Assembly (NCBI GenBank): GCA_040902505.1
Contig: JBBDXE010000025.1
Coordinates: 16,221 to 80,220 of the forward strand
Origin: Dehalococcoidia bacterium
GTDB lineage: Bacteria > Chloroflexota > Dehalococcoidia > DSTF01 > JACRBR01
Length of the DNA: 64,000 bases
Reading direction: 5' to 3'
Part shown: positions 1 through 64,000 of the stretch, in pieces
How positions within the stretch are numbered: position 1 is the stretch's first letter
Layout of the letters: each line of letters starts with the position of its first letter
Position numbers and translations under genes: made by a program
The notes under the pieces: generated by a model
Databases searched by the model: none
What the model was told of the DNA's origin: nothing
The model's input: the letters and a program-made list of their open reading frames with translations, nothing else

Positions 1-98
1 GCCGCGGCCTCCTCCACCCCCTCGCCAACCTCAACGGCGGCCTCGACGCCTGGCGCTCCGCCTCCCTCCCCGTGACCCTCCCGGGCGAGGATCGCTGA
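1..98 (+). CDS. rhodanese-domain protein, 3' end (partial; gene starts upstream of window)
   Basis: The frame beginning at position 3 reads ...HPLANLNGGLDAWRSASLPVTLPGEDR then TGA at 96-98. NLxGG(L/I)xAW is the typical rhodanese-domain C-terminus. Confidence 0.5.
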   Translation, partial: RGLLHPLANLNGGLDAWRSASLPVTLPGEDR

Positions 99-269
99 CC
101 GCCGCCCCCCTTTCTGGCGGCATGCTCCGCGACCCGCCCGTCGCGAGGCAGCGCCGCGGGATCGCCGGACGGCGCAACAACGTCGAAACACCTTGCCCCT
201 CGCCTCGAGCCTTCTGTCGATCTACAATCGCCTGCCCGATAGGACGCGACTACCGCGAAGGAGACGCAC

Positions 270-1328
270 ATGACCACGCAGCAGATCGACGAAGCCAAAC
301 TGATGGAGTTCGTGGGGCAGGCCGTGAGCGACATGGGCGCGGTGCTGCTCGGAAACCTCGTGGCCATCGGCGACAAGCTGGGGCTGTACCGCGGCCTCGC
401 CGGGGCCGCGCCGATGACCCCCGGCGAGCTGGCGCAGAAGACCGGCACCGCCGAGCGCTACATCCGCGAGTGGCTCAACGCGCAGTCGGCCGGCGGGTAC
501 GTCACCTACACCGGCGACGGACGCTACACCCTCTCGCCCGAGCAGACCGAGGCCCTCACGAACGAAGAGAGCCCCGCCTTCGTGCTGGGCGGCTTCCAGG
601 GCATGACCGCCGCGACGATGGCCCGCCCCCGCCTCATCGAGGCGTTCAAGAGCGGCAAGGGCGTGGGATGGGACGAGCACGACCCGGACCTGTTCCAGGG
701 CACCGAGCGCTTCTTCCGCCCCGGCTACGCCGCCAACCTCGTCGCCGCGTGGCTCCCCGCGCTCGACGGCGTCGTGCCGAAGCTCGAGGCCGGTGCGTCC
801 GTCGCCGACGTCGGCTGCGGCCACGGCGCCTCGACGATCATCATGGCCCGCGCCTACCCGAAGTCGAAGTTCACCGGCTTCGACTACCACGCTCCGTCGA
901 TCGAGGCGGCGCGCAAGGCGGCGAAGGACGCCGGGGTGACGAACTGCGACTTCCAGGTCGCCTCCGCGAAGGACTACCCCGGCTCGTACGACCTCGTCTG
1001 CCACTTCGACTGCCTGCACGACATGGGCGATCCCGCCGGCGCCGCCGCCTACACGCTGAAGTCGCTCAAGCCCGGTGGCACCTGGATGCTCGTCGAGCCC
1101 TTCGCGAACGACGATGTCGCGGACAACCTGAACCTCGTCGGGAAGGTCTTCTACTCCGCGTCGACGTTCATCTGCACGCCGGCGTCGCTGGCGCAGGAAG
1201 TGGGGACGGCGCTGGGCGCGCAGGCGGGCGAGAAGCGCCTCGGCGAAGTCGCGCGGCAGGCCGGCTTCACCCGCTTCCGCCGCGCCGCCGAGACCCCCTT
1301 CAACCTCATCCTCGAAGCCCGCGCCTGA
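270..1328 (+). CDS. class I SAM-dependent methyltransferase
   Basis: 352-aa ORF with the Gly-rich SAM motif I VADVGCGHGAS, an acidic loop FDYHAPSIEAARKAA, the post-II motif LKPGGTWML and a DCLHDMGDP motif. Clean ATG start. High-GC codon usage with third-position G/C. Confidence 0.8.
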   Translation: MTTQQIDEAKLMEFVGQAVSDMGAVLLGNLVAIGDKLGLYRGLAGAAPMTPGELAQKTGTAERYIREWLNAQSAGGYVTYTGDGRYTLSPEQTEALTNEESPAFVLGGFQGMTAATMARPRLIEAFKSGKGVGWDEHDPDLFQGTERFFRPGYAANLVAAWLPALDGVVPKLEAGASVADVGCGHGASTIIMARAYPKSKFTGFDYHAPSIEAARKAAKDAGVTNCDFQVASAKDYPGSYDLVCHFDCLHDMGDPAGAAAYTLKSLKPGGTWMLVEPFANDDVADNLNLVGKVFYSASTFICTPASLAQEVGTALGAQAGEKRLGEVARQAGFTRFRRAAETPFNLILEARA

Positions 1329-1381
1329 GGGCGAAGACGCCGCTCACTCCCCCCCGCCGCCCGCGCGGGGGAGGCACTGCG

Positions 1382-1515
1382 ACGATCGTTCACTGCGGCC
1401 ACGGCGAGTGGGCAGCCACAGCCGTCTCGCTGCTGAAGCGCCACGGCCTGCACCCCCTCACCAACCTCAAGGGCCCCGACGCCAGGCGCTCCGGCCGCCC
1501 GCCCCCTCGCCCTCT
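1382..1515 (+). pseudogene. rhodanese-domain 3' fragment (duplicated remnant)
   Basis: Reads TIVHCGHGEWAATAVSLLKRHGLHPLTNLKGPDARRS with no start codon. At nucleotide level it is about 85% similar to the rhodanese 3' end at 15-60. Confidence 0.45.
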
Positions 1516-1590
1516 TTACCCCCAGCAACAGCCGCCGTGGCCGGACGAGGTAGCCAGCCCACGATGCCCATAGTCGAGCCGAGGTTGAAC

Positions 1591-2499
1591 CTACGTGCCC
1601 AGTGGCAAAACCCGAACCCGGCCTGCATCCAAGTCAAGCTCGACGCGGCCACCGCCCTGAGCGTTGATGTCGTTCCAAGCCCTGAAGCCCTGCATTATCG
1701 CGTCTTCCCACTCGCCGGCTGTTCGGCGACTCACTTCTAGGTGATCCGTCATCGTCTTGACCGTACGCAATAGCTCGTAGTCAAGCCGAATCAAGCCGCG
1801 AAGGAAGTCTCGCCGCTCCGCATAGCTGAACACCAAGGCAGTGATGCCTTCCTCGATGACGATTGCACGACCACCATCTTCCACCTCGTCAACTGTTGGG
1901 TCGCTTCTGCGCTTCCGGTCAAGAAACTTTCGTGTTAGCGGCGACCAGCCCAACACAGCGGCGTATGCCAGGTGCAGAACATCGTGGAATCGATACCCGT
2001 CTTCCACGTGACGATTGTCCGTGAGCGGATCTCCAAAGGGGGCACCATCGACGGTTGTCCTCGTGCGTGCCTCGCCACTTTCCGCGGCAAAGAACTCAGC
2101 GACCATTCGCCTAGAAAGCCGCTCGGTTGAGGGGAAACCCTCATCCAGCGATTGACGCGGGATCGGCAACTTCATCTGGTCGTGGCCTACTTGTTCCCAG
2201 CGCGCGCGACACTTCTGCAGATTGCCCTCTGCGACATCGGATAGGCGGAGCCCGAGTTTGGATGTCGAGCACGCGAGATACCAGAGGAGGTCGCCGAGTT
2301 CCTCGCGTGCCCTATCACGGAAGAGGAGGTACGCCTCACCGTCCCTCACATATTTCTTGTACTCGCTCAGGATCTCGCCCACCTCTCCAGCGAGCCCTAA
2401 GAGTGGAATCACGACGGCTGCAGCTGACTTCTCATCGCCTAGCGTCTTAGACACTTGATCCGTGTCAAGAGCCCTTGCCTGATACTCGTCTATGTCCAT
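1591..2499 (-). CDS. MazG-like all-alpha NTP pyrophosphohydrolase domain protein with uncharacterised C-terminal domain
   Basis: N-terminal region contains LGLAGEVGEILSEYKK...EELGDLLWYLA...NLQKCRARW, i.e. the EExxE/ELGDLL metal-binding helices of MazG/HisE-type pyrophosphatases. C-terminal ~170 aa unrecognised. Lies in the AT-richer island. Confidence 0.7.
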   Translation of the reverse strand: MDIDEYQARALDTDQVSKTLGDEKSAAAVVIPLLGLAGEVGEILSEYKKYVRDGEAYLLFRDRAREELGDLLWYLACSTSKLGLRLSDVAEGNLQKCRARWEQVGHDQMKLPIPRQSLDEGFPSTERLSRRMVAEFFAAESGEARTRTTVDGAPFGDPLTDNRHVEDGYRFHDVLHLAYAAVLGWSPLTRKFLDRKRRSDPTVDEVEDGGRAIVIEEGITALVFSYAERRDFLRGLIRLDYELLRTVKTMTDHLEVSRRTAGEWEDAIMQGFRAWNDINAQGGGRVELDLDAGRVRVLPLGT

Positions 2500-2603
2500 G
2501 GCCTACCTCCAGGTGGGACCGCGCATCCCCCTAGCTGCTACTGGAACTGCCGTGCATGTAGGCGCCAGCTTGCCAACGCCCGATCAAGGCGTAAACTGGC
2601 CAC

Positions 2604-3275
2604 GTGCAGTTCGAGCGCCGCGTGCTCTCGTTTGTCAGCTCCCTTACGGAAGCCGACTTGCCATCGCACTTCACGAATCCCTACAAGACCGGCCACACTG
2701 CTCGGAACCTCCTGCTCTTTCTCACACGGCGGGATCGTCTTGCTTGGACGCTCTTGGCGATCGGCGAGGCCCCTGGCTACCGCGGCGCAGTGATGTCAGG
2801 CGTCCCTCTCAGTTCTCTCGCAACGCTTGCGGATCCATGGGGCGATCCTTGGGAGTCGTTCGGTCCGTCCAAAGGGTATAGCTTCCCGCCGAACCCGTTG
2901 TACTGGCGAGAAGCAACGGCCACGATCATATGGGAATCCTTCGCGATGCACCTTGCCGACTCACCCCTTCCACTCACATGGAACGCCGTGCCATTTCATC
3001 CGCAGAAAAACGGCCGCGCTTCGAACGCGTCGCTGCGCGCAAATCAATTGCACATTGGCCAACCGTGGATCGAGCGGCTTCTCGAGCTCTTCCCAAACGT
3101 CTTCCCTGTTGCAGTTGGCCGGCGTGCCTGCGAAACGCTATGCCAGCTGAAGGTCGACCATGAGGCAATTCGCCATCCGTCACGAGGCGGGAAGCAAGAG
3201 TTCAGCATGGGACTCGCTCGTGTTCGCTCTCTGATGTCACCTCCTCCTGCAACGAGCTCGCTAACGGTCGCATGA
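2604..3275 (+). CDS. uracil-DNA glycosylase superfamily protein (family 4/5-like)
   Basis: Motif A AIGEAPGYRG (GE[AG]PG) about 55 aa from the N-terminus and motif B EAIRHPSRGG (HPS) near the C-terminus, with spacing as in the UDG fold. Confidence 0.65.
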   Translation: MQFERRVLSFVSSLTEADLPSHFTNPYKTGHTARNLLLFLTRRDRLAWTLLAIGEAPGYRGAVMSGVPLSSLATLADPWGDPWESFGPSKGYSFPPNPLYWREATATIIWESFAMHLADSPLPLTWNAVPFHPQKNGRASNASLRANQLHIGQPWIERLLELFPNVFPVAVGRRACETLCQLKVDHEAIRHPSRGGKQEFSMGLARVRSLMSPPPATSSLTVA

Positions 3276-3972
3276 CGCCGATCCTCCCGAGGCGCGCATC
3301 CGTGCTCACGACAACCAGCCCGCCGCAAGTGAGCCTGGACTCCGCCGCCACAAGTTGCTGCAATCGTGCTAAGCCAACGAAGTTACCATACGCTTTTTCA
3401 TGATAGTAATGGGAACGGTAGACAGCGGTCACAACCAGCTCGTCGGCATCGCGATGAAACTGAACTTCTGAGAGGCATGGGAACCCAACTCGTGCGATGG
3501 CCGTCCGTCCGGGGCGTTCAAGCACGATGGGCCCTGGATCTGCCCATTTGCCACCGTCTGGTGTTCGATGGTTGAGCGCATCGATCACATCCCTAATCTG
3601 ATTGACGTTGGTGCCGTCCCCTTCATAGTCCACCATGCGCCGAAAATACGAGTTGGTTGGCAACTTGGGTAAGAGACGGAAGCCGACTCGCTCCCAATCG
3701 ACTGCTCGTGCCACAGTTAGTGGCAAGATCGTGCGGGCGACGACCCTAACGCGATCTGTGGCAGCCGCGCCCAATGCAGCATCCAGACGGCGAGCAAACG
3801 CGGAGCAGTCAGCCTGCGGCTCGGCGATCGACACAACCAAATTACGGATCCGGTGACCCGGTTGTCTCAACAGCGCGAGCACCGCTGCTCTCCACGCATC
3901 CTCCAACGTGCGGGCATCGACCAGAACCGCACCCCTCACGGCACGGCTCCCGCGTCGGGAAGTACGCGACAA
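3202..3972 (-). CDS. divergent thymidylate synthase / dCMP hydroxymethylase-fold protein
   Basis: By-eye alignment to ThyA: VGFRLLPKLPT matches DGFPLVTTKR, TNVNQI matches TNIAYL, GFPCLSEVQF matches LPPCHALFQF (catalytic Cys), VYRSH matches LYQRSC, AYGNFVGLARL matches GLPFNIASYALL, CGGLVVVSTDARL matches VGDFVWTGGDTHL. An alternative GTG start at 3939 overlaps the upstream stop by 4 nt (GTGA). Confidence 0.65.
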   Translation of the reverse strand: MSRTSRRGSRAVRGAVLVDARTLEDAWRAAVLALLRQPGHRIRNLVVSIAEPQADCSAFARRLDAALGAAATDRVRVVARTILPLTVARAVDWERVGFRLLPKLPTNSYFRRMVDYEGDGTNVNQIRDVIDALNHRTPDGGKWADPGPIVLERPGRTAIARVGFPCLSEVQFHRDADELVVTAVYRSHYYHEKAYGNFVGLARLQQLVAAESRLTCGGLVVVSTDARLGRIGVMRPLASSLQEEVTSESEHERVPC

Positions 3973-4976
3973 TCACTCATTAGCTGCGGGGCCTTGGCCG
4001 CGAGCCGACGCGCCACGCTCTCGGTCACCGCTCTGAACACAGGCGCTCCCGCCGCCATGTTGTCGTCCCTCTTGGGCGGCCCAATTCTGCGCAGCACTCT
4101 GGCCTCTGCAGCTCCCAGCAACCTCAATGCCCGCAGCCGGCTGATCGTGGCGGCGTGACTGACCCCGAACCTAGATCCAAGCTCGTGAATCCGGTCCAGA
4201 TTCAGAGCCCGGTGGCCGAGGCACTCGCGCACTGCCCTCTGCGGTAGCAGGAACGCCGCCGCGAACACGTCCGCGCGCAACTCGATCCTCTGGCGGGGTC
4301 CCGGCCTTGGCAATTCGGCGGCAGCGCACGCGTATCCGCCGCCCTCGCGATCCAACAAGAAATGCGCTAATTCGTGGGCTAGTGTGAACCGCTGTCTTAC
4401 CGGTGGGTGGTTACTGTTGACAAGCACCGCACTCGATGCGCTGTCTGTAACCACTATGCACCCGGAAATCGACGAACTGACCGGAAGTCGGGCAAGCACC
4501 ACTCCCACGCCTGCCTCCTGAACGAATCCTGACAGTGGAATCACCGGATCCTCTGCTGACAACCCCGTTGCACCACGGAACCAACGTGCGGCCAGTTCGC
4601 CGGCTTGTACTGGAGGAAGCCGGGACACCCGTGGGGGAATAGATAGAGGCATCCAATGCGGATCTGATCCTAGCGCGGACTGAACGGCCGAGAACCAAGC
4701 AAGTTGCGGTTCGTCGTCCGCATGTATGGTTACGCCTCTTAGCCTCATTTTAGGTAGAACTGGACGGCCTCCCTCCCGCGGCGTCAGAAGCAGGTCTGGG
4801 GTTACAGCCAGCAGCGCCGCTAGCCTCACCAACTCCGCAGCCGTGACTGGTCTCGTACCCCGCTCCATACGGCTAACGACCGTCCGGTCGAGGCCTAAGG
4901 CTCTCGCTAGGTCAGACTGGTTCCAACCCCGGCGATAGCGCGCCTGCTGGATATTCCATCCAATTTGTGTGTCCAC
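3936..4976 (-). CDS. fused HTH-XRE DNA-binding / ImmA-IrrE (DUF955) metallopeptidase-domain regulator
   Basis: N-terminal QQARYRRGWNQSDLARALGLDRTVVSRMERGTRPVTAAELVRLAALL is a Cro/C1-type HTH. C-terminal AHELAHFLLD (HExxH) plus RADVFAAAFLLP is typical of ImmA/IrrE. A Pro/Arg-rich linker lies between the two domains. Confidence 0.75.
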   Translation of the reverse strand: MDTQIGWNIQQARYRRGWNQSDLARALGLDRTVVSRMERGTRPVTAAELVRLAALLAVTPDLLLTPREGGRPVLPKMRLRGVTIHADDEPQLAWFSAVQSALGSDPHWMPLSIPPRVSRLPPVQAGELAARWFRGATGLSAEDPVIPLSGFVQEAGVGVVLARLPVSSSISGCIVVTDSASSAVLVNSNHPPVRQRFTLAHELAHFLLDREGGGYACAAAELPRPGPRQRIELRADVFAAAFLLPQRAVRECLGHRALNLDRIHELGSRFGVSHAATISRLRALRLLGAAEARVLRRIGPPKRDDNMAAGAPVFRAVTESVARRLAAKAPQLMSDCRVLPDAGAVP

Positions 4977-5245
4977 GGACGCAGACTAGACGACGGCGCA
5001 CGAGTCATGCAATAGATCTCTCGATAGTGTGCTAGATCAGCACATCACGCGGGACGCGATTCTCTTGAAACTGCCATCCGCCCATCCTTGACCCCTTACA
5101 CCCCCCGCCGCTACCCTTCCCCCACGATGAACCTCCACCGCATGGCGATGCCTCTGCCCCGGGAGAGCCGGGGCGCCCGTCTGGGATAGCGCCAGCATCC
5201 CCCGGCCACCCCCTGCGGCGGCCGGAGCCACGGAGGTCACACGCC

Positions 5246-6493
5246 ATGCCGTTCGCCCAGTCCCTGCGTTGCCGCGAGTGCAACCGTGAGTATCCCCTCG
5301 AGCCCCTGCACGTCTGCGAGTTCTGCTTCGGCCCCCTCGAAGTCGCCTACGACTACACCGCGATGCACCGCACCGTCACCCGCGAGTCCATCGAGCGCGG
5401 GCCCAACTCCGTCTGGCGCTACGCAGACCTCCTCCCCGCCGACCCCGCTCAGGCCGTCGACATCAACGCCGGCTTCACCCCCCTCGTCCGCGCCCGCAAC
5501 CTGGGCGAGCACCTGGGCCTGCGCAACCTCTGGCTCAAGAACGACTGCGCCAACCCCACCTGGTCCTTCAAGGACCGCGTCGTCACCGTCGCCGCGACGA
5601 AGGCCCGCGAGTTCGGCTTCGACACCCTCGCCTGCGCCTCCACCGGCAACCTCGCGAACAGCGTCTCCGCCCACGCCGCCGCCGCCGGCCTGAAATCGAT
5701 CGTCTTCATCCCCCACGACCTCGAGCGCGGCAAGATCCTCGGCTCCAGCGTCTACGGCGCCACCCTCGTCGCCGTCGACGGCAACTACGACGACGTCAAC
5801 CGCCTCTGCTCCGAGCTGGCCGACAGCTACCCGTGGGCGTTCGTCAACATCAACATGCGGCCGTACTACGCCGAGGGCAGCAAGACCCTCGGCTACGAGG
5901 TCGCCGAACAGCTCGGCTGGCGCGCCCCGGAGCACGTCGTCGTGCCGATGGCGTCGGGCTCGCTGTACGTGAAGATCTGGAAGGGGCTGCAGGAGCTGGC
6001 CCGCCTCTGGCTCATCGACAGCGTGCAGACGAAGATGTCCGGCGCCCAGGCCCGCGGCTGCTCCCCCATCGTCACCGCCTACGAGGCCGGCACCACCAAC
6101 GTCCGCCCCGTCCGGCCCGACACCATCGCCAAGTCGCTGGCCATCGGCAACCCCGCCGACGGCTACTACGCCCTCAAGGTCATGCAGGAGTCCGGCGGCT
6201 ACGGCGTCGCCGCCTCCGACGACGAGATCATCGACGGGATCAAGCTCCTCGCCGAGTCCGAGGGCATCTTCGCCGAGACCGCCGGCGGCGTCGTCACCGC
6301 CTGCCTGAAGAAGCTCGCCCAGGCCGGACGCATCGCCCCCGACGAGGTCACCGTCGCCTACATCACCGGCTCCGGCCTGAAGACGCAGGAGGCCGTCGAG
6401 GACCACGTCGCCCAGCCCGTCCACATCGCCCCCACCATCGCGTCGTTCGAGGAGCTGGTGCGCCCCCGCGAGCGCGAGCTGGCGGCATCATGA
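5246..6493 (+). CDS. threonine synthase family PLP enzyme (ThrC/MetM-like) with N-terminal Cys4 zinc ribbon
   Basis: CRECNREYPLEPLHVCEFC zinc ribbon. PLP lysine region NPTWSFKDR, Gly-rich loop ASTGNLANS and an ITGSGLK C-terminal motif are typical of ThrC-family fold-type II enzymes. Confidence 0.85.
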   Translation: MPFAQSLRCRECNREYPLEPLHVCEFCFGPLEVAYDYTAMHRTVTRESIERGPNSVWRYADLLPADPAQAVDINAGFTPLVRARNLGEHLGLRNLWLKNDCANPTWSFKDRVVTVAATKAREFGFDTLACASTGNLANSVSAHAAAAGLKSIVFIPHDLERGKILGSSVYGATLVAVDGNYDDVNRLCSELADSYPWAFVNINMRPYYAEGSKTLGYEVAEQLGWRAPEHVVVPMASGSLYVKIWKGLQELARLWLIDSVQTKMSGAQARGCSPIVTAYEAGTTNVRPVRPDTIAKSLAIGNPADGYYALKVMQESGGYGVAASDDEIIDGIKLLAESEGIFAETAGGVVTACLKKLAQAGRIAPDEVTVAYITGSGLKTQEAVEDHVAQPVHIAPTIASFEELVRPRERELAAS

Positions 6494-6691
6494 AGCCGCA
6501 CCCCACCATCGCTCACCCCTCCCACCACCCCTTCCCTTCAGGGAAGGGGCTGGGGTTAGGTCCGGGGCGGAGCGGGGCCGTAGCAATCCCTGACGTCGGC
6601 GGCGTCTGTGGTTCCCCAACTCCCACGGCCCCCGTACACTGCGACCTGCACGCCCGCGCGCCCCGCGCGCACACCCACGAGCGAGGCCCAC

Positions 6692-6934
6692 ATGGCACGC
6701 CAGCGCGTTAAGTTCACCTTCCCGCAAGAACTCATCACCCTGCCCCTCATCTACGAGCTGGGCAAGAACTTCACCCTCGTCACCAACATCCGCCGCGCCG
6801 ACGTCACCGAGGACCGCGGCTGGATCGTCCTCGAGGTCGAGGGCGACCTGACGGAGATCGAGCGGGCGCTGGACTGGGTCTCGGCGAAGGGCGTCCGCGT
6901 CGACCCCGTCCCCGGCGACATCGTCGAAGGCTAA
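6692..6934 (+). CDS. NIL-domain small protein
   Basis: 81 aa: MARQRVKFTFPQELITLPLIYELGKNFTLVTNIRRADVTEDRGWIVLEVEGDLTEIERALDWVSAKGVRVDPV. Ferredoxin-like NIL domain pattern, as at the MetN C-terminus. Confidence 0.6.
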   Translation: MARQRVKFTFPQELITLPLIYELGKNFTLVTNIRRADVTEDRGWIVLEVEGDLTEIERALDWVSAKGVRVDPVPGDIVEG

Positions 6935-7030
6935 CGAGCGGTCAGCCATCAGCCAGTCAGCAGTCAGCAGCGACCGATGAGCAGCCACCACGGACCAGCA
7001 ACCGGCGACCAGTAACCAGGACACCAGACC

Positions 7031-7312
7031 ATGGCCCAGATCCGCATCCCGGCACCGCTCCGCAAGCTCACGAACGACATCGAGATCGTGCAGGCGGAGG
7101 CCGCCACCCTCGCCGAGGCCATCGACCGCCTCGAGGGCGACTTCCCCGGCATGAAGGAGCGCCTCTGCGACGAGACCGGCCAGCTCCGCCGCTTCGTCAA
7201 CGTGTACGTCAACGGCGAAGACGTCCGCTTCCTCGACAACCTCGGCACGCCGCTGAAGCCCGGCGACGAGGTGAGCATCGTCCCCGCCGTCGCGGGCGGG
7301 TCCGGGGCGTAG
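7031..7312 (+). CDS. MoaD/ThiS/CysO-family sulfur-carrier protein (GG followed by SGA extension)
   Basis: 93-aa beta-grasp pattern FVNVYVNGEDV...LKPGDEVSIVPAVAGGSGA. The Gly-Gly is followed by three extra residues. Confidence 0.7.
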   Translation: MAQIRIPAPLRKLTNDIEIVQAEAATLAEAIDRLEGDFPGMKERLCDETGQLRRFVNVYVNGEDVRFLDNLGTPLKPGDEVSIVPAVAGGSGA

Positions 7313-7469
7313 CGCCGGCCCGGTCAGCGCGCCAGCCGTCGTCAGGCGGTCAGCCCCCGCGTCCCCCGTGGCGAGGGGGCTCTTGATTGGCCAATTGCAT
7401 TCGGCGAAAATCCGGGCCTTTCGGGGGTCTGCGGATTCGGGGCGGGGGGCGTTTGGCTTGATTGGGTTA

Positions 7470-7870
7470 GCGCGCATGGGCGTCGACCTCACCCCCGGCC
7501 TTCGGCCTGGCCTCGCCGAGGCGAGTCTGCGACCTCTCCACACGATGGAGAGGGAGGAGTGGTGGAGGGCGTTCATTGGGGGCCTCCGCGGTCGAGGGAC
7601 TGGAGGTGGCGGAGGATGGTGTTGCGGAGGCGCATCTTGCGGGCGACGTCGAGGGGCGGGGCGCGGCGAACCTCACCCCCGGCCTTCGGCCTGGCCCTCT
7701 CCACATCGTGGAGAGGGAGGAGGGGAGCGGGGCTTTCGTCGAGCGCACCGCCGGCCGGGGGCCCACACCCGATTTCGGCGTCGAGGGACTGGAGGTGGAG
7801 GTAGATGGCGTTGCGGAGGCGCTCTTTGCGGACGGGGTCGAGGGGCGGGCGGCGGCGGGGGGCACGGCGG
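7470..7870. repeat. tandem direct repeat, about 190-bp unit x ~2 copies with internal hairpins
   Basis: Unit acctcacccccggccttcggcctggcc...ctctccaca[ct][cg][ag]tggagagggaggag...tcgagggactggaggtgg.ggaggatggtgttgcggaggcgc.tcttgcgg at about 7476-7665 and 7666-7860. ggccttcggcc and ctctcca/tggagag are hairpin-forming. Spans the 3' end of CDS 7573-8232 and continues beyond its stop. Confidence 0.6.
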
Positions 7871-8232
7871 AGGGGCCGACCGGTGAGGGCGTCGCGGTTG
7901 GAGGCGTGCTCGTAGTCCGCGACGGAATTCTGGTGGCGGTTGGCGGCGTCGTCGCGGGCGGCGTCGTCGAGGGCGGTGGTGATGCGGCGGCGGAAGTTGA
8001 GGGCGACGGGGCGCTCGCCGAGGATGCGGAGGGCGTCGATGACGGTCTCGCGGATGCGGCCGTCGCGGAGGGCGTTGCGGCGGCCGAGGCCGAGGAGGAC
8101 GCTGCGGGCGACGGGGTCCTGCATGAGGGCGTAGATGACGGCGCGGACGCGGGGGGAGTAGCGGCCGGACTTGAGGCCGTTGAGGTTGCCTTTGGGGGCG
8201 CCGGCGCCGGGGCGGGATCCTCCGTGGGGCAT
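7573..8232 (-). CDS. hypothetical protein, paralog A (conserved N-terminus GAGAPKGNLNxLKSGRYSPRVRAV; C-terminus encoded by tandem repeats)
   Basis: N-terminal ~110 aa are homologous to the ORF at 11915-12421; the 5' ends are also similar at the DNA level. The C-terminal half reads through the 190-bp tandem repeat (PLLPLHDVERARPKAGGEV repeated), so the true stop is uncertain. Confidence 0.45.
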   Translation of the reverse strand: MPHGGSRPGAGAPKGNLNGLKSGRYSPRVRAVIYALMQDPVARSVLLGLGRRNALRDGRIRETVIDALRILGERPVALNFRRRITTALDDAARDDAANRHQNSVADYEHASNRDALTGRPLRRAPRRRPPLDPVRKERLRNAIYLHLQSLDAEIGCGPPAGGALDESPAPLLPLHDVERARPKAGGEVRRAPPLDVARKMRLRNTILRHLQSLDRGGPQ

Positions 8233-8237
8233 CGCGA

Positions 8238-8333
8238 GTCTCGCAGTCTGTCAGTCTGCCGGTCTGTCAGTCGGTCAGTCGGTCAGTCGGTCAGTCTGTC
8301 GGGCGGTCAGGCGGTCAGGCGGTCAGGCGGTCA
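8238..8333. repeat. octamer microsatellite (GGTCAG[TG]C)n, about 11 copies, immediately 5' of the start of CDS 7573-8232
   Basis: tctgtcagtctgccggtctgtcagtcggtcagtcggtcagtcggtcagtctgtcgggcggtcaggcggtcaggcggtcaggcggtca. Confidence 0.7.
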
Positions 8334-8571
8334 TAGTGTGGCGGTGTGGCGGGGGAACTCGAAGCGGTGGGTGACACTGGCGGCCGTGAGCGGTGAGCCG
8401 TGAGCCGTGAGCGGCGGGGGCGGGCGCGCGGGTGTGGCGCCTGGGCCCCGCCCCGGACGCAGCTGAAGCCTACGTCCCTACGAGATCCGGCCCGGTCCGG
8501 GAGCCAGCCCTCACCGGCCTCCGCCTACGTCCGACATCCGACTTCCAGCCGCCCTGCCGTATCATCCCGCC

Positions 8572-9381
8572 ATGACCGACGACCTGACCCGCCGCGCCCT
8601 CGCCGTGAACGAGGCCCAGCTCGCGCTCGCCAGCCTCGCCTTCGACACCGACGGCGCCCACTTCGTCCGCAACCCGGACTTCCCCCGCGTGCACGACGCC
8701 AACCACGCGTCGCACGTCACGGCCGCCACCCCCGACGAGATCGACCGCCTCCTCGCGCGCGTCGAGCGGGAGTTCGCCGGCCTCGCGCATCGCGTCTTCC
8801 ACACAGACGCCACCACGCCACCCGCCTTCGAGGCGCGGCTCGCGCTCGAGGGCTACGCGCCCAGTGACACTATCGTGATGCTCCTCGAGGGACCGTTGCG
8901 ATTCTTCCGAGGAAGGACCCCGGCCTGCGACATCCGCCCCGCCGGCGATGAGGCCAGATGGGCCGCGTACGCCGCCCTCCGCCTGCTCGACGGGGACGAG
9001 TACCTGCGCCGCACCGGCCGCAGCCCCGACCCCGCCTTCACCGCCGAGATGACCACCAACCGCCGCCGCATGTCGCCGCCCGTGCGCGTCTGGCTCGCCC
9101 ACGCCGATGGCGCTCCGGTCGGCTACTGCAGCTCGTGGGAGGGGACGGAGGGCGTCGGCCTGGTCGAGGACCTGTTCGTGCACCCCGACGCGCGCCGCCG
9201 CGGGATCGCCACCGCGCTGCTGCACCACTGCGTCGCCGACGCTCGCGCGTCGATGCCGACCGGCGACGGCCCCGTCGTCATCACCGCCGACCCCACCGAT
9301 ACGCCCGGCCGCATCTACGCCAACCTCGGCTGGCGCCCCACCGCCCTCAAGCGCTCCTGGCTGCGCATCGTCGAGCCGTGA
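8572..9381 (+). CDS. GNAT family N-acetyltransferase
   Basis: Motif A VGLVEDLFVHPDARRRGIATALL (acetyl-CoA binding Q/RxxGxG/A) in the C-terminal half of a 269-aa ORF. Confidence 0.8.
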   Translation: MTDDLTRRALAVNEAQLALASLAFDTDGAHFVRNPDFPRVHDANHASHVTAATPDEIDRLLARVEREFAGLAHRVFHTDATTPPAFEARLALEGYAPSDTIVMLLEGPLRFFRGRTPACDIRPAGDEARWAAYAALRLLDGDEYLRRTGRSPDPAFTAEMTTNRRRMSPPVRVWLAHADGAPVGYCSSWEGTEGVGLVEDLFVHPDARRRGIATALLHHCVADARASMPTGDGPVVITADPTDTPGRIYANLGWRPTALKRSWLRIVEP

Positions 9382-9673
9382 GCCCCGAGCCGTAAACGCC
9401 GGGAGGCGGCCATGGGACCCGCGGGGACGCCGCCGGGGACGAGGGGGAACCACAGATTTCACAGATGGCCACAGATTCTCCACCTCCACCACCCCCGGCG
9501 CCGTAGCGACAGGTCTTCAGACCTGTCCGCCTCCACCCGTCGCGTACGCGTACCCCGGAGGCAGCGCGAAGCGCGGGGCATCCGCCCGGGGCGGCTCCCC
9601 GGCCGTGCCTCCGCCCGGGCACACACCACCCCGCGTACGGGGTCCTCTCTGGGCCCAACTGATGCGCTAAGCG

Positions 9674-9867
9674 ATCGTCATCGAGAAGGCGGACGGCAAC
9701 TACTCCGCCTACGTCCCCGACCTCCCCGGCTGCATCGCCACCGGCGCCACCCCTGCGGAGACCGAAGACCAGATCCGCGAGGCCATCCGCTTCCACCTCG
9801 AAGGCCTCCGCGACGACGGCCTCCCCTCCCTCCTCCCACCACTGTCATCGACTACATCGAGCCCTGA
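9674..9867 (+). pseudogene. HicB-family antitoxin remnant (no start codon, internal frameshift)
   Basis: Reads IVIEKADGNYSAYVPDLPGCIATGATPAETEDQIREAIRFHLEGLRDDGLP, the HicB/UPF0150 signature. It then shifts frame in a C-run (ccctccctcctccc) into ...LPPPTTVIDYIEP*. It is preceded by ATG-CGC-TAA only. Confidence 0.55.
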
Positions 9868-9912
9868 CCCCACCCAACTCCCGGCCTCCGCCCTCTATCA
9901 GCCCATGTCCAA

Positions 9913-9995
9913 CACCCCCGGCCACATCTACGCCCACCTAGGCTGGCGGCCCGCCGCCAGCAACGTTCCTGGCTCGGCCCGGCGTTGGTCCGTAG
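9913..9995 (+). repeat. duplicated 3' fragment of the GNAT gene (direct repeat of 9301-9381)
   Basis: acccccggccacatctacgcccacctaggctggcggcccgccgcc compared with acgcccggccgcatctacgccaacctcggctggcgccccaccgcc. Encodes GHIYAHLGWRPAA versus GRIYANLGWRPTA. Confidence 0.5.
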
Positions 9996-10088
9996 CATCA
10001 CACCCGCGTCCGCCTGGGGCTGTATCGGCGTGCCGGCGAGGGCCTGTACACTGGCCTTAAGCGCGTCGCAGGCCGAGGCATCGTCGGT

Positions 10089-11820
10089 GTGGATCGCCAT
10101 GGCGTCGGTGTGAATGAGGATGGACATGTGACGACCGAGCAAGGCAGTGCGACGCTGGCGCAGTCAGCCCTGGCCCTTATCGTCCTGACCCTGGTCTTTG
10201 TGTCAGGCATTGGACTTCTCGCGTTTGCATCTTTTGTTGCATTCCGAGATGGCTTCGCTAACGCCCTCGTTGTTCTGTATATGCTCGGCATACTTTGTCT
10301 CGCTGGCACGCTCGTTGCCCTAAACATGGTCGGCTCTCTGACAGTGAAGCACAATGATACCGAGGTCAAACTCGAACAACCTCGGCCGCGGCCCGCGTCA
10401 TCAAACCCAAACGTTGAGGCAGCCCCCGGCACTGCTGAACCTGAAAGAAGGAGGGACGATTCCGCCAGCGAGGCTGCCACGGCAGCTGCTCCAACAGATG
10501 GCGGCAAGAGCTTGTTCTCCGAAGCAATCGACGCGTGGGCAAATCATGACTATGCGTCATTCGACCTGAAGATGATCGCCTACATAGAACAGCAGCAGGA
10601 GGGAGATAAGGCTACGTTCGACGCCTTTCGGCTGTCTTGGCTGTATGAGGCCGGCCAAGGACGCCGACTCCAAGAATTGCATGCCCTCCGCAGGGACAAT
10701 CCCTCTGCTCCCGCGGTTCTGCTTCGACTCGCCGAGGCCTACATGTTTACTGATCAGCCAAAGGTCGCCCTAGATCTCTACGAGCAGGGCGCCGCCCTTT
10801 CAGGCCTCTCTGTGGATCATCGCCGTGAAATTCTGACCGGCCAAGTTCGCGCGCGGATCAAACTTAAGGAATACGAGGCGTCTGAAGGACGCCTGAGGGT
10901 TGCTGAGTTGGAAGACCCAGCACCCCAGTGGCAACACTCCATCCACAAACTGTTCGCCGAGGTCTACGACGCTTGGGATGATCAAGTGCGTAAGCATTGG
11001 CATCTTGAGCAGGCGGGTGGAGGCGAATCCCGGCGACCTCTCTACACGGTTCGACCTGGCCTACAGCTATGGACGTTCCGGCGACAGCCTCTTGTCTCTG
11101 TACCACTACGAGATCTTACGCCGCCAACGCGCTTACGCCATGGAGATAAATAATCTCGGCGTTGCTCTCCAACAGATGGACATGCCAATAACCGCGGCCT
11201 TCTACTACAAGGAAGCGATTGACAAAGGGAACACGTTGTCTTCGGCGAACCTCGCTCGGGTCATGCTCAAGAGTGGCCTCGTGGTCGAAGCGAAACAAGT
11301 GTTGGACGCGGCGCTCTCCCTCAAGGACAGCGAGGGTGAAGCCGTCGAAGTCGATGACAACGTTCATGAAGCACACGCTGTAATCACGCGGGCTGAGGAG
11401 GAAGAGCGCGAGAGGATGATACGAATTGTTGAGGCCAGCCGCCTAGAGCGGCAACTCTTTCTTGCATCGATGGAGAAAGATCAAGTCGCAACAACCATTC
11501 TTCGAGACGACGAGTTCTTGGGTGAGTGGGACACGAACTTTGGCAAGCTAACATTTGCCAAGGAAGGACCCGATTACTCGGCAGCCTTCAAGACGGACGA
11601 CCTTTGGGATTGGTCGCTCAGTGGTGGAATCGATCGCAAAAGGAGAACCTTTACGTTCCGATGGAGCACCAACAAGCACGACTACCGCCGTCCCGATAAC
11701 GACGAAGGCACTGGCTACTTCGTGTTCCGCGAGAACACGTTCGAGGGCTTCCTTCGGAACAGGCCTGACAAGGGAGAAGTCATGGCCGTTACGGGCCGCC
11801 ACCCCTCAGACACCCCCTAA
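10089..11820 (+). pseudogene. membrane-anchored TPR-repeat protein, apparently frameshifted near 11000-11020 (two overlapping ORFs 10089-11153 and 10900-11820)
   Basis: GTG start. Two N-terminal TM helices (LALIVLTLVFVSGIGLLAFASFVAF; LVVLYMLGILCLAGTLVAL), then TPR-like helices (LLRLAEAYMFTDQPKVALDLYEQ). The +1-frame ORF continues with further TPR-like repeats (DLAYSYGRSGDSLLSLYHYEI; NNLGVALQQMDMPITAAFYYKEAIDKGN). AT-richer than surroundings. Confidence 0.5.
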
Positions 11821-11914
11821 TCGGCGGAGTGACACAACCCGATAAGAGATCCGCCCCCGCCTCCTCCACGATCCCTCCAGGCTGACCCGCTGACAGACTG
11901 ACAGGCTCACACCA

Positions 11915-12421
11915 ATGCCAAGAGGAGGCCGCCGCCCCGGAGCCGGAGCCCCGAAGGGCAACCTCAACGCCCTCAAGTCCGGGCGCTACTCCCCGCGCGT
12001 CCGCGCCGTCCTCTACGCTCTCGTCGATGACCCCACCACCCGCTCCGTCCTCCTCCAGGTGGGCCTCCGCGGCGCCGCCCCCCGCGGCCGCCTGCGTGAC
12101 ACCATCACCGACACCATCCGCCTCCTCCACGACCGCCCCGTCTCCGACGAGTTCCGGGCCCGCGTCCGCGCCCTCCTCGGCCGCGACGACGACGCCCGGA
12201 TCGCCCGCCGCGTCCAGAGCGCCATGGACAGCTACCGCAAAGGGACCGGTCAGAGCGCCCTCGCCGAAGGTCCCCTCCGCCGGGGCACCACGCCCGCGGT
12301 AAAGCCGCCGCGCCCGCCGCGCGTCCGCTACCGTCCCGTCCTCCCCCCCGGGCCGCATCTTCTGGGTGGACCTGGAGGAGCCGCCGGAAGCCTCCACCAC
12401 CCCGCCCGAAGCGTGAGGTGA
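11915..12421 (+). CDS. hypothetical protein, paralog B (N-terminus GAGAPKGNLNALKSGRYSPRVRAVLYAL)
   Basis: 168-aa ORF. N-terminal ~110 aa are homologous to paralog A (7573-8232, opposite strand). C-terminus is Pro/Arg-rich. Confidence 0.45.
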   Translation: MPRGGRRPGAGAPKGNLNALKSGRYSPRVRAVLYALVDDPTTRSVLLQVGLRGAAPRGRLRDTITDTIRLLHDRPVSDEFRARVRALLGRDDDARIARRVQSAMDSYRKGTGQSALAEGPLRRGTTPAVKPPRPPRVRYRPVLPPGPHLLGGPGGAAGSLHHPARSVR

Positions 12422-12490
12422 TGCACATGCGCTTCAAGACAATCGGTCCGGCTGCGCATATTGCGGAACCTCAGACCCCCCGAAACGCCC

Positions 12491-12523
12491 CGTTTTTTTC
12501 GAAAGACAATCCCGCAATCAAAG
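12491..12523 (+). promoter_or_regulatory. conserved upstream element cgtttttt.cg..aga.aatcccgcaatcaaa (copy 1, upstream of argC)
   Basis: About 50 nt similar to 56465-56513 upstream of tsaB. Contains a small hairpin aaacg-ccc-cgttt followed by a T-run. Not in a shared reading frame. Confidence 0.3.
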
Positions 12524-12612
12524 CCTCCGGCCTCCCCGCCCCGGGCATGCGCGGTCATCTGTGTAATCTGTGGATGGGCGCGGCTATACTGGCGGTTTCC
12601 GAGAGGGGCGCA

Positions 12613-13631
12613 TGGTGACGACGGTCGGGATTCTGAACGTCACGGGGTACGCGGGGAGCGAGCTGGCGCGGCTGGTGCACGGGCATCCGGGGGTGCGGCT
12701 GGCGGGGGTGACGGGGCGGTCGGCGGCGGGGAAGCGGCTGGGGGAGGTGTTCCCGCACCTCTGGGCGCTGGACCTGCCGATCGTGGAGGAGCTGCCGGCG
12801 GTGGACGTGGTGCTCTCGACGCTGCCCCACGCGGCGGCGGCGGCGCAGCTGGTCCCGTACATCGAGGCGGGGGTGCCCGTCATCGACCTGAGCGCCGACT
12901 TCCGGCTGAAGCGCGTCGAGGCGTACGAGGCGGCCTACCAGACGACGCATCCGGCGGCGGGGCTGCTGGGGCGGGCGGTGTACGGGCTGCCGGAGCTGCA
13001 CCGGGGGGAGATCCCGCCGGCGAAGCTCGTCGCGGCGCCGGGGTGCCACGCGGCGGGGGTGATCCTGGCGCTTGCGCCGGCGATCGCGCGGGGGCTGATC
13101 GAGCCGGAGGTGATCGCCGACACGAAGACAGGGCTGTCGGGGGCGGGGCGGACGCTGGGGCTGAGCGTGCACTTCTCGGAGGCGGACGAGTCGGTGGCGC
13201 CGTACGGGCTGGAGGGGCACCGGCATCACCCGGAGATGGTGCAGGAGCTGTCGCTGCTGGCGGAGGCGCCGGCGCCCTCGATCACGTTCGTGCCGCACTA
13301 TGTGCCGATGACACGCGGCATCCTCTCGACGTGCTACGGGACGCTGCGGCGGCCGATGACGCGGGAGCAGCTGCGGGAGGCGTATCGCGAGTTCTACGCC
13401 GATGCGCCGTTCGTGCACGTCGCGGACGCGCCGCCATCGACGAAGCACGTGGCGGGGACGAACTACTGCATCGTGCACCCGACGATCGACCAGACGACGG
13501 GGCGGGCGGTGCTGGTGAGCGCGCTCGACAATCTGGGGAAGGGTGCGGCGGGGGCGATGGTGCAGTGCCTGAACCTGATGCTGGGGCTGCCGGAAGACAC
13601 GGGGCTGCAGCAGCTCGGGATGTTCCCGTAG
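12613..13631 (+). CDS. argC: N-acetyl-gamma-glutamyl-phosphate reductase
   Basis: MVTTVGILNVTGYAGSELARLV start, catalytic Cys region AAPGCHAAGVILALAP, C-terminal NLGKGAAGAMVQCLNLMLG. First gene of the argC-argJ-argB operon. Confidence 0.9.
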
Positions 13632-14861
13632 GTGGCGAAGGCGCGCCCGGGCGGCGCGGTCAGGCTCATCGACGGGGGGAGCGTCACCAGCCCGCAGGGG
13701 TTCGTCGCCGGGGGCGTGTACGCGGGCATCAAGGCGGCGGGCAAAGGCAAGCTGGACCTGGGCATCCTGGCGTCGGAGCGGCCGGCGGCCTGCGCGGCGA
13801 TGTTCACGCGGAGCACGGTCAAGGGCTTTGGGGTGCTGGTGTCGGCGATGCACGCGCGGAGGGGCGCGGCGCGGGCGGTGATCGTGAACTCCGGGTGCTC
13901 GAACGTGGCGACGGGGCGGCAGGGGATGCTGGACGCGCTGGAGATGGCGGAGCTGGCAGCGGCGCGGCTGGGCATCGCGGGGGCGGAGGTGCTGGTGGGG
14001 AGCACCGGCGTCATCGGGAGGCCGCTGCCGATGCCGCTCATCCGGGACGGGGCGCCGCGCATCAAGCTGGGGGCGGACGGGGGGGCGGCGTTCGCGCGGG
14101 CGATCATCACGACGGACACCTACGCGAAGACGCTGGCGGTGCGCTTCCGGGCGGGCGGGCGGGAGTATCGCATCGGGGCGGCGGCGAAGGGGTCGGGGAT
14201 GATCCATCCGGACATGGCGACGATGTTCTGCTTCCTGACGACTGACGCGCCGGTGGAGCTGGCGTTCCTGCGGCGGACGCTCCGGGAGGCCGTCGGCGAC
14301 TCGCTGAACATGATCAGCGTGGACAACGACACGAGCACCAGCGATACGGTGGCGATCTTCGCGAACGGGGCGGCGGGAGGCGCGGCGATCTACGCGGGGT
14401 CGCCGGGGGCGGCGGCGTTCGCCTCGGCGCTGCCGGATGTGTGCGTGCGCGTCGCGAAGCTGCTGGCACGGGACGGCGAGGGGGCGAAGAAGCTCATCGA
14501 GGCGCGGGTAGAGGGGGCGGGGAGCGCGGGGGAGGCGCGGGCGGCGGCGCGTACGATCACGGCGTCGCCGCTGGTGAAGACGGCGGTGCACGGCAACGAC
14601 CCGAACTGGGGGCGGCTGCTTATGGCGGTGGGGCGGAGCGGGGCGGGCATCGACCTGGAGCGGGCGCGGGCGTGGATCGGGCCGACGATGGTGTATCGGG
14701 GGGAGCCGGTGCGCTTCGACGAGCGGGCGGTGAGCCGGTACCTGCGGGGGGAGGAGGTGGTGCTGCGGGTGGATCTGGGGCGTGGCTTCGACAGCGCGAC
14801 GGCGTGGGGGTGTGACATGACGCCGGAGTACGTGCACATCAATGCGGACTATCGGACGTGA
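13632..14861 (+). CDS. argJ: bifunctional glutamate N-acetyltransferase / amino-acid acetyltransferase
   Basis: GTG start 1 nt after the argC stop. GFVAGGVYAGIKAAGKG, the autoprocessing region ATMFCFLTTDAPV (ATML-type Thr) and a HGNDPNWGR motif. Confidence 0.9.
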   Translation: MAKARPGGAVRLIDGGSVTSPQGFVAGGVYAGIKAAGKGKLDLGILASERPAACAAMFTRSTVKGFGVLVSAMHARRGAARAVIVNSGCSNVATGRQGMLDALEMAELAAARLGIAGAEVLVGSTGVIGRPLPMPLIRDGAPRIKLGADGGAAFARAIITTDTYAKTLAVRFRAGGREYRIGAAAKGSGMIHPDMATMFCFLTTDAPVELAFLRRTLREAVGDSLNMISVDNDTSTSDTVAIFANGAAGGAAIYAGSPGAAAFASALPDVCVRVAKLLARDGEGAKKLIEARVEGAGSAGEARAAARTITASPLVKTAVHGNDPNWGRLLMAVGRSGAGIDLERARAWIGPTMVYRGEPVRFDERAVSRYLRGEEVVLRVDLGRGFDSATAWGCDMTPEYVHINADYRT

Positions 14862-14906
14862 GCGGGGAGTGGTGAGTTCTGAGCCTTGAGCCGTGAGCAG
14901 GCTGGG

Positions 14907-15686
14907 ATGAGCGAACGTCCTATCGTGGTGAAGGTGGGGGGGTCGACGCTGGGCGCGCACGACACGTCGCTGCGGGATATCGCGGGGGCGCGGCGCGCGG
15001 GACGGGCGGTGGTGGTGGTGCACGGGGGAGGGGCGACGGTCAGCGCGTGGCTGGAGCGGATGGGGATGACGGCGACGTTCGTGCGGGGGCTGCGGGTCAC
15101 GGACGCGGCGACACTCGACGTGGTGGTGGCGGTGCTGGCGGGGCTGGTGAATACGCAGCTGGTGGCGGAGCTGGGGGCGCTGGGCGCGCCGGCAGTCGGG
15201 CTGAGCGGCGCCGATGGGATGATGCTGCAGGCGCACCGCTTCGACGAGGAGCTGGGGTTCGTGGGGCGGATCCACGCCGTCAACGCGCGGCCGGTCGAAG
15301 AGCTGCTGCGGCTGGGACAGCTGCCGCTGATCGCGCCGATCGCGGTGGCGACGGACGCGGCGGGCGGGCAGTTGCTGAACACGAACGCGGATACGGCGGC
15401 GGGGGAGCTGGCGGCGGCACTGCACGCGGAGCAGCTGGTGTTCCTGACGGACGTCGAGGGGGTGCTGGACGAGGAGAAGCGGGTGCTGCCGCGTCTGACG
15501 GCGGCGCAGGCGGGGGAGCTGGTGGCGTCGGGCGTGGCGAGTGGCGGGATGGTCCCGAAGCTCGAGGCGGCGGTGCGGGCAGCGTCATCCGGGTGCGCGA
15601 CGCGCATCGTCGACGGGACGGCGGAGGGGGCGCTGGCGCGGGTGCTGCGCGGGGAGGCGGTGGGGACGACGGTGGCGGCGGGGTGA
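14907..15686 (+). CDS. argB: acetylglutamate kinase
   Basis: IVVKVGGSTL...VVVVHGGG...NTNADTAAGELAAAL...GGMVPKLEAA, the amino-acid kinase family signature. Confidence 0.9.
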   Translation: MSERPIVVKVGGSTLGAHDTSLRDIAGARRAGRAVVVVHGGGATVSAWLERMGMTATFVRGLRVTDAATLDVVVAVLAGLVNTQLVAELGALGAPAVGLSGADGMMLQAHRFDEELGFVGRIHAVNARPVEELLRLGQLPLIAPIAVATDAAGGQLLNTNADTAAGELAAALHAEQLVFLTDVEGVLDEEKRVLPRLTAAQAGELVASGVASGGMVPKLEAAVRAASSGCATRIVDGTAEGALARVLRGEAVGTTVAAG

Positions 15687-15737
15687 TCCGCAACCCTTTT
15701 TCTATTGCACGCTCGACAGCGCCGATGCAGTTTCTGG

Positions 15738-16100
15738 CTAGTTACGGGTGATGATCCATGTCTTGTCATCCTCCTCTGTCACGACGAGATCATGGGCCCG
15801 CGCCACGGCCACGAATTTCTCAGACAGACGTGTGGGAAGGTTCATGAAGACGAGACGCATGCCCTTGCCTTCATCTCGAGCCGTGATCTCGGTCACGACG
15901 TGGAGCGCCTCATCTATGAACGAGGGCGTGATCGCCTCGATGTTCGAGAAGTCCAGGTCGATTTCCACGCCAGCTGCGCTTGTCTCAAGCGCACGGTCGA
16001 GCACATGTTGAACCTTGCGTGCCGATTCTCTTGTCACGAGCACGCGCCTGCCCAACAACTCGAAAAGACCTATGCTGACAGCGTTCACGTCAGATCTCAT
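15738..16100 (-). CDS. STAS-like (DUF4325-type) domain protein
   Basis: 120 aa: ...VEIDLDFSNIEAITPSFIDEALHVVTE... The anti-sigma-antagonist-like pattern. AT-richer islet. Overlaps the upstream GHKL gene by 4 nt. Confidence 0.6.
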   Translation of the reverse strand: MRSDVNAVSIGLFELLGRRVLVTRESARKVQHVLDRALETSAAGVEIDLDFSNIEAITPSFIDEALHVVTEITARDEGKGMRLVFMNLPTRLSEKFVAVARAHDLVVTEEDDKTWIITRN

Positions 16101-16957
16101 GTCGCGATGGAGACATACGCAAGCGTCCCAGGAAAGAGCGTGGTCCGCTGGGACTGATCCTCAGCATCGCCGCTGCTTACGGAGACGGTCCCCTGGCCCG
16201 AGTGGATGATCAATTGTCTACCGGTCTGCCGCATGTCTTGAGCGATACCATACAGGCCAATGCCTCTCGTCCTTTCGCCTGTGCCGGTAACTCGCTCACG
16301 CAGAGCAAGCTTGATCGCGTCCCAGTCGTAAGGCACCGAGTCGCGAAGCGCCGGGTTGCGCTCTAATGCGCGCCGTATACCGATGCCGCCGTCTGCCACC
16401 GCGCAGATGAACCGCTTACCCCGCTCGAACTGATAGAACTGTATCAGCCCCAGCCCTCCTATCGGCGATTCGGCGTGCTGAACCGCGTTAAGGGCAAGCT
16501 CAGCGAACGCTTCGCTCACGATAGGGTGGATGTTAGCGGAACCGAGTCCAGCCTGCGACAGAGTATCGAGCGCCGTCTCCGCAAGATTCTCAACATCATC
16601 CGCGCTGAAGAACCGCGTGAGTGGAAGTATGCTCTGAGGGTTCACCTGATCCCGAATCCCGCGATCATCAACCTCCACGCCGACCTCTTGAAGCATGCCA
16701 AACAACCCCAGTGACTTGAGGTACACACAAACGCCGACGTTCTCGGGTACCAGGAGCCTGCATTGCCGCGCCCGCCGGGCAGCGAGCATCGGGTAGATCG
16801 CGCACCAGAGGACCGCTGCTGGCCGGACAAATTCGCAGGCCCGCATATCGATGTCGACCAGATCCTCCCGAAACGAAGGCTCTCGTGGATCTCGCGACGC
16901 ATCGCGCGGCGAAAGCAACCCCGCGTGATAAAAGTCCGCCGGCGTGGTGATGTTCAT
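16097..16957 (-). CDS. GHKL-family ATPase (RsbW/anti-sigma-regulatory-factor-like HATPase_c) with N-terminal extension
   Basis: N-box ELALNAVQHA, G1 DGGIGI and G2 GIGLYG. Start taken at the internal Met (MNITTPADFY) to avoid a 29-nt overlap with the CoA-transferase stop; the ORF track extends to 16993. Confidence 0.65.
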   Translation of the reverse strand: MNITTPADFYHAGLLSPRDASRDPREPSFREDLVDIDMRACEFVRPAAVLWCAIYPMLAARRARQCRLLVPENVGVCVYLKSLGLFGMLQEVGVEVDDRGIRDQVNPQSILPLTRFFSADDVENLAETALDTLSQAGLGSANIHPIVSEAFAELALNAVQHAESPIGGLGLIQFYQFERGKRFICAVADGGIGIRRALERNPALRDSVPYDWDAIKLALRERVTGTGERTRGIGLYGIAQDMRQTGRQLIIHSGQGTVSVSSGDAEDQSQRTTLFPGTLAYVSIAT

Positions 16958-16964
16958 CAGATGG

Positions 16965-18266
16965 CTATTCGGAGAGGCCGCGGCCGAGGACACCCTTCGC
17001 GCGGAGGGTGGCGATGCGGGCTTCGTCGAAGCCGAGTTCGCGGAGGACTTCGTCGGTGTGCTGGCCGAGGGTGGGGGAGGAGCCCTGCACGCGCAGGGGG
17101 GTCTCGCTCATCTGCATCATGGGACCGACCATGCGGACGGGGCCCATCATGGGGTGTTCAACTTCGGTCACGAAGCCGTTCTCGATGACCTGCGGATCGT
17201 CGAGCAGCTCCTCGGTGAACTTCAGGGGACCAGCGGGCACGCCGGCGTCATCGAGGATGCGCAGCCACTGCTCGGTGGGCTTCGCGATGAAGATCGCCTC
17301 GGCCTTCGCGACAAGCTCCTTCCCGTAGGCCTGCACCGTCGGGTCGGCTACGTCGATCTCGTCCGGGCGCTTGCCGATGCGCCAGTCCTCCATGCCGATG
17401 GCGCCGAGGAGCTTCTTGCGGAGGGGGGTGCTCAGGCAGCCGACGGCGACGAAGCCATCGGCGGTGCGGTAGCAGCGGTAGTAGATGTTCCCCACGACGG
17501 GGTGGATGCCGGCGATGATCTCCCGCTGTTCCTTGTAGGAGCCGCCGGTGTGACGCAGCTCGTCCACGCGGTCGATGGCGGCCAGGCGCTGCTCGGTGTC
17601 GACGGCCTCGATGGACATGAAGCGTCCGGACTGGATCGCCAGTGCGCTGGCCATGAGGGCGGTGCTGATGGACTGGCCGCGGCCGGTGCGCTCGCGCGCG
17701 TAGAGGGCGGCGCAGATGCCCCAGGCGATGGCGAGGCCGGTCGAGAGGTCGGCGGAGGGGAGGGCGTTCAGCAGCGGGACGCCGTTCTCCTCGCGGCCCT
17801 CGACGGACATGAGGCCGGTGACGGCCTGGGCGATGAGGTCGTAGCCAGGGCGGTGGGCGTAGGGGCCGCGGCGGCCGAAGGCGGTGTTGTCGCAGTAGAT
17901 GAGGCGCGGGTTCAGGGCGGAGAGGGTGGCGTAGTCGATGCCGAGCTTCGCCGAGACGTCGGGGCGGTAGTTGATGATGACGGCGTCGGAGCGGGCGGCG
18001 AGGGCGTGGGCGATCTCGCGGGCCTCGGGGGTGTTGAGGTCGAGGGTGATGCCGCGCTTGCCGCGGTTGAGGGCGATGTAGCCGCGGCTCTCGCGCAGGC
18101 CGAGGGGCTGGAAGCCGCGCCAGGGCTCGCCGGAGGGGGGTTCGACCTTGATGACGTCGGCGCCCATGTCGGAGAGCATCATGCCGCCGAAGGGGGCGGC
18201 GATGATCTCGGAGAACTCGAGGACCTTCACGCCCGAGAGGGGGCCGGGGTGTGGGTCGTGAGTCAC
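16965..18266 (-). CDS. CoA-transferase family III (CaiB/BaiF) protein
   Basis: GVKVLEFSEIIAAPFGGMMLSDMGADVIKVE...NYRP...GYDLIAQAVTGLMS, the characteristic family III signature. Confidence 0.85.
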   Translation of the reverse strand: MTHDPHPGPLSGVKVLEFSEIIAAPFGGMMLSDMGADVIKVEPPSGEPWRGFQPLGLRESRGYIALNRGKRGITLDLNTPEAREIAHALAARSDAVIINYRPDVSAKLGIDYATLSALNPRLIYCDNTAFGRRGPYAHRPGYDLIAQAVTGLMSVEGREENGVPLLNALPSADLSTGLAIAWGICAALYARERTGRGQSISTALMASALAIQSGRFMSIEAVDTEQRLAAIDRVDELRHTGGSYKEQREIIAGIHPVVGNIYYRCYRTADGFVAVGCLSTPLRKKLLGAIGMEDWRIGKRPDEIDVADPTVQAYGKELVAKAEAIFIAKPTEQWLRILDDAGVPAGPLKFTEELLDDPQVIENGFVTEVEHPMMGPVRMVGPMMQMSETPLRVQGSSPTLGQHTDEVLRELGFDEARIATLRAKGVLGRGLSE

Positions 18267-18530
18267 TGTCGCCTCCGCCGCTGGGATGCTCGCGAGGTGG
18301 GCTTAGTATAGGGAAAGGGTGACGGCGAGGGGTGAATCGCACGTGGGCGCTTCGCATCCCTTTGGGCTGCTCCGCTTCAAGAAGTTGTTGATGGATGGGG
18401 GACACCCCCACACCCCCGGCAGGGGAGGGCCCCTGCACGCCCAGCGTTGAACCGCCCACCGACCGCATTGGGAGAGACAGAACTCGACACGCGTAGCTTC
18501 GGCACTTGTTGACGTGTCGAGCGAGTGGGT

Positions 18531-18854
18531 TTACACGCGGACCGATGAGGCGCGGAGGGCCCATTCGCGGAGGAGGGTGGGGTCGGCGAGGACGCCGGGC
18601 GGGACTTCGAAGTGGCGGTCGACGGTCCGGGGGCCACGGGGGCGGTGGCGGGGCTGGAGCGGGGGCATGCCGCGCTGGACATACGCGGGGCGGGTCTCGT
18701 CGTCGGTGCGGAAGTAGAGGACGCCATCGAAGATCACGGCGAAGAAGCGATCCTCGAGGTAGAAGCCGAGGCCGCCGAACAGGCGTCGCGACCGGACAGG
18801 GAGCGGCGCGAGCGCGTCCAGCACGCGCTCGCGCAGATCTTCGCCGGGGGTCAC
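18531..18854 (-). CDS. TfoX/Sxy N-terminal domain protein
   Basis: RRLFGGLGFYLEDRFFAVIFDGVLYFRTD matches the TfoX_N consensus (MFGGxGxYxxGxxFAxxxDGxLYLK). Confidence 0.6.
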   Translation of the reverse strand: MTPGEDLRERVLDALAPLPVRSRRLFGGLGFYLEDRFFAVIFDGVLYFRTDDETRPAYVQRGMPPLQPRHRPRGPRTVDRHFEVPPGVLADPTLLREWALRASSVRV

Positions 18855-20896
18855 GCGGGGACGGGCGTGCGGGTGCGGCTCCGGCGGGCTCGGCGCGGGG
18901 CGGCGGGACGGGCGGTGCGGCGAGGCCTGGCGGGGGCGTGGGCGGCGTACCAGGCGAGGATGCGCTCATCGCCATCGACCTGCTGGGAGGGGGTGTGGGT
19001 GGCGAAGGTGTGGAAGCCGCCGGGGTAGCGGACGAACTCCACTTCTTTCCCCATCACCTTCAGCCCCTGGAAGATCTCCTCGGCCTGGCTGATCGGACAG
19101 CGCAGGTCGCCCTCGTGATGCATGAGGAGGACGGGCGTCTTCACGTTGGGCAGGTAGGTGGTGGCGGAGTGCTTCCGGTAGCCGTCCGGGTTGCTCCAGG
19201 GCGTGCCGCCGATCTCGTAGATGGCGAAACGAGGGATGTCGGTGGTGCCGAACATGCTGACCTCGTCGGCGGCGGGTGCGCCGATGACGCCGGCGCGGAA
19301 GCGGTCGGTGTGGCCGACGACCCAGGTGGTCATGAAGCCGCCGTAGGAGTAGCCCTGGACGTAGAGCTGCGCGGGGTCGGCGACGCCGCGGCGCACGAGC
19401 GCATCGACAGTGGCCATGAGGTCCTCATAGTCTTTGCCGCCCCAGTCGCGGACGCAGCCGGCGGCGAAGGACTCGCCGTAGCCGGTGCTGCCGCGGGGGT
19501 TGGGCATGACGACGACGTAGCCGGCGGCGGCGAGCGACTGGAAGCGCATCCGGAACTGGAAGGGGTGGGTGCCGTGGGGCCCGCCGTGGATGTCGAGCAC
19601 GAGGGGGTAGCGACGGCCGCGCTTGTAGCCGGGCGGGAAGAGCACGAACGACTCGACCTCGAGGCCGTCGGGCGCGCGGACGGACATGCGTCGGGTGGGG
19701 GCGTATTCGACCTGCGCTCGCAGATCGTCGTTGGCGTGGCTGAGGTTGCGTTCGCGGGCGCGCTCGCCGAGGGCGGTGACGTAGAGCTCCGCCGGCTCGG
19801 ACGCCCACTGGGCGGAGAAGGCGACGTGCTGGCCGTCGGGGGTGAGGGCGAAGGCGTCGATCTGGCGCTCACCGTCGAGGACCTTGCTAACGGAGCCGTT
19901 GGCGACGCCGGCGCGGAACAGCGCGATGGTGCCGCGGTCAGAGGCGAGGAAGAGCACGCCTTCTCCGCGAGGCAGCCAGGCGAACGTGCGGCCGGCGGCG
20001 GCGGGGAAGCCGAAGGCGGGGCGGTCGAGGGAGGCGCTGAGGGAGCGGGGCGGGGCGCCCCCGGCCACGGGCACCACAAGCAGGTGCGTGTTCTTGTCGC
20101 CGGCGTCGCCGTTCTCGTGGCCGACGAATGCGACCTTACGGCCGTCAGGGGAGAAGGCGGGGTAGGCGGCGCCGCCCTTGCCGCGGGTGAGCTTGCGGGC
20201 GCGGCCGCCGGCCGACGGCACGACCCAGACGTCGGTGCGCCAGTGACGCTGGTGGCGGTTGCGGTCGCGGTCGGAGACGAAGGCGATGCACTTGCCGTCG
20301 GGCGACCACGACGGCTGGTCGTCGAACCAGTCGCCGCCGGTGATCTGCGTCTCGGCGCCGGTCTCGACGTCAACGGTAAAGATGTGAATGCGGCGGACGT
20401 CGAAGTAGCCGATGCCGTCGAGGCGGTAGCGGAGGTCGCGGATGACGCGGGGGGCGGCGCGCTCGGCGGGTTTGCGCTCCTTCGACTCCTTGTAGTCGCC
20501 GGTGCGGGCGGTGTAGGCGATGCGGGCACCGTCAGGGGACCAGGCGGGGCTCATGACGCCGAACTTTGCCTTCGTGACCTGGCGCGCTTCGCCGCCATCG
20601 AGGGGGGCGATGAAGATCTGGTTCTTCTCGCCGCGGTCGGAGACGAAGGCGAGGTAGCGGCCGTCGGGGGACCAGCGGGGGCTGTGGTCGCGCTTCCCGA
20701 AGGTAAAGCGGCGAGCGGGGCGCTTGCCGTCGACAGGGGCGACGTGGACAGCGATGCGCATCTCGTCGACCTCGCGGTCGCTTGTGGCGACGACGTAGGC
20801 GACCTGCTTGCCATCGGGTGAGATCTGGGGGTCGGTGACGGTGCGGAGGTCGTAGAAGTCGCCGGGTTGGGCGGTCCGCCTGCTGGTCTGGGGCAT
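18851..20896 (-). CDS. S9 family serine peptidase (acylaminoacyl-peptidase/prolyl-oligopeptidase type) with N-terminal beta-propeller
   Basis: Repeated SPDGK/SPDGR beta-propeller blades (PQISPDGKQVAY, PRWSPDGRYLAF, PAWSPDGARIAY, PSWSPDGKCIAF, PAFSPDGRKVAF). C-terminal alpha/beta hydrolase with GYSYGG nucleophile elbow and ...HHEGD... Confidence 0.85.
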   Translation of the reverse strand: MPQTSRRTAQPGDFYDLRTVTDPQISPDGKQVAYVVATSDREVDEMRIAVHVAPVDGKRPARRFTFGKRDHSPRWSPDGRYLAFVSDRGEKNQIFIAPLDGGEARQVTKAKFGVMSPAWSPDGARIAYTARTGDYKESKERKPAERAAPRVIRDLRYRLDGIGYFDVRRIHIFTVDVETGAETQITGGDWFDDQPSWSPDGKCIAFVSDRDRNRHQRHWRTDVWVVPSAGGRARKLTRGKGGAAYPAFSPDGRKVAFVGHENGDAGDKNTHLLVVPVAGGAPPRSLSASLDRPAFGFPAAAGRTFAWLPRGEGVLFLASDRGTIALFRAGVANGSVSKVLDGERQIDAFALTPDGQHVAFSAQWASEPAELYVTALGERARERNLSHANDDLRAQVEYAPTRRMSVRAPDGLEVESFVLFPPGYKRGRRYPLVLDIHGGPHGTHPFQFRMRFQSLAAAGYVVVMPNPRGSTGYGESFAAGCVRDWGGKDYEDLMATVDALVRRGVADPAQLYVQGYSYGGFMTTWVVGHTDRFRAGVIGAPAADEVSMFGTTDIPRFAIYEIGGTPWSNPDGYRKHSATTYLPNVKTPVLLMHHEGDLRCPISQAEEIFQGLKVMGKEVEFVRYPGGFHTFATHTPSQQVDGDERILAWYAAHAPARPRRTARPAAPRRARRSRTRTPVPA

Positions 20897-21099
20897 GAGT
20901 GCACCTCCTGATGTGCGGAAGGCTACGATAGCACCTTCGGGCGGCTACCTCACCTCCTGCCCTCACCACGGCGAGTCTACGACCTCCCCGGACTTCGCGG
21001 AGAAGGGGGCGGCCGGCGTGGCGGCATGCGTGGGTCTCGCGCGGGCTGAAAGGCCGCGCGGCCGCGCCACATCTGACACGCAGGCGCCCGTGCAACGGC

Positions 21100-21528
21100 C
21101 TACGGGAGCTGCTTCTCCATGGCGACGTGGGGGATGCCGACTTCGTCGTAGATGTCGCCGTCGCGGCGGTAGCCAGCGCGCTCGTAGAAGTCCGAGGCGT
21201 GGAGCTGGGCGCTCAGCCGCAAGACAGGTGCGCCGCGGGCCGCGGCCTCCCGCTCGAGGGCTTCGAGGATGAGGCGGCCGATGCCCTCTCCGCGGCGGGG
21301 AGGAAGCACGGCCATGCGGCCGACCTTCGCGTAGCCGTCCGAGAGGAGGAGGCGGCCTGCGCCGACGGGGGTGGGGCCGTCGTAGGCGACGCAGTGGACG
21401 GCGGTCGCGTCGTGGTCGTCCAACTCCTCGTTGCTAGGGATGCCCTGCTCGTCGACGAAGACGGCGATACGGACGGCGAAGGCGTCGTCGCGTTGCTGCG
21501 GCGTCCCCGCGAGGACGACCGCGATCAC
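21100..21528 (-). CDS. GNAT family N-acetyltransferase (small)
   Basis: GTG start (VIAVVLAG...). Motif A MAVLPPRRGEGIGRLILEALEREAAARGA. About 142 aa. Confidence 0.75.
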   Translation of the reverse strand: MIAVVLAGTPQQRDDAFAVRIAVFVDEQGIPSNEELDDHDATAVHCVAYDGPTPVGAGRLLLSDGYAKVGRMAVLPPRRGEGIGRLILEALEREAAARGAPVLRLSAQLHASDFYERAGYRRDGDIYDEVGIPHVAMEKQLP

Positions 21529-22141
21529 GCGCCGCCCTGCGCCATTTTGCGACGCCGGAGATCGCTGGCGCTCCGTTGAGCCGGAAGTGATCGATCCTGG
21601 CGATGCCGAAGCCGGCGTCGCGCATTGCCTGCTCGGTACGCCTGTTGGCGTGGCAGCCGGCGGAGACCCAGCCGTACACCGGCTGCACCACGTCAAGGAG
21701 GCGCCCGAAGAGGCCCTCCGGCCGAACGTGCTCGATGAACCGATATTCGCCACCGGGGCGGAGCACGCGCCGGATCTCGCCGAGGGACGCGCGCTGGTCC
21801 TGGACCGTGCAGAGCGAGATCGTGCACACGACCGCATCGAACGAGGCGTCCGGGAAGGGCAGCTTCTCGGCGGGGGCTTCACGCAGATCGACGATCGCAG
21901 ACGTTCGCTTTGATTCGGCGCGGCGGAGCATGTACGGATCGGGATCAGTCGCGGTGACGCGCGCCTCCGGGGGATAATGCGCGAAGTTCGCGCCCGTGCC
22001 GGCACCGATCTCGAGTACGTCGCCCCTGATCCCGGCAAGCAGTTCGCGCCGCTTCGCTCCCAGCACGCGCCTCTCGGTGCGGGCCATGAACCGGTCGTAC
22101 ATCCCGGCGAACCATCGGTGTCCTGTCATACCCCTGATCAT
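21434..22141 (-). CDS. class I SAM-dependent methyltransferase (Methyltransf_11/25-like)
   Basis: VLEIGAGTGANFAHY motif I, DAVVCTISLC, LRPGGEYRFIEH. The C-terminal about 30 codons overlap the downstream GNAT gene (about 95 nt); a frameshift or earlier stop is possible. Confidence 0.7.
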   Translation of the reverse strand: MIRGMTGHRWFAGMYDRFMARTERRVLGAKRRELLAGIRGDVLEIGAGTGANFAHYPPEARVTATDPDPYMLRRAESKRTSAIVDLREAPAEKLPFPDASFDAVVCTISLCTVQDQRASLGEIRRVLRPGGEYRFIEHVRPEGLFGRLLDVVQPVYGWVSAGCHANRRTEQAMRDAGFGIARIDHFRLNGAPAISGVAKWRRAARDRGRPRGDAAATRRRLRRPYRRLRRRAGHP

Positions 22142-22266
22142 AGATCGTGAAGACGGGGAGGGCGCGGCGAGCCGCGCCCCTACGCGCCGGAATCCGAAGC
22201 GATGGATCGGCAAAGGAGGGGCGGACACGCTGGTCCGCCCCTTCGATCAGCTTGTCGGCGACATGC

Positions 22267-23754
22267 CTAGTTGAGCTTGAGCTGGATGGCCTTGGTCTCC
22301 ATGTATTCCTCGAGGCCTTCGTGGCCGAGCTCGCGGCCGATGCCGCTTTGCTTGTAGCCGCCGTAGGGCATGTGCGGAAGGCCAGCGCTGTGATACGTGT
22401 TCACCCACACCGTGCCGGCCTGGATGCCCTTCGCCATCTTGAAGGCGGTGTCGACGTTCTTCGTCCACACCGCCGCGGCGAGGCCGTAGATGGTGTCGTT
22501 GGCGATGCGGAGGGCGTCGTCAGTGTCCTTGAAGGTGATGACGGAGAGCACCGGCCCGAAGATCTCTTCCCGGGCGATCTTCATGGAGTTGTCCACGTTA
22601 TCGAAGATCGTGGGCTGGGCGAAGAGGCCATCGTCGTAGCCCTCGCCGGTGAGGCGGCCGCCACCGCAGAGCATCTCGGCGCCTTCCTCCTGGCCGGCGT
22701 GCACGTAGCCGACGACCTTCTGGAGCTGCGCCTCGTTGATCACGGGGCCCATGGTGACGGAGGGGTCCTCGGGGTTGCCGACCTTGATGGTCCTGGTGAA
22801 GGCGGTGAGCTTTGCCATGAACTCGTCCTTCACGGACTCCTGGACGAGGAGGCGGGAGCCGGCCTGGCAGACCTGGCCAGTGTTGAGGTAGATGCCGAAG
22901 AAGGAGCCGCCGACGGCCTGGTCGACGTTGGCGTCAGCGAAGACGACGTTGGGAGACTTGCCACCCAGCTCGAGCGAGATCTTCTTGAGGTTACCGGAGG
23001 CCGCCTGCATGATGGTCTTGCCGACGGCGGTGGATCCGGTGAAGGCGATCTTGTCGACCCTGGGGCTCGACGCCAGCTCGGCGCCGACGACGGGGCCGGG
23101 GCCGGTGACGACGTTGATCACGCCCTTCGGGGCGCCCGCCTCGGTGACGATGCGCGCCAGCTCGAACGTAGTGCCGGCGGTGAACTCCGACGGCTTGGCG
23201 ACGATGGTGCAGCCCGCGGCGAGGGCGGGGCCGAGCTTCCAGCTGATCAGCAGCACGGGGAAGTTCCACGGCGTGATGACGCCGACGACGCCGACCGGCT
23301 CGTGGACAGTGAGGCCGACGGCGTCCGGGACGAAGTTGGTGATAGCGTCGCCCTTGATATCGAGTGCGAGGCCGGCGTAGTAGTCGTACACGTCGGCGGA
23401 CATGGCGATTTCGGCGATGGCCATGTTCTGCGGCTTGCCGACCTCCTTCGAGAGGAGCTGCGCGAGCGGCACCATCTCCTGGCGCAGCTTCGCGGCGACG
23501 TTGCGCAGGACGGTGGCGCGGGTGGTGGCCGGTGCCTTCGCCCATGTGCCGGCGTCGAACGCCGCGCGGGCGGCGTCGATGCCCCGGCGGGCGTCTTCTA
23601 CGCCGCCCCAGGGGATGGTCTCGACCGGGGCGCCGTTGGCGGGGTTGAGGCGGGTGTAGGTCTCACCGGACGCCGACGGGACCTGCTCGCCGCCGATGAA
23701 CTGCTGGTAGGTGCGGGCTTCCGCCGTCTTCGGGTCTTTCGTCTCGACAACCAT
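22267..23754 (-). CDS. NAD(P)-dependent aldehyde dehydrogenase
   Basis: Hallmarks VITPWNFP, GGKSP, catalytic LELGGKSPNVVFADA... and Cys region NTGQVCQAGSRLLV (ALDH Cys active site), EEIFGPV. Confidence 0.9.
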   Translation of the reverse strand: MVVETKDPKTAEARTYQQFIGGEQVPSASGETYTRLNPANGAPVETIPWGGVEDARRGIDAARAAFDAGTWAKAPATTRATVLRNVAAKLRQEMVPLAQLLSKEVGKPQNMAIAEIAMSADVYDYYAGLALDIKGDAITNFVPDAVGLTVHEPVGVVGVITPWNFPVLLISWKLGPALAAGCTIVAKPSEFTAGTTFELARIVTEAGAPKGVINVVTGPGPVVGAELASSPRVDKIAFTGSTAVGKTIMQAASGNLKKISLELGGKSPNVVFADANVDQAVGGSFFGIYLNTGQVCQAGSRLLVQESVKDEFMAKLTAFTRTIKVGNPEDPSVTMGPVINEAQLQKVVGYVHAGQEEGAEMLCGGGRLTGEGYDDGLFAQPTIFDNVDNSMKIAREEIFGPVLSVITFKDTDDALRIANDTIYGLAAAVWTKNVDTAFKMAKGIQAGTVWVNTYHSAGLPHMPYGGYKQSGIGRELGHEGLEEYMETKAIQLKLN

Positions 23755-23770
23755 TGATGCCTCCCGTTCT

Positions 23771-23796
23771 ACGTTATGCTCAATTCAGCATAACGT
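23771..23796. promoter_or_regulatory. perfect 10-6-10 inverted repeat ACGTTATGCTcaattcAGCATAACGT in the aldH/hpf divergent intergenic region
   Basis: Perfect 10-bp arms with a 6-bp spacer, 17 nt upstream of the ALDH start. A partial second half-site (gctcaatt) sits at about 23825. Confidence 0.45.
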
Positions 23797-23919
23797 CCTT
23801 CACCGCCACGAGCCACCTTAGCGGTCGCTCAATTAACGATCATACGGGGCACGGACAGCCCGGGCAATCCGGGCTCCTCCGATTGCCGGCCTCGTCGCCG
23901 CGCGGCTACACTCGCCGGG

Positions 23920-24486
23920 ATGGACCTTACCGTCCGCTCCCACCACGCATCCATCGACGACGGGTTCCGCGACCACGCGGAGAAGAAGCTGGGCCGGCTG
24001 GAGCGGCTCCTGCCCCGCATCGGCGACGTGATCGTCGAAGTGGAGCACGAAGAGACGCGGGCCGCATCCCACCGGTACAGCGTGCAGGTGACGGTGCACG
24101 CGGGCGGGTCGGTGCTGCGGGCGGAGGAGCACGGGCCTGACGCCCGAGTGGCGCTCGACCTGGTGTCGGAGGTGCTCCTGATGCAGGCGCGCCGGCACAA
24201 GCAGCGTCTGCAGGAACGCAACCGGGGGCCGGGCGGGAAGGAAGCGATCCCGCCAGCAGCCTCTGCGCCGACCGAAGGCGACGGCGAGGACGATGAGGTG
24301 CTGGACCGCATCGTGCGGGTGAAGCATTTCGAGGCAAAGCCGATGCCGCCAGAGGAAGCACTGGCGCAGATGGACCTGCTGGGGCACGACTTCTTCCTGT
24401 TCCTGGACGCGGAGACGGACGACTACGCGCTGCTGTACCGGCGCCGGAACGGCGACGTCGGCATGTTGAGTCCTCGACGCGCGTAG
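23920..24486 (+). CDS. hpf: ribosome hibernation-promoting factor, long form
   Basis: N-terminal MDLTVRSHHASIDDGFRDHAEKKLGRLERL (S30AE/RaiA fold) and C-terminal RIVRVKHFEAKPMPPEEALAQMDLLGHDFFLFLDAETD dimerisation domain. Confidence 0.85.
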   Translation: MDLTVRSHHASIDDGFRDHAEKKLGRLERLLPRIGDVIVEVEHEETRAASHRYSVQVTVHAGGSVLRAEEHGPDARVALDLVSEVLLMQARRHKQRLQERNRGPGGKEAIPPAASAPTEGDGEDDEVLDRIVRVKHFEAKPMPPEEALAQMDLLGHDFFLFLDAETDDYALLYRRRNGDVGMLSPRRA

Positions 24487-24598
24487 CTGATGTCCGTGGC
24501 GCTGGACACTGGAGGATAGAGGCCGGAAGGGCCGAGCCGGGTTCGCTGTTGCGGACCTTAGCTCTGCGCTGACCACCTGTCACGAAGTTGGTGAGCGG

Positions 24599-25405
24599 AT
24601 GAGCCACGTCGAGCGGTACTACGACGAGCACGCGGAGCAGGAGTGGCTGCGGCTGGAGCGCGACCGCACAGAGTTCGCGCTGACGATACGGGCGCTGGCG
24701 GAGTACCTGCCGCCGGCGCCGGCGAGCGTGCTCGACATCGGCGGGGGGCCGGGGCGGTACGCGATTGCGCTGGCGCAGCGGGGTTACGCGGTGACGCTGG
24801 CGGACCTCTCGCAGGCGGAGCTGGATGTGGCGGCGGCGAAGGCGGTGGAGGCCGGCGTCGTCCTGGATGCGTGCGTGCGGGCCGACGTGCGGGACCTCTC
24901 GCGCTTCGAGGATGAGGTGTTCGACGCAGTGGTGCTGATGGGGCCGCTGTACCACCTGCTGGAGGAGGACGACCGGCTGCGGGCGGTGCGCGAGGGGCTG
25001 AGGGTGCTGCGGGCGGGCGGCGTGCTCTTCGCGGCGTTCATCTCGCGGTACGCGGCGATCCGCTACTGGGCGAAGTACGACCCGATGCAGGTGGTCAACG
25101 ACCTTCCGCGCTACGAGAGCCAGATCGCGACCGGGCAAACCGCGCAGGCGGTGGGGTTCACGGACTTGTACCTCGCGCACCCGACGGAGGTGCAACCGTT
25201 CATGGAGCGTGCGGGGGCCGAGACGCTCGATCTGATCGGCGTCGAGGGGGTGATCAGCATGATCCGCGACAAGGTCCAGGAGCTGACGGGGGAGGCCTGG
25301 GAGCGCTGGATGGACCTGAACTACCGGCTGGGCAGGGATCCCTCGACGCATGGCGGGGCGGAGCACCTGCTGTACGTGGGGCGGAAGGCTTCGGGATCCG
25401 GCTGA
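24599..25405 (+). CDS. class I SAM-dependent methyltransferase
   Basis: VLDIGGGPGRYAIALAQRGYAVTLADLS motif I, DAVVLMGPLYHL, LRAGGVLFAAF. Confidence 0.8.
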   Translation: MSHVERYYDEHAEQEWLRLERDRTEFALTIRALAEYLPPAPASVLDIGGGPGRYAIALAQRGYAVTLADLSQAELDVAAAKAVEAGVVLDACVRADVRDLSRFEDEVFDAVVLMGPLYHLLEEDDRLRAVREGLRVLRAGGVLFAAFISRYAAIRYWAKYDPMQVVNDLPRYESQIATGQTAQAVGFTDLYLAHPTEVQPFMERAGAETLDLIGVEGVISMIRDKVQELTGEAWERWMDLNYRLGRDPSTHGGAEHLLYVGRKASGSG

Positions 25406-25636
25406 TCTTGCGTTGACCACGGGCGGATCGAACGGCTACGCTGCGCCCGATATGTGCGGCAGTGGCGTGAGGCAGCGACTCTAGCACCCGCCCGGATGGC
25501 GGGTCACCCGGCCGGTTCTCCGGCTGGATCGCTGTGTCGCAGGACTGAAGAGGCCTGCTGACGACGCCGATGCCGCGCACTGTTTCACGCCGCTTTTGAT
25601 CATGAACGTCCTTGCGCATCGCCGTCCTCAGCGGGC

Positions 25637-26614
25637 GTGGAGGACGGCATGCATCATCGAAGACCACCACGATCATCACGCGCGCTTCGGCGGCAGCCGG
25701 AGCTATCGCAGCATTTCCTGCGGGACCGGGCGCTGGTGCGGCGGCTCGTCGACCTGATGGAGCTGCGCCCGGACGAGCCGGTGCTGGAGCCGGGGCCCGG
25801 CCACGGCATGATCACCGAGGAGCTGGCACGCCGCGGGCTTCGCGTCATGGCCGTCGAGAAGGACGTGCGGCTGTACCGGGCGCTGCGGGAGCGGCTGATC
25901 GGCCGGACGAACGTCGAGTGTCATCTCGGCGACGTGCTGACGATGGCTCTTCCGCAGGGACGCTATGCCGTGGTGTCCAGCGTCCCATACGGCATTACGG
26001 CGGCGCTGGTGCGGCGGCTGCTGGAGGCGCGGACGCCACCGGAGCGGGCGTACCTCATCGTGCAGCGGGAGGCGGCGGAGAAGTTCGCGGGCGCGCCGCG
26101 GGAGACGCTGTTCTCGTTGCTGCACAAGCCCTGGTTCGCACTCGAGATCGTGGCATCGCTTCGTCGGACGGACTTTGCGCCGCCGCCATCCGTCGAGAGC
26201 GCGCTGCTGCGCATCGAGCGACGCGGGGTGCCGCTGGTGGAAGGCTCGTCGCAGGCCGCGTACCAGGCGTTCGTCCGGCGGACGTTCGGGCGGGGGCCGG
26301 ACGCGGGGCGGTCGCTGCGGGCGTGCTTCACGTCGCGGCAGGTCGCCCGGCTCGCACGCGAGCTGGGGTTCTCGATGCGCGCGCGGCCGTCGGAGCTGAC
26401 GTTCGGGCAGTGGCTGTCGCTGTGGCGGTTTTTCGAGCACGAGTGCCTGCCGCGGTCGGACGATGGCGGCGGAAGGGGACGGCTGGAAGATGGACGATGG
26501 AGGCTGGAGGCGGTCTGGTCGTTGGAAGTTGGAGGTTGGAGGGGTCCGGTTATTTGCAGGTTAGAGGCGGCGGGCGATGCTAGCGGAAGAGATCTCGTTC
26601 GGGGGGGCGGATGA
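25637..26614 (+). CDS. rRNA adenine N6-methyltransferase family protein (Erm/KsgA-like)
   Basis: LSQHFLRDRALVRRLVDL...VLEPGPGHGMITEELARRGLRVMAVEKDVRLYRALRE... and SVPYGITAALVRRLLE match the family signatures GQNFL, the Gly-rich SAM loop and NxPY. The start could be a later Met. The last about 35 nt overlap convergent cofE. Confidence 0.7.
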   Translation: MEDGMHHRRPPRSSRALRRQPELSQHFLRDRALVRRLVDLMELRPDEPVLEPGPGHGMITEELARRGLRVMAVEKDVRLYRALRERLIGRTNVECHLGDVLTMALPQGRYAVVSSVPYGITAALVRRLLEARTPPERAYLIVQREAAEKFAGAPRETLFSLLHKPWFALEIVASLRRTDFAPPPSVESALLRIERRGVPLVEGSSQAAYQAFVRRTFGRGPDAGRSLRACFTSRQVARLARELGFSMRARPSELTFGQWLSLWRFFEHECLPRSDDGGGRGRLEDGRWRLEAVWSLEVGGWRGPVICRLEAAGDASGRDLVRGGG

Positions 26615-27332
26615 GGGCGCGGACGGAGCCGTCCCCGGCGGTGAAGGTGACGCCTCGGACGATGGCGACGGGGACGCGGTCAAGCTTGCCCTGCACCAGT
26701 TCGGCGGCGGCGGCCAGCTCGTCGGCGATGGCGATCTGGGTGACGCGCAGCTCGTAGCCGGCGGGGTCGACCTGACCGGCGTAGTTGACGATGGGCTCCA
26801 TGCCGGCGACACCGACGGCGAAGTTCACGTGCCCCTCCCGCCAGGGGCGGCCGAAGGTGTCGGAGACGATCACCGCCGCGCGCACGCCGAGCGCGTCGTG
26901 GATGCGGTTGTGGATGCGGCGGGCCGAGACGTCGGAGTCGGCGGGGAGGAGGCACACGGTGCCGGTGGTCTCGACGTTCGAGGCGTCGACGCCGGCGTTC
27001 GCGCAGACGAAGCCGTGGTGGGTCTCGCAGATCATGACGCCGCGCTCCATGCGGACGATGCGCTTCGTCTCGGAGAGGACGACTTCCACCTGCCGGGGAT
27101 CCTTGTCCCACGCCGCCGCGATCGCCGTTGCGAAGGGTGAGGGGGTGACGGTCGCGAGGTCGACAATCCGGCCTTCCGCCTTCGAGACGACCTTCTGGGT
27201 GACGACGAGCACGTCGCCGTCGAGGATCTCGATGCTGCTGGCGCGGGCAGCCTCGACGATCAGCGCGGGGAGGTCGTCGCCGGCGTGCACCTCGGGCAGG
27301 CCGGGCAGGCCGATGATGCGGACTTCGCTCAC
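26580..27332 (-). CDS. cofE: coenzyme F420-0:L-glutamate ligase
   Basis: VSEVRIIGLPGLPEVHAGDDL...VLVVTQKVVSKAEGR...FVCANAGVDASNV...VIVSDTFGRPWREG, the CofE/FbiB N-domain signature. GTG start overlaps the fno stop (GTGA). Confidence 0.8.
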   Translation of the reverse strand: MSEVRIIGLPGLPEVHAGDDLPALIVEAARASSIEILDGDVLVVTQKVVSKAEGRIVDLATVTPSPFATAIAAAWDKDPRQVEVVLSETKRIVRMERGVMICETHHGFVCANAGVDASNVETTGTVCLLPADSDVSARRIHNRIHDALGVRAAVIVSDTFGRPWREGHVNFAVGVAGMEPIVNYAGQVDPAGYELRVTQIAIADELAAAAELVQGKLDRVPVAIVRGVTFTAGDGSVRALIRPPERDLFR

Positions 27333-27982
27333 GGCAGCCCCGCGATGCGGATCCCCGCCTTGGTCTTGTAGGCGCGGTTGATGCTCACCAGCAGGACCGT
27401 GATGCCTTCGACCATCATGGCGTTGGCAAGCGCACCGCCGTCGACGCCGCGCACGCCCTCGATGCACTCGGCCAGCTCCATGATGCGCCGCCGCGCGTCG
27501 GCGTCATCGGCGCAGACGACGACGTCGGCATCGACGCGGCCGTCGTCGAGGAGCTTCTTCGCGCTGAGGTTCTGGAACGCCGCGACGACGGTGGCGCCGG
27601 GGAGGAGCGTCTGCTCCTGTTGCGCCGCCGAGCCCTCGGGGACGGCGAGGAGTGATGCACGGCCCTTCTCGAAGACAATGGGGACGACGGTGCTGACGAC
27701 GATCTTGTCGCGGACGGCGGCCGCGAGGGACGGGAGAGTGCCGACCTGCGCGGCGTAGGGCGTGGTGACGACGACGATCTCTGCGGCGGCCGCGGCATCG
27801 GCGTTCGAGGCGCCGTCAAGGGGGAGTGATGCGCCTTTCGCGCGCAGCTCGTCGACGGCGGCCTGCGCGCGGTCGGCGCTGCGGGAGCCGATCGTGCAGG
27901 GATGACCGGCCTTCGCGAAGCGGTAGGCCAGCCCCTTGCCTTCGTCGCCGGTGCCGCCGATGAAGCCGATCCTCACGGGTCG
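27329..27982 (-). CDS. fno: NADPH-dependent F420 reductase
   Basis: VRIGFIGGTGDEGKGLAYRFAKAGHPCTIGSRSADRAQ Rossmann start typical of Fno/NpdG. GTG start. Confidence 0.8.
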   Translation of the reverse strand, partial: RPVRIGFIGGTGDEGKGLAYRFAKAGHPCTIGSRSADRAQAAVDELRAKGASLPLDGASNADAAAAAEIVVVTTPYAAQVGTLPSLAAAVRDKIVVSTVVPIVFEKGRASLLAVPEGSAAQQEQTLLPGATVVAAFQNLSAKKLLDDGRVDADVVVCADDADARRRIMELAECIEGVRGVDGGALANAMMVEGITVLLVSINRAYKTKAGIRIAGLP

Positions 27983-28121
27983 CGCCGCTCCGCGTCGCTT
28001 CGACAACAAACAACGGACAACACACAACAAGGGGACGTGCGGCAGGGCTGGTCATCTCGACACCAGCGCATCACTCGAACCTCCTTGTTGTTGGTTGCCT
28101 CTTGTTGCGAACCGGAGAGCG

Positions 28122-28901
28122 CTAGTGCATCTCCGAGCCGCCGGTCACGTTGAGGGCCTCGCCGGTGATGTTGTCCTCGCGGCAGAGGAAGACGACGGCG
28201 CGGCCGATATCCTCGGCGGTCTGGGCGCGGCCGAGGGGCACGCGATCCTTGATGAAGCCATCGAAGGCCTCCGGGACGGTGACGCCGCGGGCGGCCGCAA
28301 TGGCGGGCGAGAGCACCTCGCGCCACATGTAGGAGTCGACCTCGCCGGGACAGACGGCGTTCACGGTGACGTTGAAGGGGGCAAGCTCATGCGCGAGCGA
28401 TTGGGTGAAGCCGATCACGCCGAACTTGGAGGCGCAGTAGTGGGAGACGCCGGCGGAGCCGGTCTTGCCGGCCATGGAGGCAAGGTTGACGATGCGGCCG
28501 GTGCGCCGCTGCATCATGTGGGGGGCAACCGCCTTCGCGCAGAGGAACGTGCCTTTGAGGTTCACGTCGAGCACGCGATCCCACTCCTCTTCGGAGAGCA
28601 TGGCGACGATGCCGACGGAGATGACGCCGGCGTTGTTCACGAGGATGTCCACCTGGCTCCACTTATCGACAGCCGCCTGCACCATGGCCTGGGCCTGCGC
28701 GAGGTCGCGGACATCGACATCGACGGGGATGGCGTCTGAGCCGAGGGTGCGGACATTGGCGATGGTCTCGTCGCGGTCGGCGGCGACGGAGGGGAGGTCG
28801 GCGACGGCGATGCGCGCGCCGGCCTTCGCGAGTTCGTAGACGATGCCGCGGCCGATGCCGCGCGAGCCCCCGGTGACGATGGCGACAGCGCCGTTGAGGT
28901 C
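28122..28901 (-). CDS. SDR family oxidoreductase (3-oxoacyl-ACP reductase-like)
   Basis: TGGSRGIGRG cofactor motif, NNAG, catalytic S...YCASK (YxxxK). Confidence 0.85.
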   Translation of the reverse strand, partial: DLNGAVAIVTGGSRGIGRGIVYELAKAGARIAVADLPSVAADRDETIANVRTLGSDAIPVDVDVRDLAQAQAMVQAAVDKWSQVDILVNNAGVISVGIVAMLSEEEWDRVLDVNLKGTFLCAKAVAPHMMQRRTGRIVNLASMAGKTGSAGVSHYCASKFGVIGFTQSLAHELAPFNVTVNAVCPGEVDSYMWREVLSPAIAAARGVTVPEAFDGFIKDRVPLGRAQTAEDIGRAVVFLCREDNITGEALNVTGGSEMH

Positions 28902-29087
28902 CATTGAGGTGCGCTCCTTGTCAGCGGGGGGATTGTGCCGCAGGCGGAGGCTAGAAGCTAGAAGGTGGAGGTTGGAGCGAGACGGAAGTGCGTGAAGGTG
29001 GTGGGTTGCGTCGTCACGCCCCACCCGGCCCTTCGGGCCACCCTTTCGCGCACGGAGGGGGTTCGGCGCGGCGCTAGTGGCGGTGGG

Positions 29088-29177
<90 letters not shown>

Positions 29178-29253
29178 GCGGCGGCCGGGAAGACGCGCGC
29201 GCCGGGCGCCGGGGCATCGTCCCCGGGTCACCGGCGCGGCGGGTCGATTCAGA

Positions 29254-29340
29254 TGGCGGAGAGGGTGGGATTCGAACCCACGAGGCTCATCGCCTACCGC
29301 TTTTCGAGAGCGGCACCTTCAACCACTCGGACACCTCTCC
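29254..29340 (-). tRNA. tRNA-Ser (anticodon CGA)
   Basis: Reverse complement GGAGAGGTGTCCGAGTGGTTGAAGGTGCCGCTCTCGAAAAGCGGTAGGCGATGAGCCTCGTGGGTTCGAATCCCACCCTCTCCGCCA. Anticodon loop CTCGAAA, long variable arm, encoded CCA. Confidence 0.85.
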
Positions 29341-29400
29341 GAGCGTCAGGCCCGCTCTTGCGGGCCCGACGGACGAAAGTATAGCACCGGCTGGCGCGGC

Positions 29401-30027
29401 TCAGCCGCCGTGCGTGAGCTCCTGGAAGCGGCGCTCCTGCTCGTCCTGCGCCTCGCGGGAGGCGCGCCTTCCGGCGCGGACGGCGCGGCCGACGCGTCCG
29501 CGCGCGCGGGCGAGGAAGCCTTGCGGCTGGGCGACGGGCTGGGGCTCTGGCTCCGGCTCGTTCTGGAACTCCGGCGGGATGGGCTCCTCTTCCAGCTCTT
29601 CGGGCTTCGGGGAGCTGAAGAGCCAGATGGCGATGGCGACCGCCACGGCGACCAGGGCGAACGCCAGCAGGACGATGAGCAGTTTCCCGCCGCCGCGGCG
29701 GGAGGGCTCGCCGGTGGCGGACTCGCGCTTCGCGGCCTTGCGTGCGGCCTTATCGGCGGCGCGGGCGGCATCGAGTTCGGCCTTCTCGTGGCGCTTGCGG
29801 TCCTTCTCCTCCTTGCGGGAGGTGGGCTCGAACTCGAGCTCGATCTTCCCGAAGGGGGTCTGGAACTCTATCTCGCGCTCGTCGTCCTCGTCCTTCTTGC
29901 GCTTCTTGTCCTTCTTCCTGTCTTCCTTCTGGCGCTCGCGGACGGCGGCACGCACGGCATCGTCGTCCCGGGGCCGCTCCATCGTCGCGACGGAGCCTTC
30001 GGTGGTGGTGGCTTCATCCGCTGCCAT
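29401..30027 (-). CDS. hypothetical low-complexity K/E/D/R-rich protein with one TM helix
   Basis: Highly charged N-terminal half (KEDRKKDKKRKKDEDDERE), TM helix LLIVLLAFALVAVAVAIAIWLF, Pro/Glu-rich tail. No family recognised; the coding status rests on length and the lack of a better frame. Confidence 0.4.
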   Translation of the reverse strand: MAADEATTTEGSVATMERPRDDDAVRAAVRERQKEDRKKDKKRKKDEDDEREIEFQTPFGKIELEFEPTSRKEEKDRKRHEKAELDAARAADKAARKAAKRESATGEPSRRGGGKLLIVLLAFALVAVAVAIAIWLFSSPKPEELEEEPIPPEFQNEPEPEPQPVAQPQGFLARARGRVGRAVRAGRRASREAQDEQERRFQELTHGG

Positions 30028-30069
30028 GTCTGTCCCTCCATGGTGAACTAGAGGCGTGAGGGGTGATGA

Positions 30070-30429
30070 CTACTCTTTCGGCTTGTCGCCGCCGGCGCCG
30101 GTGAGGCCGGTGAGCACGCCTGCTGCGCGCCGGACGCCGGCGACGACGCCGTAGGTGCGCACGATCGGCGTCACAGCGGCCTTCGAAACGTAACTGGCGG
30201 TGCCTTTCACCTGATCCGTGGTCTCCTTCATGCTGTCGAGCAGCGGCTTCATGTTCTCGTCGAGAAGGACGGTGACCTTGCGGAGCAGGGACCGCAGCAG
30301 CAGCCCCAGCACGAGCGTGATCACGAGAGCCACGACGAAGAACGCCGCGACGGCGATCCCCATGAAGATGATCACCCAGTCGCGGAATGTGGCGACGAAC
30401 AGCAGCGAGGTCAGGGCGGCAATGTCCAA
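30070..30429 (-). CDS. small membrane protein (DUF948-like)
   Basis: N-terminal TM segment followed by a coiled region: LLDENMKPLLDSMKETTDQVKGTASYVSKAA, pattern as in DUF948 proteins. Confidence 0.5.
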   Translation of the reverse strand: MDIAALTSLLFVATFRDWVIIFMGIAVAAFFVVALVITLVLGLLLRSLLRKVTVLLDENMKPLLDSMKETTDQVKGTASYVSKAAVTPIVRTYGVVAGVRRAAGVLTGLTGAGGDKPKE

Positions 30430-30481
30430 CAGGCACCTCTGTGAGAGCGATCGGGATCATAGCATGTGCCCGCCAGCCCGC

Positions 30482-31093
30482 CTACTGCCGGGGTAGCGTC
30501 CGGCCCCGGAAGGCGTACAGGCGCCATGCGACCGTCACATAGCTGAAGGCGCCGACGACGGCGAGCGCCCAGTAGGCCTGCCCGAGCACCGCGCCAACGG
30601 CTAGGGCCAGAAGGCGCACGTCGCGGGAGGCAAAGCCGAGGAGGGCCGATGCTGCCTCGCGGCCGCCCTCGCGTTCGAGGCGGGCGCGGGAGTAGGAGAC
30701 CATCAGGAAGCCTATGGCGGCGGCCAGCCCGACGAGCAGGGGTTGCGGCCAGTCCTCGTACTCGATGGCGTACCAGGCGAGGCCGCCAGCGACGGCGGCG
30801 TCGGCGTAGCGGTCGAGGACACTGTCCAAGATGCCGCCGAAGCGGGTGGCCATGGCCTTCGCGCGGGCGAGGTCGCCGTCGGCGCCGTCGACGATGGAAG
30901 ACGCCTGGATCAGCACGCCCGCCTCGATGTTCCGGCCTGCGGCAAGGAGGGCGAGGGCGCCGAACGCCATCAGCAGCGCCAGCACGGAGACCTGATTCGG
31001 CGTGACGGGAGTGCGGGCGAGGGCGCGGGCGAGGGGGACGGAGAGCCGGCGGTTCAGGTGGCGGGAGACCGGCCCATCAAGCGAGCCGGCCAT
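30482..31093 (-). CDS. CDP-alcohol phosphatidyltransferase family protein
   Basis: Signature DGADGDLARAKAMATRFGGILDSVLDRYAD (D-G-x2-A-R-x8-G-x3-D-x3-D) plus multiple TM helices. Confidence 0.75.
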   Translation of the reverse strand: MAGSLDGPVSRHLNRRLSVPLARALARTPVTPNQVSVLALLMAFGALALLAAGRNIEAGVLIQASSIVDGADGDLARAKAMATRFGGILDSVLDRYADAAVAGGLAWYAIEYEDWPQPLLVGLAAAIGFLMVSYSRARLEREGGREAASALLGFASRDVRLLALAVGAVLGQAYWALAVVGAFSYVTVAWRLYAFRGRTLPRQ

Positions 31094-31787
31094 CGGCGCC
31101 GATCATCGCGTCCGCCTGGCGGAGGTCCTCGGCCGTGTCGATGTCGATCCAGCGCCGGCCGGTGACGTCGACGGCGTCGAGGCCGCCGGACCGGGCGAGC
31201 GACGCGAAGACGTCGCCGAGTTCGCCGTCGCGCATGGCGGGCGTGATCGCGTCGAAGACGCCCTGGCTGCACCAGAAGGCGCCGGTGTCGAGGGCGTTCC
31301 AGCGGGGGATCGCCTTCCCCAGATCGACGACGAGCCCGCCTTCCACCTGCGCGCGGGTGGCCTCGTCCACCCGGCGGCCATCGGCGACGCTGTGGTCGAC
31401 GGCGAGGCGGCAGCGGCCGTCAGCCTGGTGTACGAGCGAGCGGAGGAGGGAAGGGTCGAAGATGTGGTCGGACATGGCGAGGACGAAGGAGCCGGCGAGG
31501 GCTTCGCGCGCGGCCCAGAGTGAGCGCGCGTTGCCGGCGAGGTAGTCGTCGTTTTCGACGAAGCGGAGGCGCATGCCGCAGGGCGAGAGATCCGCGAGGG
31601 CGCGTCTCACCTGATCGCCGCAGTAGCCGACGACGATGACAGCGTCATCGACGCCGGCGGCCTGGAGGGCATCGAGGACGTGGTTGATGATGAGCCGGCC
31701 GCGCAGCGGCAGCAGCGCCTTGGGGCGGTCGGAGGTGTAGGGCTGGAGCCGGCCGCCGTCGCCGGCGGCGAGCACAACTGCCTGCAT
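31077..31787 (-). CDS. sugar/alcohol-phosphate nucleotidyltransferase (NTP_transferase family)
   Basis: AVVLAAGDGGRLQPYTSDRPKALLPL, the GxGxR(L) nucleotidyltransferase N-terminus. Overlaps the downstream CDP-alcohol phosphatidyltransferase gene by 17 nt. Confidence 0.75.
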   Translation of the reverse strand: MQAVVLAAGDGGRLQPYTSDRPKALLPLRGRLIINHVLDALQAAGVDDAVIVVGYCGDQVRRALADLSPCGMRLRFVENDDYLAGNARSLWAAREALAGSFVLAMSDHIFDPSLLRSLVHQADGRCRLAVDHSVADGRRVDEATRAQVEGGLVVDLGKAIPRWNALDTGAFWCSQGVFDAITPAMRDGELGDVFASLARSGGLDAVDVTGRRWIDIDTAEDLRQADAMIGADGRLA

Positions 31788-32065
31788 GTGTTGTAGCTCC
31801 TTCAGCCCGCCGCGACGGCGGGTTGCACATGCGTCGAAGGTACGCGCGGGGGCAGCGGAGTGTCAACCGGCTGGTGTCAACGGAGATTGCGTTCCGCTTG
31901 CGGCGGACGCACAGCCGGGTCTCAACGGCGAATCTGCGAAGCGGCTCTGCCACATGCTTCGCAATCGGGCAGCGGCAGAGCGTGCCGCGCAGGCTGGAAG
32001 CCCGCGCTCTGGGGTGGCGGCATGGCGCGAACCCACAGAGCGTGGTGTGCGCCGATGTTCGCGCT

Positions 32066-33151
32066 CTAGCCAGCGCTTCGCTCGGCGCGATCGATGACGG
32101 CGCCGCCGAGGACTTCGTCGCCGGCGTAGAAGACGGCGGCCTGACCGGGGGTGATCGCGCGTTGCGGCGCGTCAAAGTGCACGCGCACACGGCGGGCGTC
32201 GAGCTGGGTGACGGTAGCGGGGGCGGCAGGCGTGCGGTAGCGCACCTTGACGTCCGCGCGGAACGGCCCGCCCGGTGCGTCGCCGGTCCAACGCACGTCG
32301 CCGGCGAGGAGTACGCCGGAGAGCAAGTGCTCCTCCGGGCCGACGGTGATGACGTTCAGGTCGGGGTCGATCGCGGTCACGAAGCGGCGCTCGCCGACGG
32401 CGACGCCGAGGCCTCGCCGCTGCCCGACCGTGAACCCGCCGATGCCGTCGTGTTCTCCGAGGCGGCGGCCGTCGGTATCGACGATGGCGCCGGCCGGTTG
32501 GGGGAGGCGCTCACGCACGAAGGCGCGATAGTCGCCGTCGGGGACGAAGCAGATGTCGGCGCTGTCGGGCTTTTCGGCGAGGTCCAGCCGCATCTCGCGG
32601 GCCAGCTCGCGAATCTCGCCCTTCGGTCGTACGCCAACAGGGAAGAGCGTGCGGGCCAGTTCCGCCTGCCCGAGCGTGTAGAGGACGTACGACTGGTCCT
32701 TCGCCGGGTCGAAGGCGCGCAGGAGCCGCGAGCGGGCGCCGGAGCGATCGATGCGCGCGTAGTGCCCCGTCGCGAGGAAGTCAGCATCGAGGGCGAGGGC
32801 TCGGTCGAGGAGCGCGCGGAACTTCACGTGCTCGTTGCAGGCGAGGCAGGGGTTGGGGGTGCGGCCGCGGCCGTACTCGGCGACGAAGTAGTTGACGACG
32901 CGATCGTGGAACTCGCGCTCCATGTTGAGGACGTAGTGGGGGATGGCGATGGCGTCGGCGGCGCGGCGGGCGTCGTCGGTGTCCTCGACGGAGCAGCAGC
33001 GCCGCTTGCCGACGGGCGCGGCAGGGTCGTCGAGCGTCCAGAGGCGCATGGTGATGCCGATGACCTCGTAGCCCTCGCGGGCGAGGAGTCCCGCCGCGAC
33101 CGCCGAATCGACGCCGCCGCTCATGGCCACGACCACGCGCTGTCTGCTCAT
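32066..33151 (-). CDS. mnmA: tRNA-specific 2-thiouridylase
   Basis: VVVAMSGGVDSAVAA PP-loop, CCS...C region, DxxxCF. Conserved throughout. Confidence 0.9.
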   Translation of the reverse strand: MSRQRVVVAMSGGVDSAVAAGLLAREGYEVIGITMRLWTLDDPAAPVGKRRCCSVEDTDDARRAADAIAIPHYVLNMEREFHDRVVNYFVAEYGRGRTPNPCLACNEHVKFRALLDRALALDADFLATGHYARIDRSGARSRLLRAFDPAKDQSYVLYTLGQAELARTLFPVGVRPKGEIRELAREMRLDLAEKPDSADICFVPDGDYRAFVRERLPQPAGAIVDTDGRRLGEHDGIGGFTVGQRRGLGVAVGERRFVTAIDPDLNVITVGPEEHLLSGVLLAGDVRWTGDAPGGPFRADVKVRYRTPAAPATVTQLDARRVRVHFDAPQRAITPGQAAVFYAGDEVLGGAVIDRAERSAG

Positions 33152-33241
33152 CGTGGGCCCAGCGTAGCGCACGAGCGCGAAGGGCTGCCATGCTATACTC
33201 GCGGCCCAAGGGAGGTATCCGGGACGACGGGAGCACGCCTA

Positions 33242-33586
33242 CTGGAAGCCGCAGAGCTGGCCCAGCGCATCGCCGACATCCTCTCCGACCGCCAGGCCGA
33301 AGACATCGTGCTGATGGACATCAGCAAGCTGGCGACGTTCACCGACTATTTCGTGGTGGCGACAGCGACGAACCCGCGGCAGATGAACGCGCTCATCGAG
33401 TCACTGGACCGCGACCTTCGCGGGGAGGGGCTGCGGCCGCGGAAGCAGGAAGGCACGCCGGACTCGGGGTGGGTCCTGGTGGACTTCGGCGACGCGATCG
33501 TGCACCTGTTCGCGCCGGAGGAGCGGCGGTACTACAACATCGAGGAGCTGTGGTCGAAGGGCGTGTCGGTTGTGCACCTGCAGTAG
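33242..33586 (+). CDS. rsfS: ribosome silencing factor (Iojap family)
   Basis: LEAAELAQRIADILSDRQAEDIVLMDIS...TDYFVVATATNPRQMNALIESL...VLVDFGDAIVHLF. No canonical ATG in frame; the start is probably CTG/TTG after a GGGAGG Shine-Dalgarno sequence, so the coordinate is approximate. Confidence 0.7.
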   Translation: MEAAELAQRIADILSDRQAEDIVLMDISKLATFTDYFVVATATNPRQMNALIESLDRDLRGEGLRPRKQEGTPDSGWVLVDFGDAIVHLFAPEERRYYNIEELWSKGVSVVHLQ

Positions 33587-33678
33587 GGCCTCACCCCAGG
33601 CACGATCGACCGCACACGAAGCGGAGGGCGGGGACCGCCGCACCTCCCCTCCCCGCGGGCGCAGCTGAAGCCACGCCG

Positions 33679-34158
33679 CTACGGGCCGTTGGAGACGGGA
33701 CGCGGCGCGAGCGCGCGGGCAATCTCGTCGTAGCGGGCGGCGTGGGGTTCGATCTCGACCGTGCGGGCGCGGGCGGTGTCGTAGGCGAGGCGGACGAGGA
33801 GGTGGTCGCGGGGCAGCTCGTCCGGGGCGCGCTCCGGCCACTCCAGGACGAGGACGCCGCCGGACGCCAGCTCGCCGAGGGCAAGCTCCGCGACCTGCGC
33901 GGGATCTTCGAGGCGGTAGAGGTCGGCGTGGTACAGACGCACGCGGCCGGCGTACTCGTTCATGATCACGAACGACGAACTCTTGATCGGGTCGGTGACT
34001 CCGAGGCCGCGGCCGATGCCCTGCGCCAGCACGGTCTTCCCGGCGCCCAGCTCGCCGGAGAGCAGGACGACGTCGCCGGCGCGCAGGCGCCGGCCGATAC
34101 GCTCGCCGATGCGGCGCGTCTCGCCGGGGGTCTTCGTGTGCAGCGTGATCTGCGTCAT
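33679..34158 (-). CDS. tsaE: tRNA t6A37 threonylcarbamoyladenosine biosynthesis protein TsaE
   Basis: Walker A LLSGELGAGKTVLAQGI and the SPTF-like SSSFVIMNEY motif. Confidence 0.8.
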   Translation of the reverse strand: MTQITLHTKTPGETRRIGERIGRRLRAGDVVLLSGELGAGKTVLAQGIGRGLGVTDPIKSSSFVIMNEYAGRVRLYHADLYRLEDPAQVAELALGELASGGVLVLEWPERAPDELPRDHLLVRLAYDTARARTVEIEPHAARYDEIARALAPRPVSNGP

Positions 34159-35153
34159 CGGCGCGCGAAGTGGTCCCAGCCGGCTGCATCGAAGCGCACC
34201 TCGGCGCCGGTCGCGTCGAGCGCGTACACGCGATGCTCCGGCGCCTCGACCATGCGCCCGACGACGGTCAGGGGCTGCCGGAGCGCCTCGCCGGCGTGGC
34301 GGAGGACACCCTCCGGCGCGATGAGCAGCAGCTCGTAGTCCTCGCCGCCGGTCGCGGCCATGCGCGCAGCGTCGTCCGCGTAGAGCTGCGCGAGCGCGGG
34401 TTCGAGAGGGACGTCCGCCAGCAGAAGCTCCGCCGCGAGGCCGCTCGCGTCGCAGATGTGGCCGAGATCCTGCACCAGCCCATCGCTGACGTCGATGCCG
34501 CAGCGTGCGCCCGCCTCGATCGCCGCACGGCCAGCATCGACGCGAGGGCGGGGCCGCAAGTGGCGCTCGACGAGCGCACGGACGGCGTCGGAGCGGAGGG
34601 CGCCCTCCCGGAGCGCGCGGAGGCCGCCCGCGGAGCCGCCGAGAGGGCCGGTGACGGCGACGAGATCGCCGGGGCGGGCGGCGTCGCGGCGCAGGAGCAG
34701 CGGGGCGCCGTCCGGGGCGGCGGCTTCGCCGCAGAGGGCGACGGTGATGGCGAGCACATCAGACGCGACAATGTCGCCGCCGGCGATGGTGACGCCGTAC
34801 TCGCGGGCACACTCGGCGAGCCCCTCGTACAGCTCGTCGACGTGCGCCGCGTGGGTGTCGGGCGGGAGGCAGAGGGTCACGAGCGCGAAGGAGGGTGTCC
34901 CGCCCATGGCGGCTACGTCGCTGACGTTGACGGCGAGCGCCTTCCAGCCGATGCGGCGCCACTCGCCCCATTCGGGGAGGAAGTGCACACCCGCAACCAG
35001 GGTGTCGGTCGTGGCGATGACGTATGCGTCGCTGGCGCGGCAGACGGCGGCGTCGTCGCCGATGCCGACGATCAGGCGCTCGTCGGCGGGTGGGGGGAGG
35101 ATGCCGCGGAGGCGCTCGATCAGGGGGAATTCGCCGAGGTCGCGGACGTCCAT
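34155..35153 (-). CDS. thiL: thiamine-monophosphate kinase
   Basis: GEFPLIERL, GDDAAV, ATTDTLVAGVHF and DxSDGL, the AIR-synthase-related ThiL signature. Confidence 0.85.
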   Translation of the reverse strand: MDVRDLGEFPLIERLRGILPPPADERLIVGIGDDAAVCRASDAYVIATTDTLVAGVHFLPEWGEWRRIGWKALAVNVSDVAAMGGTPSFALVTLCLPPDTHAAHVDELYEGLAECAREYGVTIAGGDIVASDVLAITVALCGEAAAPDGAPLLLRRDAARPGDLVAVTGPLGGSAGGLRALREGALRSDAVRALVERHLRPRPRVDAGRAAIEAGARCGIDVSDGLVQDLGHICDASGLAAELLLADVPLEPALAQLYADDAARMAATGGEDYELLLIAPEGVLRHAGEALRQPLTVVGRMVEAPEHRVYALDATGAEVRFDAAGWDHFARR

Positions 35154-35230
35154 GGTGTCAGTATAGGTGGGGGTGGCCGCTCTTCTGGCGGCGGCGGCGC
35201 ACGGAGAGGCCCGCTGCGGGCGGTGCTACC

Positions 35231-35974
35231 ATGCGTCCCATGCGGATCGCTGTGGTGTCGGACGTGCATGCGAATCTCGCGGCGCTGGAGGCGGTGCTGC
35301 GGCACGCGGAGGCGAGCGGGGCGGTGGACGGGGTGTGGTGCCTGGGCGACATCGTGGGCTACGGGCCGGAGCCGGGCGAGGTGATCGCGGAGCTGCGGCG
35401 GCGTGCGCTGGCAGCGGTCGCGGGGAACCACGACCGGGCGGCGTGCGGGCTGATGGACATCGACGACTTCAACCCGTCCGCGGCCTCGGCGGTGCTCTGG
35501 ACGGCGGCGCAGCTGGCGGCGGAAGACCGAGACTTTCTTGCGTTACTGCCGCTGACGCGCGTCGAGGGCGCGTTCACGCTCGTGCACGGGAGCCTGCGGG
35601 CCCCGGAGTGGGAGTACCTGCTGACGCCGGAGCAGGCGGAGGCGCAGCTGGCGCGGCAGGAGACGCCGTACAGCCTGATCGGCCATTCGCACCTGCAGCT
35701 CCGGTTCGAGGAGCGGCCGGGGCGGGAGCCGGAGCTGGTGGAGGCGAGGGATGGGGACTGCGTCGAACTCGGGGCCACGCGGCTCATCCTGAATCCGGGA
35801 GGGTGCGGGCAGCCGCGCGACGGCGACCCGCGCGCGCCGTACGCGCTGTACGATGAGGGCACCGGCACGTTCACCTGGCACCGGGTGGCCTACGAGATCG
35901 GCGCGACGCAGGCGAAGATGCGGGACGCTGGCCTCGACCCGTGGCTGATCGACCGGCTGGCGTTGGGGAGATGA
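35231..35974 (+). CDS. metallophosphoesterase (calcineurin-like, YfcE-type)
   Basis: MRIAVVSDVHANL...CLGDIVGYGP...GNHD...GHSH, the phosphoesterase metal-binding motifs. Confidence 0.75.
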   Translation: MRPMRIAVVSDVHANLAALEAVLRHAEASGAVDGVWCLGDIVGYGPEPGEVIAELRRRALAAVAGNHDRAACGLMDIDDFNPSAASAVLWTAAQLAAEDRDFLALLPLTRVEGAFTLVHGSLRAPEWEYLLTPEQAEAQLARQETPYSLIGHSHLQLRFEERPGREPELVEARDGDCVELGATRLILNPGGCGQPRDGDPRAPYALYDEGTGTFTWHRVAYEIGATQAKMRDAGLDPWLIDRLALGR

Positions 35975-35993
35975 CGATCGTGAGCACAGGGCG

Positions 35994-37088
35994 ATGAGCT
36001 GGACGCTGGTGGGGCAGGAGCGGGCGACGACGGCGCTCTCGGCCGCGGTGAAGAGCGGGCGCGTCGCGCACGCGTACCTTTTCGCGGGGCCGCGACATGT
36101 CGGCAAGTCGCTGGCGGCGATGCAGTTCGCGCAGGCGCTGAACTGCGAGAGCGACGATCCCCCCTGCGGCGGCTGTCGCGCGTGCGAGCGCATCGCGTCG
36201 GGCATGCACCCCGACGTCGAGACGGTGGGGCTGGGCGGCGCGTGCGACGAGGCGGAGCACCGGCACACCGCCGACGACTCGCGCTTCATCAGGATCTGTC
36301 AGGTGCGGCGGCTGGAGCGCATCGTCAGCCGGGCGCCGTTCGAGGGGCGTCAGCGCGTGCTGATCATCGAGCCGGCCGACGCCGTGGGCCCCGAGGCGGC
36401 GGCGGCGCTGCTGAAGACGCTGGAGGAGCCGCCGCCGAACGTCGTCATGGTGCTGTTGACGGACCGCGAGGAAATGCTGCTGGACACGATCCGGTCGCGG
36501 ACGCGGCGGGTGGCGTTCGGCGGGATCCCGCAGGAGAAGGTGGAGCAGGCGCTGCGCAACCGGTGGGACGCGGAGCCGCAGCAGGCGGCGGAGCTGGCGC
36601 GGATGGCCGGGGGGCGGCTGGGGCAGGCGGTGCTGGCCTTGCGCGACCCGGAAGGCGCCGAGCGCCGCGTCGAGGCCCTGAAGAGCGCTGAGGCGATGGC
36701 GCAGGCCCCGCTCAGCGAGCGCTTCGTGTTCGCGGACCGGCTGGGGACCGGATACGGGCGGAATCGCTCCGCCGTGCAGGCGACGCTGGAAGCGTGGCAG
36801 GAGTGGTGGCGGGACGTGCTGCTCGTAGCATCGGGTCGGGAGGAGCAGGCGGTCCACCGGGGGGGATTGGACACGCTGCGGGCGATCGCGGCACAATGCG
36901 GCGCACGCCCGGCGGCGCGCGCCCTGCGCGCCATTACCGATGCGCGACAACAGCTCGAGGAGAACGCGAGCCCGGTGCTCGCCCTCGAGGCGATGATGCT
37001 GACGCTCCCGCGGACGCAACCAAATGCGGTCTCGGAGCGGCTGGCGAGCAGGCAGGGGGGCAACGGCGTGCCATCGCGCGCGCCCTGA
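35994..37088 (+). CDS. holB: DNA polymerase III subunit delta'
   Basis: AYLFAGPRHVGKSLAAMQFAQALNCE (Walker A-like) plus Cys4 zinc module CGGCRAC. Followed by ricT, as in the conserved holB-ricT arrangement. Confidence 0.8.
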   Translation: MSWTLVGQERATTALSAAVKSGRVAHAYLFAGPRHVGKSLAAMQFAQALNCESDDPPCGGCRACERIASGMHPDVETVGLGGACDEAEHRHTADDSRFIRICQVRRLERIVSRAPFEGRQRVLIIEPADAVGPEAAAALLKTLEEPPPNVVMVLLTDREEMLLDTIRSRTRRVAFGGIPQEKVEQALRNRWDAEPQQAAELARMAGGRLGQAVLALRDPEGAERRVEALKSAEAMAQAPLSERFVFADRLGTGYGRNRSAVQATLEAWQEWWRDVLLVASGREEQAVHRGGLDTLRAIAAQCGARPAARALRAITDARQQLEENASPVLALEAMMLTLPRTQPNAVSERLASRQGGNGVPSRAP

Positions 37089-37091
37089 TCC

Positions 37092-38138
37092 ATGTCAGAC
37101 CACCAACGCGTACCGGTCGGCGTACGCTTCAAGGAAGCCGGAAAGATCTACTACTTCGACGCGGGGGAGATCGACCTCGACGTCGGGAATTACGTCGTGG
37201 TCGAGACGTCGCACGGGTTGGAGGTGGGGCGCGTCGTCATCTCCAACGACCAGGTGATCGCCAGCGAGATCACGGAGTCGCTCAAGCCGATCCTGCGCCG
37301 GGCGACGGAGGAGGACCTCTCGCGCTCCCGGGAGCTGCGGGATCGAGCAGCCGGCGACCTCCGCACGGCGAAGCACCTTGCGGCCGAGCAGGATCTGGAC
37401 ATGCAGATCGTGTCCGGGGACTACAACCTCGACGGGTCGCAGATCACGTTCTATTTCACGGCCGCCGACCGGGTCGACTTCCGCTCGCTGGTGCGGGACC
37501 TGTCGGAGCAGGTGGGGGCGAAGGTGCAACTGCTGCAGGTCGGAGAGCGCGACCGTGCCAAGCTCCTCGACGGCTATGACGTGTGCGGGCAGCGGTTGTG
37601 CTGCTCTTCGTGGCAGACGCAGTTCCCCTCGGTGTCGATCAAGATGGCGAAGGAGCAGGATCTGCCGCTGAACCCGCAGAAGATCTCCGGCGTCTGCGGG
37701 CGTCTCTACTGCTGCCTGACGTTCGAGTACGACGCGTACCGGGAGCTGCGGGGGAAGATGCCGAAGGCCGGGAGCATGGTCTCGACGCCGGCCGGCGAGG
37801 CGAAGGTGAACAGCGTGAACGTGCTGAAGAACACGGTCACGCTGTGGTTGCTCGACCAGAAGCAGGTCGTGGAGATGCCCGTCATCGAGCTACAGATGCA
37901 GTACGGGCTGACGGTACGGCCGATGGAGTTGGTGCGCGAGATCGAAGCGCCGCTGAAGGAGCCGCAGGCAGCGGCGAGCGAGCCCGTAGCGCCGGCGGGT
38001 GCGGAGCAGCCAGCATCAGCACCGGGGGGCGAGCAAGCCGTGGACGGAGATGCGCGCCGGCGGCGTCGTGGACGGCGGGGCGGGCGCAACCGGCGGCGTG
38101 GCGGCGGGCCTCCCGCGGGCGGACCTCCGGGGGCGTAG
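37092..38138 (+). CDS. ricT: PSP1 domain protein (RicT/YaaT-like)
   Basis: YYFDAGEIDLDVGNYVVVETSHGLEVGRVV and Cys cluster CGQRLCCSSW...CGRLYCCLTFE. Arg/Gly-rich tail. Confidence 0.8.
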   Translation: MSDHQRVPVGVRFKEAGKIYYFDAGEIDLDVGNYVVVETSHGLEVGRVVISNDQVIASEITESLKPILRRATEEDLSRSRELRDRAAGDLRTAKHLAAEQDLDMQIVSGDYNLDGSQITFYFTAADRVDFRSLVRDLSEQVGAKVQLLQVGERDRAKLLDGYDVCGQRLCCSSWQTQFPSVSIKMAKEQDLPLNPQKISGVCGRLYCCLTFEYDAYRELRGKMPKAGSMVSTPAGEAKVNSVNVLKNTVTLWLLDQKQVVEMPVIELQMQYGLTVRPMELVREIEAPLKEPQAAASEPVAPAGAEQPASAPGGEQAVDGDARRRRRGRRGGRNRRRGGGPPAGGPPGA

Positions 38139-38164
38139 GCGCCCCGGGGGCGTGGGCGCTCCGG

Positions 38165-39007
38165 CTAGAGTGCGCGCTCGGTCAGCACGACGGCCATCAC
38201 CAGCAGGCCTACGGCGACGCGGTAGTACACGAACGGGCGCAGGGTGTTCGCCGTCAGGAAGCGCAGCAGGAATGCGATGGCGGCGTAGCCGACGATCCCC
38301 GCGCAGACGAAGCCCGTCGCGAAGAACGCCAGATCCTCGCCACCCAGCGTGCCCTCCGCAAGGTCGCGGGCGAACTTCCACACCTCCGTGGAGCCGGCGC
38401 CGGCGATGATGGGCGCGGAGAGCAGGAACGCATAGTCGGCCGAGGCGCGGCGCTCGACGTCACGGAAGAGGCCGGCGCTAATGGTCGCGCCGGAACGGGA
38501 GACGCCCGGGACCAGGGCCAGCGCCTGGGCGAAGCCGACGATGAGAGCGTCGATCCAGGTGAGGGCGGCGATCGTGCGGGTGCGACGGCCGACGGCCTCG
38601 GCGGCGAGGAAGACGGCGCTGAAGGCGATGAGCATCGACGCCACGAGGAGCGGTGAGCGGAAGGCGTCCTCGATCTGGTCCTGCAGCAGGAAACCGATAA
38701 TGGCGGCGGGGACGGTGCCGAGCACGATCAGCCAGGCGAGGCGCCCGTCGTCATCCGCGAAGCTGCGGCGGGCGACGGCCTGCAGGCCGCCCCGCGCGAG
38801 ACGCAGCCACCTCCCGCCGTAGAACCAGAGCAACGCTGTCAGCGTGCCCATGTGGAGGGCGGCATCGAAGGTGAGGCCGTAGCGGTCCTGGTCGACGTCG
38901 AGCAGGTCTTCGACGAGGATGAGGTGGCCGGTAGAGGAGACGGGGAGGAACTCCGTGAGCCCCTGCACGATGCCCAGGACCGCGGCCTTGAGCAGATCCT
39001 CGAGCAC
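38165..39007 (-). CDS. uppP: undecaprenyl-diphosphate phosphatase
   Basis: AVLGIVQGLTEFLPVSSTGHL and PGVSRSGATI, the BacA/UppP signatures. Eight TM segments. Confidence 0.9.
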   Translation of the reverse strand: MLEDLLKAAVLGIVQGLTEFLPVSSTGHLILVEDLLDVDQDRYGLTFDAALHMGTLTALLWFYGGRWLRLARGGLQAVARRSFADDDGRLAWLIVLGTVPAAIIGFLLQDQIEDAFRSPLLVASMLIAFSAVFLAAEAVGRRTRTIAALTWIDALIVGFAQALALVPGVSRSGATISAGLFRDVERRASADYAFLLSAPIIAGAGSTEVWKFARDLAEGTLGGEDLAFFATGFVCAGIVGYAAIAFLLRFLTANTLRPFVYYRVAVGLLVMAVVLTERAL

Positions 39008-39955
39008 CTATGTCTTCGATCCGCGGGTACGGGGGTCGAGGGCGTCGCGGAGGCCGTCGCCGACGAAGGTGAAGGAGAGCATGAGGACGGCGACGGCGGC
39101 GGCGGGGAAGACGACGTTCCAGGCGTTGCGGTTGACGAATGCGTAGCCGGACGCCACGAGGGTGCCCAGGCTGACGTCGGGGGGCGGCACGCCGAACCCG
39201 ACGAACCCGAGGGCGGCCTCGGCGAAGATGGCGTGGGGGATGCCGAAGGTGATGGCGACGATGACGGGGCCGAGCGTGTTCGGCAGCATGTGCTGGAAGA
39301 CGACGCGGGTGCGGGTGGCGCCCAGGGCCCGGGCGGCGATCACGAAGTCGCGCTCCGTGAGCGAGAGCATCTGTCCGCGCACGAGGCGCGCGATGATCGT
39401 CCAGTTCACCATAGCGATGGCGACGATGATGAGGAGCTTCGGGCTGCTGACGATGGGCAGATCCCGGCGCAGGAGGATCTCGCGGATGAGGATGATAAAC
39501 AGCAGGTCGGGAAAGGCGAAGGTGATGTCGGTCAGGCGCATCAGCAGATTGTCCGCGAGCTTGCCGCCGAGGATCGCGCCAGCCCCGACCAAGACACCGG
39601 TGATCAGCACGAGGATCTGCGTGCCCAGTCCGATCTGGAGCGAGACGCGGACGCCTTCCAGAACGCGCGCCCACAGGTCGCGGCCGAGCTGGTCGGTGCC
39701 GAACCAGTGGTCCCAGCTGGGGCCTGCCTGCCGCGTCGTCCGATCGATCTCGGTGGCCTCGTAGCGGCCGGTGATCCAGACGTCGGAGCCAAGGACCGCG
39801 ATCAGCGCCACCAGCGCCAGGACGACGAGTCCGACGACGGCCAGCCGGTTGCGGATGAGCCGCCGCCAGGCGTCGGACCAGAGTCCGCGTTGTCTTCGGA
39901 ACTCCAGCACTTCTCCGGGCGGGTTGGCCTCGACGGCGGCGGTGATGGTGGCCAT
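39008..39955 (-). CDS. ABC transporter permease (DppC/OppC-like, peptide/nickel family)
   Basis: Binding-protein-dependent transport motif AARALGATRTRVVFQHMLPN (EAA loop). ATGA overlap with the upstream permease. Confidence 0.85.
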   Translation of the reverse strand: MATITAAVEANPPGEVLEFRRQRGLWSDAWRRLIRNRLAVVGLVVLALVALIAVLGSDVWITGRYEATEIDRTTRQAGPSWDHWFGTDQLGRDLWARVLEGVRVSLQIGLGTQILVLITGVLVGAGAILGGKLADNLLMRLTDITFAFPDLLFIILIREILLRRDLPIVSSPKLLIIVAIAMVNWTIIARLVRGQMLSLTERDFVIAARALGATRTRVVFQHMLPNTLGPVIVAITFGIPHAIFAEAALGFVGFGVPPPDVSLGTLVASGYAFVNRNAWNVVFPAAAVAVLMLSFTFVGDGLRDALDPRTRGSKT

Positions 39956-40914
39956 CAGCGATACCTGATCCGCGGGTCGACGACGGCGTACATGAGGTCG
40001 ACAACGAGGTTGGCCATGATGATGATGACGGTGTAGAGCAGGGTGACACCCATGATGAGGGAGTAGTCGCGGCGGCCGATCGAGTCGATGAACAGGCGTC
40101 CGACGCCGGGTATGAGGAACATGGACTCGAGGATGAACGAGCCGGTGAGCAGCGCCGCGGACAGCGGGCCAACGACGGTCAGCACGGGGATGAGCGCATT
40201 CTTGACGGTGTGGCGGAAGACGACGCGAGTCTCCGAGAGCCCCTTGGCGCGCGCGGTGCGGATGTAGTCCTGGTTGAGCACTTCCAGCATGGCCGCGCGG
40301 GTGACCCGCGCGATGTACGCGGCGGGGAGCCCGGCCAAGGCGATGACGGGGATGATGACCTTGCGCCAGTCCCAGTAGGCCGAGTCGAAGAACAGCTCGG
40401 GCTGAGGCGGACCACCCCAACCGACGATCTTGAGCCAGCCGAGGTTCACGGCAAAGATGATGGAGAGGAAGGTGGCCAGGATGAAGTGGGGCACGCTGGC
40501 GCCCAGCGTCGCGAAGGCCACGCCCAGATAGTCGAGCGGGCCGTTGTGGTTCAGCGCCGAGAGGGTACCGAGCGTCAGCCCCACGACCAGCGCCAGCAGG
40601 ATGGCCATCACGCCGAACTGGACCGTCACGAAGAAGCTGTCCGAGAGCACATCGGTCACGTCGCGGTCGTACTGGATCGAGAAGCCCAGGTCACCGTGGG
40701 AGATGTTCCAAAGGTAGAGGCCGTATTGCTCCGGGAGCGACTTGTCGAGGCCGTAGCGCTGATTGAGGTTCTGTTGTATGGCTTCGGGGATGTCCTTGTC
40801 CTGGGTGAAGGGGCCACCGGGGATGGCGTGCATGAGTAAGAACGTGATGGTGGCGACCGCCCAGAGGACGGGGAACACCACCAGTATGCGACGAAAGGCG
40901 TAGCCGGTCATCTG
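39955..40914 (-). CDS. ABC transporter permease (DppB/OppB-like)
   Basis: MTGYAFRRILVVFPVLWAVATITFLLMHAIPGGPF N-terminus and EAA loop ARAKGLSETRVVFRHTVKNAL. Confidence 0.85.
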   Translation of the reverse strand, partial: QMTGYAFRRILVVFPVLWAVATITFLLMHAIPGGPFTQDKDIPEAIQQNLNQRYGLDKSLPEQYGLYLWNISHGDLGFSIQYDRDVTDVLSDSFFVTVQFGVMAILLALVVGLTLGTLSALNHNGPLDYLGVAFATLGASVPHFILATFLSIIFAVNLGWLKIVGWGGPPQPELFFDSAYWDWRKVIIPVIALAGLPAAYIARVTRAAMLEVLNQDYIRTARAKGLSETRVVFRHTVKNALIPVLTVVGPLSAALLTGSFILESMFLIPGVGRLFIDSIGRRDYSLIMGVTLLYTVIIIMANLVVDLMYAVVDPRIRYR

Positions 40915-40973
40915 GTTGGACACCGGCGGGGAGGCGGCGCATCGCCGCCTCCCCGTTCCGGCTTCCCTGGGCC

Positions 40974-42689
40974 TTACTCGGCCTTCACGAACCAGCACTC
41001 CACGCAGGCATTGCCGGCCATGCCGGCATCGATCACGCCGTTAGCGGTTACGCCACCGATGGTGGAGCGAACCATGAACGGCTGGGCGAGCTGCGTAATC
41101 GGCGTTGTGCCGCAGAGCTTGGTGACGACCAGTGTCTCGACCTCCTGGTAGGCCGCGATGCGGGCCTCTTCGGTCGTGGCAGCGATCGCCTCGTCGAAGG
41201 CGGCGTCGATGTCCGTGTCGGAGCAGTTGTAGTGGTTATTCCCACCCCCGGTGTTGAAGAGACCGAGCAGGGGGTTTTCGATATCCGGGTAGTCGGTTTG
41301 CCAGCCGCCACGGAACAGCTGGAAGTCCTCGGTGTTGAACCGCGATGAGCGTGTGGGGCCGTCGACGAACTCGGCCTCGACGGTGATGCCCAGCACGTCC
41401 TGCCACCCCTGCTGCAGGAAGTCGAACAGGTTGCGCTGCACGGGGTCATCGCGCATGACGATGCTGAGGGTCGGGAAGCCCTGGCCGCCGGGGTAACCGG
41501 CATCGGACAGCGCTTGCTGCGCGGCGGCCTCGTCGAACCCGATGATCGGGTCGAACGGTTCGTTCCCCTGGAATCCGGTGAGCCCCCGGACGATCCAGTA
41601 GGTAGCCGGCGTGCTCACACCGTCGTAGATGACCTCGTTCAGGGTCTCGCGGTCGATGGCGCGCGCGAGGGCGAGCCGCACGTTGGGTTCCGCGAGCGTC
41701 GGGTCGGCGAGGTTCATGTGGATTGCGTCGATACGGGAACTCTGCAGCAAGATGAGCTGCGGGTCGTCCGCGACGGTCACGACGTCGGTCTCCTGGATCC
41801 GCGTCATGTCCAGCTCATCCGTCTGGAAGGCGCGGAAAGCGGCGGAGAAGTCATCGTAGAAGCGGATGGTGATCTCCTGGATCGCCGGGGTTTGTCCGGC
41901 GGTCCAGTTCTCGTTCGGCACCAGGACGGCCCGGTCGCCGGGGATCACCTGCGACAGGGTGTAGGGTCCGTTGGTGACAATGTTCCCGGGGTCAGTCCAG
42001 GCCTGGCCGAACTCCTCGATCACGTCCTGCCGCGCGGGGAAGGTCACCCAGAGCGCAGCGATGGTGGTGAACCGCCCGTTCGGCTGGTTGAGCTCGACGA
42101 CGAACGTGGTGTCGTCCGTAGCCGAAACGGCGACCGCGGCGAGCAGCGCCTGCTGCTGCGCCGCGTCTTCGTTAGTCAGGGATTCGTTGCAGCCCGCGAC
42201 GTCGAGGAAGCCTTCCCCGAGCAGGTAGCCGTAGGTGGCGGCGACCGTGGGGTCACAGCCGCGCCGCCAGCCGTACACGAAGTCGGCGGCGGTTAGCGGT
42301 TCGCCGTCCGACCACTTGAGCCCGGATTTCAGCGTGATGGTGTATGTGTTGCCGTCTATGACGGGATCCGACGCCGCCATCATCGGCACGACCTCGACGC
42401 CGCCCTCGCCGTCATCGACGAGGTTGTAGAGGCCACGGAAGAGCATGCGCTCGACGCCGATGTCCTGCTCGAAGTTCGAGCGGTGGGGGTCGTAGAGTTC
42501 GGGTTCGACGGACTGGATGGTGATCTTCTGCTGGTCGGCGGGCGCCTGGCCGCCCGTTGCGCTGGTGGCGGCCGGGGTCGCCCCTCCGCCGTCGCCGTCG
42601 TCATCGTCGTCGCCGCAGGCCGCGCCGAAAGTCAGCACGACCGAGAGCAGCCCCGCGAAGAGCAGGAACCACCTGTTTCGTATGTTCAC
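40974..42689 (-). CDS. ABC transporter substrate-binding protein, family 5 (peptide/nickel), lipoprotein
   Basis: GTG start after GGAGGG. Signal/lipobox LLSVVLTFGAACGDD. Typical SBP_bac_5 length and WSDGEP, GPY motifs. Confidence 0.85.
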   Translation of the reverse strand: MNIRNRWFLLFAGLLSVVLTFGAACGDDDDDGDGGGATPAATSATGGQAPADQQKITIQSVEPELYDPHRSNFEQDIGVERMLFRGLYNLVDDGEGGVEVVPMMAASDPVIDGNTYTITLKSGLKWSDGEPLTAADFVYGWRRGCDPTVAATYGYLLGEGFLDVAGCNESLTNEDAAQQQALLAAVAVSATDDTTFVVELNQPNGRFTTIAALWVTFPARQDVIEEFGQAWTDPGNIVTNGPYTLSQVIPGDRAVLVPNENWTAGQTPAIQEITIRFYDDFSAAFRAFQTDELDMTRIQETDVVTVADDPQLILLQSSRIDAIHMNLADPTLAEPNVRLALARAIDRETLNEVIYDGVSTPATYWIVRGLTGFQGNEPFDPIIGFDEAAAQQALSDAGYPGGQGFPTLSIVMRDDPVQRNLFDFLQQGWQDVLGITVEAEFVDGPTRSSRFNTEDFQLFRGGWQTDYPDIENPLLGLFNTGGGNNHYNCSDTDIDAAFDEAIAATTEEARIAAYQEVETLVVTKLCGTTPITQLAQPFMVRSTIGGVTANGVIDAGMAGNACVECWFVKAE

Positions 42690-43092
42690 GTTTTCCCTCC
42701 CTGGAACGGCATGGCGGGGAGCCCTGCCGTTTTTCATCCTCCAACGGAATCCGAGTTGGTTATCGAGACTGCGGGTTTCGGTCTCGGCCCACCTCCTCAC
42801 GCATTGAGAGCCCCCCAACTGTTAAGCCGCATGGATCGTATCAGCCGGTGTCAAGGGCGGGCAATTCGGAGGCGGCGACCGCAGCTATACCTCACGTTCT
42901 GGTTACGTTGACGGGTGCGTCTTTAGATTCGGCACGCCGGGGCGGAGAATCCACCCCTCGGCGGCCTTCGGAGGCGTCCATAGAGTCGAAGAGGAGGCCG
43001 TGCGGGGCGGTGCGGCAGGCGGGGACGGCGCTGTATGCTTGCCTCGCCCGCCACAGGACGCCGATCCGGACGAGACTCGGAGGCCCGCGACC

Positions 43093-44343
43093 ATGCCCAC
43101 CGCCACGAAGGACCTGTACGAGCTTGGGGAGACGCCGCCGCTCGGGCACGTGCCGCCGAAGATGCATGCCATGACCATCCGGCGGGAGAACTTCGGCGCC
43201 CCGGAGAGCGCCTTCCGGGCCGAGGTCGTCGACACGCCGCAGCCGGGCCCGCGCGAGGTGCTGGTCTACGTGCTGGCGGCGGGGGTGAACTACAACAACG
43301 TGTGGGCGGCGCTGGGCATCCCTGTCGACGTGGTGCGGGTGCACGCGCAGTCCGGCGACGACTCCGGCTTCCACATCGGCGGGAGCGACGCGTCCGGGAT
43401 CGTCTACGCCGTGGGCGAGCGCGTCACGAACGTGAAGGCCGGCGACGAGGTGGTCATCCACTGCGGCGCCTGGGACCCGGAAGCGCCGGACGTGAAAGCG
43501 TCGGAGGACCCGATGTTCGCGCGGTCGTTCCAGATCTGGGGGTATGAGACGAACTGGGGGAGTTTCGCGCAGTTCACGAAGGTGTGGGCGCACCAGTGCA
43601 TGCCGAAGGCGAAGCACCTGACGTGGGAGGAGGCGGCGGCGCCGACGCTCGTGGGCTCGACCGTACAGCGGATGCTCACGCACTGGACGCCGCACAACGT
43701 CCGGCAGGGCGACGTGGTGCTGGTGTGGGGCACGGGGGGCCTGGGGTCGATGGCGATCCAGATCACGCGGGCGCTGGGCGGCACGCCGGTGGCGGTCGTC
43801 TCGAGCGAGGCGAAGGGCGAGTACGCGAAGAAGCTGGGCGCGGCGGCGTGGGTGAACCGCAAGGACTTCCACCACTGGGGCCTGATGCCGCACTGGCAGG
43901 ACGAGGCGAAGTACAACGAGTGGATCACGAGCGTGCGCGGCTTCCAGAAGGCAATCTGGGACGCCATCGGGGAGAGGCGCAGCCCGCGCATCGTCTTCGA
44001 GCATCCGGGGGAGGACACGATCCCGACGTCGATCGTCGTCGCGGACACGGGGGGGATGGTGGTGATCTGCGCCGGGACGACGGGCTACAGCGCCGGCGTC
44101 GACCTGCGGTATCTGTGGATGCGGCAGAAGCGGCTACAGGGCTCGCACTTCGCGAACGACGATGAAGCGTACGCGTTCAACCGGCTGGTGGTCGACGGAA
44201 AGATCGACCCGTGCCTGGCGCGGACGTTCAGGTTCGAGGAGACGGGGCTGTGCCATCAGCTGATGTACGAGGGGAAGAATCCCGAGGGGAACATGGCGAT
44301 CCTCGTGGGGGCGCCACGTGAGGGGATGAAGGACGTCCCGTAG
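43093..44343 (+). CDS. ccr: crotonyl-CoA carboxylase/reductase family enoyl reductase
   Basis: [46 protein letters not shown] (NADPH loop) are distinctive for the Ccr clade of MDR reductases. Confidence 0.8.
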
Positions 44344-44502
44344 CTGTCGCGCCTGGCTCCACACCACTGGCAGGGCGCCTTTTGCCGCGCCACCCCCGCC
44401 CACCTTACTCCCTGCCCCTTCCCTGGAAGGAGGAAGGGGGACTCCGCTACGTTGCACGGAACGTAAGCCGGGCGATTGTCGCCGGATCGCGTGCCGCATA
44501 GG

Positions 44503-45411
44503 ATGGCGGCGATGACGTCCTGTGTGCTGGTCCACAATCCAGTGTCCCGTGCGTCGATGCGGCGGGAGCAGATCAACGACGTGATAGCGATCGCGCGGAT
44601 CGCGGGCTGGCGCGTCACGCCACGGACGACGGATGCCGCGGGGCACGCGACGGCGCTCGCCCGGGAGGCGGCGGAGCATGAGGTGGACGTGCTGCTGGTG
44701 AACGGCGGCGACGGCACGGTCAACGAGGTGGTGAACGGGCTGGCGGGGACGCGGACGGCGCTGGCGGTGCTGCCGGGGGGGACGGCGAACGTCTGGGCGA
44801 AGGAGATCGGGTTGAGCCGGAAGCCGATGCACGCGCTGCGGGCGGCGCTGGACGGGGAGCGGAGGAGCGTCGACCTGGGGCGGGCGGGGGAGCGCTACTT
44901 CCTGCTGATGGCGGGCGTGGGGCTCGACGCGGAGATCGTGCCGCGCGTGGGGTCCCGGCTGAAGCGGCGGGCAGGCGCGCTGGCGTACATCACCGCGGGG
45001 GCAGGGCCGGCGCTGCGGGGGAAGAGTCACGCCACGCGGATGACGATCGATGGGGCGGCGAAGGAGACGGGGCTGCACTGGATGATCGTCGGGAACACGC
45101 GGTCGTACGGGGGGCTGGTGCGGATCACGCATCGCGCGACGGTTACGGACGGGCGGCTGGACATGGCGCTGATGCACCGGGGGGGGATCCGGCGGCTGAT
45201 CGTCGACGGGGTGCGGGTGCTGCGGGGGCGTCACGAGCGTTCGCTGAATGTGACGTATGTGCAGGCGGCGTCGATCGACGTGGAGACGGCGGGGATCCCG
45301 GTACAGGTTGACGGCGAAGCGCACGGGGTGACGCCGATGCGCTTCGAGGCGGTGCCGGGGGCGCTGGAGGTGATCGTGCCGGTGGGACTGCGGAGTCCAT
45401 TGTTTGGGTAG
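44503..45411 (+). CDS. diacylglycerol-kinase-family lipid kinase (YegS/DagK-like)
   Basis: VDVLLVNGGDGTVNEVVNGL...LAVLPGGTANVWA...MAGVGLDAEIV, the DAGK_cat signature. The start could be 44476, 44503 or 44512. Confidence 0.8.
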   Translation: MAAMTSCVLVHNPVSRASMRREQINDVIAIARIAGWRVTPRTTDAAGHATALAREAAEHEVDVLLVNGGDGTVNEVVNGLAGTRTALAVLPGGTANVWAKEIGLSRKPMHALRAALDGERRSVDLGRAGERYFLLMAGVGLDAEIVPRVGSRLKRRAGALAYITAGAGPALRGKSHATRMTIDGAAKETGLHWMIVGNTRSYGGLVRITHRATVTDGRLDMALMHRGGIRRLIVDGVRVLRGRHERSLNVTYVQAASIDVETAGIPVQVDGEAHGVTPMRFEAVPGALEVIVPVGLRSPLFG

Positions 45412-45550
45412 CGGTCGGTCGGTCAGTCAGCGGGTCGTGTAGGGGCGCTGCTTGCCGCGCCGGTGTATGCGCGTGCCGGAGATCCGTGCAGGCGGATCAG
45501 ATCCTTCGCTTCGCTCAGGATGACAATTCGACACTCAGGATGACAGTGCG
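45411..45550. repeat. dispersed intergenic element, copy A: (CGGTCAGTC)-rich head plus GGATCAGATCCTTCGCTTCGCTCAGGATGACA core, with duplicated CTCAGGATGACA
   Basis: gcggtcggtcggtcagtcagcgggtcg...ggatcagatccttcgcttcgctcaggatgacaattcgacactcaggatgaca. Starts at the stop codon of the 44503-45411 CDS. Confidence 0.6.
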
Positions 45551-45633
45551 GCGGCGGCCACAAGATGCACGACGGCTCCGCGTGTGGCGGAGCCGTCGAG
45601 GGGATCACGCTGCCTGATTCGCTTGGACTCGGG

Positions 45634-45795
45634 CTAGCCCTGCGGTTGCGGGACGTAGCTGGAGCCGAACTCGTCGTCGTCCTTGCTCCGGAAGAACTTC
45701 AAGGCGCCATATGCAGCCGCCGCGAAGCCCAGGAGCACCACGATCTTCTTCAATCCCGTCACCTCCTTGACGATGCCGTGCGTGGGGTGAGACAT
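45634..45795 (-). CDS. small membrane protein (about 40-53 aa)
   Basis: Strong Shine-Dalgarno sequence AAGGAGGTGA placed 6 nt before TTG-AAG-AAG (LKKIVVLLGFAAAAYGALKFFRSKDDDEFGSSYVPQPQG). An upstream in-frame ATG (MSHPTHG...) is also possible. One TM helix. Confidence 0.3.
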   Translation of the reverse strand: MSHPTHGIVKEVTGLKKIVVLLGFAAAAYGALKFFRSKDDDEFGSSYVPQPQG

Positions 45796-46022
45796 CCCTA
45801 CTGTACCGCGATGCACCTCGGGCCGCCACGGCGGGTTATCCCTCGCAACGGTTCTGTAATGCACCGATCGGGCAGGGTGATCCCCTTATGATCATCTAAG
45901 ACTCTCCGCGACGACATCTCGTCCGCCATGTCGGTGACTGCGGAGCCGGTCTCGCCCAAGAACTCGTCAGCGCGACCGAATACCGCGTAGCCGCCGGGCG
46001 GGGGGCGGCGTACCATCACAGT

Positions 46023-47315
46023 ATGACGGACTACGTGACGCTCCCGGAGCAGCGGGTGCCGGTTGTCGCGGCGTGCGACGTGCTGGTGGTGGGCGGGGGG
46101 TCGGCGGGGATGGCGGCGGCGATCGCGGCGGCGCGGCAGGGCGCCGACGTGATGCTGGTCGAGCGGTACGGGTACCTCGGGGGGCTGGCGTCGGGCGGGC
46201 TCATCGTGCTGCTGCTGACGCTCGACGACGGGGACGGGCGCCAGGTGGTGGCGGGGCTGTGCCAGGAGCTGGTGGAGCGCCTCGAAGCGCGCGGGGCATG
46301 CTTCTACCCTCCGCAGGGCGAGTGGGGGGACTACGACGAGGCGCTGGTCGAGCGGTACCGGCGCTGGGGGCTGGTGTGGGGCTCGGGGCCGCACCGGGTG
46401 CGCTATTCCGTGGCGTACGACCCGGAGGAGTTCAAGTTCGTCGCGAACACGTGGGTGGCGGAGGCGAAGGTGCGGCTGCTGTACCACCGCTGGGCGAGTG
46501 ACGTGGTGTTCGAGGTGGACCGCCCGCACGGGCGGCCGGCGGGGCGCGTTTCGCACGTAGTGTTCACGTCGAAGGCGGGGCGGCAGGCGGTGCGGGCGTC
46601 GTATGTGATCGATGCGACGGGGGACGGCGACGTCTTCACGATGGCGGGGGAGGCGGGGGAGAAGGAGCAGGTGCATCCGTGGCTGTGGTTCCGCATGGCG
46701 GGGGTGAAGGACGCCGACGGGGCGCAGGCGGGGCGGGCGGGGTCCTTCTTCCGGACGGTGAAGCCGGGGCAGGTGCTGCTGCCGTGGGGCGCGGCCGAAC
46801 GCATCGAGCGGCGGATCGACGCGACGGACCCGGACGACCTGACGTTCGCGGAGGTGGAGTGCCGGCGGATGGTGATGGATGAGGTGGACCGGCTGCGCGC
46901 GCAGGTGCCGGGCTTCGAGGAGGCGTACCTGACTGACGTGGCGCTGACGCTGGGGATCACGGAGTCGCGGCGGCTGCAGGGGGCGTATGTGCTGGCGCGG
47001 GAGGACGTGGGGCGGGTGTTCGAGGATACGATCGCGACGACGGGGCACTGGACGAAGTACGGGGCGCTGTATCACGTGCCGTATCGCAGCCTGCTGCCGA
47101 AGCGCGCGTCGAACCTGCTGATAGCGGGGCGGTGCATCAGCGTCGACCATCGGGTGCACCACGCGACGAAGGAGATCCCGCCATGCTTCGCGACGGGGGA
47201 GGCGGCGGGGATCGCGGCGACGCTGGCGCTGGGGGCGGGGGCGTCGGTGCAGGACGTGGAGGTGGGTGCGTTGCAGGGGGCGCTGCGGGCGGCGGGGGCG
47301 TGGTTACCGGCGTAG
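46023..47315 (+). CDS. FAD-dependent oxidoreductase (FAD_oxidored family)
   Basis: CDVLVVGGGSAGMAAAIAAARQGADVMLVER dinucleotide-binding motif, DATGDGDV, and a GRCISVDH C-terminal motif. Confidence 0.75.
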   Translation: MTDYVTLPEQRVPVVAACDVLVVGGGSAGMAAAIAAARQGADVMLVERYGYLGGLASGGLIVLLLTLDDGDGRQVVAGLCQELVERLEARGACFYPPQGEWGDYDEALVERYRRWGLVWGSGPHRVRYSVAYDPEEFKFVANTWVAEAKVRLLYHRWASDVVFEVDRPHGRPAGRVSHVVFTSKAGRQAVRASYVIDATGDGDVFTMAGEAGEKEQVHPWLWFRMAGVKDADGAQAGRAGSFFRTVKPGQVLLPWGAAERIERRIDATDPDDLTFAEVECRRMVMDEVDRLRAQVPGFEEAYLTDVALTLGITESRRLQGAYVLAREDVGRVFEDTIATTGHWTKYGALYHVPYRSLLPKRASNLLIAGRCISVDHRVHHATKEIPPCFATGEAAGIAATLALGAGASVQDVEVGALQGALRAAGAWLPA

Positions 47316-47412
47316 GCGGTCGGTCAGTCAGTCGGTCGGGTTGTGGTGGCGCGGCGGAGCGAGGGACTGTGCTGGTGGATCAGATCCTTCGCGTCGCTCA
47401 GGATGACATGTG
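47316..47412. repeat. dispersed intergenic element, copy B
   Basis: ggcggtcggtcagtcagtcggtcggg...ggatcagatccttcgcgtcgctcaggatgaca. Lies between convergent CDSs (FAD oxidoreductase stop and citrate synthase stop). Confidence 0.6.
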
Positions 47413-47414
47413 CG

Positions 47415-48542
47415 CTAGGCGCGCTCTTCGATGGGTTTGTAGCGGAGGTGGCGGGGGCCGGCGTATTCGAGGAGCGGGCGGATCAGGACGTTGTCGGCGT
47501 ACTGCTCCAACACGTGGGCGACCCAGCCGGGCATGCGGCCGACGGCGAACATGGGGATGAACTGCTCGTCCGGGATGCCGAGCAGGGAGTAGACGGCGCC
47601 GGCGTAGAAGTCGACGTTGGGGTAAATGCCCTTCACGCGGTAGGGCTCCATGGCCTTCTCGATCTGCTGGAGGATCTGGAACCAGCGGTCGTTGCCCTTC
47701 CGGTGCCCCAGCTCGCGGGCGACGCCGCGCAGCTCCCGGGCGCGCGGGTCCTCGGTTTTGTAGACGCGGTGGCCGAAGCCCATGACCTTCTCGCCGGCCT
47801 CGATGCGCTCCTGGATGTACTCGATGGCGCGGTCGGGGTCGCCGATGGCCTCGACGTGCTTCTGGACGGCCTCGGCGGCGCCGCCGTGGAACGGGCCCTT
47901 CAGCGTGGCGATGGCGGCGACGATGGCGGAGCCGATGTCAGCGCCGGTGCCGGCGGCCACGCGGGCGGCGAACGTCGACGCGTTGGAGCTGTGCTCGGCG
48001 TGGAGGACGAGATCGAGGTCGATGATCTGCGCGTCCTCGGGGTCGGGCTCGCGGCCGAACATCATGTAGAGGAAGTTGGCGGCGTGGCCGAGGTCGTCGC
48101 GGGGGGCGACGGGGTCGAGGCCGGCGCGGATGCGGTGCATGGCGGCGACGATGGTCGCGACCTGCGAGATCAAGCGGACGCCGGCGGGGGTCGCGACTTC
48201 GACGGAGGCCTCGAGCGACGCCTCATCGAGGGCGACGGTGGCGGAGAGGGCGGTGCGGAGGACGTCCATGGGGTGGGCGGCCTTCACGCGTTCGATGATC
48301 TCGAGGACGGGCTGGGGGACGGGGCGGCCGGCGCGGAGCTGCGCCTGGAAGGCGGCGAGCTGCTTTGCGTTGGGGAGGTGGCCGTGGATCAGAAGGTAGG
48401 AGACCTCCTCGAAGCTGGCCTTCTGGGCGAGGTCGTGGATGTTGTAGCCGCGGTAGACGAGCTTCCCGGCCTCGCCGTCGATGAAGGCGATGCGGGTCTC
48501 GTCAAGGACGACGCCCTTGAGTCCGGTTCCGGTGCTGCTCAC
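47415..48542 (-). CDS. citrate synthase (small, type-I/2-methylcitrate synthase-like)
   Basis: GLKGVVLDETRI..., GFGHRVYKTEDPRA (catalytic His), HAEHSSNASTF and GRMPGWVAH signatures. Confidence 0.9.
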   Translation of the reverse strand: MSSTGTGLKGVVLDETRIAFIDGEAGKLVYRGYNIHDLAQKASFEEVSYLLIHGHLPNAKQLAAFQAQLRAGRPVPQPVLEIIERVKAAHPMDVLRTALSATVALDEASLEASVEVATPAGVRLISQVATIVAAMHRIRAGLDPVAPRDDLGHAANFLYMMFGREPDPEDAQIIDLDLVLHAEHSSNASTFAARVAAGTGADIGSAIVAAIATLKGPFHGGAAEAVQKHVEAIGDPDRAIEYIQERIEAGEKVMGFGHRVYKTEDPRARELRGVARELGHRKGNDRWFQILQQIEKAMEPYRVKGIYPNVDFYAGAVYSLLGIPDEQFIPMFAVGRMPGWVAHVLEQYADNVLIRPLLEYAGPRHLRYKPIEERA

Positions 48543-48589
48543 AGTCCCGCCCCCTGTCGCTACGCGGCTGAGCGGCGCAGCTAGCCGCT

Positions 48590-48978
48590 GTTGACATATT
48601 CGGACGGTGAATCGGTGCGATAGACCGGGTGAATCCTAGCACAGCCGGAGCGGCGTGTTCGGGCAGAATCGGCGCCAGCGGTCACACTTCACACAAACGT
48701 AGTGTTCTGTACGGAGCCGTATTGCAAACACCCGGGCACACTGATACCATGCTGTTCGCGTGCCCGGGGGCGCGCGGAGAATAGAAGAAACCTGAACGTC
48801 TCGAAGGGGAGACAACCAGGGGCCTGGCTGGCAGTGTTCGCGAAGTGCGGGCCTGTCGGGGGCCTTTTGCGTTGTCAGGGCAATGGACGACTGTAAACGC
48901 ACCGGCTTCACTTAGGGCCCCGGCATCGCCCGGGCATTCTGCCTCGCCGGGCAGTGGCGAGGATGAAGGGATACGAGA
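48590..48978 (+). promoter_or_regulatory. long AT-richer structured 5' leader upstream of speH (candidate cis-regulatory RNA)
   Basis: About 390 nt with no convincing ORF. Hairpins cccgggcac...gtgcccggg and ctgcctcgccgggcag. GC content clearly below the window average. Confidence 0.3.
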
Positions 48979-49398
48979 ATGCACGTTACGATCGATGGGT
49001 TCGGCGGCAAGTCCACGCAGCTTGCCGATGTGGCACTGGTCCGCAACCTCCTCGACCGCTACCCGGGCGAAATCGGAATGACGAAGATCTCCGAACCCCA
49101 CGTGTTCGAGTACCGCGGCACGAAGCCTGAGGACTGGGGCGTCTCAGGGTTCGTCCTCATCGCCGAAAGCCACATCGCCGTCCACACGTTCCCGGAGCAC
49201 GGCCAGGTGTGGGTCGACATCTTCTCGTGCAAGGGGTTCGATGACACCCCGGCCATCGACCGCATCGTCGAGGCGTTCGGCCTGGAGCACACGCGGGTGA
49301 ACCGGCTGGAGCGCGGGCTGGAGTACCCGCACGACGTCGGAGCGAGCATCCCTCTGAACCGCCGGGAGCGCCGCGAGGTCACGCCGGTCTCGGCATGA
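48979..49398 (+). CDS. speH: S-adenosylmethionine decarboxylase proenzyme (class 1, pyruvoyl-dependent)
   Basis: FVLIAESHIAVHTFPE contains the ES-S self-cleavage site. Typical length (about 139 aa). Confidence 0.85.
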   Translation: MHVTIDGFGGKSTQLADVALVRNLLDRYPGEIGMTKISEPHVFEYRGTKPEDWGVSGFVLIAESHIAVHTFPEHGQVWVDIFSCKGFDDTPAIDRIVEAFGLEHTRVNRLERGLEYPHDVGASIPLNRRERREVTPVSA

Positions 49399-49471
49399 CG
49401 CTTTGGCTCGCGTCTGACCTCCGGCGTTCGTGGAGTGATGCTGCCCTGCCTGTATTGAGGGCATCGCGCCC

Positions 49472-49500
49472 CAGGATGCTTCGCTTCGCTCAGAATGACA
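49472..49500. repeat. dispersed intergenic element, partial copy C (core only)
   Basis: caggatgcttcgcttcgctcagaatgaca compared with the core ggatcagatccttcgcttcgctcaggatgaca. Confidence 0.45.
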
Positions 49501-49600
49501 TACGTACCTGTTGTCTCGCCCCTCGCCACTCCCTGCACCATACAATTGACCCGGAGAGCGGCCCCCTCTGAGGAGGTGCGGCCTCTGACGAGGTGCGGCC

Positions 49601-50311
49601 ATGCCCATCATCACCGTCTCCGGCACGCTTGGCAGCGGCGCGCGGGAGATCGCGCAGGCGGCGGCGCGGGAGCTGGGGCTGGACTACGTGGACCAGGAGA
49701 TCCTCGTGGAGGCGGCACGCCGGCTGGGCGTGAGCGTGGCTGACGTTGAGAGCCGTGACGAGCCGGCGACCGGCCTGGGCGAGCGGCTGGCGTCGATCAT
49801 GCGCACGCTGATGGAGCGCTCGGCGGTGGCGGGGGCGTCGGATCCGATGAGCGGCGGCGGGCTGGAGATGATCCTCGGGCGGACGTACGGGGAGGCGGCG
49901 GATCTGCCGTCGGAAGCGGAGCGCGGCCAGCCGGACGACGAGCGGTACCTCAAGACACTCACGTCGGTGATCCGGGGGATCGCGGCACGGGGGAAGGTGG
50001 TGATCCTGGGGCGGGGAAGCCAGGCGATCCTCCAACACGAGCCGGAGGCGCTGCACGTGTACGTCGGCGCGCCCACGGAGCAGCGCATCGCGACGTTGGT
50101 GCAGCAGGAAGGGATGGAGCCGCAGGACGCGGAACGGCGGCTGAAGCAGAGCGACCAGAACCGGCAGGCGTTCCACCGGCGCTACTTCAAGATCGACGCC
50201 GACACTCCAAAGCTCTACGACCTGATGCTGCGATCGGACCGCATCCAGCCGGACCTGGCGGTGAAGCTGATCGCGCTGGCGGTACGCGACCGGACGCCGA
50301 GGCCCGGGTGA
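49601..50311 (+). CDS. cytidylate-kinase-like family P-loop protein
   Basis: IITVSGTLGSGAREIAQ (Walker A variant GxxGSG). Family Cytidylate_kin2-like. Lid region VILGRGSQAIL. Confidence 0.7.
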   Translation: MPIITVSGTLGSGAREIAQAAARELGLDYVDQEILVEAARRLGVSVADVESRDEPATGLGERLASIMRTLMERSAVAGASDPMSGGGLEMILGRTYGEAADLPSEAERGQPDDERYLKTLTSVIRGIAARGKVVILGRGSQAILQHEPEALHVYVGAPTEQRIATLVQQEGMEPQDAERRLKQSDQNRQAFHRRYFKIDADTPKLYDLMLRSDRIQPDLAVKLIALAVRDRTPRPG

Positions 50312-50312
50312 C

Positions 50313-50660
50313 ATGTATCTGAGCCCGGAGGCGCAGCGGCTCCTGGAGGACGTGCGGCGCGCGCACGAGGGGCTGATCACGCACTTCGGGGCGGACGAGT
50401 CGCACAAGCGCGCCTTCCGGGCCGTCTACGAGGCGCTGGAGTCGGCGCTGGGCGACGTGGACGACGCACACCTGGTGGCGCCGGTGCGCGGCGGCTGGTC
50501 GCCGGCCGCGGTGCTGGCGCACCTCGCGGAGCACGACCACGGGATCGAGGAGGCGACGCGCCGGGGTCTCGAACACATGGTGGAGCACGGGCTGGAGCAC
50601 GCGCGAAGCCTCTGGCAGGCCCGCATGTCCGACGACGCTCTCGCCGGCCCGCCCGACTGA
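50313..50660 (+). CDS. hypothetical protein (DinB/YfiT-like helical bundle?)
   Basis: 115 aa. GGWSPAAVLAHLAEHDH resembles the DinB_2 GxWSxxxxLxHL motif. Weak evidence. Confidence 0.4.
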   Translation: MYLSPEAQRLLEDVRRAHEGLITHFGADESHKRAFRAVYEALESALGDVDDAHLVAPVRGGWSPAAVLAHLAEHDHGIEEATRRGLEHMVEHGLEHARSLWQARMSDDALAGPPD

Positions 50661-50663
50661 GCG

Positions 50664-51335
50664 ATGCTGTTGTCGATCGGCGTCATCGCCGCTGCCTATG
50701 CCATCGGCTCGGTGCCGGTGGCGTATCTGGCGGGCAGGCTGACCAAAGGCGTCGACCTGCGTGAGCAGGGCAGCGGCAACGTCGGCGCATCGAACGTGTG
50801 GCAGAGCGTGTCACGCTCGCTGGTGGCGCCGGTGGGGCTGGCGCAGATAGGCCAGGGCGTGGCCGCCGTCGGCATCGCGAAGCTGGCGGGGGAGAGCGAC
50901 GGCGTGCAGGCCGCAGCTGGCGTCGCGGCGCTGGTCGCGAACAACTGGTGCCCGTGGCTGGGATTCGCGGGCGGCCGGGGCATCGGCCAGTCGATCGGGG
51001 TGCTGGGGTGGCTGTCGCCGGCGGCGCTGGCCGTGTTCATCGCTGTGTCGCTCGCGGGAGTCGTGCTGCGGACGATCCCGCAGGGGGTGGCGCTGGCCAT
51101 CGCGCTGGCGCCGATCGTGGCGGCGATCGCGGGGCAGGGCGGGGCAATCGTCGCGGGGTGTGGGGTGCTGGCGGCGATCGTGCTACTGAAGCGGCTGGTG
51201 GGGAATGGCGTGCCGGAGGCGCGGTACGCACGGCCGGCCGTGTGGGGATATCGCCTGCTGTACGACCGCGACGACCGGGACCGGGACGCCTGGGTGCGGC
51301 GGAATCTCGCCGATCCGGACGCTTCGGCGCGCTGA
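50664..51335 (+). CDS. plsY: glycerol-3-phosphate acyltransferase
   Basis: GSGNVGASNV (PlsY GSGNxGATN motif) plus five TM helices. Confidence 0.85.
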   Translation: MLLSIGVIAAAYAIGSVPVAYLAGRLTKGVDLREQGSGNVGASNVWQSVSRSLVAPVGLAQIGQGVAAVGIAKLAGESDGVQAAAGVAALVANNWCPWLGFAGGRGIGQSIGVLGWLSPAALAVFIAVSLAGVVLRTIPQGVALAIALAPIVAAIAGQGGAIVAGCGVLAAIVLLKRLVGNGVPEARYARPAVWGYRLLYDRDDRDRDAWVRRNLADPDASAR

Positions 51336-51393
51336 CGGCGTGACGGCGGCGTTCGCTACACTTCCCCAGTTGTACTCGCGCTTCAGCCCACAC

Positions 51394-52788
51394 GTGAACG
51401 CACTCCTCGCCTGGCCCCCCTCGCGCACGATCTGGGGCGGCGTCGTGGCGCTGGCGGTGATCGGCGCGTCGTGCGGCTCCGACTCTCCGCCGTCAGCCAC
51501 TCCTACGGGCACGGCGATCCCGGCGACGGCGACGCCAACAGGCCCTACGGCGACGCCCACGCCGGACCTGACCGTCCTCCTCCGGGACGGCGGCATCGCG
51601 ATTATCGAGAAGGCATACGACCGGCTGCTCGACCAGTACATCAACCCTGCGGACCCGGCGGCGCTGCTGGGAGCGGCGTGGTCGGGGGCGGCGAAGGAGG
51701 CGGCGGCGAAGGGCATCGCCGTCCCGGCGCGGCCGGCGCTCAGCGGCGACCGCGCGGGCGACTTCGCGGCGTTCCGCGAGGCGTGGGGGCGGCTGACGGG
51801 CGGTGTGGCCGACCCGAAGGAGATGCGCTTTGCGGCGATCCGGGTGATGGCGCAGAGCCTGAACGACTGCCATACATTCTTCCTCAACCCCGTCGCGAGC
51901 ACGACGCTCGAGGACCAGCGCACGGGCGCGGGGGTTGTGGGGGTGGGGATCGAGCTGGCGGGCGTGCCGCCACTGGTGACGGAAGTGATCTCCGGCAGCC
52001 CCGCCGGGGACGCTGGTGTGCTCGTCGGTGACCGGATCGCGTCGATCGACGGGGCCGACGCGTCGGCGTTCGGGCCGGCGGCGGCGTTCGACCTGATCAA
52101 CGGGGAGGAGGGCACGGCCGTCCGGTTGCGCCTGCGGCGGCCGGACGCGGGGACTCTGATCGAGGCCACGTTGACGCGTGCGCGGGTGACGCCGCCGATC
52201 GTCACCTCGCGCGTGGTGGGGGACGGGGTGGGCTACGTGCGGGTGCGCCAGTTCGTCGACGGAGGGATCAACGGGCAGCTGAAGTCGGCGCTGGAGGAGT
52301 TCGAGCGGCAGGGGGTGACCCGCTGGATCATCGACCTGCGCGACAACGCCGGCGGGCGCCTCGACACGGAGGCCATCAGCCTGTTCGTACAAACGGGCGT
52401 GGTGGCGCGGGACCGTAACCGGGAGGGCGACCTGCACGAAGACGTGGCGTCCGGGCACGTGCTGGCGGTCCTGCGGCCGACCGTGCTGCTCACGAACAAT
52501 CGCACAGGCTCCGTGTCGGAGGTGTTCGCGGCGGCGCTGCGCGAGTACGGGCTGGCATCGCTCGTCGGGGCGCCGACGAACGGCTGCGCAGGGTACACCG
52601 ACATCCAGCCGTTCGGCGACGGCTCCTCGATGGCGGTGACGACGCACGTGAACCTGGGGCCGGTGAGCAACACTCCGCTGAGCGGAACCGGCCTGTCGCC
52701 GGACGTATGGGTGGACCGCTCGCAGGACGACATCAGCAACGGCCGTGACCCCCAGCTCGAGGCGGCGATCGGCTATCTCGCGCCATGA
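51394..52788 (+). CDS. S41 family C-terminal processing peptidase with PDZ domain (lipoprotein)
   Basis: GTG start. Lipobox LAVIGASCGSD, T/P-rich linker, PDZ (GVVGVGIELAGVPPLVTEVISGSPAGDAGVLVGDRIASIDG), catalytic IDLRDNAGG...TGSVSEVFAAAL. Confidence 0.8.
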   Translation: MNALLAWPPSRTIWGGVVALAVIGASCGSDSPPSATPTGTAIPATATPTGPTATPTPDLTVLLRDGGIAIIEKAYDRLLDQYINPADPAALLGAAWSGAAKEAAAKGIAVPARPALSGDRAGDFAAFREAWGRLTGGVADPKEMRFAAIRVMAQSLNDCHTFFLNPVASTTLEDQRTGAGVVGVGIELAGVPPLVTEVISGSPAGDAGVLVGDRIASIDGADASAFGPAAAFDLINGEEGTAVRLRLRRPDAGTLIEATLTRARVTPPIVTSRVVGDGVGYVRVRQFVDGGINGQLKSALEEFERQGVTRWIIDLRDNAGGRLDTEAISLFVQTGVVARDRNREGDLHEDVASGHVLAVLRPTVLLTNNRTGSVSEVFAAALREYGLASLVGAPTNGCAGYTDIQPFGDGSSMAVTTHVNLGPVSNTPLSGTGLSPDVWVDRSQDDISNGRDPQLEAAIGYLAP

Positions 52789-53399
52789 GCGGAGAACATC
52801 ACCTGACGCTGCACTTCGTGCGGCACGGCGAAACGACGTGGAACGCGGAGCGTCGCATGCAGGGGCAACTCTACGAGGCGCCGCTGAGTGACCGAGGGCG
52901 CGAGCAGGCGCATGCGCTGGCGGAGCGGCTGGCAGGGTGCGGCGCCGAGGCGCTGATCTCGAGCGACCTGCTTCGGGCGCTCGATACGGCGCGCATCATC
53001 GGGTCGCGGATGGGGCTGGAGGTGGCGGAGGAGGCGGCGCTGCGGGAGCGGAGCTTCGGCGTGCTGCAGGGGCGGCTCTACGACGACCTGGAGCGAGAGC
53101 TGGGAGAGGAGCTGCGGCGGATCTGGCGCGAGCCGGACATCCGCCCCGATGAAGGGGAGAGCTGGCGCGACGTGTATCTGCGGGCCGGCGAGATGATCGA
53201 CCGGCTGCGCGAAGACCCGCCGGCGCGGGAGATGGTGCTGGTCACGCACGGCGGGACGATGAACGTCGCGCTGACGTATCTCGCCGGGCTGCCGCTCGAA
53301 CAGATGGAGTGGCGGCGGTTCGAGAACTGCGCGCTGGTGACGGTGCAGGCCGGCCCGGACGGCGTGCGTGTGGTCGCGGCGGCAGACGCGGCCTCGTAG
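52785..53399 (+). CDS. histidine phosphatase family protein (phosphoglycerate-mutase-like)
   Basis: LHFVRHGETTWN (RHGE catalytic motif) ... LVTHGGT. Confidence 0.8.
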   Translation: MSGEHHLTLHFVRHGETTWNAERRMQGQLYEAPLSDRGREQAHALAERLAGCGAEALISSDLLRALDTARIIGSRMGLEVAEEAALRERSFGVLQGRLYDDLERELGEELRRIWREPDIRPDEGESWRDVYLRAGEMIDRLREDPPAREMVLVTHGGTMNVALTYLAGLPLEQMEWRRFENCALVTVQAGPDGVRVVAAADAAS

Positions 53400-53435
53400 C
53401 GCCTCCGAAGGGCACACCCGTATACTCCACGCACC

Positions 53436-54761
53436 ATGCCCTTCGACCCCCGGTACGCCTCGATCTTCCCGCGCACGACGACCGTCCGCGACGGCCGGAT
53501 GAGCGCCGGCGGGCGCGATCTGGCGGAGCTGACGCGCGAGTTCGGATCGCCGCTGTACGTGTTCGACGAGGCGGAGCTTCGCGCGACCTGCCGCGAGTAC
53601 CTCTCGGCGTTCACGTCGCGCTACTCCGCCACGGAGGTCGTCTACGCCTCGAAGGCGTACCTGAGCCGCTGGATGGCGGCGCTGGCCGGGGAGGAGGGGC
53701 TGGGGATCGACGTGGTAGCCGGCGGTGAGCTGGCGGTGGTGCTGGCGGCGGGCTTCCCGGCGGGACGGTGCAGCTTCCACGGGAACAACAAGGGCGAGCT
53801 GGAGCTGCGGGAGGCGCTGGACGCCGGCATCGGGAGGGTGATCGTCGACAACTTCCACGAGCTGGCGCTGCTCGACCGCGTGGCCCGTTCGATGGGGACG
53901 GTGCAGCCGATCCTGCTCCGCCTCTCGCCGGGCGTCGACCCGCACACGCACGCCAAGACGACGACGGGGACGGTTGACAACAAGTTCGGCATCCCGATCG
54001 TCACCGGCGACGCCGAGCGCGCGGTGGTAGAGGCGATGCGGCTCGAGGGCGTGGAGCTGGTGGGGCTGCACTGCCACCTCGGTTCGCCCATCTTCGAGAC
54101 GGAGCCGTTCGTGTTGGCGAACGACGTGATGCTGGGCTTCGCGGCGGAGATGCGTGCGAAGCACGGCTTCGTGATGCGGGAGTACAGCCCTGGCGGAGGC
54201 TTCGCGGCGCAGTACGTGCGCGAGCGACCCGCTCCCGCTGTCGAGGTGTACGCCGATGCGGTGATCTCGTCGTTCCTGGCCGGCTGCGAGGAGCACGGGC
54301 TGCCGCTGCCGCGGCTGTTCGTGGAGCCGGGCCGGTCGCTGGTGGCGCGGGCGGGGGTGGCACTGTACACCGTGGGCGCGCGGAAGGACGTGCCGGGGCT
54401 ACGGAGCTGGATCTCGGTCGACGGGGGGATGGCAGACAACATCCGGCCGGCGATCTACGACGCGACGTACGAGGCGGTCGTGGTCAACCGGGCGGAGGAC
54501 GATCCGGTGGAGACGGTGACGATCGCCGGGAAGTATTGCGAATCGGGGGACCTGCTGGTGAAGGACGCGCGGCTGCCGCGGACGGAGCCGGGCGACGTGA
54601 TCGCGTTGCCGGCCTCGGGGGCGTACTGCATCGCCATGGGGAGCAACTACAACATGGCGCTGAAGCCGGCGGTGGTGGTCGTGAAGGACGGGCAGGCAAA
54701 GCTCATCCGGCGCCGCGAGACGTACGCCGACCTCCTGGTGACGGACGTGTGGGGGGAGTAG
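53436..54761 (+). CDS. lysA: diaminopimelate decarboxylase
   Basis: Fold-III PLP decarboxylase: YASKAY (PLP Lys), EPGRSLVA, CESGD, GAYC. Confidence 0.9.
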   Translation: MPFDPRYASIFPRTTTVRDGRMSAGGRDLAELTREFGSPLYVFDEAELRATCREYLSAFTSRYSATEVVYASKAYLSRWMAALAGEEGLGIDVVAGGELAVVLAAGFPAGRCSFHGNNKGELELREALDAGIGRVIVDNFHELALLDRVARSMGTVQPILLRLSPGVDPHTHAKTTTGTVDNKFGIPIVTGDAERAVVEAMRLEGVELVGLHCHLGSPIFETEPFVLANDVMLGFAAEMRAKHGFVMREYSPGGGFAAQYVRERPAPAVEVYADAVISSFLAGCEEHGLPLPRLFVEPGRSLVARAGVALYTVGARKDVPGLRSWISVDGGMADNIRPAIYDATYEAVVVNRAEDDPVETVTIAGKYCESGDLLVKDARLPRTEPGDVIALPASGAYCIAMGSNYNMALKPAVVVVKDGQAKLIRRRETYADLLVTDVWGE

Positions 54762-54829
54762 TGGTCAGTTATCGGTTGTGAGTTTTCAGTCCCCCACCCC
54801 ATCGTTAGCCGAGTGATCATCGAGAAGAC

Positions 54830-55882
54830 GTGATGATTGAGAAGTTGAACATTCTGATCTCCTTTGCGCTGGAACCGGAGCTGGTGGAGCAGATCCGTGC
54901 CGTCGATCCCGAGCGGATCGAGGTGGAGGTACTGGGGCGGGACCAGCGGCAGCTGTTGCGGGGGTTCCGGTATCCGAGCGAGCGCGAGCGCGCCGCCGTG
55001 GCGGGGGGGCTTCACGACGCCTTCTCGCAGGCGGAGGTGGTGTTCGGTTTCTGGGGGGCGGAGCTGCACCAGGCGTTCACGGGCCTCGGGTCGCTGGGGG
55101 AGGTGGCGCCGCACCTGAAGTGGGTGCAGCTCACCAGCGCCGGAGCGGACCGCCTTCTCAGCAGCGGCTTCATCGAGGAGGGGATCGTCGTCACGACGGT
55201 GAGCGGGCTGCACGCGACGCCGATCGGCGAATACGTGCTGGCGGCGATGCTGATGTTCGCGAAGGGCGCGCCGAAGTCGATGCGGGCGCAGCTGCGCCAT
55301 GAATGGGCGCGCTTCCTGCCGACGGAGCTGCGCGGCAAGACCGTCGGTATCGTGGGGATGGGGCACATCGGGGCGGAGGTGGCGCGGCTCTCGAAGGCGT
55401 TCGGGTGTCGCGTGCTGGCCAGCCGGCGTTCGGTCGAGGGGCCGTCGTCGGGTGGGCACGCGGACGAGCTGCTGCCGCCACGCGAGCTGCCGCGGCTGCT
55501 CGGCGAGAGCGACTACGTGGTGCTGTGCGTGCCGCTGACGCCCGAGACGCGCGGACTCATCGGCGAGGCGGAGCTGCGGGCGATGAGGCCGACCGCGGTG
55601 CTGGTGAACATCGCGCGAGGGCCCGTGGCGGTGGAGGCGGACCTGATCCGCGCGCTGCGGGAGGGCTGGATCGCGGGGGCGGCGCTTGACGTGTTCGAGA
55701 AGGAGCCGCTGGCTGAGGACAGTCCGCTGTGGGACATGGAGAACGTCATCGTGTCCCCGCACATCTCGGGCGGGACGGAGATCTACAACCAGCGGGCGGT
55801 AGAGATCTTCGTCGAGAACCTGCGGCGGTATCTGGCGGGCGAGCCGCAGCGGAACGTGGTGGATCCGGTGCGGGGCTATTAG
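54830..55882 (+). CDS. D-isomer-specific 2-hydroxyacid dehydrogenase family protein
   Basis: GKTVGIVGMGHIGAEVARL NAD-binding site, catalytic NIARGPVAVEADL..., SPHISG (His). Confidence 0.85.
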   Translation: MMIEKLNILISFALEPELVEQIRAVDPERIEVEVLGRDQRQLLRGFRYPSERERAAVAGGLHDAFSQAEVVFGFWGAELHQAFTGLGSLGEVAPHLKWVQLTSAGADRLLSSGFIEEGIVVTTVSGLHATPIGEYVLAAMLMFAKGAPKSMRAQLRHEWARFLPTELRGKTVGIVGMGHIGAEVARLSKAFGCRVLASRRSVEGPSSGGHADELLPPRELPRLLGESDYVVLCVPLTPETRGLIGEAELRAMRPTAVLVNIARGPVAVEADLIRALREGWIAGAALDVFEKEPLAEDSPLWDMENVIVSPHISGGTEIYNQRAVEIFVENLRRYLAGEPQRNVVDPVRGY

Positions 55883-55958
55883 AGGGGGGTTCACCGCACG
55901 TGCGCGGGGGAGAATTCCAGAAACCACAGAGGCACGGAGACACAGAAGGTCTTGAGGG

Positions 55959-56399
55959 TTGATGATGACGGCTCTTTCGGTTAACACGCTGAGTGAGCGG
56001 GTAATTGGGGCCTGCATTGAGATTCATAGGGCGCTGGGGCCGGGGCTCCTGGAGTCGGCCTACGAGGAGTGCCTATGTTATGAGCTGTCCCAGGCTGGGC
56101 TGGCGTTCGAGCGGCAGCGTGCCATTCCCGTGCGGTACAAGCAGGTGTTGCTGAACTGCGGCTACCGCGCTGATCTCATCGTCGATGATCGGTTGATCGT
56201 CGAACTCAAGACCGTCGATGCGATCAACAACATACACGTAGCGCAGCTGCTCACCTATCTACGGCTCACGGACATCGGGCTGGGCCTTGTCGTCAACTTC
56301 AACGTGGCGACGCTCCGGAGCGGCATCAAGCGGGTTGTGAGCGGGACGCCGGACAGAGATCGAAACGCGCAGGCGGACCATGTTGTCCGTCCTGTCTAA
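55959..56399 (+). CDS. GxxExxY family protein (PD-(D/E)xK-like)
   Basis: RVIGACIEIHRALGPGLLESAYEECLCYEL...YRADLIVDDRLIVELKTV matches the GxxExxY family layout. AT-richer than flanks. Confidence 0.7.
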   Translation: MMMTALSVNTLSERVIGACIEIHRALGPGLLESAYEECLCYELSQAGLAFERQRAIPVRYKQVLLNCGYRADLIVDDRLIVELKTVDAINNIHVAQLLTYLRLTDIGLGLVVNFNVATLRSGIKRVVSGTPDRDRNAQADHVVRPV

Positions 56400-56480
56400 C
56401 GTCAACCGCTTCTCCTCACATACGCGGCGTAACAACCAGACGGGTGCGCACGGCTTCCGGTTCCAGATCGCCCCGGAGCA

Positions 56481-56513
56481 CGTGTTTTCGCGGAGAACAA
56501 TCCCGCAATCAAA
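56481..56513 (+). promoter_or_regulatory. conserved upstream element (copy 2), 20 nt upstream of tsaB, adjacent to TTGACA
   Basis: cgtgttttcgcggagaacaatcccgcaatcaaa compared with cgtttttttcgaaagacaatcccgcaatcaaa at 12491-12523. Followed by ggcttgacatgg. Confidence 0.3.
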
Positions 56514-56532
56514 CGCGACGTACAGGCTTGAC

Positions 56533-57201
56533 ATGGAACTCGGGATCGACTGTGCGGACGACCGGCCCGGCATCGCGCTGGTGGGGGAGGGGGAGGTGGT
56601 GCGGATGGTGACGTGGGTGACGGAGCGGAATCACTCGGTAGAGCTGTTGCCGGCGATCGACCGGCTGCTGGCGGAGGGTGGCGTCGACAAGCACGCGCTG
56701 ACGGGTGTGCTGGTGGATGTGGGGCCGGGGGGGTACGCGGGGCTGCGGGTGGGGGTGAGCATCGCGAAGGCGCTGGCGCACGCGCTGGGCGCGGCGCTGG
56801 CGGGCGTGGGGCGGCTGGAGCTGGACGCGTACGCGGCCACGGAGGCGGGCGAGAGGCGGCGGACCGTCGCGGTGCACCGGGCGGGGCGGGGGGAGGTGGC
56901 GTGGGCGGCCTACGCGCCGGGCGACGGGGGCTGGCGGGAGGAGCTGGCGCCGCGCATCTCGAAGCCGGAGGCGCTGGCCGCGGCCATCGAGGCGGGAGAC
57001 GCTCTCACTGGCGATGTGGACGACGAGCTGCGAGCGGTGGCGGAGGGGCGGGGGGCGTCCGTGGTGGCGCCGGAGATGCATCGCGTGGCGGCGCTGGCGG
57101 CCCTGGGGCACCGTCGCATCGCGGAGGGGCGGACGGATGACCCTCGCGCGCTGGTGCCTCTATACTTGCGCGGGCCGGCGATCGGCCCGCAGCGGCCCTG
57201 A
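56533..57201 (+). CDS. tsaB: tRNA t6A37 threonylcarbamoyladenosine biosynthesis protein TsaB
   Basis: MELGIDCADDRPGIALV...LLPAIDRLLAEGGV...VDVGPGGYAGLRVGVSIAKALA (YeaZ signature). Confidence 0.75.
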   Translation: MELGIDCADDRPGIALVGEGEVVRMVTWVTERNHSVELLPAIDRLLAEGGVDKHALTGVLVDVGPGGYAGLRVGVSIAKALAHALGAALAGVGRLELDAYAATEAGERRRTVAVHRAGRGEVAWAAYAPGDGGWREELAPRISKPEALAAAIEAGDALTGDVDDELRAVAEGRGASVVAPEMHRVAALAALGHRRIAEGRTDDPRALVPLYLRGPAIGPQRP

Positions 57202-57222
57202 CATCTCGGAGAAGGAGCAGTC

Positions 57223-57672
57223 GTGGAGCGCACGCTCGTCCTCATCAAGCCCGACGCGATGCAGCGCGGCCTCGCCGGGGAGATCATCGCGCGGCTGGAG
57301 CGCCGGGGGCTGAAGATCGTGGCGATCCGGCTGCTCAAGGTGGGGAAGCCGCTGGCTCAGCGCCACTACGCCGAACACAAGGGCAAACCGTTCTTCGAGG
57401 GGCTGGTGGAGTACATCGCGTCGTCGCCGATCATCGCGGCGGTGTTCGAGGGCCGGAGCGCGATCGTGGCGACGCGGCAGACGATGGGGGCGACGTCTCC
57501 GACAGAGGCGGCGCCGGGCAGCGTCCGGGCGGACTTCGGACTGGAGCGCGGGCGGAATCTCACGCACGCGTCGGACTCGCGGGCGAGCGCGAAGCGAGAG
57601 ATCGCGCTGTTCTTCGGCGACACGCCGCCGATCGGGTGGGCGCGTGACACGGACCGCTGGGTGTTCGAGTAG
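57223..57672 (+). CDS. ndk: nucleoside-diphosphate kinase
   Basis: MERTLVLIKPDA...NLTHASDS (catalytic His in NxxHxSD). Confidence 0.9.
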   Translation: MERTLVLIKPDAMQRGLAGEIIARLERRGLKIVAIRLLKVGKPLAQRHYAEHKGKPFFEGLVEYIASSPIIAAVFEGRSAIVATRQTMGATSPTEAAPGSVRADFGLERGRNLTHASDSRASAKREIALFFGDTPPIGWARDTDRWVFE

Positions 57673-57686
57673 GAAGCGGGGCTGTA

Positions 57687-60512
57687 CTACCGGCGGCGCC
57701 GAGCAGGCTTCTTGGCCGGCTTCGAGGGTTTCTTCGGCGCCGCGGCCTTCTTCGCCGGTTTCTTCGCCGGCGCTGGCTTCTTGGACGCAGGCTTCTTCGA
57801 CGCTGACCGGCGCTTCACGGGCGCGGGCTTTGCGGGCGTCCGCGCCTTCGGGGCCGGCGAGGGCCTGGGCTTCGAAGCGCGGGCGGGCTGGGCACGGCCC
57901 TTCGGGGTGCGGCCGCGGATGGGCGTCGGCTTCGCGGGCTTCCGCTTCGCAGGAGGAGCGTCGAGGCCGGCGAGCGGTGGCTGCTTCGGGTCGGGGTCCT
58001 TTGGCGCGCCGTCCTTGCCGTTCGGGCCGCCCATCTCGATCGTCGAGAGCGACGCGACAGCGTCACCCTGAGCGACGTTGATCACGGAGACGCCCTGCGC
58101 GGCGCGGCCAGTGATGCGGATGCTGTCCATGCGGGTACGGATGACGATGCCGTCGCGGCTGATGACGATCAACTCCATCGACGAGTTCACCGAGCGGGAC
58201 GCGACGACGGGGCCGGTCTTCTTCGTGATCTCGTAGTTCCGGATGCCCATGCCACCACGGTGCTTCGGGGGGTAGTCGCCGAACGGGGTGCGCTTGCCGT
58301 AGCCGTTCTCGGTGATCGTGAGCAGCTCGTAGCCCTTCGTCACGACCTCGAGCGAGACGACCCGCGCGCCCTTGGCGAGGGTGATGCCGCGCACGCCGCC
58401 GGAGGTGCGGGACGCCGAGCGCAGCTCCTTGACGTTGAAGCGGATGGCCTGGCCGTTGGAGGTGATGACGACGATCTCGTCGTCCTCGTGAACAAGCTTC
58501 GCGGCGACGAATTGATCACCCTTCTCGAGGTTCATGGCGATCTTGCCGTTGCGGCGGACCTCCCGGAAGTCGGCGAGGGGTGTCTTCTTTACCTCGCCGC
58601 TGGCGGTGGCCATGACCATGTAGTCCCTATCGTAGTCGCGGATGGTGACGAGCGCGGTGACCGTTTCGCCGGGGTCGCAATCGATGATGTTGACCAGCGG
58701 GATGCCCTTGGCCTGCCGCTTGGCGTCGGGGAGGTCCCAAGCGCGGGACTGGAACACGCGGCCCCGCTCGGTGAAGAAGAGCACGCTGTCATGGGTATCG
58801 CAGACGATGAGGCGACTGACGGCGTCCTCCTCGCGTGTGACCATGCCGGTGATGCCCCTGCCGCCGCGGCGCTGGAGGCGGTAGGCCTCGAGCGGGATGC
58901 GCTTCACGTAGCCGCGGCTGGAGAGGGTGACGACGACCTCCTGATGCGGCACCAGATCCGCCTCGTCGATCTCCTCGACGCCGGTCTCGACGATCTGGGT
59001 GCGGCGCTCGTCGCCGTAGTCGCGCTTGAGTTCCGTCATGTCGGCTTGGATGAGGCTGTCGATCTTGCGGGGGCTCTTGAGGAGATCCTCCAGGTAGGAG
59101 ATGCGCTTCTGGAGTTCCTTGTACTCGTCCTCGATCTTGTCGCGCTCGAGCTTGGCCAGGCGGCGGAGCTGGAGGTCGAGGACGGCCTGCGCCTGCCTGT
59201 CGCTCATCTCCCAGGGCTTGGCCATGAGCTTCGCCTTAGCGTCGTCGGCGGAGGCGGCGCCGCGGATGGTGGCGATGATCTTATCGAGGTCTTTGAGGGC
59301 GATAAGGTAACCCTCGAGGATGTGCTCACGCTCGCGCGCCCGTTCGAGTTCGAATTCGGTGCGCTTGCGGATGACGACGCGGCGGTGTTCGATGAAGGCC
59401 TCAAGGAGCTTCTTGAGCCCCATGGTCTTCGGCTGGCCGGCATCGAGCGCCACCATGTTGACGGCGAAGGATGACTGCATGGCGGTGTGCTTGTAGAGTT
59501 GGTTGAGGACGCTGGCAGCCTGACCTTCGCGACTCAGCTCGATGACGATGCGCATCCCGTGGCGATCGGACTCGTCGCGGAGGTCGCTGATACCAACGAT
59601 CTTTCGGTCCTTAACCAGATCGGCCATCTTCTCGATCAGTGTCGCCTTGTTCACCTGGTAGGGGAGTTCGGTGACGACGATCTGCTCACGGTTGCCGCGG
59701 GCCATCTCCTCGATGCGGGCGCGCGCCTGCATGATGATGCGGCCGCGGCCATCGGCGTAGGCCTCGGTGATGGCATCGCGAGTGGTGTCGTGGCGCTTAC
59801 CCTCGTCGTCGAGGGTGGAGTCCTTGCGCATGCGGTAGATGATGCCGGCGGTGGGGAAGTCCGGGCCCTTGACGATCTGGGCCAGCTCCTCGGTGGTGGC
59901 GGCTGGCTTCTCGATGAGGAGCGCGACGGCATCGCAGACCTCGCGCAGGTTGTGGGGCGGGATGTTCGTGGCCATGCCGACGGCGATGCCGGAGGCGCCG
60001 TTGAGCAGGAGGTTAGGGATGCGCGCGGGGAGCACCCAAGGCTCCTGCCGGGAGTCGTCGTAGGTGGGGACGGTCTCGACGGTGTTGCTGTCGATGTCCG
60101 CCAGCAGCTCTTCGGCGATGCGGGCCATGCGGGCCTCGGTGTAGCGCATGGCGGCGGGGGGGTCGCCATCGATGCTGCCGAAGTTGCCTTGGCCGTCGAC
60201 AAGGGGGTAGCGCAGGGAGAAGTCCTGGGCGAGGCGGGCCATGGCCTCGTAGACGGGGCTGTCGCCGTGGGGGTGGTACTTCCCCAGCACGTCGCCGACG
60301 ATGGCGGCGGACTTCCGGTAGGCGACGGTGGGGCGGAGGTTCATGTCGTGCATCGCGAAGAGGATGCGGCGCTGCACGGGCTTAAGGCCGTCGCGGACGT
60401 CGGGGAGGGCGCGCGCGACGATGACGCTCATCGCGTAGTCGAGATACGAGGTGCGCATCTCGTCTTCGATGCCGCGCGACCGGATGGTGCCGATGCCGGA
60501 GTCCTGAGTCAT
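57687..60512 (-). CDS. gyrA: DNA gyrase subunit A with basic K/P/A-rich C-terminal tail
   Basis: [29 protein letters not shown] (active-site region), GyrA-box-like [10 protein letters not shown], six beta-pinwheel blades. Tail ...[84 protein letters not shown]. Confidence 0.9.
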
Positions 60513-60650
60513 GTGTGTTCTGTGCTACAAGCGGCCGCCGTAGGCGGCTCTATCTGACTAATCAATCTTAGCATTTCCGGGGCCTGCAGACAACGTTTGG
60601 GACGGCCCTCGGGCGACTAATTTGAATCTGGAACGGGCGCCGAACGGCCG

Positions 60651-61253
60651 CTAGACGGGGACCTCGGCGTAGGGGGGAGCGGGGTCATATTCCATGATGC
60701 GCTGGACCTTCCGGGCCTCGGCGGGGGAGGTGAGGACGCCGACCAGGTAGAGGGCCATATCGATCCCGGCGGAGACCCCGGCGGAGGTGATGACGTTGCC
60801 CTCGTGGACCCAGCGCTCGTCGACGACGGTCACGTCACCCAGTTCGGCCAGCTCCTTCTTCGCGGCCCAGTGGGTGGCGGCGCGGCGTCCCCTGAGGAAG
60901 CCCGCCCGATGCAGGAGCATGGCGCCGGTGCAGACGGAGGTGACGTACTCGGCGGACTGCCCGGTGCGGCGGATGTAGCCGACGAGCGCCTGGTTGTCCA
61001 TGCCGGGGCGAGTGCCGAGGCCGCCGGGGACGATGAGGATATCGGGCGTGGGGGCGTCGGTGTCAGCGAAGGTGTAGTCGGCCTGGACGGTGAGGCGGTT
61101 GAAGGCGGTGACGTTCTTCGCGGCGGCGATGGAGAAGACGCGCCAGTCCTTGTCGACGAATTTCGCGGCGGTGCCGAAAACCTCCCACGGGCCGGCGAAG
61201 TCCAGCTCCTCGAAGTCGGGGAAGAGCACAAAGCAGATGTTGCGGGCGGTCAC
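60651..61253 (-). CDS. DJ-1/PfpI family protein
   Basis: ILIVPGGLG...VTSVCTGAMLL (nucleophile Cys elbow) ... ITSAGVSAGIDMAL. Confidence 0.85.
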   Translation of the reverse strand: MTARNICFVLFPDFEELDFAGPWEVFGTAAKFVDKDWRVFSIAAAKNVTAFNRLTVQADYTFADTDAPTPDILIVPGGLGTRPGMDNQALVGYIRRTGQSAEYVTSVCTGAMLLHRAGFLRGRRAATHWAAKKELAELGDVTVVDERWVHEGNVITSAGVSAGIDMALYLVGVLTSPAEARKVQRIMEYDPAPPYAEVPV

Positions 61254-61345
61254 GGTGTACCTCCGAGCGTGAGATGCGGCAGCATAGCGCGCGAGGGACG
61301 CGCGCGCACGGAAACTTCCGCGACTTGTCTCGAGGAGAAGCGCGG

Positions 61346-62041
61346 CTATGTGGCCGGCGGCGGCAGGGCGATGTCGTCGATGCGCTCGGCCCGGACAACG
61401 AGCCGCTTGTCGTACTGATGGGTGGCGGAGTTGAAGGTCCCGCTGCAGGTGATGAGGGTAATGGTCTCCGTCGGCGTGGCGCCGACGATGTCGTCGACGG
61501 GGGCGGTGGCGGAGTCGTACTGGAGCAGGGACTTCACGGCGTAACGGTAGATCGTGCCGTCCTGGAGTTGAACCTCGATGATGTCGTCGGCCTTGAGGTC
61601 CTTGAGATCCCAGAAGACCGCCTTGCCGACGCGAATGTAGTCGACGTGGCCGGAGAAGACGGCGTTTCCGCCGAATCCCGGGCGGGCGCTGAAGTCGTAC
61701 CAGGCGGTGTCGTAGGCGTTGTCGGGGGCCTGCATGACGCCGGCGTTGTCCACGCCCTTCACGACGACCGGTGCATCGATCTCGACGCTGGGGATGACGA
61801 GCCGGGCGATGGGTGCGTTGGAGCCCGGGGGGAAGCGGTTGGTCGGCGTGGGCGAGGGGCCGGGCGTCGGGGTCTTGATCGGCTCACCGAAGCCCGGGAT
61901 GGTCACCAGATCGCTATTGCCGCTGGTCTCGTTCCCAATGACGTCGGCGGCGACGAGGGCCATGAGCACGACGGCCGCGACGATGAGCAGCGTGCCGATC
62001 GAGATCAGGGTGACGGACACCTTGTTCTGGCTCCACCTCAC
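61346..62041 (-). CDS. sortase family transpeptidase (class E/F-like), paralog 1
   Basis: N-terminal TM anchor, T/P-rich linker, FSGHVDY (catalytic His), ITLITCSG (TLxTC Cys), RxV tail (catalytic Arg). Confidence 0.8.
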   Translation of the reverse strand: MRWSQNKVSVTLISIGTLLIVAAVVLMALVAADVIGNETSGNSDLVTIPGFGEPIKTPTPGPSPTPTNRFPPGSNAPIARLVIPSVEIDAPVVVKGVDNAGVMQAPDNAYDTAWYDFSARPGFGGNAVFSGHVDYIRVGKAVFWDLKDLKADDIIEVQLQDGTIYRYAVKSLLQYDSATAPVDDIVGATPTETITLITCSGTFNSATHQYDKRLVVRAERIDDIALPPPAT

Positions 62042-62076
62042 AGCACCACGCTCCTCACGCCCAGAACTGCTCTCCG

Positions 62077-62943
62077 CTAGATGCGCACGCCGCGCACGAT
62101 CAGGCGGTTGCTGTAGTGTCCGGCGCTGAACTCGCCCACGCAGGTGACGAGGGTGATCGAGTCCTCGCCGGTCTTGGAGACGTATTGGCCGAAGTCTTCA
62201 GTCGGGCCGGCCCACGCGCTCCACTGGACCTGGTAGTTGTACGTACCCTGGGACGTGGTGACGGTCACGACGTCGCCGGCGGCCAGGTTCCGGATGCTAT
62301 AGAAGACAGCGGGCCCGACGCGGATGTAGTCCACGTGTCCGGCCATGACGACGTTGGCTCCGGCCTCTTCGGGGCGGCCACCCATGCCGCCGAAGCCGCT
62401 GAAGTCGTACCAGATGACGTCCCAGGCGCCGGCGGGGTTCCCCATCTGTCCGTTGCTGCCGACGTAGCGGCTGTAGACGGAGGCGTTCACGCCGATCTTC
62501 GGGACGGAGAGCCGCATGTCGGTGCCGACGATGGGGCCGGGGCCGGTGCCGCCGCGGTTGACGTAGGCGGAGCCGCCGCCTCCGCTGCTGGGGGCTGCAC
62601 CACCGCCGCCACCGCCAGACGATGCACGAGCCGGGGCGGTGGGAGTGGGCATAATGGCCGCCAGATAGCGGAGGAAGTCCTCGGCGGTGGGGGTGGGGGG
62701 CATGGGGGTGGAGGTGGGCGTGGCGGTCGGGACGGGCCCCTTCACGGTGGCATCGTCATCGCCGCCGGAGGCGACTGCTACGAAGGCGCCTCCGGCCAGA
62801 GCTACTACGACGATGGAGGCGCACCCTCCCGCCAGCAGCATCCGCTGGCGAGCCGCCATCCGGCGCCAGGCGCTCGCTATCGCATCGAACCGCATCTCCG
62901 GCATCCCTCCCAGTGTGATCCTCGGCTGCCGGCGAAGCGGCAA
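62077..62943 (-). CDS. sortase family transpeptidase, paralog 2
   Basis: TM anchor, T/P/G-rich linker, MAGHVDY, ITLVTCVG, LIVRGV. Confidence 0.8.
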   Translation of the reverse strand: MPLRRQPRITLGGMPEMRFDAIASAWRRMAARQRMLLAGGCASIVVVALAGGAFVAVASGGDDDATVKGPVPTATPTSTPMPPTPTAEDFLRYLAAIMPTPTAPARASSGGGGGGAAPSSGGGGSAYVNRGGTGPGPIVGTDMRLSVPKIGVNASVYSRYVGSNGQMGNPAGAWDVIWYDFSGFGGMGGRPEEAGANVVMAGHVDYIRVGPAVFYSIRNLAAGDVVTVTTSQGTYNYQVQWSAWAGPTEDFGQYVSKTGEDSITLVTCVGEFSAGHYSNRLIVRGVRI

Positions 62944-62959
62944 CGATTAGGCGATCTCC

Positions 62960-63787
62960 CTATACGCGCTGCGCCCAGATGATCTGGCGGTTGTTGTAAT
63001 GCCCGGCGGAGAACTCGCCGCCGCAGGTGATGAGGGTGAGCGACTCCTGGGCCGTGCCGGCGACGATCGCTTCCCAGGGCGCCACATCGGCGCCGATGGC
63101 CTTGTTGAACACGACCTCGTATTCGGCGATGGAGCCGTCGTTCAGGACGATCTGGACGCGGTCGCCGGCAGCGAGTGTGTGGAGGTCCCAGAAGACGGCG
63201 GGGCCGACGTTGATGTAGTCGACGTGCCCGGCGAGGACGATGTTCCCGCCCTGATTCGGGACGCCGCCGAGGCCGGGCCATCCGCTGAAGTCGTACCAGG
63301 CGACGTCCCATGGGCCGTTGGGGTTGGGCATCTGGCCGCTGCCGGGGACGACCCGGACCGTGAACTCGGCATCGACGCCGATCTTGGGGATGACGAGCCG
63401 CTGGCCCGTGAAGTCGCCACGACCGGCTTCGCCGGCGCCGCGGGCGGCCAGATCCTGGTCGGTGAGCGCGGAGCCGGGGCTGATGGGGATGGGGGTCTTG
63501 AGCCCGGCGTTGGCGCCCGGTGTGGGCGTGGCAGCGGCGGTCGTTGCCGCGGTGGCGGTTCCGCGGGCCGTCCGGCCGTCGTCGCTGCCGCCGCCAGCGA
63601 ACACTACGACAACGACCACGATCGCGGCGATGGCCGCGACGGCAACTACGGGGGCTCCGAAGATCATGATGTCCGGGCGGCCTCGGGATAGCCGCCGGAG
63701 GGTGTCGTTGGCGCGCAGACGGTCCAGTTGGTTTCGCATGTTCGCACGCAGGCGCGCCAGCAGGCCTTGGTTTTGGGGTCCGTTCAT
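62960..63787 (-). CDS. sortase family transpeptidase, paralog 3
   Basis: TM anchor, A/T-rich linker, LAGHVDY, LTLITCGG, IIWAQRV. Confidence 0.8.
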   Translation of the reverse strand: MNGPQNQGLLARLRANMRNQLDRLRANDTLRRLSRGRPDIMIFGAPVVAVAAIAAIVVVVVVFAGGGSDDGRTARGTATAATTAAATPTPGANAGLKTPIPISPGSALTDQDLAARGAGEAGRGDFTGQRLVIPKIGVDAEFTVRVVPGSGQMPNPNGPWDVAWYDFSGWPGLGGVPNQGGNIVLAGHVDYINVGPAVFWDLHTLAAGDRVQIVLNDGSIAEYEVVFNKAIGADVAPWEAIVAGTAQESLTLITCGGEFSAGHYNNRQIIWAQRV

Positions 63788-63956
63788 CGTTTCTTTGTCT
63801 CACTCCTCACCACGGCGCAGTCCGTCCAGGCGCCGCGGCGGCAGGTCCCGCCGGGGCACATCTTGCCATATTTCGCCCCGGGAAGCCCCTCAGGGAAGTC
63901 CCTATGTCCAGTCGCACATGGAGTGCTACGGGGGCGACTGGCGGGCGGATGCATCA

Positions 63957-64000
<44 letters not shown>

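Follow-up and report, generated by a model that had tools for sequence, protein, structure and literature searches.

A horizontally acquired four-gene island with a thymidylate-synthase-fold enzyme, a MazG-MazG_C protein and a SMUG1-like glycosylase belongs to a widespread, uncharacterised gene-cluster family

Phage thymidine hypermodification employs a dUMP hydroxymethylase, a dNTP pyrophosphatase, 5-HMUDK and aGPT-Pplase, and HMUDK, a family of phage 5-hmdU DNA kinases, has 5-hmdU in DNA as its substrate (PMC5889632, PMC8989533). The available text of a machine-learning study (DeWeirdt, Mahoney and Laub 2026; PMC13092281) describes DS-4 ('NTTI') of E. coli, a validated anti-phage system composed of a thymidylate synthase (TS), a dNMP kinase, a 5-hmdU DNA kinase (HMUDK_hel), TIR and Nmad2. 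The same text presents a MazG/MazG-C/NMAD/UDG system as an untested prediction (Fig. 6F/S12B) and predicts a kinase role for MazG_C. Among glycosylases of the UDG fold, Brig1 is a proven defence effector that excises phage-specific bases (PMC11078745), while SMUG1 has many substrates besides uracil (PMC12699328). The TS superfamily also includes flavin-dependent 5-hydroxy-dCMP synthases (PMC13326640).

The locus described here lies in a 64,000-nt stretch of a Dehalococcoidia bacterium contig (JBBDXE010000025.1), hereafter the window, whose numbering is used throughout. Its features are as follows.

1447-1514, plus strand: duplicate of the rhodanese-gene 3' end at 11-80, abutting the left edge of the island
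1591-2499, minus strand: MazG-MazG_C protein, 302 aa (Pfam)
2500-2603, no strand: spacer separating the divergently oriented MazG-MazG_C and UDG-like genes; promoter-like site at 2570-2597 (+)
2604-3275, plus strand: UDG-superfamily DNA glycosylase-like protein with a SMUG1-like fold, 223 aa (AF2, Foldseek, profile)
3202-3939, minus strand: divergent thymidylate-synthase-fold enzyme (TS-like), 245 aa from GTG 3939 (AF2, Foldseek, profile)
3936-4976, minus strand: XRE-type HTH fused to an M78 (ImmA/IrrE) metallopeptidase, 346 aa (Pfam, PADLOC)
4977-5100, no strand: low-GC region upstream of the XRE-M78/TS-like operon, right edge of the island (GC profile)

The four-gene block is compositionally foreign and horizontally acquired. 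Over its 3.4 kb (1591-4976) the GC content is 0.605 (z = -4.3), while all other 3.4-kb segments average 0.691 (sd 0.020), and the four genes display GC3 values of 0.63-0.66, whereas the flanking methyltransferase, ThrC-like, NIL, ThiS and GNAT genes reach 0.90-0.98. Sliding GC along the window, a delimitation suggested in the initial annotation, places the edges at a drop at ~1550-1600 and a rise at ~5100, where GC changes from 0.52 (5000-5099) to 0.72. The low-GC segment between ~70% flanks claimed in that annotation is thus borne out, its four open reading frames are present where it had placed them, and the opposite view, of syntenic core genes with uniform composition, fails on the foreign GC3 and on the patchy distribution of the cluster across phyla. 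An insertion scar had also been proposed at the left edge. The duplicated rhodanese 3' end is real (1447-1514 against 11-80, blastn 80% identity over 71 nt, E 8e-12), but what lies between its copies is the methyltransferase gene (270-1328) and not the island, and no direct repeats flanking the island itself were found; in a separately assembled version of this locus (L038) a rhodanese gene upstream of the methyltransferase forms the left edge of the locus. A consensus scan located a putative promoter, by sequence match alone, at 2570-2597 (TTGCCA-16-TAAACT, plus strand), and the scan of 4977-5100 gave no match.

The TS-like product, called identically at 245 aa in the L038 assembly and with an alternative TTG start upstream at 3972, has the ThyA fold expected for 3202-3972. 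Its AF2 model (pLDDT 84, pTM 0.85) is matched by Foldseek with probability 1.00 (E 6e-9) to the phage HY126 dCMP hydroxylase (9iqu, 9iqc), TS and MilA, and with the same probability to phage TS and dCMP hydroxymethylases. Profile comparison with the PDB aligns C155, within a P-C motif, with the TS catalytic Cys, R175 with R166 and N186 with N177. The invariant residues are W16, P73, Y98, R101, P154, C155, Y174, G185 and N186, in a family of 1,578 cluster representatives for which there is no Pfam family; TIGR03283 scores 3.6e-10, under its cutoff, and Pfam TS merely 0.07.

The UDG-like gene, called at 217 aa in another assembly, runs towards the TS-like gene, the two overlapping convergently by 74 nt. 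The UDG fold proposed for 2604-3275 is confirmed by an AF2 model (pLDDT 94.4, pTM 0.89) whose best Foldseek matches are human, Xenopus and Geobacter SMUG1 (E 2e-9 to 1e-6, TM 0.60-0.65), followed by family-4 UDG and UdgX; the profile against PDB sequences finds SMUG1 (1.7e-4) and Tth UDGb (3.4e-4). The label 'family-4-like' is not sustained: the nearest structure belongs to family 3, and although a family-4-type GEAPG motif is present, Fe-S cysteines are lacking. The invariant motifs are GEAPGYRG, WNAxPFHP and RHPSRGG. By itself the window protein scores 12.8 bits against a Pfam cutoff of 24.3, which many homologues exceed. SMUG1 is the main 5-hydroxymethyluracil glycosylase.

The predicted MazG-like pyrophosphatase is supported by Pfam (MazG 2.2e-6, 28.3 bits, cutoff 22), which adds a strong MazG_C domain (2.5e-69, 233 bits) that had been missed. 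Residues ~1-105 form the all-alpha NTP pyrophosphohydrolase, whose sequence shows the metal-binding motifs GEVGE and REELGD and whose E39 does not vary across the homologue alignment; residues ~116-298 form MazG_C. In the profile search (range 5e-6 to 1e-4) the N-terminal domain alone matches PDB entries, YpjD (5.1e-6) and DCTPP1/RS21-C6 (1.3e-4), and MazG_C has no PDB relative by sequence. Similarly, the XRE-ImmA/IrrE assignment of the fourth gene agrees with Pfam HTH_3 (4.3e-12, residues 9-63) and Peptidase_M78 (1.2e-18, residues 178-281); the HExxH motif is readable as HELAH, and the PADLOC profiles capP (2e-28), RmrA (1.7e-22) and capH (7.8e-7) match. The GTGA coupling of the TS-like gene to this regulator is real, the stop TGA (3938-3936) overlapping the GTG start (3939-3937), and the same order and coupling occur in loci L001 and L002.

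A neighbourhood search, also suggested at the outset, recovered a recurrent arrangement in 34 non-redundant TS-like loci that span six or more phyla (Chloroflexota, Acidimicrobiia, Microbacteriaceae, Bradyrhizobium, Betaproteobacteria, Nitrospira and Zixibacteria). MazG-MazG_C stands beside the TS-like gene in 22 of the 34, M78 is found in 27, the HTH/M78 switch being usual, a UDG-superfamily gene in 12 and a 5-hmdU DNA kinase homologue (HMUDK) in 19, either of the last two in 31 and both in none, counts that overstate independent support since many loci are closely related (~12 are from Acidimicrobiia). The island is a minimal member of this widespread, uncharacterised family, whose core comprises the TS-fold enzyme, MazG-MazG_C and a third enzyme, which is a UDG-superfamily glycosylase in the island and in other members may be a homologue of the 5-hmdU DNA kinase (HMUDK_hel, 1.7e-102 in relatives). 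A dNMP kinase such as Tmk is present in some relatives, with none recognisable in the window variant. In relatives M78 carries a fused chagasin inhibitor and has a papain-like peptidase as its neighbour, and UDG is fused to a SocA/Panacea domain, which suggests that UDG could be an antidote rather than an effector. Mrr and BstXI restriction enzymes adjoin some of these loci, type I HsdM, transposases and a group II intron RT lie nearby, and accessory radical-SAM and kinase genes match pVip and VakA profiles. PADLOC lacks the system and gave no match for the three island enzymes. The earlier statement that this is no named system holds to that extent, but a similar gene set had already been highlighted as a prediction in the available text of PMC13092281.

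From the observed folds, retained catalytic motifs, foreign composition, conserved neighbourhood and mutual exclusion of UDG and 5-hmdU kinase, we infer substrate, product, trigger and defence role. The best explanation, to which roughly even chances are given, is an inducible conflict system, probably anti-phage, that produces a dU nucleotide modified at C5 and, once the base is in DNA, acts on it there. XRE-M78 would keep its operon repressed, and a signal of stress or infection would end this by switching on the peptidase, as in CapH/CapP or ImmR/ImmA. The conserved Cys of the TS-like enzyme would attack C6 of a nucleotide that is probably of the uridine type, because the Asn177 equivalent is retained, and would install at C5 what is most likely a hydroxymethyl or comparable oxygenated group. 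The MazG domain may remove competing or unwanted dNTPs while MazG_C, if a kinase as predicted by others, could help to move the modified nucleotide towards the triphosphate. Once the base had entered replicating DNA, its excision by the SMUG1-like glycosylase would damage fast-replicating invader DNA or abort the infected cell; alternatively, the glycosylase may be a safeguard that cleans host DNA. SMUG1 likeness and HMUDK as the alternative partner both point to a C5-oxygenated uracil in DNA. The capP/capH-like regulators, M78-chagasin and UDG-Panacea fusions, restriction enzymes, transposases and pVip/VakA-profile genes are hallmarks of conflict systems, and DS-4, the predicted MazG/MazG-C/NMAD/UDG system and Brig1 lend support from the literature. 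Counting against this reading, the best structural matches of the TS-like enzyme include flavin-dependent dCMP hydroxylases, Tyr occupies the folate-contacting Asp169 position, the His207/Tyr209 positions are not conserved, and within the window the island is surrounded by housekeeping genes and no defence island. The missing PADLOC matches, the lack of a recognisable dNMP kinase and the Panacea fusion also weigh against it.

The same enzymes could instead target modified pyrimidines made by phages, MazG hydrolysing phage 5-hm-dUTP or similar, the glycosylase or kinase attacking 5-hmU phage DNA and the TS-like protein binding or reversing a modified dNMP. This is unlikely, although DCTPP1, which with YpjD is nearest to MazG in the PDB, prefers C5-modified dCTPs, and the nearest UDG-like fold is SMUG1. 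Brig1-type defence by base excision and the action of HMUDK on 5-hmdU in DNA (PMC8989533) also favour it. The TS-like enzyme, however, the most conserved component, of biosynthetic type and with its nucleophile intact, would have no clear role, and a self-safe, substrate-specific enzyme needs no inducible repressor-protease switch. The related DS-4 gave a reduction against lambda, according to the available text of PMC13092281. Lambda is not known to have hmU in its DNA.

Modification of self DNA by the host or a mobile element, Dpd/Dnd-like, would mark that DNA or shield it from nucleases, and the parallel with the TS homologue, NTP pyrophosphatase and 5-hmdU kinase of phage hypermodification (PMC5889632, PMC8989533), together with hypermodification gene homologues reported in bacterial genomes (PMC5889632), speaks for it. 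It is nonetheless improbable: domain searches of the window and relatives detected no aGPT-Pplase, transferase or cognate nuclease, the DNA-acting enzyme in the window is a glycosylase that would remove the mark, and repressor-protease control argues for induced rather than constitutive expression.

Decay of a prophage or mobile element, leaving behind genes for nucleotide metabolism and ImmR/ImmA-type immunity that do not work together, would agree with the low GC and with the phage affinities of two proteins. Proteins of the XRE-M78 type are characteristic of immunity in prophages and ICEs, and the one found here has matches among many PHROG families; MazG is common in phages, residues 1-103 being 40-43% identical to actinophage MazG, and PHROG 229 spans MazG and MazG_C over the full length (6e-36). 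Such decay is very unlikely, given that all four open reading frames are intact with catalytic motifs present, that the same combination forms a compact stand-alone block in distant phyla, and that the island has no integrase, structural or replication genes. Moreover, tblastn of the TS-like protein against 50,697 phage genomes gave no match, which indicates a cellular module and not a known phage pathway. A MilA- or bacimethrin-like cassette for a modified nucleoside natural product, not directed at DNA, is extremely improbable despite the CMP hydroxymethylase MilA among the top TS-like structural matches and the ACP-like, phosphopantetheinyl transferase and radical SAM genes of relatives, since the obligate partner acts on DNA (UDG or 5-hmdU DNA kinase), the transporter, glycosidase and tailoring set is absent and the window variant is devoid of carrier-protein genes.

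Several known systems come close to the island. By description in the available text of PMC13092281, the predicted MazG/MazG-C/NMAD/UDG system, which is implicated in nucleotide modification, shares MazG, MazG_C and a UDG-superfamily protein; in contrast, no window protein has an Nmad Pfam domain, and that text mentions neither a TS-fold partner nor an XRE-M78 switch for it. DS-4 likewise unites a TS-superfamily enzyme, nucleotide-handling enzymes and a 5-hmdU-kinase homologue in one validated defence operon, and relatives of the island carry HMUDK_hel as well. The TS of DS-4, however, is a 361-aa protein of the canonical Pfam TS type (hhalign probability 9.6% against the TS-like family), its Nmad2 protein has no similarity to that family, and the window carries MazG-MazG_C, UDG and XRE-M78 in place of TIR, Nmad2, adenylate-kinase-like protein and HMUDK. 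Phage hypermodification follows the same logic, from a TS homologue giving C5-modified dUMP through a pyrophosphatase to an enzyme acting on 5-hmdU in DNA, but the island cluster is cellular, lacks aGPT-Pplase and the PLP enzyme, and has a glycosylase for the kinase and a repressor-protease switch. With the TS superfamily (ThyA, T4 dCMP hydroxymethylase, MilA, 5-hydroxy-dCMP synthases) the TS-like family (~225-300 aa) shares the fold and the catalytic Cys, Arg166 and Asn177 equivalents; it differs in falling under Pfam/TIGRFAM thresholds, in Gly at the Leu143 position, in Tyr at the Asp169 position, in the lack of conservation at His207/Tyr209 and in its gene neighbourhood. The UDG-like protein retains the fold and motifs A and B of SMUG1, its best structural match, although motif A is GMNPG in SMUG1 and GEAPG here, and Brig1 (PMC11078745) illustrates that antiviral effectors can be UDG-fold enzymes; unlike both, it is always linked to TS-like and MazG_C genes and never stands alone. 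Finally, CapH/CapP and ImmR/ImmA share the XRE HTH and the HExxH-bearing M78 metallopeptidase, a pair that is also embedded in an operon in relatives of the island, whereas the island fuses both domains in one 346-aa protein, and in its relatives a chagasin domain and a papain-like peptidase come in addition.

All four open reading frames that the initial annotation had proposed for the island (1591-4976) are present, with the following layout:

1591-2499, minus strand: MazG-MazG_C gene, 302 aa
2604-3275, plus strand: UDG-like gene (UDG superfamily, SMUG1-like), 223 aa
3202-3972 or, from an internal GTG, 3202-3939, minus strand: TS-like gene (divergent thymidylate-synthase fold), 245 aa from the GTG start
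3936-4976, minus strand: XRE-M78 gene, 346 aa

The island displays a GC content of 0.605 against 0.691±0.020 in all other 3.4-kb windows of the 64-kb sequence (z = -4.3), and GC windows delimit the low-GC segment claimed earlier, with a fall at ~1550-1600 and an end at 5100. Similarly, GC3 is 0.63-0.66 in the four genes, while the methyltransferase, ThrC-like, NIL, ThiS and GNAT genes on either side reach 0.90-0.98. The segment is compositionally foreign. The XRE-M78 and TS-like genes are joined through the GTGA junction described in the initial annotation, formed by the stop TGA (3938-3936) together with the start GTG (3939-3937). The same 245-aa TS-like product is called in an independent assembly of the locus (L038). 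The NCBI annotation of this Dehalococcoidia MAG (WEC75_08595, P0001) covers only the C-terminal 144 aa, and the first 100 residues, left out of that call, are conserved in homologues. For the UDG-like gene no entry was seen at NCBI, the sole exact match coming from a Logan assembly.

The gene at the left edge of the locus encodes a rhodanese (L038), whose duplicated 3' end had been taken for an insertion scar. The duplication is real, with 1447-1514 repeating 11-80 (80% over 71 nt), but the two copies bracket a methyltransferase gene rather than the island. The bracketed gene (270-1328) encodes an Rv2258c-like wHTH SAM-methyltransferase of native composition, and the rhodanese repeat around it points to an independent insertion or duplication adjoining the island. 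No att-like direct repeats of at least 13 nt surround the island, an Rfam scan of window 1-13000 returned no RNA family, and an exact-match look-up of the flanking ThrC-like protein, made in search of relatives lacking the island, gave no match. Elsewhere in the window a second low-GC patch (9750-12000, GC 0.56-0.61) carries the overlapping ORFs 10089-11153(+), with no Pfam match, and 10900-11820(+), with a sub-threshold TPR_19 match (8.2e-4); it is bracketed by a 304-nt inverted repeat (7929-8232 / 11915-12218, 73% complementary) lying within paralogous ORFs that have no Pfam match. A third patch extends over 15500-17250 (0.58-0.63 in 1-kb windows). Internal repeats of 66-78 nt occupy 7533-7857 in the unannotated ORF 7573-8232(-), with pairs at 7591/7780 (85%) and 7533/7696 (73%), and the 40-nt sequence GTGCAGGCGGATCAGATCCTTCGCTTCGCTCAGGATGACA occurs three times, ~2 kb apart, at 45486, 47369 and 49461 (93% and 65% identity).

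The AlphaFold2 model of the TS-like protein (pLDDT 84, pTM 0.85) displays the TS alpha/beta fold. Foldseek matches it at probability 1.00 (E 6e-9 to 1e-7, TM 0.54-0.62) to TS, MilA and phage dCMP hydroxylase, the top structures being the flavin-dependent dCMP hydroxylase of phage HY126, bacterial TS and the CMP hydroxymethylase MilA; viral TS homologues and dCMP hydroxymethylases also match. The relation of the 3202-3972 product to the ThyA fold, on which the earlier claim depended, is thus upheld by the probability of 1.00. Single-sequence PDB searches returned only noise, and a family profile was required to place P154-C155 on P-C146 (the E. coli catalytic Cys), R175 on R166 and N186 on N177. 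Across 55 aligned sequences neither C155 nor N186 varies, and R175 is conserved at 90% or more. Judged from model and alignment, the protein is assignable to the thymidylate synthase superfamily at the fold level, with the catalytic Pro-Cys and the Arg166 and Asn177 equivalents retained. In contrast to canonical ThyA, it falls below the curated threshold of PF00303 (12.7 bits, cutoff 24.3), its Tyr-178 aligns with the folate-contacting Asp-169, and the window has STDARLG in place of the GDxHxY of the deoxyribose-contacting His-207/Tyr-209, a region that varies within the family. TIGR03283 is likewise below cutoff (39.7 bits, cutoff 174.55). The position of Leu-143 is Gly and, with Tyr at the Asp-169 position, the protein therefore fits no methylase, hydroxymethylase or hydroxylase signature. 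According to the rules summarised in PMC13326640, Asn at TS position 177 implies uracil and not cytosine as substrate, and since the equivalent Asn is kept the TS-like substrate is probably of the uracil type.

The TS-like family, which appeared very rare in a word-indexed search (10 relatives), comprises 1,578 cluster representatives in an exhaustive profile HMM search, 909 of them at E<=1e-10. PF00303 matches 20 of the 55 family members at E<=0.01 (best 1e-8), and apart from such weak TS matches no Pfam family covers them. A phage origin of the gene was rejected, as tblastn against 50,697 phage genomes gave no match.

SMUG1 is the main 5-hmU glycosylase. The model of the UDG-like protein (AF2, pLDDT 94.4) shows the UDG alpha/beta fold and matches SMUG1 best in Foldseek (human, Xenopus and Geobacter; E 2e-9), followed by family-4 UDG, UdgX and MUG, a ranking reproduced by profile searches; single-sequence PDB searches again gave only noise. 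Motif A (GEAPGYRG), motif B (RHPSRGG) and WNAxPFHP are invariant in 43 sequences. The window protein itself scores below the cutoff of PF03167 (12.8 bits, cutoff 24.3), and of its ~100 homologues many, at 30-58% identity, carry a precomputed PF03167 match. The protein was placed in the UDG superfamily because of these homologues, the invariant motifs and the high-pLDDT model. The kinship of the 2604-3275 product with UDG is borne out by the SMUG1 match (E 2e-9), and of the family-4-like fold originally proposed, the UDG fold and motifs A and B are confirmed. In contrast, the four Cys ligands that family 4 needs for its 4Fe-4S cluster are absent, the only two Cys (RRACETLCQ) being unconserved, and SMUG1 is structurally nearest. 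SMUG1 (family 3), which excises uracil and 5-hmU, has motif A GMNPG where the UDG-like protein has GEAPG. Identity with aGPT-Pplase was rejected, as aGPT-Pplases have a helix-hairpin-helix glycosylase fold.

The MazG domain of the third enzyme is weak but above threshold (28.3 bits, Pfam cutoff 22), while MazG_C (PF18722) is matched over 184/190 profile positions (2.5e-69; 233 bits, cutoff 29.7). The acidic metal-binding motifs GEVGE and EELGD are present, with E39 invariant in 10 sequences and E67/D70 at least 90% conserved, in agreement with the MazG-like NTP pyrophosphatase first proposed. PDB matches of the N-terminal domain are all-alpha pyrophosphatases (YpjD and DCTPP1-type), and its identity to actinophage MazG is 40-43%; sequence searches of the PDB found no relative of solved structure for MazG_C. 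PHROG 229 spans both parts. The XRE-M78 protein combines HTH_3 (4.3e-12), M78 (1.2e-18) and a HELAH (HExxH) motif in one chain, as expected of the XRE-ImmA/IrrE regulator read from the sequence, and matches the PADLOC profiles capP (2e-28), capH and RmrA.

A gene-neighbourhood search, proposed in the initial annotation, revealed a recurring cluster in 34 non-redundant loci from metagenomic relatives and 26 genomes, annotated with profiles built from the loci themselves within a 7-kb limit. The carriers are Chloroflexota, Acidimicrobiia, Microbacteriaceae, Bradyrhizobium, Hydrogenophaga, Ralstonia, Rubrivivax, Nitrospira and Zixibacteria. Four architectures are observed:

Architecture A: HMUDK (5-hmdU DNA kinase homologue), small protein, TS-like, PPTase, HTH, M78, papain-like, MazG-MazG_C
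Architecture B: HTH, M78, papain-like, TS-like, convergent MazG-MazG_C, HMUDK
Architecture C: MazG-MazG_C, TS-like, UDG-Panacea fusion
Architecture D (window type): HTH/M78, TS-like, optional radical SAM/Tmk/DCD/PPTase, convergent UDG-like, MazG-MazG_C

The component counts are descriptive and no statistical test, because many of the 34 loci are closely related:

MazG_C: 22/34 loci
M78: 27/34 loci
UDG-superfamily gene: 12/34 loci
HMUDK (HMUDK_hel, 1.7e-102): 19/34 loci
UDG and HMUDK together: 0/34 loci
UDG or HMUDK: 31/34 loci

The three loci with neither partner comprise a truncated contig, one whose kinase lies just past the 7-kb limit, and one that a transposase and a group II intron interrupt. 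SRR27977660 carries both the window's locus (L038) and a second, more complex Dehalococcoidia variant (L011), which has radical SAM, DCD-like and PPTase genes and encodes HTH and M78 separately. Two related loci are disrupted: in L009 (8745-11495) an IS1595 transposase and an N6/N4-methyltransferase-HNH gene lie between radical SAM and TS-like, with a split papain-like gene as well; in L020 (10374-13607) an insertion of ~3.2 kb splits the M78 gene. Small upstream genes (L006 10994-11206, L008 11388-11645) have a weak phosphopantetheine-attachment (ACP) match (~1e-3), and such genes co-occur with the cluster's 4'-phosphopantetheinyl transferase gene (ACPS genes in L003, L005 and L010).

The relatives carry several signatures of conflict systems. 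In L006 (9086-10665), L005 (2498-4649) and L008 (9322-10949) M78 bears a C-terminal chagasin (I42), a papain-family inhibitor domain, and is directly followed by a papain-like C1 peptidase gene; this looks like a built-in protease/inhibitor pair, absent from the window. In architecture C the UDG (PF03167, ~1e-25) is fused to a SocA/Panacea domain:

L012, 4996-6117: UDG-Panacea fusion
L014, 6610-7953: UDG-Panacea fusion
L026, 8693-9817: UDG-Panacea fusion
L034, 8695-9816: UDG-Panacea fusion
L035, 8695-9810: UDG-Panacea fusion

Mrr-type and BstXI restriction endonuclease genes lie directly downstream in L026 and L014, and another locus has type I HsdM, transposases and a group II intron RT in its vicinity. 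Among the accessory radical SAM and Tmk-like proteins (L008 7541-8587; L006 7711-8370), the former matches the prokaryotic viperin profile pVip (4.8e-11, PADLOC) and the latter PADLOC VakA and PDC-M51B.

Judged by homology, each of the two mutually exclusive partners comes from a family acting on C5-oxygenated uracil in DNA. Many bases other than uracil are SMUG1 substrates (PMC12699328), and HMUDK is the kinase that phosphorylates the 5-hmdU of phage DNA (PMC5889632, PMC8989533). MazG-MazG_C is a predicted nucleotide-pool enzyme, and MazG_C is described as a predicted kinase in PMC13092281. In the most economical reading the cluster would make a C5-modified dU nucleotide, which would be incorporated into DNA, where the DNA-acting partner (UDG-like or HMUDK) would process the modified base; beyond the fold assignments, each of these steps is one that we infer. 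The repressor-protease switch and the other hallmarks suggest induced use in biological conflict, with phage defence as the most likely form. The glycosylase could be executioner or safeguard, the fusion to Panacea being a hint of antidote function. A more specific and rather improbable version is an inducible 'poison-base' immunity, in which infection would cause cell-made C5-modified dUTP (e.g. 5-hydroxymethyl-dUTP), supplied by the new TS-fold clade and the MazG-MazG_C nucleotide-pool editor, to flood replicating DNA, and the SMUG1-like glycosylase, or the 5-hmdU DNA kinase in sister systems, would create lethal lesions; phage DNA-hypermodification chemistry would here be redirected against phages.

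If the economical reading of a nucleotide-modifying cluster is true, a large and taxonomically broad system family would have as its basis a TS-fold clade, so far undescribed, with at least 1,500 sequence clusters, and bacteria would have turned the modification of nucleotides and DNA bases, a chemistry described to date chiefly in phages, into an inducible weapon or mark. The same reading would also give a biochemical context to MazG_C, the bacterial 5-hmdU-kinase homologues and the Fe-S-less UDG clade, and link them to DS-4, a validated but mechanistically unexplained E. coli anti-phage system. The enzymes are potentially useful to make or detect modified pyrimidines in DNA. The comparative pattern, which is strong, lends itself to experiment, and the idea is directly testable in cultured carriers (Bradyrhizobium lupini BA2, Bradyrhizobium sp. 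BWA-3-5, B. shewense ERR11 and Hydrogenophaga palleronii).

PADLOC gave no match for MazG-MazG_C, the UDG-like or TS-like proteins, or six accessory proteins from relatives, so that the island corresponds to no catalogued system. DS-4, validated by DeWeirdt et al. 2026, comprises TS, dNMP kinase, 5-hmdU kinase, TIR and Nmad2 (PMC13092281). The window lacks four of these five genes (dNMP kinase, HMUDK_hel, TIR and Nmad2) and the DS-4 TS is only remotely related to TS-like, so that, judged by gene content, the island is not DS-4. Equating TS-like with the 'NMAD' (Nmad2) of DS-4 was rejected, hhalign finding no similarity. Phage thymidine hypermodification acts on 5-hmdU DNA through 5-HMUDK and aGPT-Pplase, neither of which was detected in the window; HMUDK_hel occurs in 19 related loci and aGPT-Pplase was seen in none.

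Other recent defence-discovery reports that were compared make no mention of the island's domains. PMC13092281 highlights a predicted, not validated system with MazG, MazG-C, NMAD and UDG domains, and cites Burroughs 2015 for having predicted that a number of these domains act in defence; parts of the cluster neighbourhood may already be covered by earlier Aravind-lab analyses. Like that predicted system, as described there, the window combines MazG plus MazG-C and a UDG protein at a single locus, while no window protein matches the Nmad Pfam domain at E<=1. Compared by description alone, the island may be of the same kind, and Brig1 illustrates that UDG-fold glycosylases can be antiviral effectors (PMC11078745). 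The proposed function of the island is partly anticipated by these recent predictions. Similarly to CapH/CapP, the window encodes an XRE HTH and an M78 Zn-peptidase with HExxH; in CapH/CapP an ssDNA-activated peptidase cleaves a separate repressor, whereas the two domains are fused in the window and are separate genes in most related loci. The island is thus a putative nucleotide-modifying conflict system under CapH/CapP-like control, built on an undescribed TS-fold clade.

What the first reader, a model, noticed from the sequence alone, without database searches (positions are those of the whole stretch)
3202..3972. Divergent thymidylate-synthase-fold protein with conserved catalytic Cys motif but altered substrate-binding residues
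Multiple collinear ThyA motifs are recoverable by eye: GFRLLPKLPT/GFPLVTTKR, FPCL/PPCH (nucleophile), VYRSH/LYQRSC, AYGNFVGLARL/LPFNIASYALL, VVVSTDARL/VWTGGDTHL. ThyA residues corresponding to the Asp of QRSCD and the His of DTHL are replaced (H and R respectively). Such replacements are characteristic of TS-family members that hydroxymethylate or otherwise modify dUMP/dCMP rather than methylate dUMP.
Basis: partly seen in the sequence, partly recalled or inferred. Interest (0 to 1): 0.75.

Follow-up and report, generated by a model that had tools for sequence, protein, structure and literature searches.

The report
Divergent thymidylate-synthase-like enzyme in inducible cassette
The gene encodes a real but very unusual relative of thymidylate synthase that keeps the catalytic cysteine yet has lost the folate-binding residues, and it belongs to a widespread, uncharacterised, non-phage gene cassette (protease-repressor, MazG-kinase, uracil-DNA-glycosylase or DNA-base kinase) that probably makes or handles an abnormal uracil nucleotide in genetic conflict.

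Summary

The family keeps the E. coli ThyA equivalents Cys146, Tyr94, Arg166 and Asn177. It has lost Asp169, Glu58, His147, the Arg126/127 pair, Phe176 and the C-terminal lid. It has gained an invariant Arg112 and a basic residue at position 193. It therefore matches none of the known signatures for ThyA, hydroxymethylases or 5-hydroxy-dCMP synthases.

About 1,000 representative relatives exist, but only 5 are close.

In 39 of 39 long related loci the gene sits next to an ImmA/IrrE protease. MazG-MazG_C, a C1 peptidase and an ACP-like protein with a phosphopantetheinyl transferase are frequent neighbours. Loci carry either a 5-hmdU DNA kinase (33/39) or a UDG-like glycosylase, never both. The window holds the minimal UDG-type cassette (1591-4976), a low-GC island.

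The family is on 24 plasmids, in 0 of 50,697 phage genomes and in 2 of 2.9 million viral contigs.

Best reading: a folate-atypical enzyme that modifies C5 of a uracil nucleotide, acting in an inducible conflict or defence cassette. The chemistry is inferred, not shown.

The parts
3202..3939 (-). TS-like gene (245 aa from GTG 3939; the maximal ORF reaches TTG 3972). Predicted catalytic residues: Cys166, Tyr109, Arg186, Asn197. Family-specific residues: Arg112 and Lys193.
   Evidence: ORF. Start codon and GTGA overlap. Homologue N-termini. Fold. Residue mapping. Conservation.
3936..4976 (-). Fused XRE-type HTH and ImmA/IrrE (M78) metallopeptidase, a repressor/protease switch. It is translationally coupled to the TS-like gene.
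   Evidence: Pfam Peptidase_M78 E 1.2e-18 and HTH_3 E 4.3e-12. PADLOC capP E 2e-28 and RmrA E 1.7e-22. ImmA lies next to the TS-like gene in 39 of 39 long loci.
2604..3275 (+). UDG-superfamily glycosylase-like gene (GEAPGYRG and HPS motifs, no Fe-S cysteines). It is convergent with the TS-like gene and overlaps its 3' end by 74 nt.
   Evidence: Pfam UDG E 0.13 here, 1.2e-6 and 1.5e-4 in orthologues. Alignment and motifs. Present in all 7 UDG-type loci and never together with HMUDK. RefSeq names the Rhizobium orthologue uracil-DNA glycosylase.
1591..2499 (-). MazG nucleotide pyrophosphohydrolase fused to MazG_C, which the literature calls a predicted kinase domain.
   Evidence: Pfam MazG_C E 2.5e-69 and MazG E 2.2e-6. 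Present in 25 of 39 long family loci. 'Predicted nucleotide kinase (MazG-C)' in PMC13092281.
1591..4976 (.). The whole four-gene cassette. It is a low-GC island between housekeeping-type genes: a methyltransferase at 270-1328 and a thrC-like gene at 5246-6493.
   Evidence: GC is 0.60 in 2001-4000 against about 0.70 elsewhere. No further cassette genes occur anywhere in the 64 kb. Flanking genes.

Best explanation
The gene encodes a catalytically competent but highly divergent member of the thymidylate-synthase fold. It is the enzymatic core of a horizontally acquired four-gene cassette: HTH-ImmA, then the TS-like gene, a UDG-like glycosylase, and MazG-MazG_C.

Shown:
- The TS fold.
- Invariance of the Cys nucleophile (Cys166), Tyr109, Arg186 and Asn197.
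- Loss of the canonical folate and phosphate ligands.
- Translational coupling to an ImmA/IrrE repressor-protease.
- Membership of a cassette conserved across phyla, in which a 5-hmdU DNA kinase or a UDG-like glycosylase are alternative partners.

Inferred:
- Cys166 attacks C6 of a uracil nucleotide, most simply dUMP, and the enzyme installs or processes a one-carbon (5-hydroxymethyl-type) or other C5 substituent rather than making dTMP.
- MazG-MazG_C reshapes the dNTP pool by hydrolysing the canonical nucleotide and phosphorylating the modified one.
- The modified base, once in replicating DNA, is phosphorylated by the DNA kinase (majority type) or excised by the UDG-like enzyme (the type in this window).
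- The HTH-ImmA switch keeps the cassette silent until DNA damage or infection. The whole would then act as an inducible conflict or anti-phage 'DNA-poisoning' module, or alternatively as a modification module of a mobile element.
For: Fold and homology.

Catalytic core: across 90 loci, Y109, R112, C166, Y185, G196 and N197 are invariant (90/90), and R186 is present in 88/90.

Uracil specificity: the Asn177 rule from PMC13326640.

Not a housekeeping ThyA:
- Pfam score 12.7 bits against a 24.3 cutoff.
- D169 is replaced by Tyr and is variable in the family; F176 by Gly; G173 by Arg/Lys (89/90); the protein ends near ThyA residue 224.

Cassette:
- ImmA 39/39, HMUDK 33/39, C1 peptidase 28/39, MazG-MazG_C 25/39.
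- HMUDK and UDG-like are mutually exclusive: 25 vs 2, with 0 loci holding both.
- In 34 of 39 long loci the TS-like gene is the only TS-family gene. In most HMUDK loci it is therefore the only candidate source of the kinase's known substrate, 5-hmdU (PMC8989533).
- ImmA stop and TS-like start overlap here and in L001.

Conflict and mobile-element context:
- 15 of 24 plasmids are conjugative.
- ArdA plus a relaxase, an integrase, and BrxC-like DUF499 are neighbours.
- The region is a low-GC island.
- A TS + dNMP kinase + HMUDK system (DS-4) is experimentally validated as anti-phage defence, and MazG/MazG-C/UDG systems are predicted to be defensive (PMC13092281).
Against: - No biochemical data exist for any member.
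- Loss of Glu58, Asp169 and the C-terminal lid makes ordinary CH2-THF chemistry doubtful, so the source of any one-carbon unit is unknown.
- Five loci also carry a canonical-type TS with dCTP deaminase and dTMP-kinase homologues. This argues that the TS-like protein does something different from a dUMP hydroxymethylase.
- The window's own cassette has no HMUDK, ACP or C1 peptidase.
- The census is dominated by the majority clade (80 loci picked through one peptide pattern). The window's clade is known from only six loci, and all five of the related ones are short contigs.
- PADLOC has no model for the TS-like, UDG-like or MazG proteins.
Confidence: 0.5

Rival explanations
1. Folate-independent processing enzyme. 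The TS-like protein does not install the carbon. Instead it uses Cys166 to attack C6 of a 5-(phospho)hydroxymethyl-uracil nucleotide or DNA base and eliminates the leaving group, giving the exocyclic C5-methylene intermediate. It then passes that intermediate to a nucleophile, for example the phosphopantetheine thiol of the adjacent ACP-like protein. It would be a functional analogue of phage aGPT-Pplase.
For: - The Cys, Tyr and Asn core is retained while the folate ligands are lost. A new, conserved basic pair (Arg112 in 90/90, Arg/Lys193 in 89/90) sits where folate binds in ThyA.
- HMUDK is present in 33 of 39 loci, but no aGPT-Pplase was found among recurrent neighbours.
- A tight ACP-like / TS-like / PPTase gene trio occurs in about 15 loci.
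- aGPT-Pplase uses exactly this Michael-addition and phosphate-elimination logic (PMC8989533).
- Loci with a second, canonical-type TS imply that the two have non-redundant roles.
Against: - No TS-fold enzyme is known to act on DNA or on a 5-phosphomethyl substrate.
- The window's cassette lacks HMUDK and ACP/PPTase.
- In most loci nothing else would make 5-hmU.
Confidence: 0.17
2. Flavin-dependent pyrimidine C5 hydroxylase, like phage AfhB or RB69 gp48, but acting on dUMP to give 5-hydroxy-dUMP.
Against: The diagnostic D169N is absent (Tyr here, variable in the family). N177D and L143E are also absent. Sequence identity is 12-13%. The family is not phage-encoded. HMUDK partners point to a hydroxymethyl group, not a hydroxyl group.
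Confidence: 0.1
3. Toxin or sensor of a RosmerTA-like module. The HTH-M78 protein is an antitoxin/repressor. The TS-like protein is a toxic effector that drains or traps dUMP, or a nucleotide-binding sensor. No modified base ends up in DNA.
For: - The HTH-ImmA protein matches PADLOC RmrA models (E 1.7e-22) and NCBIfam 'spr1629 family repressor/antitoxin'.
- The two genes overlap and always co-occur.
Against: The multi-enzyme cassette (MazG-kinase, UDG or HMUDK, PPTase) is hard to explain for a simple two-gene toxin-antitoxin pair. Strict conservation of the full catalytic set argues for turnover rather than mere binding.
Confidence: 0.1
4. An ordinary thymidylate synthase (a short ThyA like the archaeal MJ0757 type) that supplies dTMP.
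For: Best library hit is TIGR03283 'thymidylate synthase', E 3.6e-10. JGI and RefSeq label some relatives 'thymidylate synthase'.
Against: - 39.7 bits against a 174.55 cutoff for TIGR03283, and 12.7 against 24.3 for Pfam.
- Essential ThyA residues are missing.
- The distribution is patchy and island- or plasmid-borne, under an ImmA switch.
- Only 5 close relatives exist among 5.8 billion proteins.
Confidence: 0.03
5. A prophage DNA-hypermodification gene that protects viral DNA from restriction, as in hmU phages.
For: The partner genes (HMUDK, MazG, dCTP deaminase, dTMP-kinase-like) are classic phage hypermodification genes. Two IMG/VR contigs carry the cassette.
Against: 0 of 50,697 phage genomes hold a relative, and only 2 of 2.9 million viral contigs do, against 526 metagenome hits. 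No phage structural genes or integrase lie near the window cassette. No aGPT-Pplase was found.
Confidence: 0.05

Closest known systems
Classical thymidylate synthase ThyA (Pfam PF00303, EC 2.1.1.45)
   Same: Same fold. Collinear core motifs. Equivalents of Cys146, Tyr94, Arg166, Ser167 and Asn177 are conserved.
   Different: Equivalents of Glu58, His147, Asp169, Leu172, Phe176 and Arg126/127 are lost, and the C-terminal ~40 residues are absent. New invariant Arg112 and Arg/Lys193. Scores below the Pfam gathering threshold. Lies on an island under an ImmA switch rather than being a housekeeping gene.
Phage flavin-dependent dCMP 5-hydroxylase (HY126 AfhB, PDB 9iqc/9iqu; RB69 gp48 and DLP3 gp80 5hodCMP synthases)
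   Different: Those enzymes carry D169N, N177D and L143E and are phage-encoded. This family has Tyr or a variable residue, Asn, and Gly at those positions, and is absent from phage genomes.
Pyrimidine hydroxymethylases (T4 gp42 dCMP HMase, SPO1-type dUMP HMase, MilA CMP HMase)
   Different: No acidic residue at the L143 position (Gly163). Asp169 and the folate-binding C-terminus are not retained.
DefensePredictor DS-4 (TS + dNMP kinase + 5-hmdU DNA kinase + TIR + Nmad2; validated in E. coli) and its predicted MazG/MazG-C/UDG systems (PMC13092281)
   Same: Bacterial, non-phage cassettes that combine a TS-family enzyme, nucleotide kinases, HMUDK, MazG-MazG_C and UDG. A defence role is shown for DS-4 and predicted for the MazG/UDG type.
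   Different: The DS-4 TS is a 361-aa canonical-type TS (Pfam E 1e-43) that resembles the second TS seen in 5 of the loci surveyed here, not this family. DS-4 has TIR and Nmad2 and no ImmA, C1 peptidase or ACP. Whether the published predicted system contains this TS-like family could not be checked.
HTH + M78 (ImmA/IrrE) switches: ImmR/ImmA, CapH/CapP of CBASS, RmrA of RosmerTA
   Same: The upstream gene has the same HTH plus M78 architecture, and the regulated gene is coupled immediately downstream.
   Different: The cargo is a nucleotide-enzyme cassette. In many relatives the M78 protein is joined by a C1 papain-like peptidase and a chagasin-like (I42) inhibitor domain.
Phage thymidine hypermodification pathway (dUMP HMase, dNMP kinase, 5-HMUDK, aGPT-Pplase)
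   Same: Shares HMUDK, MazG, dCTP-deaminase and dTMP-kinase-like genes, and the logic of C6 thiol attack.
   Different: No aGPT-Pplase. Not phage-borne. Under a repressor-protease switch. The window variant replaces HMUDK with a UDG-like glycosylase.

Membership tests
Thymidylate synthase superfamily (fold level) | TS alpha/beta fold with the central sheet | tested here: met
Thymidylate synthase superfamily (fold level) | Catalytic Cys nucleophile (Ec Cys146) in a P-C motif | tested here: met
   Cys166 in FPCLS aligns with PC(H). It is present in 90 of 90 family sequences.
ThyA, dTMP-forming (PF00303 / EC 2.1.1.45) | Score above the curated family threshold | tested here: not met
   Pfam 12.7 bits against 24.3. 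TIGR03283 39.7 bits against 174.55.
ThyA, dTMP-forming (PF00303 / EC 2.1.1.45) | Folate ligands Asp169, Phe176, Leu172 and the C-terminal lid | tested here: not met
   Asp169 is replaced by Tyr189 (variable in the family), Phe176 by Gly196, Leu172 by Glu192, and Gly173 by Lys/Arg193. The alignment ends at Ec 224 of 264.
ThyA, dTMP-forming (PF00303 / EC 2.1.1.45) | Phosphate-binding Arg quartet (Arg21, Arg166, Arg126', Arg127') and Glu58 | tested here: not met
   Only Arg186 (Arg166) is conserved. No Arg pair is found in either alignment of the 140-148 segment. Position 80, opposite Glu58, is Arg here and Asn in the family. An acidic residue at position 64 (Asp/Glu in 88 of 90) might substitute, but this is unproven.
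ThyA, dTMP-forming (PF00303 / EC 2.1.1.45) | dUMP-specifying Asn177 and catalytic Tyr94 | tested here: met
   Asn197 and Tyr109 are present in 90 of 90.
Pyrimidine hydroxymethylases (T4 gp42, MilA, SPO1 type) | Acidic residue at the Ec Leu143 position that admits water | tested here: not met
   Gly163 (Gly in 72 of 90, Ser in 12 of 90). The rule is taken from PMC13326640. A small residue might still admit water, so the function is not excluded.
Flavin-dependent 5-hydroxy-dCMP synthases (AfhB, RB69 gp48) | D169N together with N177D (and L143E) | tested here: not met
   Tyr189, Asn197 and Gly163. This holds despite the best structural match.
Flavin-dependent 5-hydroxy-dCMP synthases (AfhB, RB69 gp48) | Bound flavin cofactor | not testable with these tools
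   Needs purified protein.
ImmA-linked TS-like / MazG_C / (HMUDK or UDG) cassette (unnamed; defined here) | TS-like gene with the signature Y-F-x-R ... F-P-C-L-S ... Y-R-[NS]-[HQ]-x4-[RK]-A-Y-G-N, adjacent to an M78 peptidase gene | tested here: met
   The window protein scores E 1.4e-69 against the family HMM. ImmA lies directly upstream with overlapping stop and start. ImmA is adjacent in 39 of 39 long loci.
ImmA-linked TS-like / MazG_C / (HMUDK or UDG) cassette (unnamed; defined here) | MazG-MazG_C plus either HMUDK or a UDG-like gene | tested here: met
   The window has MazG-MazG_C (E 2.5e-69) and a UDG-like gene, and no HMUDK.
Validated anti-phage defence system | Protection against phage when expressed; match to a known defence model | tested here: not met
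   PADLOC matches only the HTH-ImmA gene (capP, RmrA). It has nothing for the TS-like, UDG-like or MazG genes. The phenotype cannot be tested here.
RosmerTA-type toxin-antitoxin | RmrA-like HTH plus M78 antitoxin with an adjacent toxin | tested here: inconclusive
   The RmrA models match (E 1.7e-22 to 1e-15). Toxicity of the TS-like protein is unknown, and the extra conserved enzymes do not fit a two-gene module.

The most novel reading that the evidence does not exclude
The family performs chemistry new to the TS fold and independent of folate. Cys166 generates the C5-exocyclic-methylene uracil intermediate from a phosphorylated hydroxymethyl group (made by MazG_C or HMUDK). Alternatively, it couples the intermediate to the phosphopantetheine thiol of the co-encoded ACP-like protein. 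The whole ImmA-gated cassette would be a new kind of inducible immune system that poisons replicating DNA with a non-canonical uracil derivative, which is then phosphorylated or excised.
Probability: 0.2. Interest if true: 0.85.

Novelty: new variant of a known kind. Interest (0 to 1): 0.62.

Why it matters
TS-fold enzymes are textbook folate enzymes. Only in 2025-26 was a flavin-dependent hydroxylase branch recognised. This family is a third kind of departure. It keeps the covalent-catalysis core, replaces the folate pocket with conserved basic residues, and is spread across at least six phyla (Chloroflexota, Pseudomonadota, Actinomycetota, Cyanobacteriota, Bacteroidota, Halobacteriota) on islands and conjugative plasmids rather than in phages.

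Its invariable linkage to an ImmA/IrrE switch, and its alternative pairing with a DNA-base kinase or a DNA glycosylase, gives a concrete and testable model for how bacteria might use phage-style thymidine-modification chemistry for conflict. It would also put mechanism behind a class of systems (TS/HMUDK, MazG-C/UDG) that has so far been validated or predicted only at the phenotype level.

The family's active-site signature would also correct database labels: 'thymidylate synthase', 'hypothetical protein', and here a gene call truncated to 144 aa.

Tried and rejected
- Single-sequence phmmer against the PDB gave only chance hits (WIF-1, E 1.5). Profiles were needed.
- Pfam on the protein alone is sub-threshold, and PADLOC has no model.
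- The afdb50 fold library was unavailable.
A 28-sequence alignment worked.
- The GTDB genome scan with close-clade patterns found one distant locus only.
- Burroughs 2015 and Iyer 2013, the likely first descriptions of MazG_C/HMUDK systems, are not held, so a prior description of this TS-like family could not be excluded. Literature searches for the cassette found nothing beyond DefensePredictor. Two searches were unproductive.
- Promoter, terminator and operator scans around the cassette were at chance level.
- I checked whether the recurrent neighbours include aGPT-Pplase. They do not: only a TylF-like MTase, a metallophosphatase, a BrxC-like DUF499 protein and unknowns.
- My by-eye pairing of TIF(81-83) with ThyA TIW(78-80) was dropped in favour of the hhalign placement opposite the Glu58 helix. 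That N-terminal register remains low-confidence.
- Housekeeping ThyA and phage hypermodification were rejected as main readings (see rival explanations).
Full report
**1. The observation**

The window has a 256-codon ORF at 3202..3972 on the minus strand. The frame contains a GTG at 3939-3937 that overlaps the TGA stop (3938-3936) of the upstream gene as GTGA. Starting there gives 245 aa, with the same distance to the conserved EDAW motif as in the five close homologues. In homologue locus L001 the two genes also overlap by 4 nt. I take GTG 3939 as the start. NCBI's annotation of the same MAG (Dehalococcoidia bacterium, WEC75_08595) calls only the last 144 aa, from Met113. That is too short, because the N-terminal half is conserved and folds with the rest.

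**2. Is it a thymidylate-synthase relative?**

Yes.

- Sequence alone is weak: Pfam PF00303 E 0.07 and nothing by phmmer against the PDB. NCBIfam's archaeal TS model gives E 3.6e-10.
- Profiles are decisive. A 112-sequence family profile hits ThyA chains at E 1e-4. hhalign against a ThyA/TS profile gives 97.1% probability, E 5.5e-11, over 197 columns. 36 of 112 members hit PF00303 on their own.
- AlphaFold2 with 6 sequences gave pLDDT 79, and with 112 sequences pLDDT 90.9 and pTM 0.88.
- Foldseek against the PDB and BFVD gives the same picture.

**3. Residue mapping**

The mapping uses E. coli ThyA numbering. I wrote the reference sequence from memory and checked it by length (264 aa) and by all 18 landmark residues.

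| ThyA residue | This protein |
|---|---|
| Tyr94 | Tyr109 |
| Cys146 | Cys166 |
| His147 | Leu167 |
| Leu143 | Gly163 |
| Gln165 | Tyr185 |
| Arg166 | Arg186 |
| Ser167 | Ser187 |
| Cys168 | His188 |
| Asp169 | Tyr189 |
| Gly173 | Lys193 |
| Phe176 | Gly196 |
| Asn177 | Asn197 |

- Asp205/His207 align with Asp225/Arg227 by HMMER, but hhalign shifts this by two residues.
- The Arg126/Arg127 pair has no counterpart in either plausible register.
- The chain ends near ThyA residue 224, so the C-terminal folate lid is absent.
GFRLLPKLPT/GFPLVTTKR is not. The Asp of QRSCD is replaced by Tyr, not His.

**4. The family**

- Close relatives are very rare: five sequences at 51-61% identity among 5.8 billion proteins, all from short metagenome contigs.
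- The wider family is sizeable: 1,063 representatives at E <= 1e-3 and 642 at E <= 1e-10 among 1.84 billion cluster representatives.
- Named sources include Thermomicrobiales, Ktedonobacteraceae and Pyruvatibacter; Balneolaceae; and Streptomyces, Rhizobium, sphingomonads, Nostoc, Allocoleopsis and Haloarcula plasmids.
- Across 90 loci the following are invariant or nearly so: Trp27, Thr81, Pro84, Tyr109, Phe110, Arg112, Pro165, Cys166, Tyr185, Arg186, Ala194, Tyr195, Gly196, Asn197, Gly200, Leu201. Position 193 is Arg/Lys in 89 of 90, position 188 is His/Gln in 90 of 90, and position 64 is Asp/Glu in 88 of 90.
- Position 189 (ThyA Asp169) is variable.
- The covalent-catalysis core and uracil recognition are therefore under strong constraint. 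The folate pocket has been rebuilt with conserved basic residues.

**5. Comparison with the published specificity code**

PMC13326640 summarises the code as follows:
- N177 means dUMP and Asp means dCMP.
- Hydrophobic L143 means methyl and Asp/Glu means hydroxymethyl.
- D169N marks flavin-dependent 5-hydroxy-dCMP synthases.

This family has Asn, Gly and a variable residue at those positions. It is predicted to act on uracil and fits none of the three characterised product classes.

**6. Genomic context**

The window carries four genes:
- 3936-4976 (-): fused XRE HTH plus ImmA/IrrE M78 peptidase (Pfam E 1.2e-18; PADLOC capP 2e-28, RmrA 1.7e-22).
- 3202-3939 (-): the TS-like gene.
- 2604-3275 (+): a UDG-superfamily protein with GEAPGYRG and HPS motifs but without the Fe-S cysteines of family 4.
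- 1591-2499 (-): MazG plus MazG_C (E 2.5e-69).

The block has 60% GC against about 70% around it. It lies between a methyltransferase and sulfur and amino-acid metabolism genes. No other cassette gene occurs in the 64 kb.

The five close homologues show the same neighbours on their short contigs. These are ImmA upstream in every locus where the upstream gene could be assessed, then UDG-like, MazG-MazG_C, a dTMP-kinase-like gene or a radical-SAM gene.

**7. Census of the wider family**

I built local HMMs from the neighbours and scanned 90 loci. Of these, 80 came from a metagenome scan that found 526 relatives.

| Neighbour | Loci of the 39 that are >= 9 kb |
|---|---|
| ImmA | 39 |
| 5-hmdU DNA kinase (PF18723) | 33 |
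| C1 papain-like peptidase | 28 |
| MazG-MazG_C | 25 |
| ~100-aa ACP-like protein | 23 |
| 4'-phosphopantetheinyl transferase | 20 |
| Second, canonical-type TS | 5 |
| dTMP-kinase-like | 4 |
| UDG-like | 4 |
| dCTP-deaminase-like | 3 |

- A separate HTH gene precedes ImmA in 29 loci.
- RefSeq annotates the small protein as acyl carrier protein. It has a conserved DS motif, but Pfam PP-binding reaches only E 0.026.
- Several ImmA proteins carry a chagasin-like I42 inhibitor domain next to the C1 peptidase.
- HMUDK and UDG-like never co-occur. Among loci with at least 3.5 kb on both sides, 25 have HMUDK only, 2 have UDG only, none have both and 1 has neither. All 7 UDG loci lack HMUDK.
- The window is therefore the minimal UDG-type version of a modular system.

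Caveat: the 80 loci were chosen through one peptide pattern and as the best matches to the majority clade. The percentages describe that clade.

**8. Where the system lives**

- No relative occurs in 50,697 phage genomes.
- Two occur among 2.9 million IMG/VR contigs, both with the same cassette.
- 24 plasmid records hold it, 15 of them conjugative.
- Chromosomal copies lie next to ArdA plus a relaxase, an integrase plus SNF2, IS605/TnpB and UvrA-like genes, and BrxC-like DUF499 genes in four loci.
- This is the footprint of a mobile-element or defence-island cargo, not of a phage DNA-modification gene.

**9. What is known**

- 5-HMUDK phosphorylates 5-hmdU in DNA. In phages the product is then processed by aGPT-Pplase through a Cys attack on C6, and the 5-hmdU comes from a TS-family dUMP hydroxymethylase (PMC8989533).
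- DefensePredictor (PMC13092281) experimentally validated an E. coli system, DS-4, made of a canonical-type TS, a dNMP kinase, HMUDK, TIR and Nmad2. It also listed MazG/MazG-C/UDG-containing systems as predicted but unvalidated defence.
- The DS-4 TS resembles the second TS of five of the loci surveyed here, not this family.
- The two Aravind-lab papers that probably first described MazG_C/HMUDK neighbourhoods are not in the library. I cannot say whether the TS-like family was noted there. Nothing else in the searchable literature describes it.

**10. Mechanism**

Shown: the fold, the conserved catalytic core, the loss of folate and phosphate ligands, coupling to an ImmA switch, and the modular cassette with a DNA-base kinase or a glycosylase.

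Inferred (about 0.5): the enzyme activates C6 of a uracil nucleotide and makes or handles a C5-substituted dU. MazG-MazG_C adjusts the pool. The modified base in DNA is phosphorylated (HMUDK type) or excised (UDG type). The HTH-ImmA switch restricts this to stress or infection.

- The strongest argument for a 5-hmdUMP-forming role is pathway-hole logic. In 34 of 39 long loci this is the only TS-family gene, so in most HMUDK loci nothing else could supply the kinase's substrate.
- The strongest argument against is the rebuilt cofactor pocket, together with the five loci that also carry a complete canonical module (TS2, dCTP deaminase, dTMP kinase).
- That is why I rate the folate-independent processing or transfer model as the main rival (0.17) and as the most novel reading.
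- The flavin hydroxylase, toxin/sensor, ordinary ThyA and prophage readings are less likely, for the reasons given under the rivals.

**11. Verdict**

The protein is not a dTMP synthase, but it does not show the signature of known hydroxymethylases or hydroxylases and is not phage-associated.
- It is a new variant of a known kind: an uncharacterised TS-fold clade with its own active-site signature, embedded in a conserved, inducible, non-phage cassette.
- Interest is moderate to high because the chemistry and the biological role are both open and directly testable.

Noticed in passing
window 3202-3972 (-): The public annotation of this MAG (WEC75_08595, 144 aa) starts the gene at Met113 and so cuts off the conserved N-terminal half of the TS fold. 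The likely true start is GTG 3939, which overlaps the upstream stop as GTGA.
   Followed up: yes
window 3202-3275: The TS-like and UDG-like genes converge and overlap by 74 nt. Both have C-terminal tails about 10-25 aa longer than their homologues.
   Followed up: partly
window 270-1328 (+) and L001 3620-4396 (-): An Rv2258c-like winged-HTH SAM methyltransferase flanks the cassette in the window. A 37%-identical homologue flanks the cassette in the unrelated contig L001. It could be a facultative cassette member or a shared insertion site.
   Followed up: partly
L009, L017, L028, L029, L032, L040, L045, L046, L050, L060, L066, L077, L078, L080, L089 (gene trio around the TS-like gene): In about 15 loci the TS-like gene is sandwiched between a ~100-aa ACP-like protein (conserved DS motif; RefSeq 'acyl carrier protein') and a 4'-phosphopantetheinyl transferase. 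This hints at a carrier-protein step in the chemistry. The trio is absent from the window.
   Followed up: partly
L008 10719-12514, L009 9707-11445, L007 6324-7999: The ImmA peptidase is often followed by a C1 papain-like peptidase, and the ImmA protein itself can carry a chagasin-like (Inhibitor_I42) domain. This looks like a built-in protease/inhibitor pair and suggests a second regulatory layer.
   Followed up: no
window 2604-3275 (+) and orthologues in L001, L002, L004, L007: The UDG-like proteins of the window's clade form a subfamily with GEAPGYRG / WNAVPFHP / HPSRGGK motifs and no Fe-S cysteines. L008 and L055 have a classical family-4-type UDG instead. The L007 orthologue lacks the motif-A Glu.
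   Followed up: partly
window 8229-8340: A tandem array of about 14 copies of an 8-nt unit (AGTCGGTC-like) lies immediately upstream of the minus-strand ORF 7573-8232.
   Followed up: no
window 7573-8232 (-) and 11915-12421 (+): Two inverted paralogous genes share 56% identity over 125 aa and the N-terminus MPxGGxRPGAGAPKGNLNxLKSGRYSPRVRAV. They bracket about 3.7 kb that includes a GNAT acetyltransferase and a low-GC (0.58) stretch at 10-12 kb. ORF 7573-8232 also contains internal 78-nt direct repeats. This may be a mobile or rearranging element.
   Followed up: partly
L006 (Balneolaceae MAG) 6782-12180: This is the most complete variant found: HTH, ImmA, TS-like, dCTP-deaminase-like, dTMP-kinase-like, 5-hmdU DNA kinase and a second canonical-type TS, all in one operon-like row.
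   Followed up: partly

What the first reader, a model, noticed from the sequence alone, without database searches (positions are those of the whole stretch)
3936..4976. XRE HTH fused to an ImmA/IrrE HExxH peptidase domain, translationally coupled to the TS-like gene
Single-polypeptide XRE+DUF955 proteins act as stress- or DNA-damage-cleavable repressors (IrrE/PprI-like, ImmA-ImmR logic) and are common gatekeepers of prophage or defence cassettes. The stop codon overlaps an in-frame GTG of the TS-like ORF (GTGA at 3936-3939), implying co-expression and possible autoregulation of the island.
Basis: partly seen in the sequence, partly recalled or inferred. Interest (0 to 1): 0.55.

Follow-up and report, generated by a model that had tools for sequence, protein, structure and literature searches.

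The report
Repressor-protease switch guarding nucleotide-modifying cassette
A single protein that joins a DNA-binding repressor domain to a zinc protease sits at the head of a small horizontally acquired gene cassette of nucleotide-modifying enzymes, carries its own conserved binding site in front of its gene, and is most likely a known type of switch (its closest relatives head CRISPR-Cas operons) that keeps a candidate anti-virus system off until the cell is stressed.

Summary
ORF 3936-4976 (-) encodes 346 aa with an XRE HTH (aa 9-63) and an M78/ImmA/IrrE peptidase (aa 178-281, HELAH, Glu232). Its TGA overlaps an in-frame GTG (GTGA) of a gene whose product has a thymidylate-synthase fold.

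New evidence:
- A palindrome, TGTGC-N7-GCACA (5028-5044), lies just upstream of a -35/-10 pair placed for a leaderless mRNA. It is conserved in all 9 loci of this regulator subfamily and occurs once in the 64 kb window.
- The closest homologues (41-49% identity, about 10 proteins) head either the same cassette (TS-like, UDG-like, MazG+MazG_C) or type I CRISPR-Cas operons.
- Cys217 aligns with the CapP "cysteine switch"; there is no GAF domain.
- Among 80 genomes with more distant TS-like relatives, 69-72 also carry HTH and M78 genes and 54 carry MazG_C and 5-hmdU-DNA-kinase genes.
- The cassette sits in a low-GC island and is absent from 50,697 phage genomes.

Best reading: an autoregulated, probably cleavable, CapH/CapP-fusion or RmrA-like gatekeeper of a candidate nucleotide-based defence cassette. 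Cleavage, the inducing signal and defence are all untested, and a RosmerTA-like toxin-antitoxin reading is not excluded. The regulator is a new member of a known kind; the cargo is the more novel part.

The parts
5028..5044 (.). Palindromic candidate operator TGTGCTGATCTAGCACA (TGTGC-N7-GCACA)
   Evidence: Present 55-67 nt upstream of the start codon in all 9 loci of the regulator subfamily. It is the only exact match in the 64 kb window. Matches with 2 mismatches are not above chance: 25 found against 31.8 expected.
4983..5012 (-). Promoter-like -35 TTGCAT (5012..5007), 18-nt spacer, -10 TAGTCT (4988..4983). The GTG start lies 6 nt downstream, which implies a leaderless mRNA.
   Evidence: Read. 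The same layout (TTG..., 16-18 nt, TAnnnT, 6-7 nt, start codon) appears in the aligned homologous loci, with the TTG, the A and last T of the -10, and the start codon invariant in alignment A1 and also in L095-L097. The consensus scan did not list it, because its -10 is imperfect.
3936..4976 (-). XRE-HTH / M78 metallopeptidase fusion protein (346 aa)
   Evidence: Pfam. PADLOC capP 2e-28 and full-length RmrA models 1.7e-22. PHROG 2439. AF2 pLDDT 87.6, pTM 0.83. Foldseek hits IrrE, CapP and PprI.
4788..4952 (-). HTH_3 DNA-binding domain (aa 9-63)
   Evidence: Structural matches to C-proteins, SinR, the CapH N-terminal domain and DdrO.
4737..4742 (-). Leu79-Arg80 in the inter-domain linker, a candidate scissile bond (inference only)
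   Evidence: Arg80 is invariant in the subfamily. AF2 places a short strand at aa 77-79. DdrO is cut at L106|R107 and CapH at F82|R83.
4134..4445 (-). Peptidase_M78 domain (aa 178-281). HELAH is encoded at 4362-4376, Cys217 at 4326-4328 and Glu232 at 4281-4283.
   Evidence: Cys217 aligns with the CapP cysteine-switch Cys113 (CapP residues).
3947..3951 (-). GGGAG Shine-Dalgarno-like motif for the TS-like gene, inside the last codons of the regulator
   Evidence: Purine-rich equivalents lie at the same place in L010, L097 and L014.
3202..3939 (-). TS-fold protein (245 aa from GTG 3939) with conserved FPC(155)L, YR(175) and GN(186) motifs
   Evidence: The family has 1578 cluster representatives and no Pfam model.
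2604..3275 (+). UDG-superfamily protein (223 aa; GEAPGYRG and HPS motifs). It is convergent with the TS-like gene and overlaps it by 74 nt.
   Evidence: 50-52% identical to the L014 and L010 orthologues. The L014 copy passes the Pfam UDG cut-off: 29.1 bits against 24.3.
1591..2499 (-). MazG pyrophosphohydrolase fused to MazG_C (302 aa)
   Evidence: Pfam MazG_C 2.5e-69 and MazG 2e-6. Homologues are present in 54 of 80 TS-like loci.
1550..5045 (.). Low-GC island (0.58-0.64 against 0.69-0.74 in the flanks) that holds the four genes
   Evidence: The same drop in GC is seen for the cassettes in L010, L095 and L097. No tRNA gene or flanking direct repeats were found.

Best explanation
The 346-aa protein is the built-in regulatory switch of a small, horizontally mobile four-gene cassette (regulator, TS-fold enzyme, UDG-like protein, MazG+MazG_C).

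Shown: it is a single polypeptide with an XRE HTH, a linker, an intact M78 zinc peptidase carrying a CapP-type cysteine loop, a short IrrE/CapP-like helical segment and a roughly 55-aa tail. Its gene is preceded by a conserved palindrome and a promoter placed for a leaderless transcript. The TS-like gene follows with a 4-nt overlap.

Inferred: a dimer binds the palindrome through its HTH domains and sets transcription of its own gene and of the coupled TS-like gene. In relatives where MazG_C follows co-directionally, this would cover the whole operon. By analogy with CapH/CapP, ImmR/ImmA and DdrO/IrrE, a stress or infection signal then frees the peptidase, with the Cys217 loop leaving the zinc. 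The peptidase cuts the linker, in cis or in trans (candidate bond L79|R80), which separates the HTH from the body of the protein and de-represses the cassette.

The cargo is most likely a nucleotide- or DNA-modification-based anti-phage module. The suggested roles are a pyrimidine C5-modifying TS-like enzyme, a MazG dNTP pyrophosphatase with a predicted kinase domain, and a glycosylase-like protein. Such a module would be dangerous to express constitutively.
For: - Domains and catalytic residues.
- CapP and IrrE are the closest solved peptidases by sequence and by fold.
- Cys217 aligns with the CapP cysteine-switch Cys113 and is followed by acidic residues: with residue numbers.
- The palindrome and promoter are conserved in 9 of 9 subfamily loci although the flanking DNA differs, and the exact palindrome occurs once in the window.
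- Junctions with the TS-like gene overlap or abut.
- Cargo swapping within one regulator subfamily: type I CRISPR-Cas in L001, L004 and L006; the TS-like cassette in the window/L009, L010, L014, L095 and L097. This is what a regulator would do, rather than a toxin-specific antitoxin.
- In 80 genomes with distant TS-like relatives, HTH (70-72) and M78 (69) genes are almost always present, with MazG_C (54) and 5-hmdU-DNA-kinase (54) genes.
- As a negative control, 0 of 80 distant fused XRE-M78 loci carry TS-like, UDG-like or MazG_C genes.
- Low-GC island, next to a Type ISP restriction enzyme in L095 and inside a defence island in L011.
- The TS-like gene is absent from 50,697 phage genomes and occurs in 1 of 2.9 million viral contigs.
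- A TS + kinase + 5-hmdU-kinase system (DS-3) is experimentally anti-phage in E. coli, and MazG, MazG-C and UDG systems are predicted to be defensive (PMC13092281).
Against: - There are no expression, cleavage or phage data.
- The palindrome lies upstream of the -35, centred about 50-62 nt before the start codon. That position is more typical of activators than of repressors.
- No second operator lies before MazG/UDG (2500-2604) or before the cas genes.
- The GAF domain that forms half of the ssDNA groove in IrrE and CapP is missing, so the signal cannot be assumed to be ssDNA.
- CapH/CapP are normally divergent from their operon, whereas this gene is co-directional.
- The defence role of the cargo rests on guilt by association. 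DS-3 uses a canonical TS, not this family.
- In the wider fused XRE-M78 family the usual downstream partner is a PIN-type toxin, which is a toxin-antitoxin layout.
Confidence: 0.6

Rival explanations
1. RosmerTA-like toxin-antitoxin pair. The XRE-M78 protein (RmrA-like) neutralises the translationally coupled TS-like protein, which acts as the toxin or effector (for example by depleting or corrupting pyrimidine nucleotides). Phage infection inactivates the antitoxin. MazG and UDG are accessory.
For: - Full-length matches to many PADLOC RmrA models, down to E 1.7e-22.
- NCBIfam 'spr1629 family repressor/antitoxin' match, far below its cut-off.
- An antitoxin-first gene pair with overlapping genes is the classical type II layout.
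- Distant fused XRE-M78 proteins are followed by proteins of about 150-215 aa, with PIN in 14 of 60 and DUF3368 in 7 of 60.
- RmrA-type antitoxins pair with many unrelated toxins, and deletion of rmrA could not be obtained.
Against: - The closest relatives (43-49% identity), which share the same operator, head type I CRISPR-Cas operons, where protein-level neutralisation of a toxin makes little sense.
- The TS-like protein keeps the full set of TS catalytic motifs and co-occurs with MazG_C, the 5-hmdU kinase and UDG as a multi-enzyme pathway. In proteobacteria this happens without any HTH or M78 gene (L040, L093).
- The two readings are not mutually exclusive.
Confidence: 0.2
2. The cassette is a housekeeping or self-directed nucleotide salvage or DNA-modification module, or a remnant of a phage hypermodification pathway. 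The XRE-M78 protein is then simply its local transcription factor, with no role in immunity.
For: - TS-like, MazG, dTMP kinase (L014), radical SAM (L010) and the 5-hmdU DNA kinase are the toolkit of phage thymidine hypermodification; PMC8989533 listed.
- No defence phenotype has been tested.
Against: - The TS-like family gives no tblastn hit in 50,697 phage genomes and one hit in 2.9 million viral contigs.
- The cassette is a patchily distributed low-GC island.
- It sits beside restriction-modification, dCTP deaminase and CRISPR genes in relatives.
- Its regulator family is typical of defence and mobile elements.
Confidence: 0.1
3. The palindrome is the site of a host CRP/FNR-type or other global regulator (it resembles TGTGA-N6-TCACA and lies at a class-I-like position), and the XRE-M78 protein binds elsewhere or acts only as a protease.
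For: The position lies upstream of the -35, and the half-sites resemble CRP-type sites (the comparison is from general knowledge).
Against: - The site travels with the regulator gene in 9 of 9 loci, across different cargo and different contigs with different base composition.
- It has 7-nt spacing and C/G rather than A/T at the inner position.
- No further copies lie in the 64 kb window.
Confidence: 0.07
4. A conserved core metabolic regulator of the RamB/PrpR type (XRE + M78-like + C-terminal sensor).
For: Weak NCBIfam RamB hit covering only the HTH. The Mtb regulator 6cyy appears among the Foldseek hits.
Against: - The HExxH motif is intact and the protein has no long C-terminal sensor domain.
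- Only about 10 close homologues exist in 5.8 billion proteins, and the gene lies in a low-GC island.
- The RamB score is 24 bits against a cut-off of 700.
Confidence: 0.02

Closest known systems
CapH + CapP regulators of CBASS and other immune operons, including CapH-CapP fusions (Lau et al. 2022, bioRxiv 10.1101/2022.04.27.489752; Calloji et al. 2026, 10.64898/2026.05.16.725639)
   Same: An XRE HTH repressor plus an M78 peptidase encoded at the head of an immune operon. PADLOC capP is the best model hit (2e-28). CapP 7t5t is among the top sequence and fold matches. The cysteine-switch Cys and following acidic residues align. Fusions have been described for 15 CBASS systems and for DISARM systems.
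   Different: There is no C-terminal GAF domain, so the peptidase/GAF ssDNA groove cannot exist as described. The gene is co-directional with its cargo and translationally coupled to it, rather than divergent. The cargo is a TS-like/MazG_C/UDG cassette or type I CRISPR-Cas. Cleavage is untested.
RmrA antitoxin of RosmerTA (Millman et al. 2022; Ernits et al. 2023, PMC10440598)
   Same: The same N-terminal HTH plus ImmA/M78 single-polypeptide architecture and size class, with full-length hits to RmrA HMMs. A downstream gene follows immediately, and partners are highly variable.
   Different: The partner here is a catalytically intact TS-fold enzyme embedded in a multi-enzyme cassette, not a stand-alone toxin of unknown function. 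The nearest relatives head CRISPR-Cas operons.
ImmR/ImmA of ICEBs1 and phage-like elements; DdrO/IrrE (PprI) of Deinococcus
   Same: An M78 peptidase that cleaves an XRE repressor to de-repress genes after DNA damage. Like this protein, ImmA lacks a GAF domain (from general knowledge). IrrE 3dti/3dte and PprI 8sln are top structural hits. A hydrophobic|Arg bond is cut in DdrO, and Leu79-Arg80 is conserved here.
   Different: Those systems have two separate proteins. There is no integrase, excisionase or prophage here, and no RDRM regulon. The IrrE GAF domain is absent.
DS-3 ('NTTI') defence system of E. coli and the predicted MazG/MazG-C/UDG systems (DefensePredictor, PMC13092281)
   Same: Cellular cassettes built from a TS-family enzyme, nucleotide kinases and 5-hmdU-DNA-kinase-type proteins. 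DS-3 is experimentally anti-phage. Relatives of the window's TS-like gene sit next to HMUDK_hel in 54 of 80 loci.
   Different: DS-3 has a canonical Pfam Thymidylat_synt protein, a TIR domain and Nmad2, and no XRE/M78 pair is reported for it. The window cassette has a divergent TS family with no Pfam model, no HMUDK gene, and a UDG-like protein.
Phage thymidine hypermodification pathways (Lee et al. 2021, PMC8989533)
   Same: Enzyme repertoire: dUMP/dCMP C5-modifying TS homologue, MazG, dNMP kinase, 5-hmdU DNA kinase and radical SAM.
   Different: This TS-like family is not found in phage genomes. It is cellular, island-borne and under an XRE/M78 switch.

Membership tests
XRE / Cro-C1 HTH (PF01381) | Score above the Pfam gathering cut-off; five-helix HTH fold | tested here: met
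   46.3 bits against 23. The AF2 model has helices 2-64, and Foldseek matches C.BclI, SinR and the CapH N-terminal domain with rmsd 1.1-1.8 A.
Peptidase M78 (ImmA/IrrE, COG2856) | HExxH motif plus a downstream Glu zinc ligand; score above the Pfam cut-off; IrrE-like fold | tested here: met
   67.5 bits against 22. H201, E202, H205 and E232 are invariant in the subfamily, and H201, E202 and H205 are invariant in 59 sequences. Foldseek hits IrrE, CapP and PprI with probability 1.0.
CapH/CapP-type immune regulator | HTH repressor and M78 peptidase encoded upstream of an immune operon | tested here: met
   The closest homologues lie directly upstream of type I cas operons or of the TS-like cassette. 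That the TS-like cassette is immune is an inference.
CapH/CapP-type immune regulator | Regulator genes on the strand opposite to the regulated operon | tested here: not met
   Co-directional, with a 4-nt overlap. The feature is stated.
CapH/CapP-type immune regulator | CapP domain order of peptidase, HTH, then a GAF domain that helps form the ssDNA groove | tested here: not met
   Only about 55 aa follow the HTH-like helices (aa 260-283). There is no GAF hit in Pfam, and Foldseek alignments cover 163-174 columns of IrrE and CapP.
CapH/CapP-type immune regulator | Cysteine-switch loop (present in 33% of CapP proteins) | tested here: met
   Cys217 is invariant in the subfamily and aligns with CapP Cys113. 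The loop has low AF2 confidence (aa 216-221).
CapH/CapP-type immune regulator | ssDNA- or DNA-damage-stimulated cleavage of the HTH repressor | not testable with these tools
   Needs biochemistry.
RosmerTA (RmrT/RmrA) | RmrA-like HTH plus Zn-peptidase antitoxin | tested here: met
   14 PADLOC RmrA models match at E 1.7e-22 to 3e-6, several over the full length. PADLOC models have no curated cut-off.
RosmerTA (RmrT/RmrA) | Two-gene module whose partner is a toxin neutralised by RmrA | not testable with these tools
   The partner is a TS-fold enzyme within a four-gene cassette. Toxicity and neutralisation need experiments.
ImmR/ImmA of mobile elements | Separate repressor and anti-repressor genes next to the integrase/excisionase of an ICE or prophage | tested here: not met
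   It is a single polypeptide. There is no integrase, tRNA gene or att-like repeat at the island.
RamB/PrpR-type metabolic regulators | Full-length match including the C-terminal sensor domain | tested here: not met
   NCBIfam RamB scores 24 bits against a cut-off of 700, over the HTH only.
Thymidylate synthase / dNMP hydroxymethylase superfamily (neighbouring gene) | TS fold with the nucleophilic Cys, the Arg of the R-S motif and the Asn/Asp specificity residue | tested here: met
   Foldseek probability 1.0 with TM 0.52-0.62. FPC155, YR175 and GN186 are invariant and align with the IPC, MRS and HN motifs of a canonical TS. It does not reach the Pfam or NCBIfam cut-offs.

The most novel reading that the evidence does not exclude
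The XRE-M78 switch and its TS-like/MazG_C/UDG cargo (with a 5-hmdU-DNA-kinase gene in most relatives) form a widespread, undescribed inducible immune system, seen here as about 1,600 protein clusters. On infection the switch is cleaved and the cell makes a non-canonical pyrimidine nucleotide. This either poisons replicating phage DNA, with the glycosylase-like protein converting it into breaks, or targets phages that themselves use hypermodified thymidine. In addition, the same self-cleaving regulator subfamily would make type I CRISPR-Cas expression damage- or infection-inducible in Chloroflexota.
Probability: 0.25. Interest if true: 0.75.

Novelty: new member of a known kind. Interest (0 to 1): 0.42.

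Why it matters
The regulator itself is ordinary. HTH-M78 fusions are abundant and are already linked to CBASS, DISARM and RosmerTA.

The case gives three useful things. First, it provides a concrete, testable operator and leaderless-promoter model for a fused, GAF-less version of the CapH/CapP switch, which bears on how such fusions sense their signal and whether they cut themselves. Second, one regulator subfamily gates both type I CRISPR-Cas operons and an unrelated enzyme cassette, which illustrates plug-and-play regulation of immunity. Third, the regulator points to a large TS-fold family without a Pfam model that is almost always linked to HTH/M78, MazG_C and 5-hmdU-DNA-kinase genes. That family is a good candidate for a nucleotide-modification-based defence system related to the recently validated DS-3.

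Tried and rejected
- An exact-sequence look-up of the 346-aa protein found nothing. The public call is a 310-aa truncation.
- The first genome scan with the single TS-like protein found no relatives. A 60-sequence alignment was too divergent to seed a scan. A 13-sequence alignment worked.
- I looked for a second operator in 2500-2604, elsewhere in the island, and between the regulator and the cas genes. There was none, and near-matches were at chance level.
- The generic promoter and terminator scan did not list the regulator's promoter. It gave only an internal hit at 3602-3629 and one at 2570-2597, immediately upstream of the UDG-like start, which was not followed up.
- PADLOC has no model for the TS-like, UDG-like or MazG proteins.
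- A sequence search of the UDG-like protein against the PDB gave nothing. The UDG assignment rests on the orthologues.
- No att-like repeats, tRNA genes or Rfam families mark the island.
- The metagenome scan with the regulator alignment returned only distant relatives (24-39% identity). I used them as a control rather than to extend the subfamily.
- Literature searches found no description of this exact cassette, nothing on PDB entry 9vzy, and no paper linking XRE-M78 regulators to cas operons.
Full report
**1. Observation**

The minus-strand ORF 3936..4976 starts at the first possible start codon, GTG 4976, and encodes 346 aa.
- Pfam finds HTH_3 at aa 9-63 (46 bits, cut-off 23) and Peptidase_M78 at aa 178-281 (67.5 bits, cut-off 22).
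- The HELAH motif is encoded at 4362-4376.
- The stop TGA (3938..3936) overlaps GTG 3939..3937, which is in frame with the downstream ORF. The longest form of that ORF starts at TTG 3972.

The GTG is the better start for four reasons.
- Homologues begin within a few residues of it.
- An independent gene call on the identical island in contig L009 uses it.
- GGGAG lies 7 nt upstream of it.
- Related cassettes have TTGA (L010), TGATG (L097) or a 2-nt gap (L014) at the same junction.

The downstream protein is a true TS-fold protein. Its AF2 model has pLDDT 84. Foldseek matches a phage dCMP hydroxylase, thymidylate synthases and MilA at probability 1.0, and the Cys, Arg and Asn motifs align with a canonical TS. 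Public gene calls truncate both genes to 310 aa and 144 aa. The second of these names a Dehalococcoidia MAG as the probable source.

**2. Setting**

The gene lies in a low-GC island of about 3.5 kb (0.58-0.64 against 0.69-0.74 in the flanks). The island sits between an Rv2258c-like methyltransferase gene and a threonine-synthase-like gene. It holds four genes:
- MazG+MazG_C, 1591-2499 (-), MazG_C at 2.5e-69.
- A UDG-superfamily protein, 2604-3275 (+). Its L014 orthologue passes the Pfam UDG cut-off.
- The TS-like gene.
- The regulator.

There is no integrase, tRNA gene, flanking repeat or Rfam element at the island.

**3. The regulator subfamily and its cargo**

Only about 10 proteins among 5.8 billion are 41-49% identical to the regulator. 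Their contexts fall into two classes.
- The same cassette. L010: regulator, TS-like (60% identical), a radical SAM gene, and a convergent UDG-like gene. L014: regulator, TS-like, UDG and a dTMP kinase. L095 and L097: regulator, TS-like, MazG_C and a convergent UDG, with L095 next to a Type ISP restriction enzyme.
- Type I CRISPR-Cas operons that start 150-240 nt downstream on the same strand: L001 (I-E) and L004, L006.

One member ends a contig next to phage-like genes. One regulator lineage is thus attached to unrelated multi-gene cargo. That is what a modular transcriptional gatekeeper would do, and not what a toxin-specific antitoxin would do.

**4. Operator and promoter**

All nine loci carry TGTGC-N7-GCACA 55-67 nt upstream of the start codon. 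It is followed by a TTGnnn -35, 16-18 nt of spacer, a TAnnnT -10 and the start codon 6-7 nt later, which implies a leaderless mRNA.

In the window the palindrome is at 5028-5044, the -35 at 5012..5007 and the -10 at 4988..4983. The exact pattern occurs once in 64 kb, and 2-mismatch matches are at chance level (25 against 31.8 expected). This is good comparative evidence for autoregulation.

No second copy precedes MazG/UDG (2500-2604) or the cas genes. Only the regulator's own transcription unit is therefore implicated. In the window that unit is the regulator plus the TS-like gene. In L095 and L097 it also includes MazG_C.

The site lies upstream of the -35, so the sequence does not say whether binding represses or activates. 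A host CRP-like factor is a minor alternative.

**5. Protein anatomy**

The AF2 model built on 59 sequences has pLDDT 87.6 and pTM 0.83. It shows:
- HTH helices at aa 2-64.
- A linker with a short strand at aa 77-79.
- The peptidase with a three-stranded sheet.
- Two IrrE/CapP-like helices at aa 260-283.
- A tail of about 55 aa.

Foldseek and sequence searches place IrrE, PprI and CapP closest. The best sequence match is 9vzy, an undescribed 393-aa HTH-peptidase chain.

H201, E202, H205, C217 and E232 are invariant in the subfamily. Cys217 aligns with the CapP cysteine-switch Cys113 and is followed by acidic residues (CapP data). No GAF domain is present. The ssDNA groove described for IrrE and CapP therefore cannot be formed in the same way, and the signal is unknown.

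Arg80 is invariant and preceded by Leu79. DdrO is cut at L|R and CapH at F|R. I propose L79|R80 as the scissile bond, purely by analogy.

**6. The cargo family**

An exhaustive HMM search finds 1,578 cluster representatives of the TS-like family, 264 of them below 1e-30. The family has no Pfam model.

In 80 named genomes, mostly Streptomyces and other Actinomycetota but also Bacillota, Acidobacteriota, Proteobacteria and Chloroflexota, a local HMM and clustering census finds:
- separate HTH genes in 70-72 loci and M78 genes in 69;
- MazG+MazG_C in 54;
- a papain-like protein in 26;
- a PPTase in 21;
- radical SAM in 11;
- UDG in 10.

Where the M78 gene directly precedes the TS-like gene, the gap is -29 to +54 nt in 39 loci. 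Proteobacterial loci such as L040 and L093 have MazG_C, TS-like and UDG without any HTH or M78 gene. The three enzymes therefore form a functional core, and the HTH/M78 pair is its usual control module.

As a control, 80 distant fused XRE-M78 loci contain no TS-like, UDG-like or MazG_C gene. Their downstream partners are typically PIN or DUF3368 proteins. This is the classical toxin-antitoxin layout of RmrA-like proteins.

The TS-like family is absent from 50,697 phage genomes and appears in one of 2.9 million viral contigs.

DefensePredictor validated an E. coli system (DS-3: TS, adenylate kinase, HMUDK_hel, TIR, Nmad2) as anti-phage. It also predicted defensive systems containing MazG, MazG-C and UDG. 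A defence role for the window's cassette is thus plausible but inferred.

**7. Verdict**

The protein is an autoregulated HTH-M78 switch heading a mobile cassette, and its nearest relatives gate CRISPR-Cas operons.

The regulator is a new member of a known kind: a CapH-CapP fusion or RmrA-like protein that is GAF-less and co-directional with its cargo. Still unproven are cleavage, the inducing signal, the sign of regulation, control of MazG and UDG, and the defence function. A RosmerTA-like toxin-antitoxin reading keeps about 0.2 probability.

The more interesting object is the cargo family and its near-obligate link to HTH/M78 switches.

Noticed in passing
window 3202-3939 (-); loci L015-L094: The TS-fold protein belongs to a large family without a Pfam model: 1,578 cluster representatives, 264 of them at E<=1e-30. 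In 80 genomes it is almost always linked to HTH and M78 genes, MazG_C and a 5-hmdU-DNA-kinase-like gene, and often to a papain-like protein, a PPTase, a radical SAM enzyme or UDG. No paper describing this gene set was found.
   Followed up: partly
window 3202-3275: The convergent TS-like and UDG-like genes overlap by 74 nt at their 3' ends. Similar convergent overlaps occur in L097 (MazG_C/UDG, 58 nt) and L010 (radical SAM/UDG, 125 nt). This suggests possible antisense interference or a shared terminator-free arrangement.
   Followed up: no
window 3936-4976 and 3202-3939: Public gene calls truncate both genes. The regulator is called from Met37 (310 aa), which loses the HTH. The TS-like gene is called as a 144-aa hypothetical protein (WEC75_08595, Dehalococcoidia MAG).
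   Followed up: yes
window 270-1328 (+); L010 3620-4390 (-): An Rv2258c-like SAM methyltransferase flanks the cassette at the same relative position and orientation in the window and in L010 (39% identity). It has host-like GC. It may mark a shared insertion site or be a loosely associated gene.
   Followed up: partly
window 7573-8232 (-) and 11915-12421 (+); 10000-11900: Two paralogous ORFs in inverted orientation share the N-terminus MP(H/R)GG.RPGAGAPKGNLN.LKSGRYSPRVRA and have no Pfam hit. They bracket a segment that holds a GNAT gene and a second low-GC island (0.55-0.60) with two overlapping TPR-like ORFs, one of which is possibly frameshifted.
   Followed up: partly
window 5246-7312 (+): A threonine-synthase-like PLP enzyme with an N-terminal zinc ribbon (it hits NinF) is followed by a NIL-domain protein and a ThiS-family sulfur carrier. 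This looks like a sulfur-carrier-dependent amino-acid biosynthesis cluster and belongs to the host, not to the island.
   Followed up: no
L098-L177: Distant fused XRE-M78 proteins (24-39% identity) are usually followed within 150 nt by a co-directional protein of 150-215 aa. It is a PIN protein in 14 of 60 and DUF3368 in 7 of 60. The other 38 had no Pfam hit.
   Followed up: partly
L093 7705-8826: The UDG protein of a proteobacterial MazG_C/TS-like/UDG operon carries an N-terminal zinc ribbon and a weak C-terminal SocA/Panacea antitoxin-like domain (E 2.5e-4, below the cut-off).
   Followed up: no
L011 (GCA_975321925.1 contig): A distant TS-like/ACPS/HTH/M78 locus lies in a defence island that also holds HsdM, an M78+DUF4411 pair, a group II intron reverse transcriptase, a transposase and a dCTP-deaminase-like gene.
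   Followed up: no
L178 (IMGVR_UViG_3300049780_000032): This is the only viral contig, out of 2.9 million, with a TS-like relative. It also carries a MazG_C homologue. Whether it is a true virus or a host flank of a provirus was not examined.
   Followed up: no
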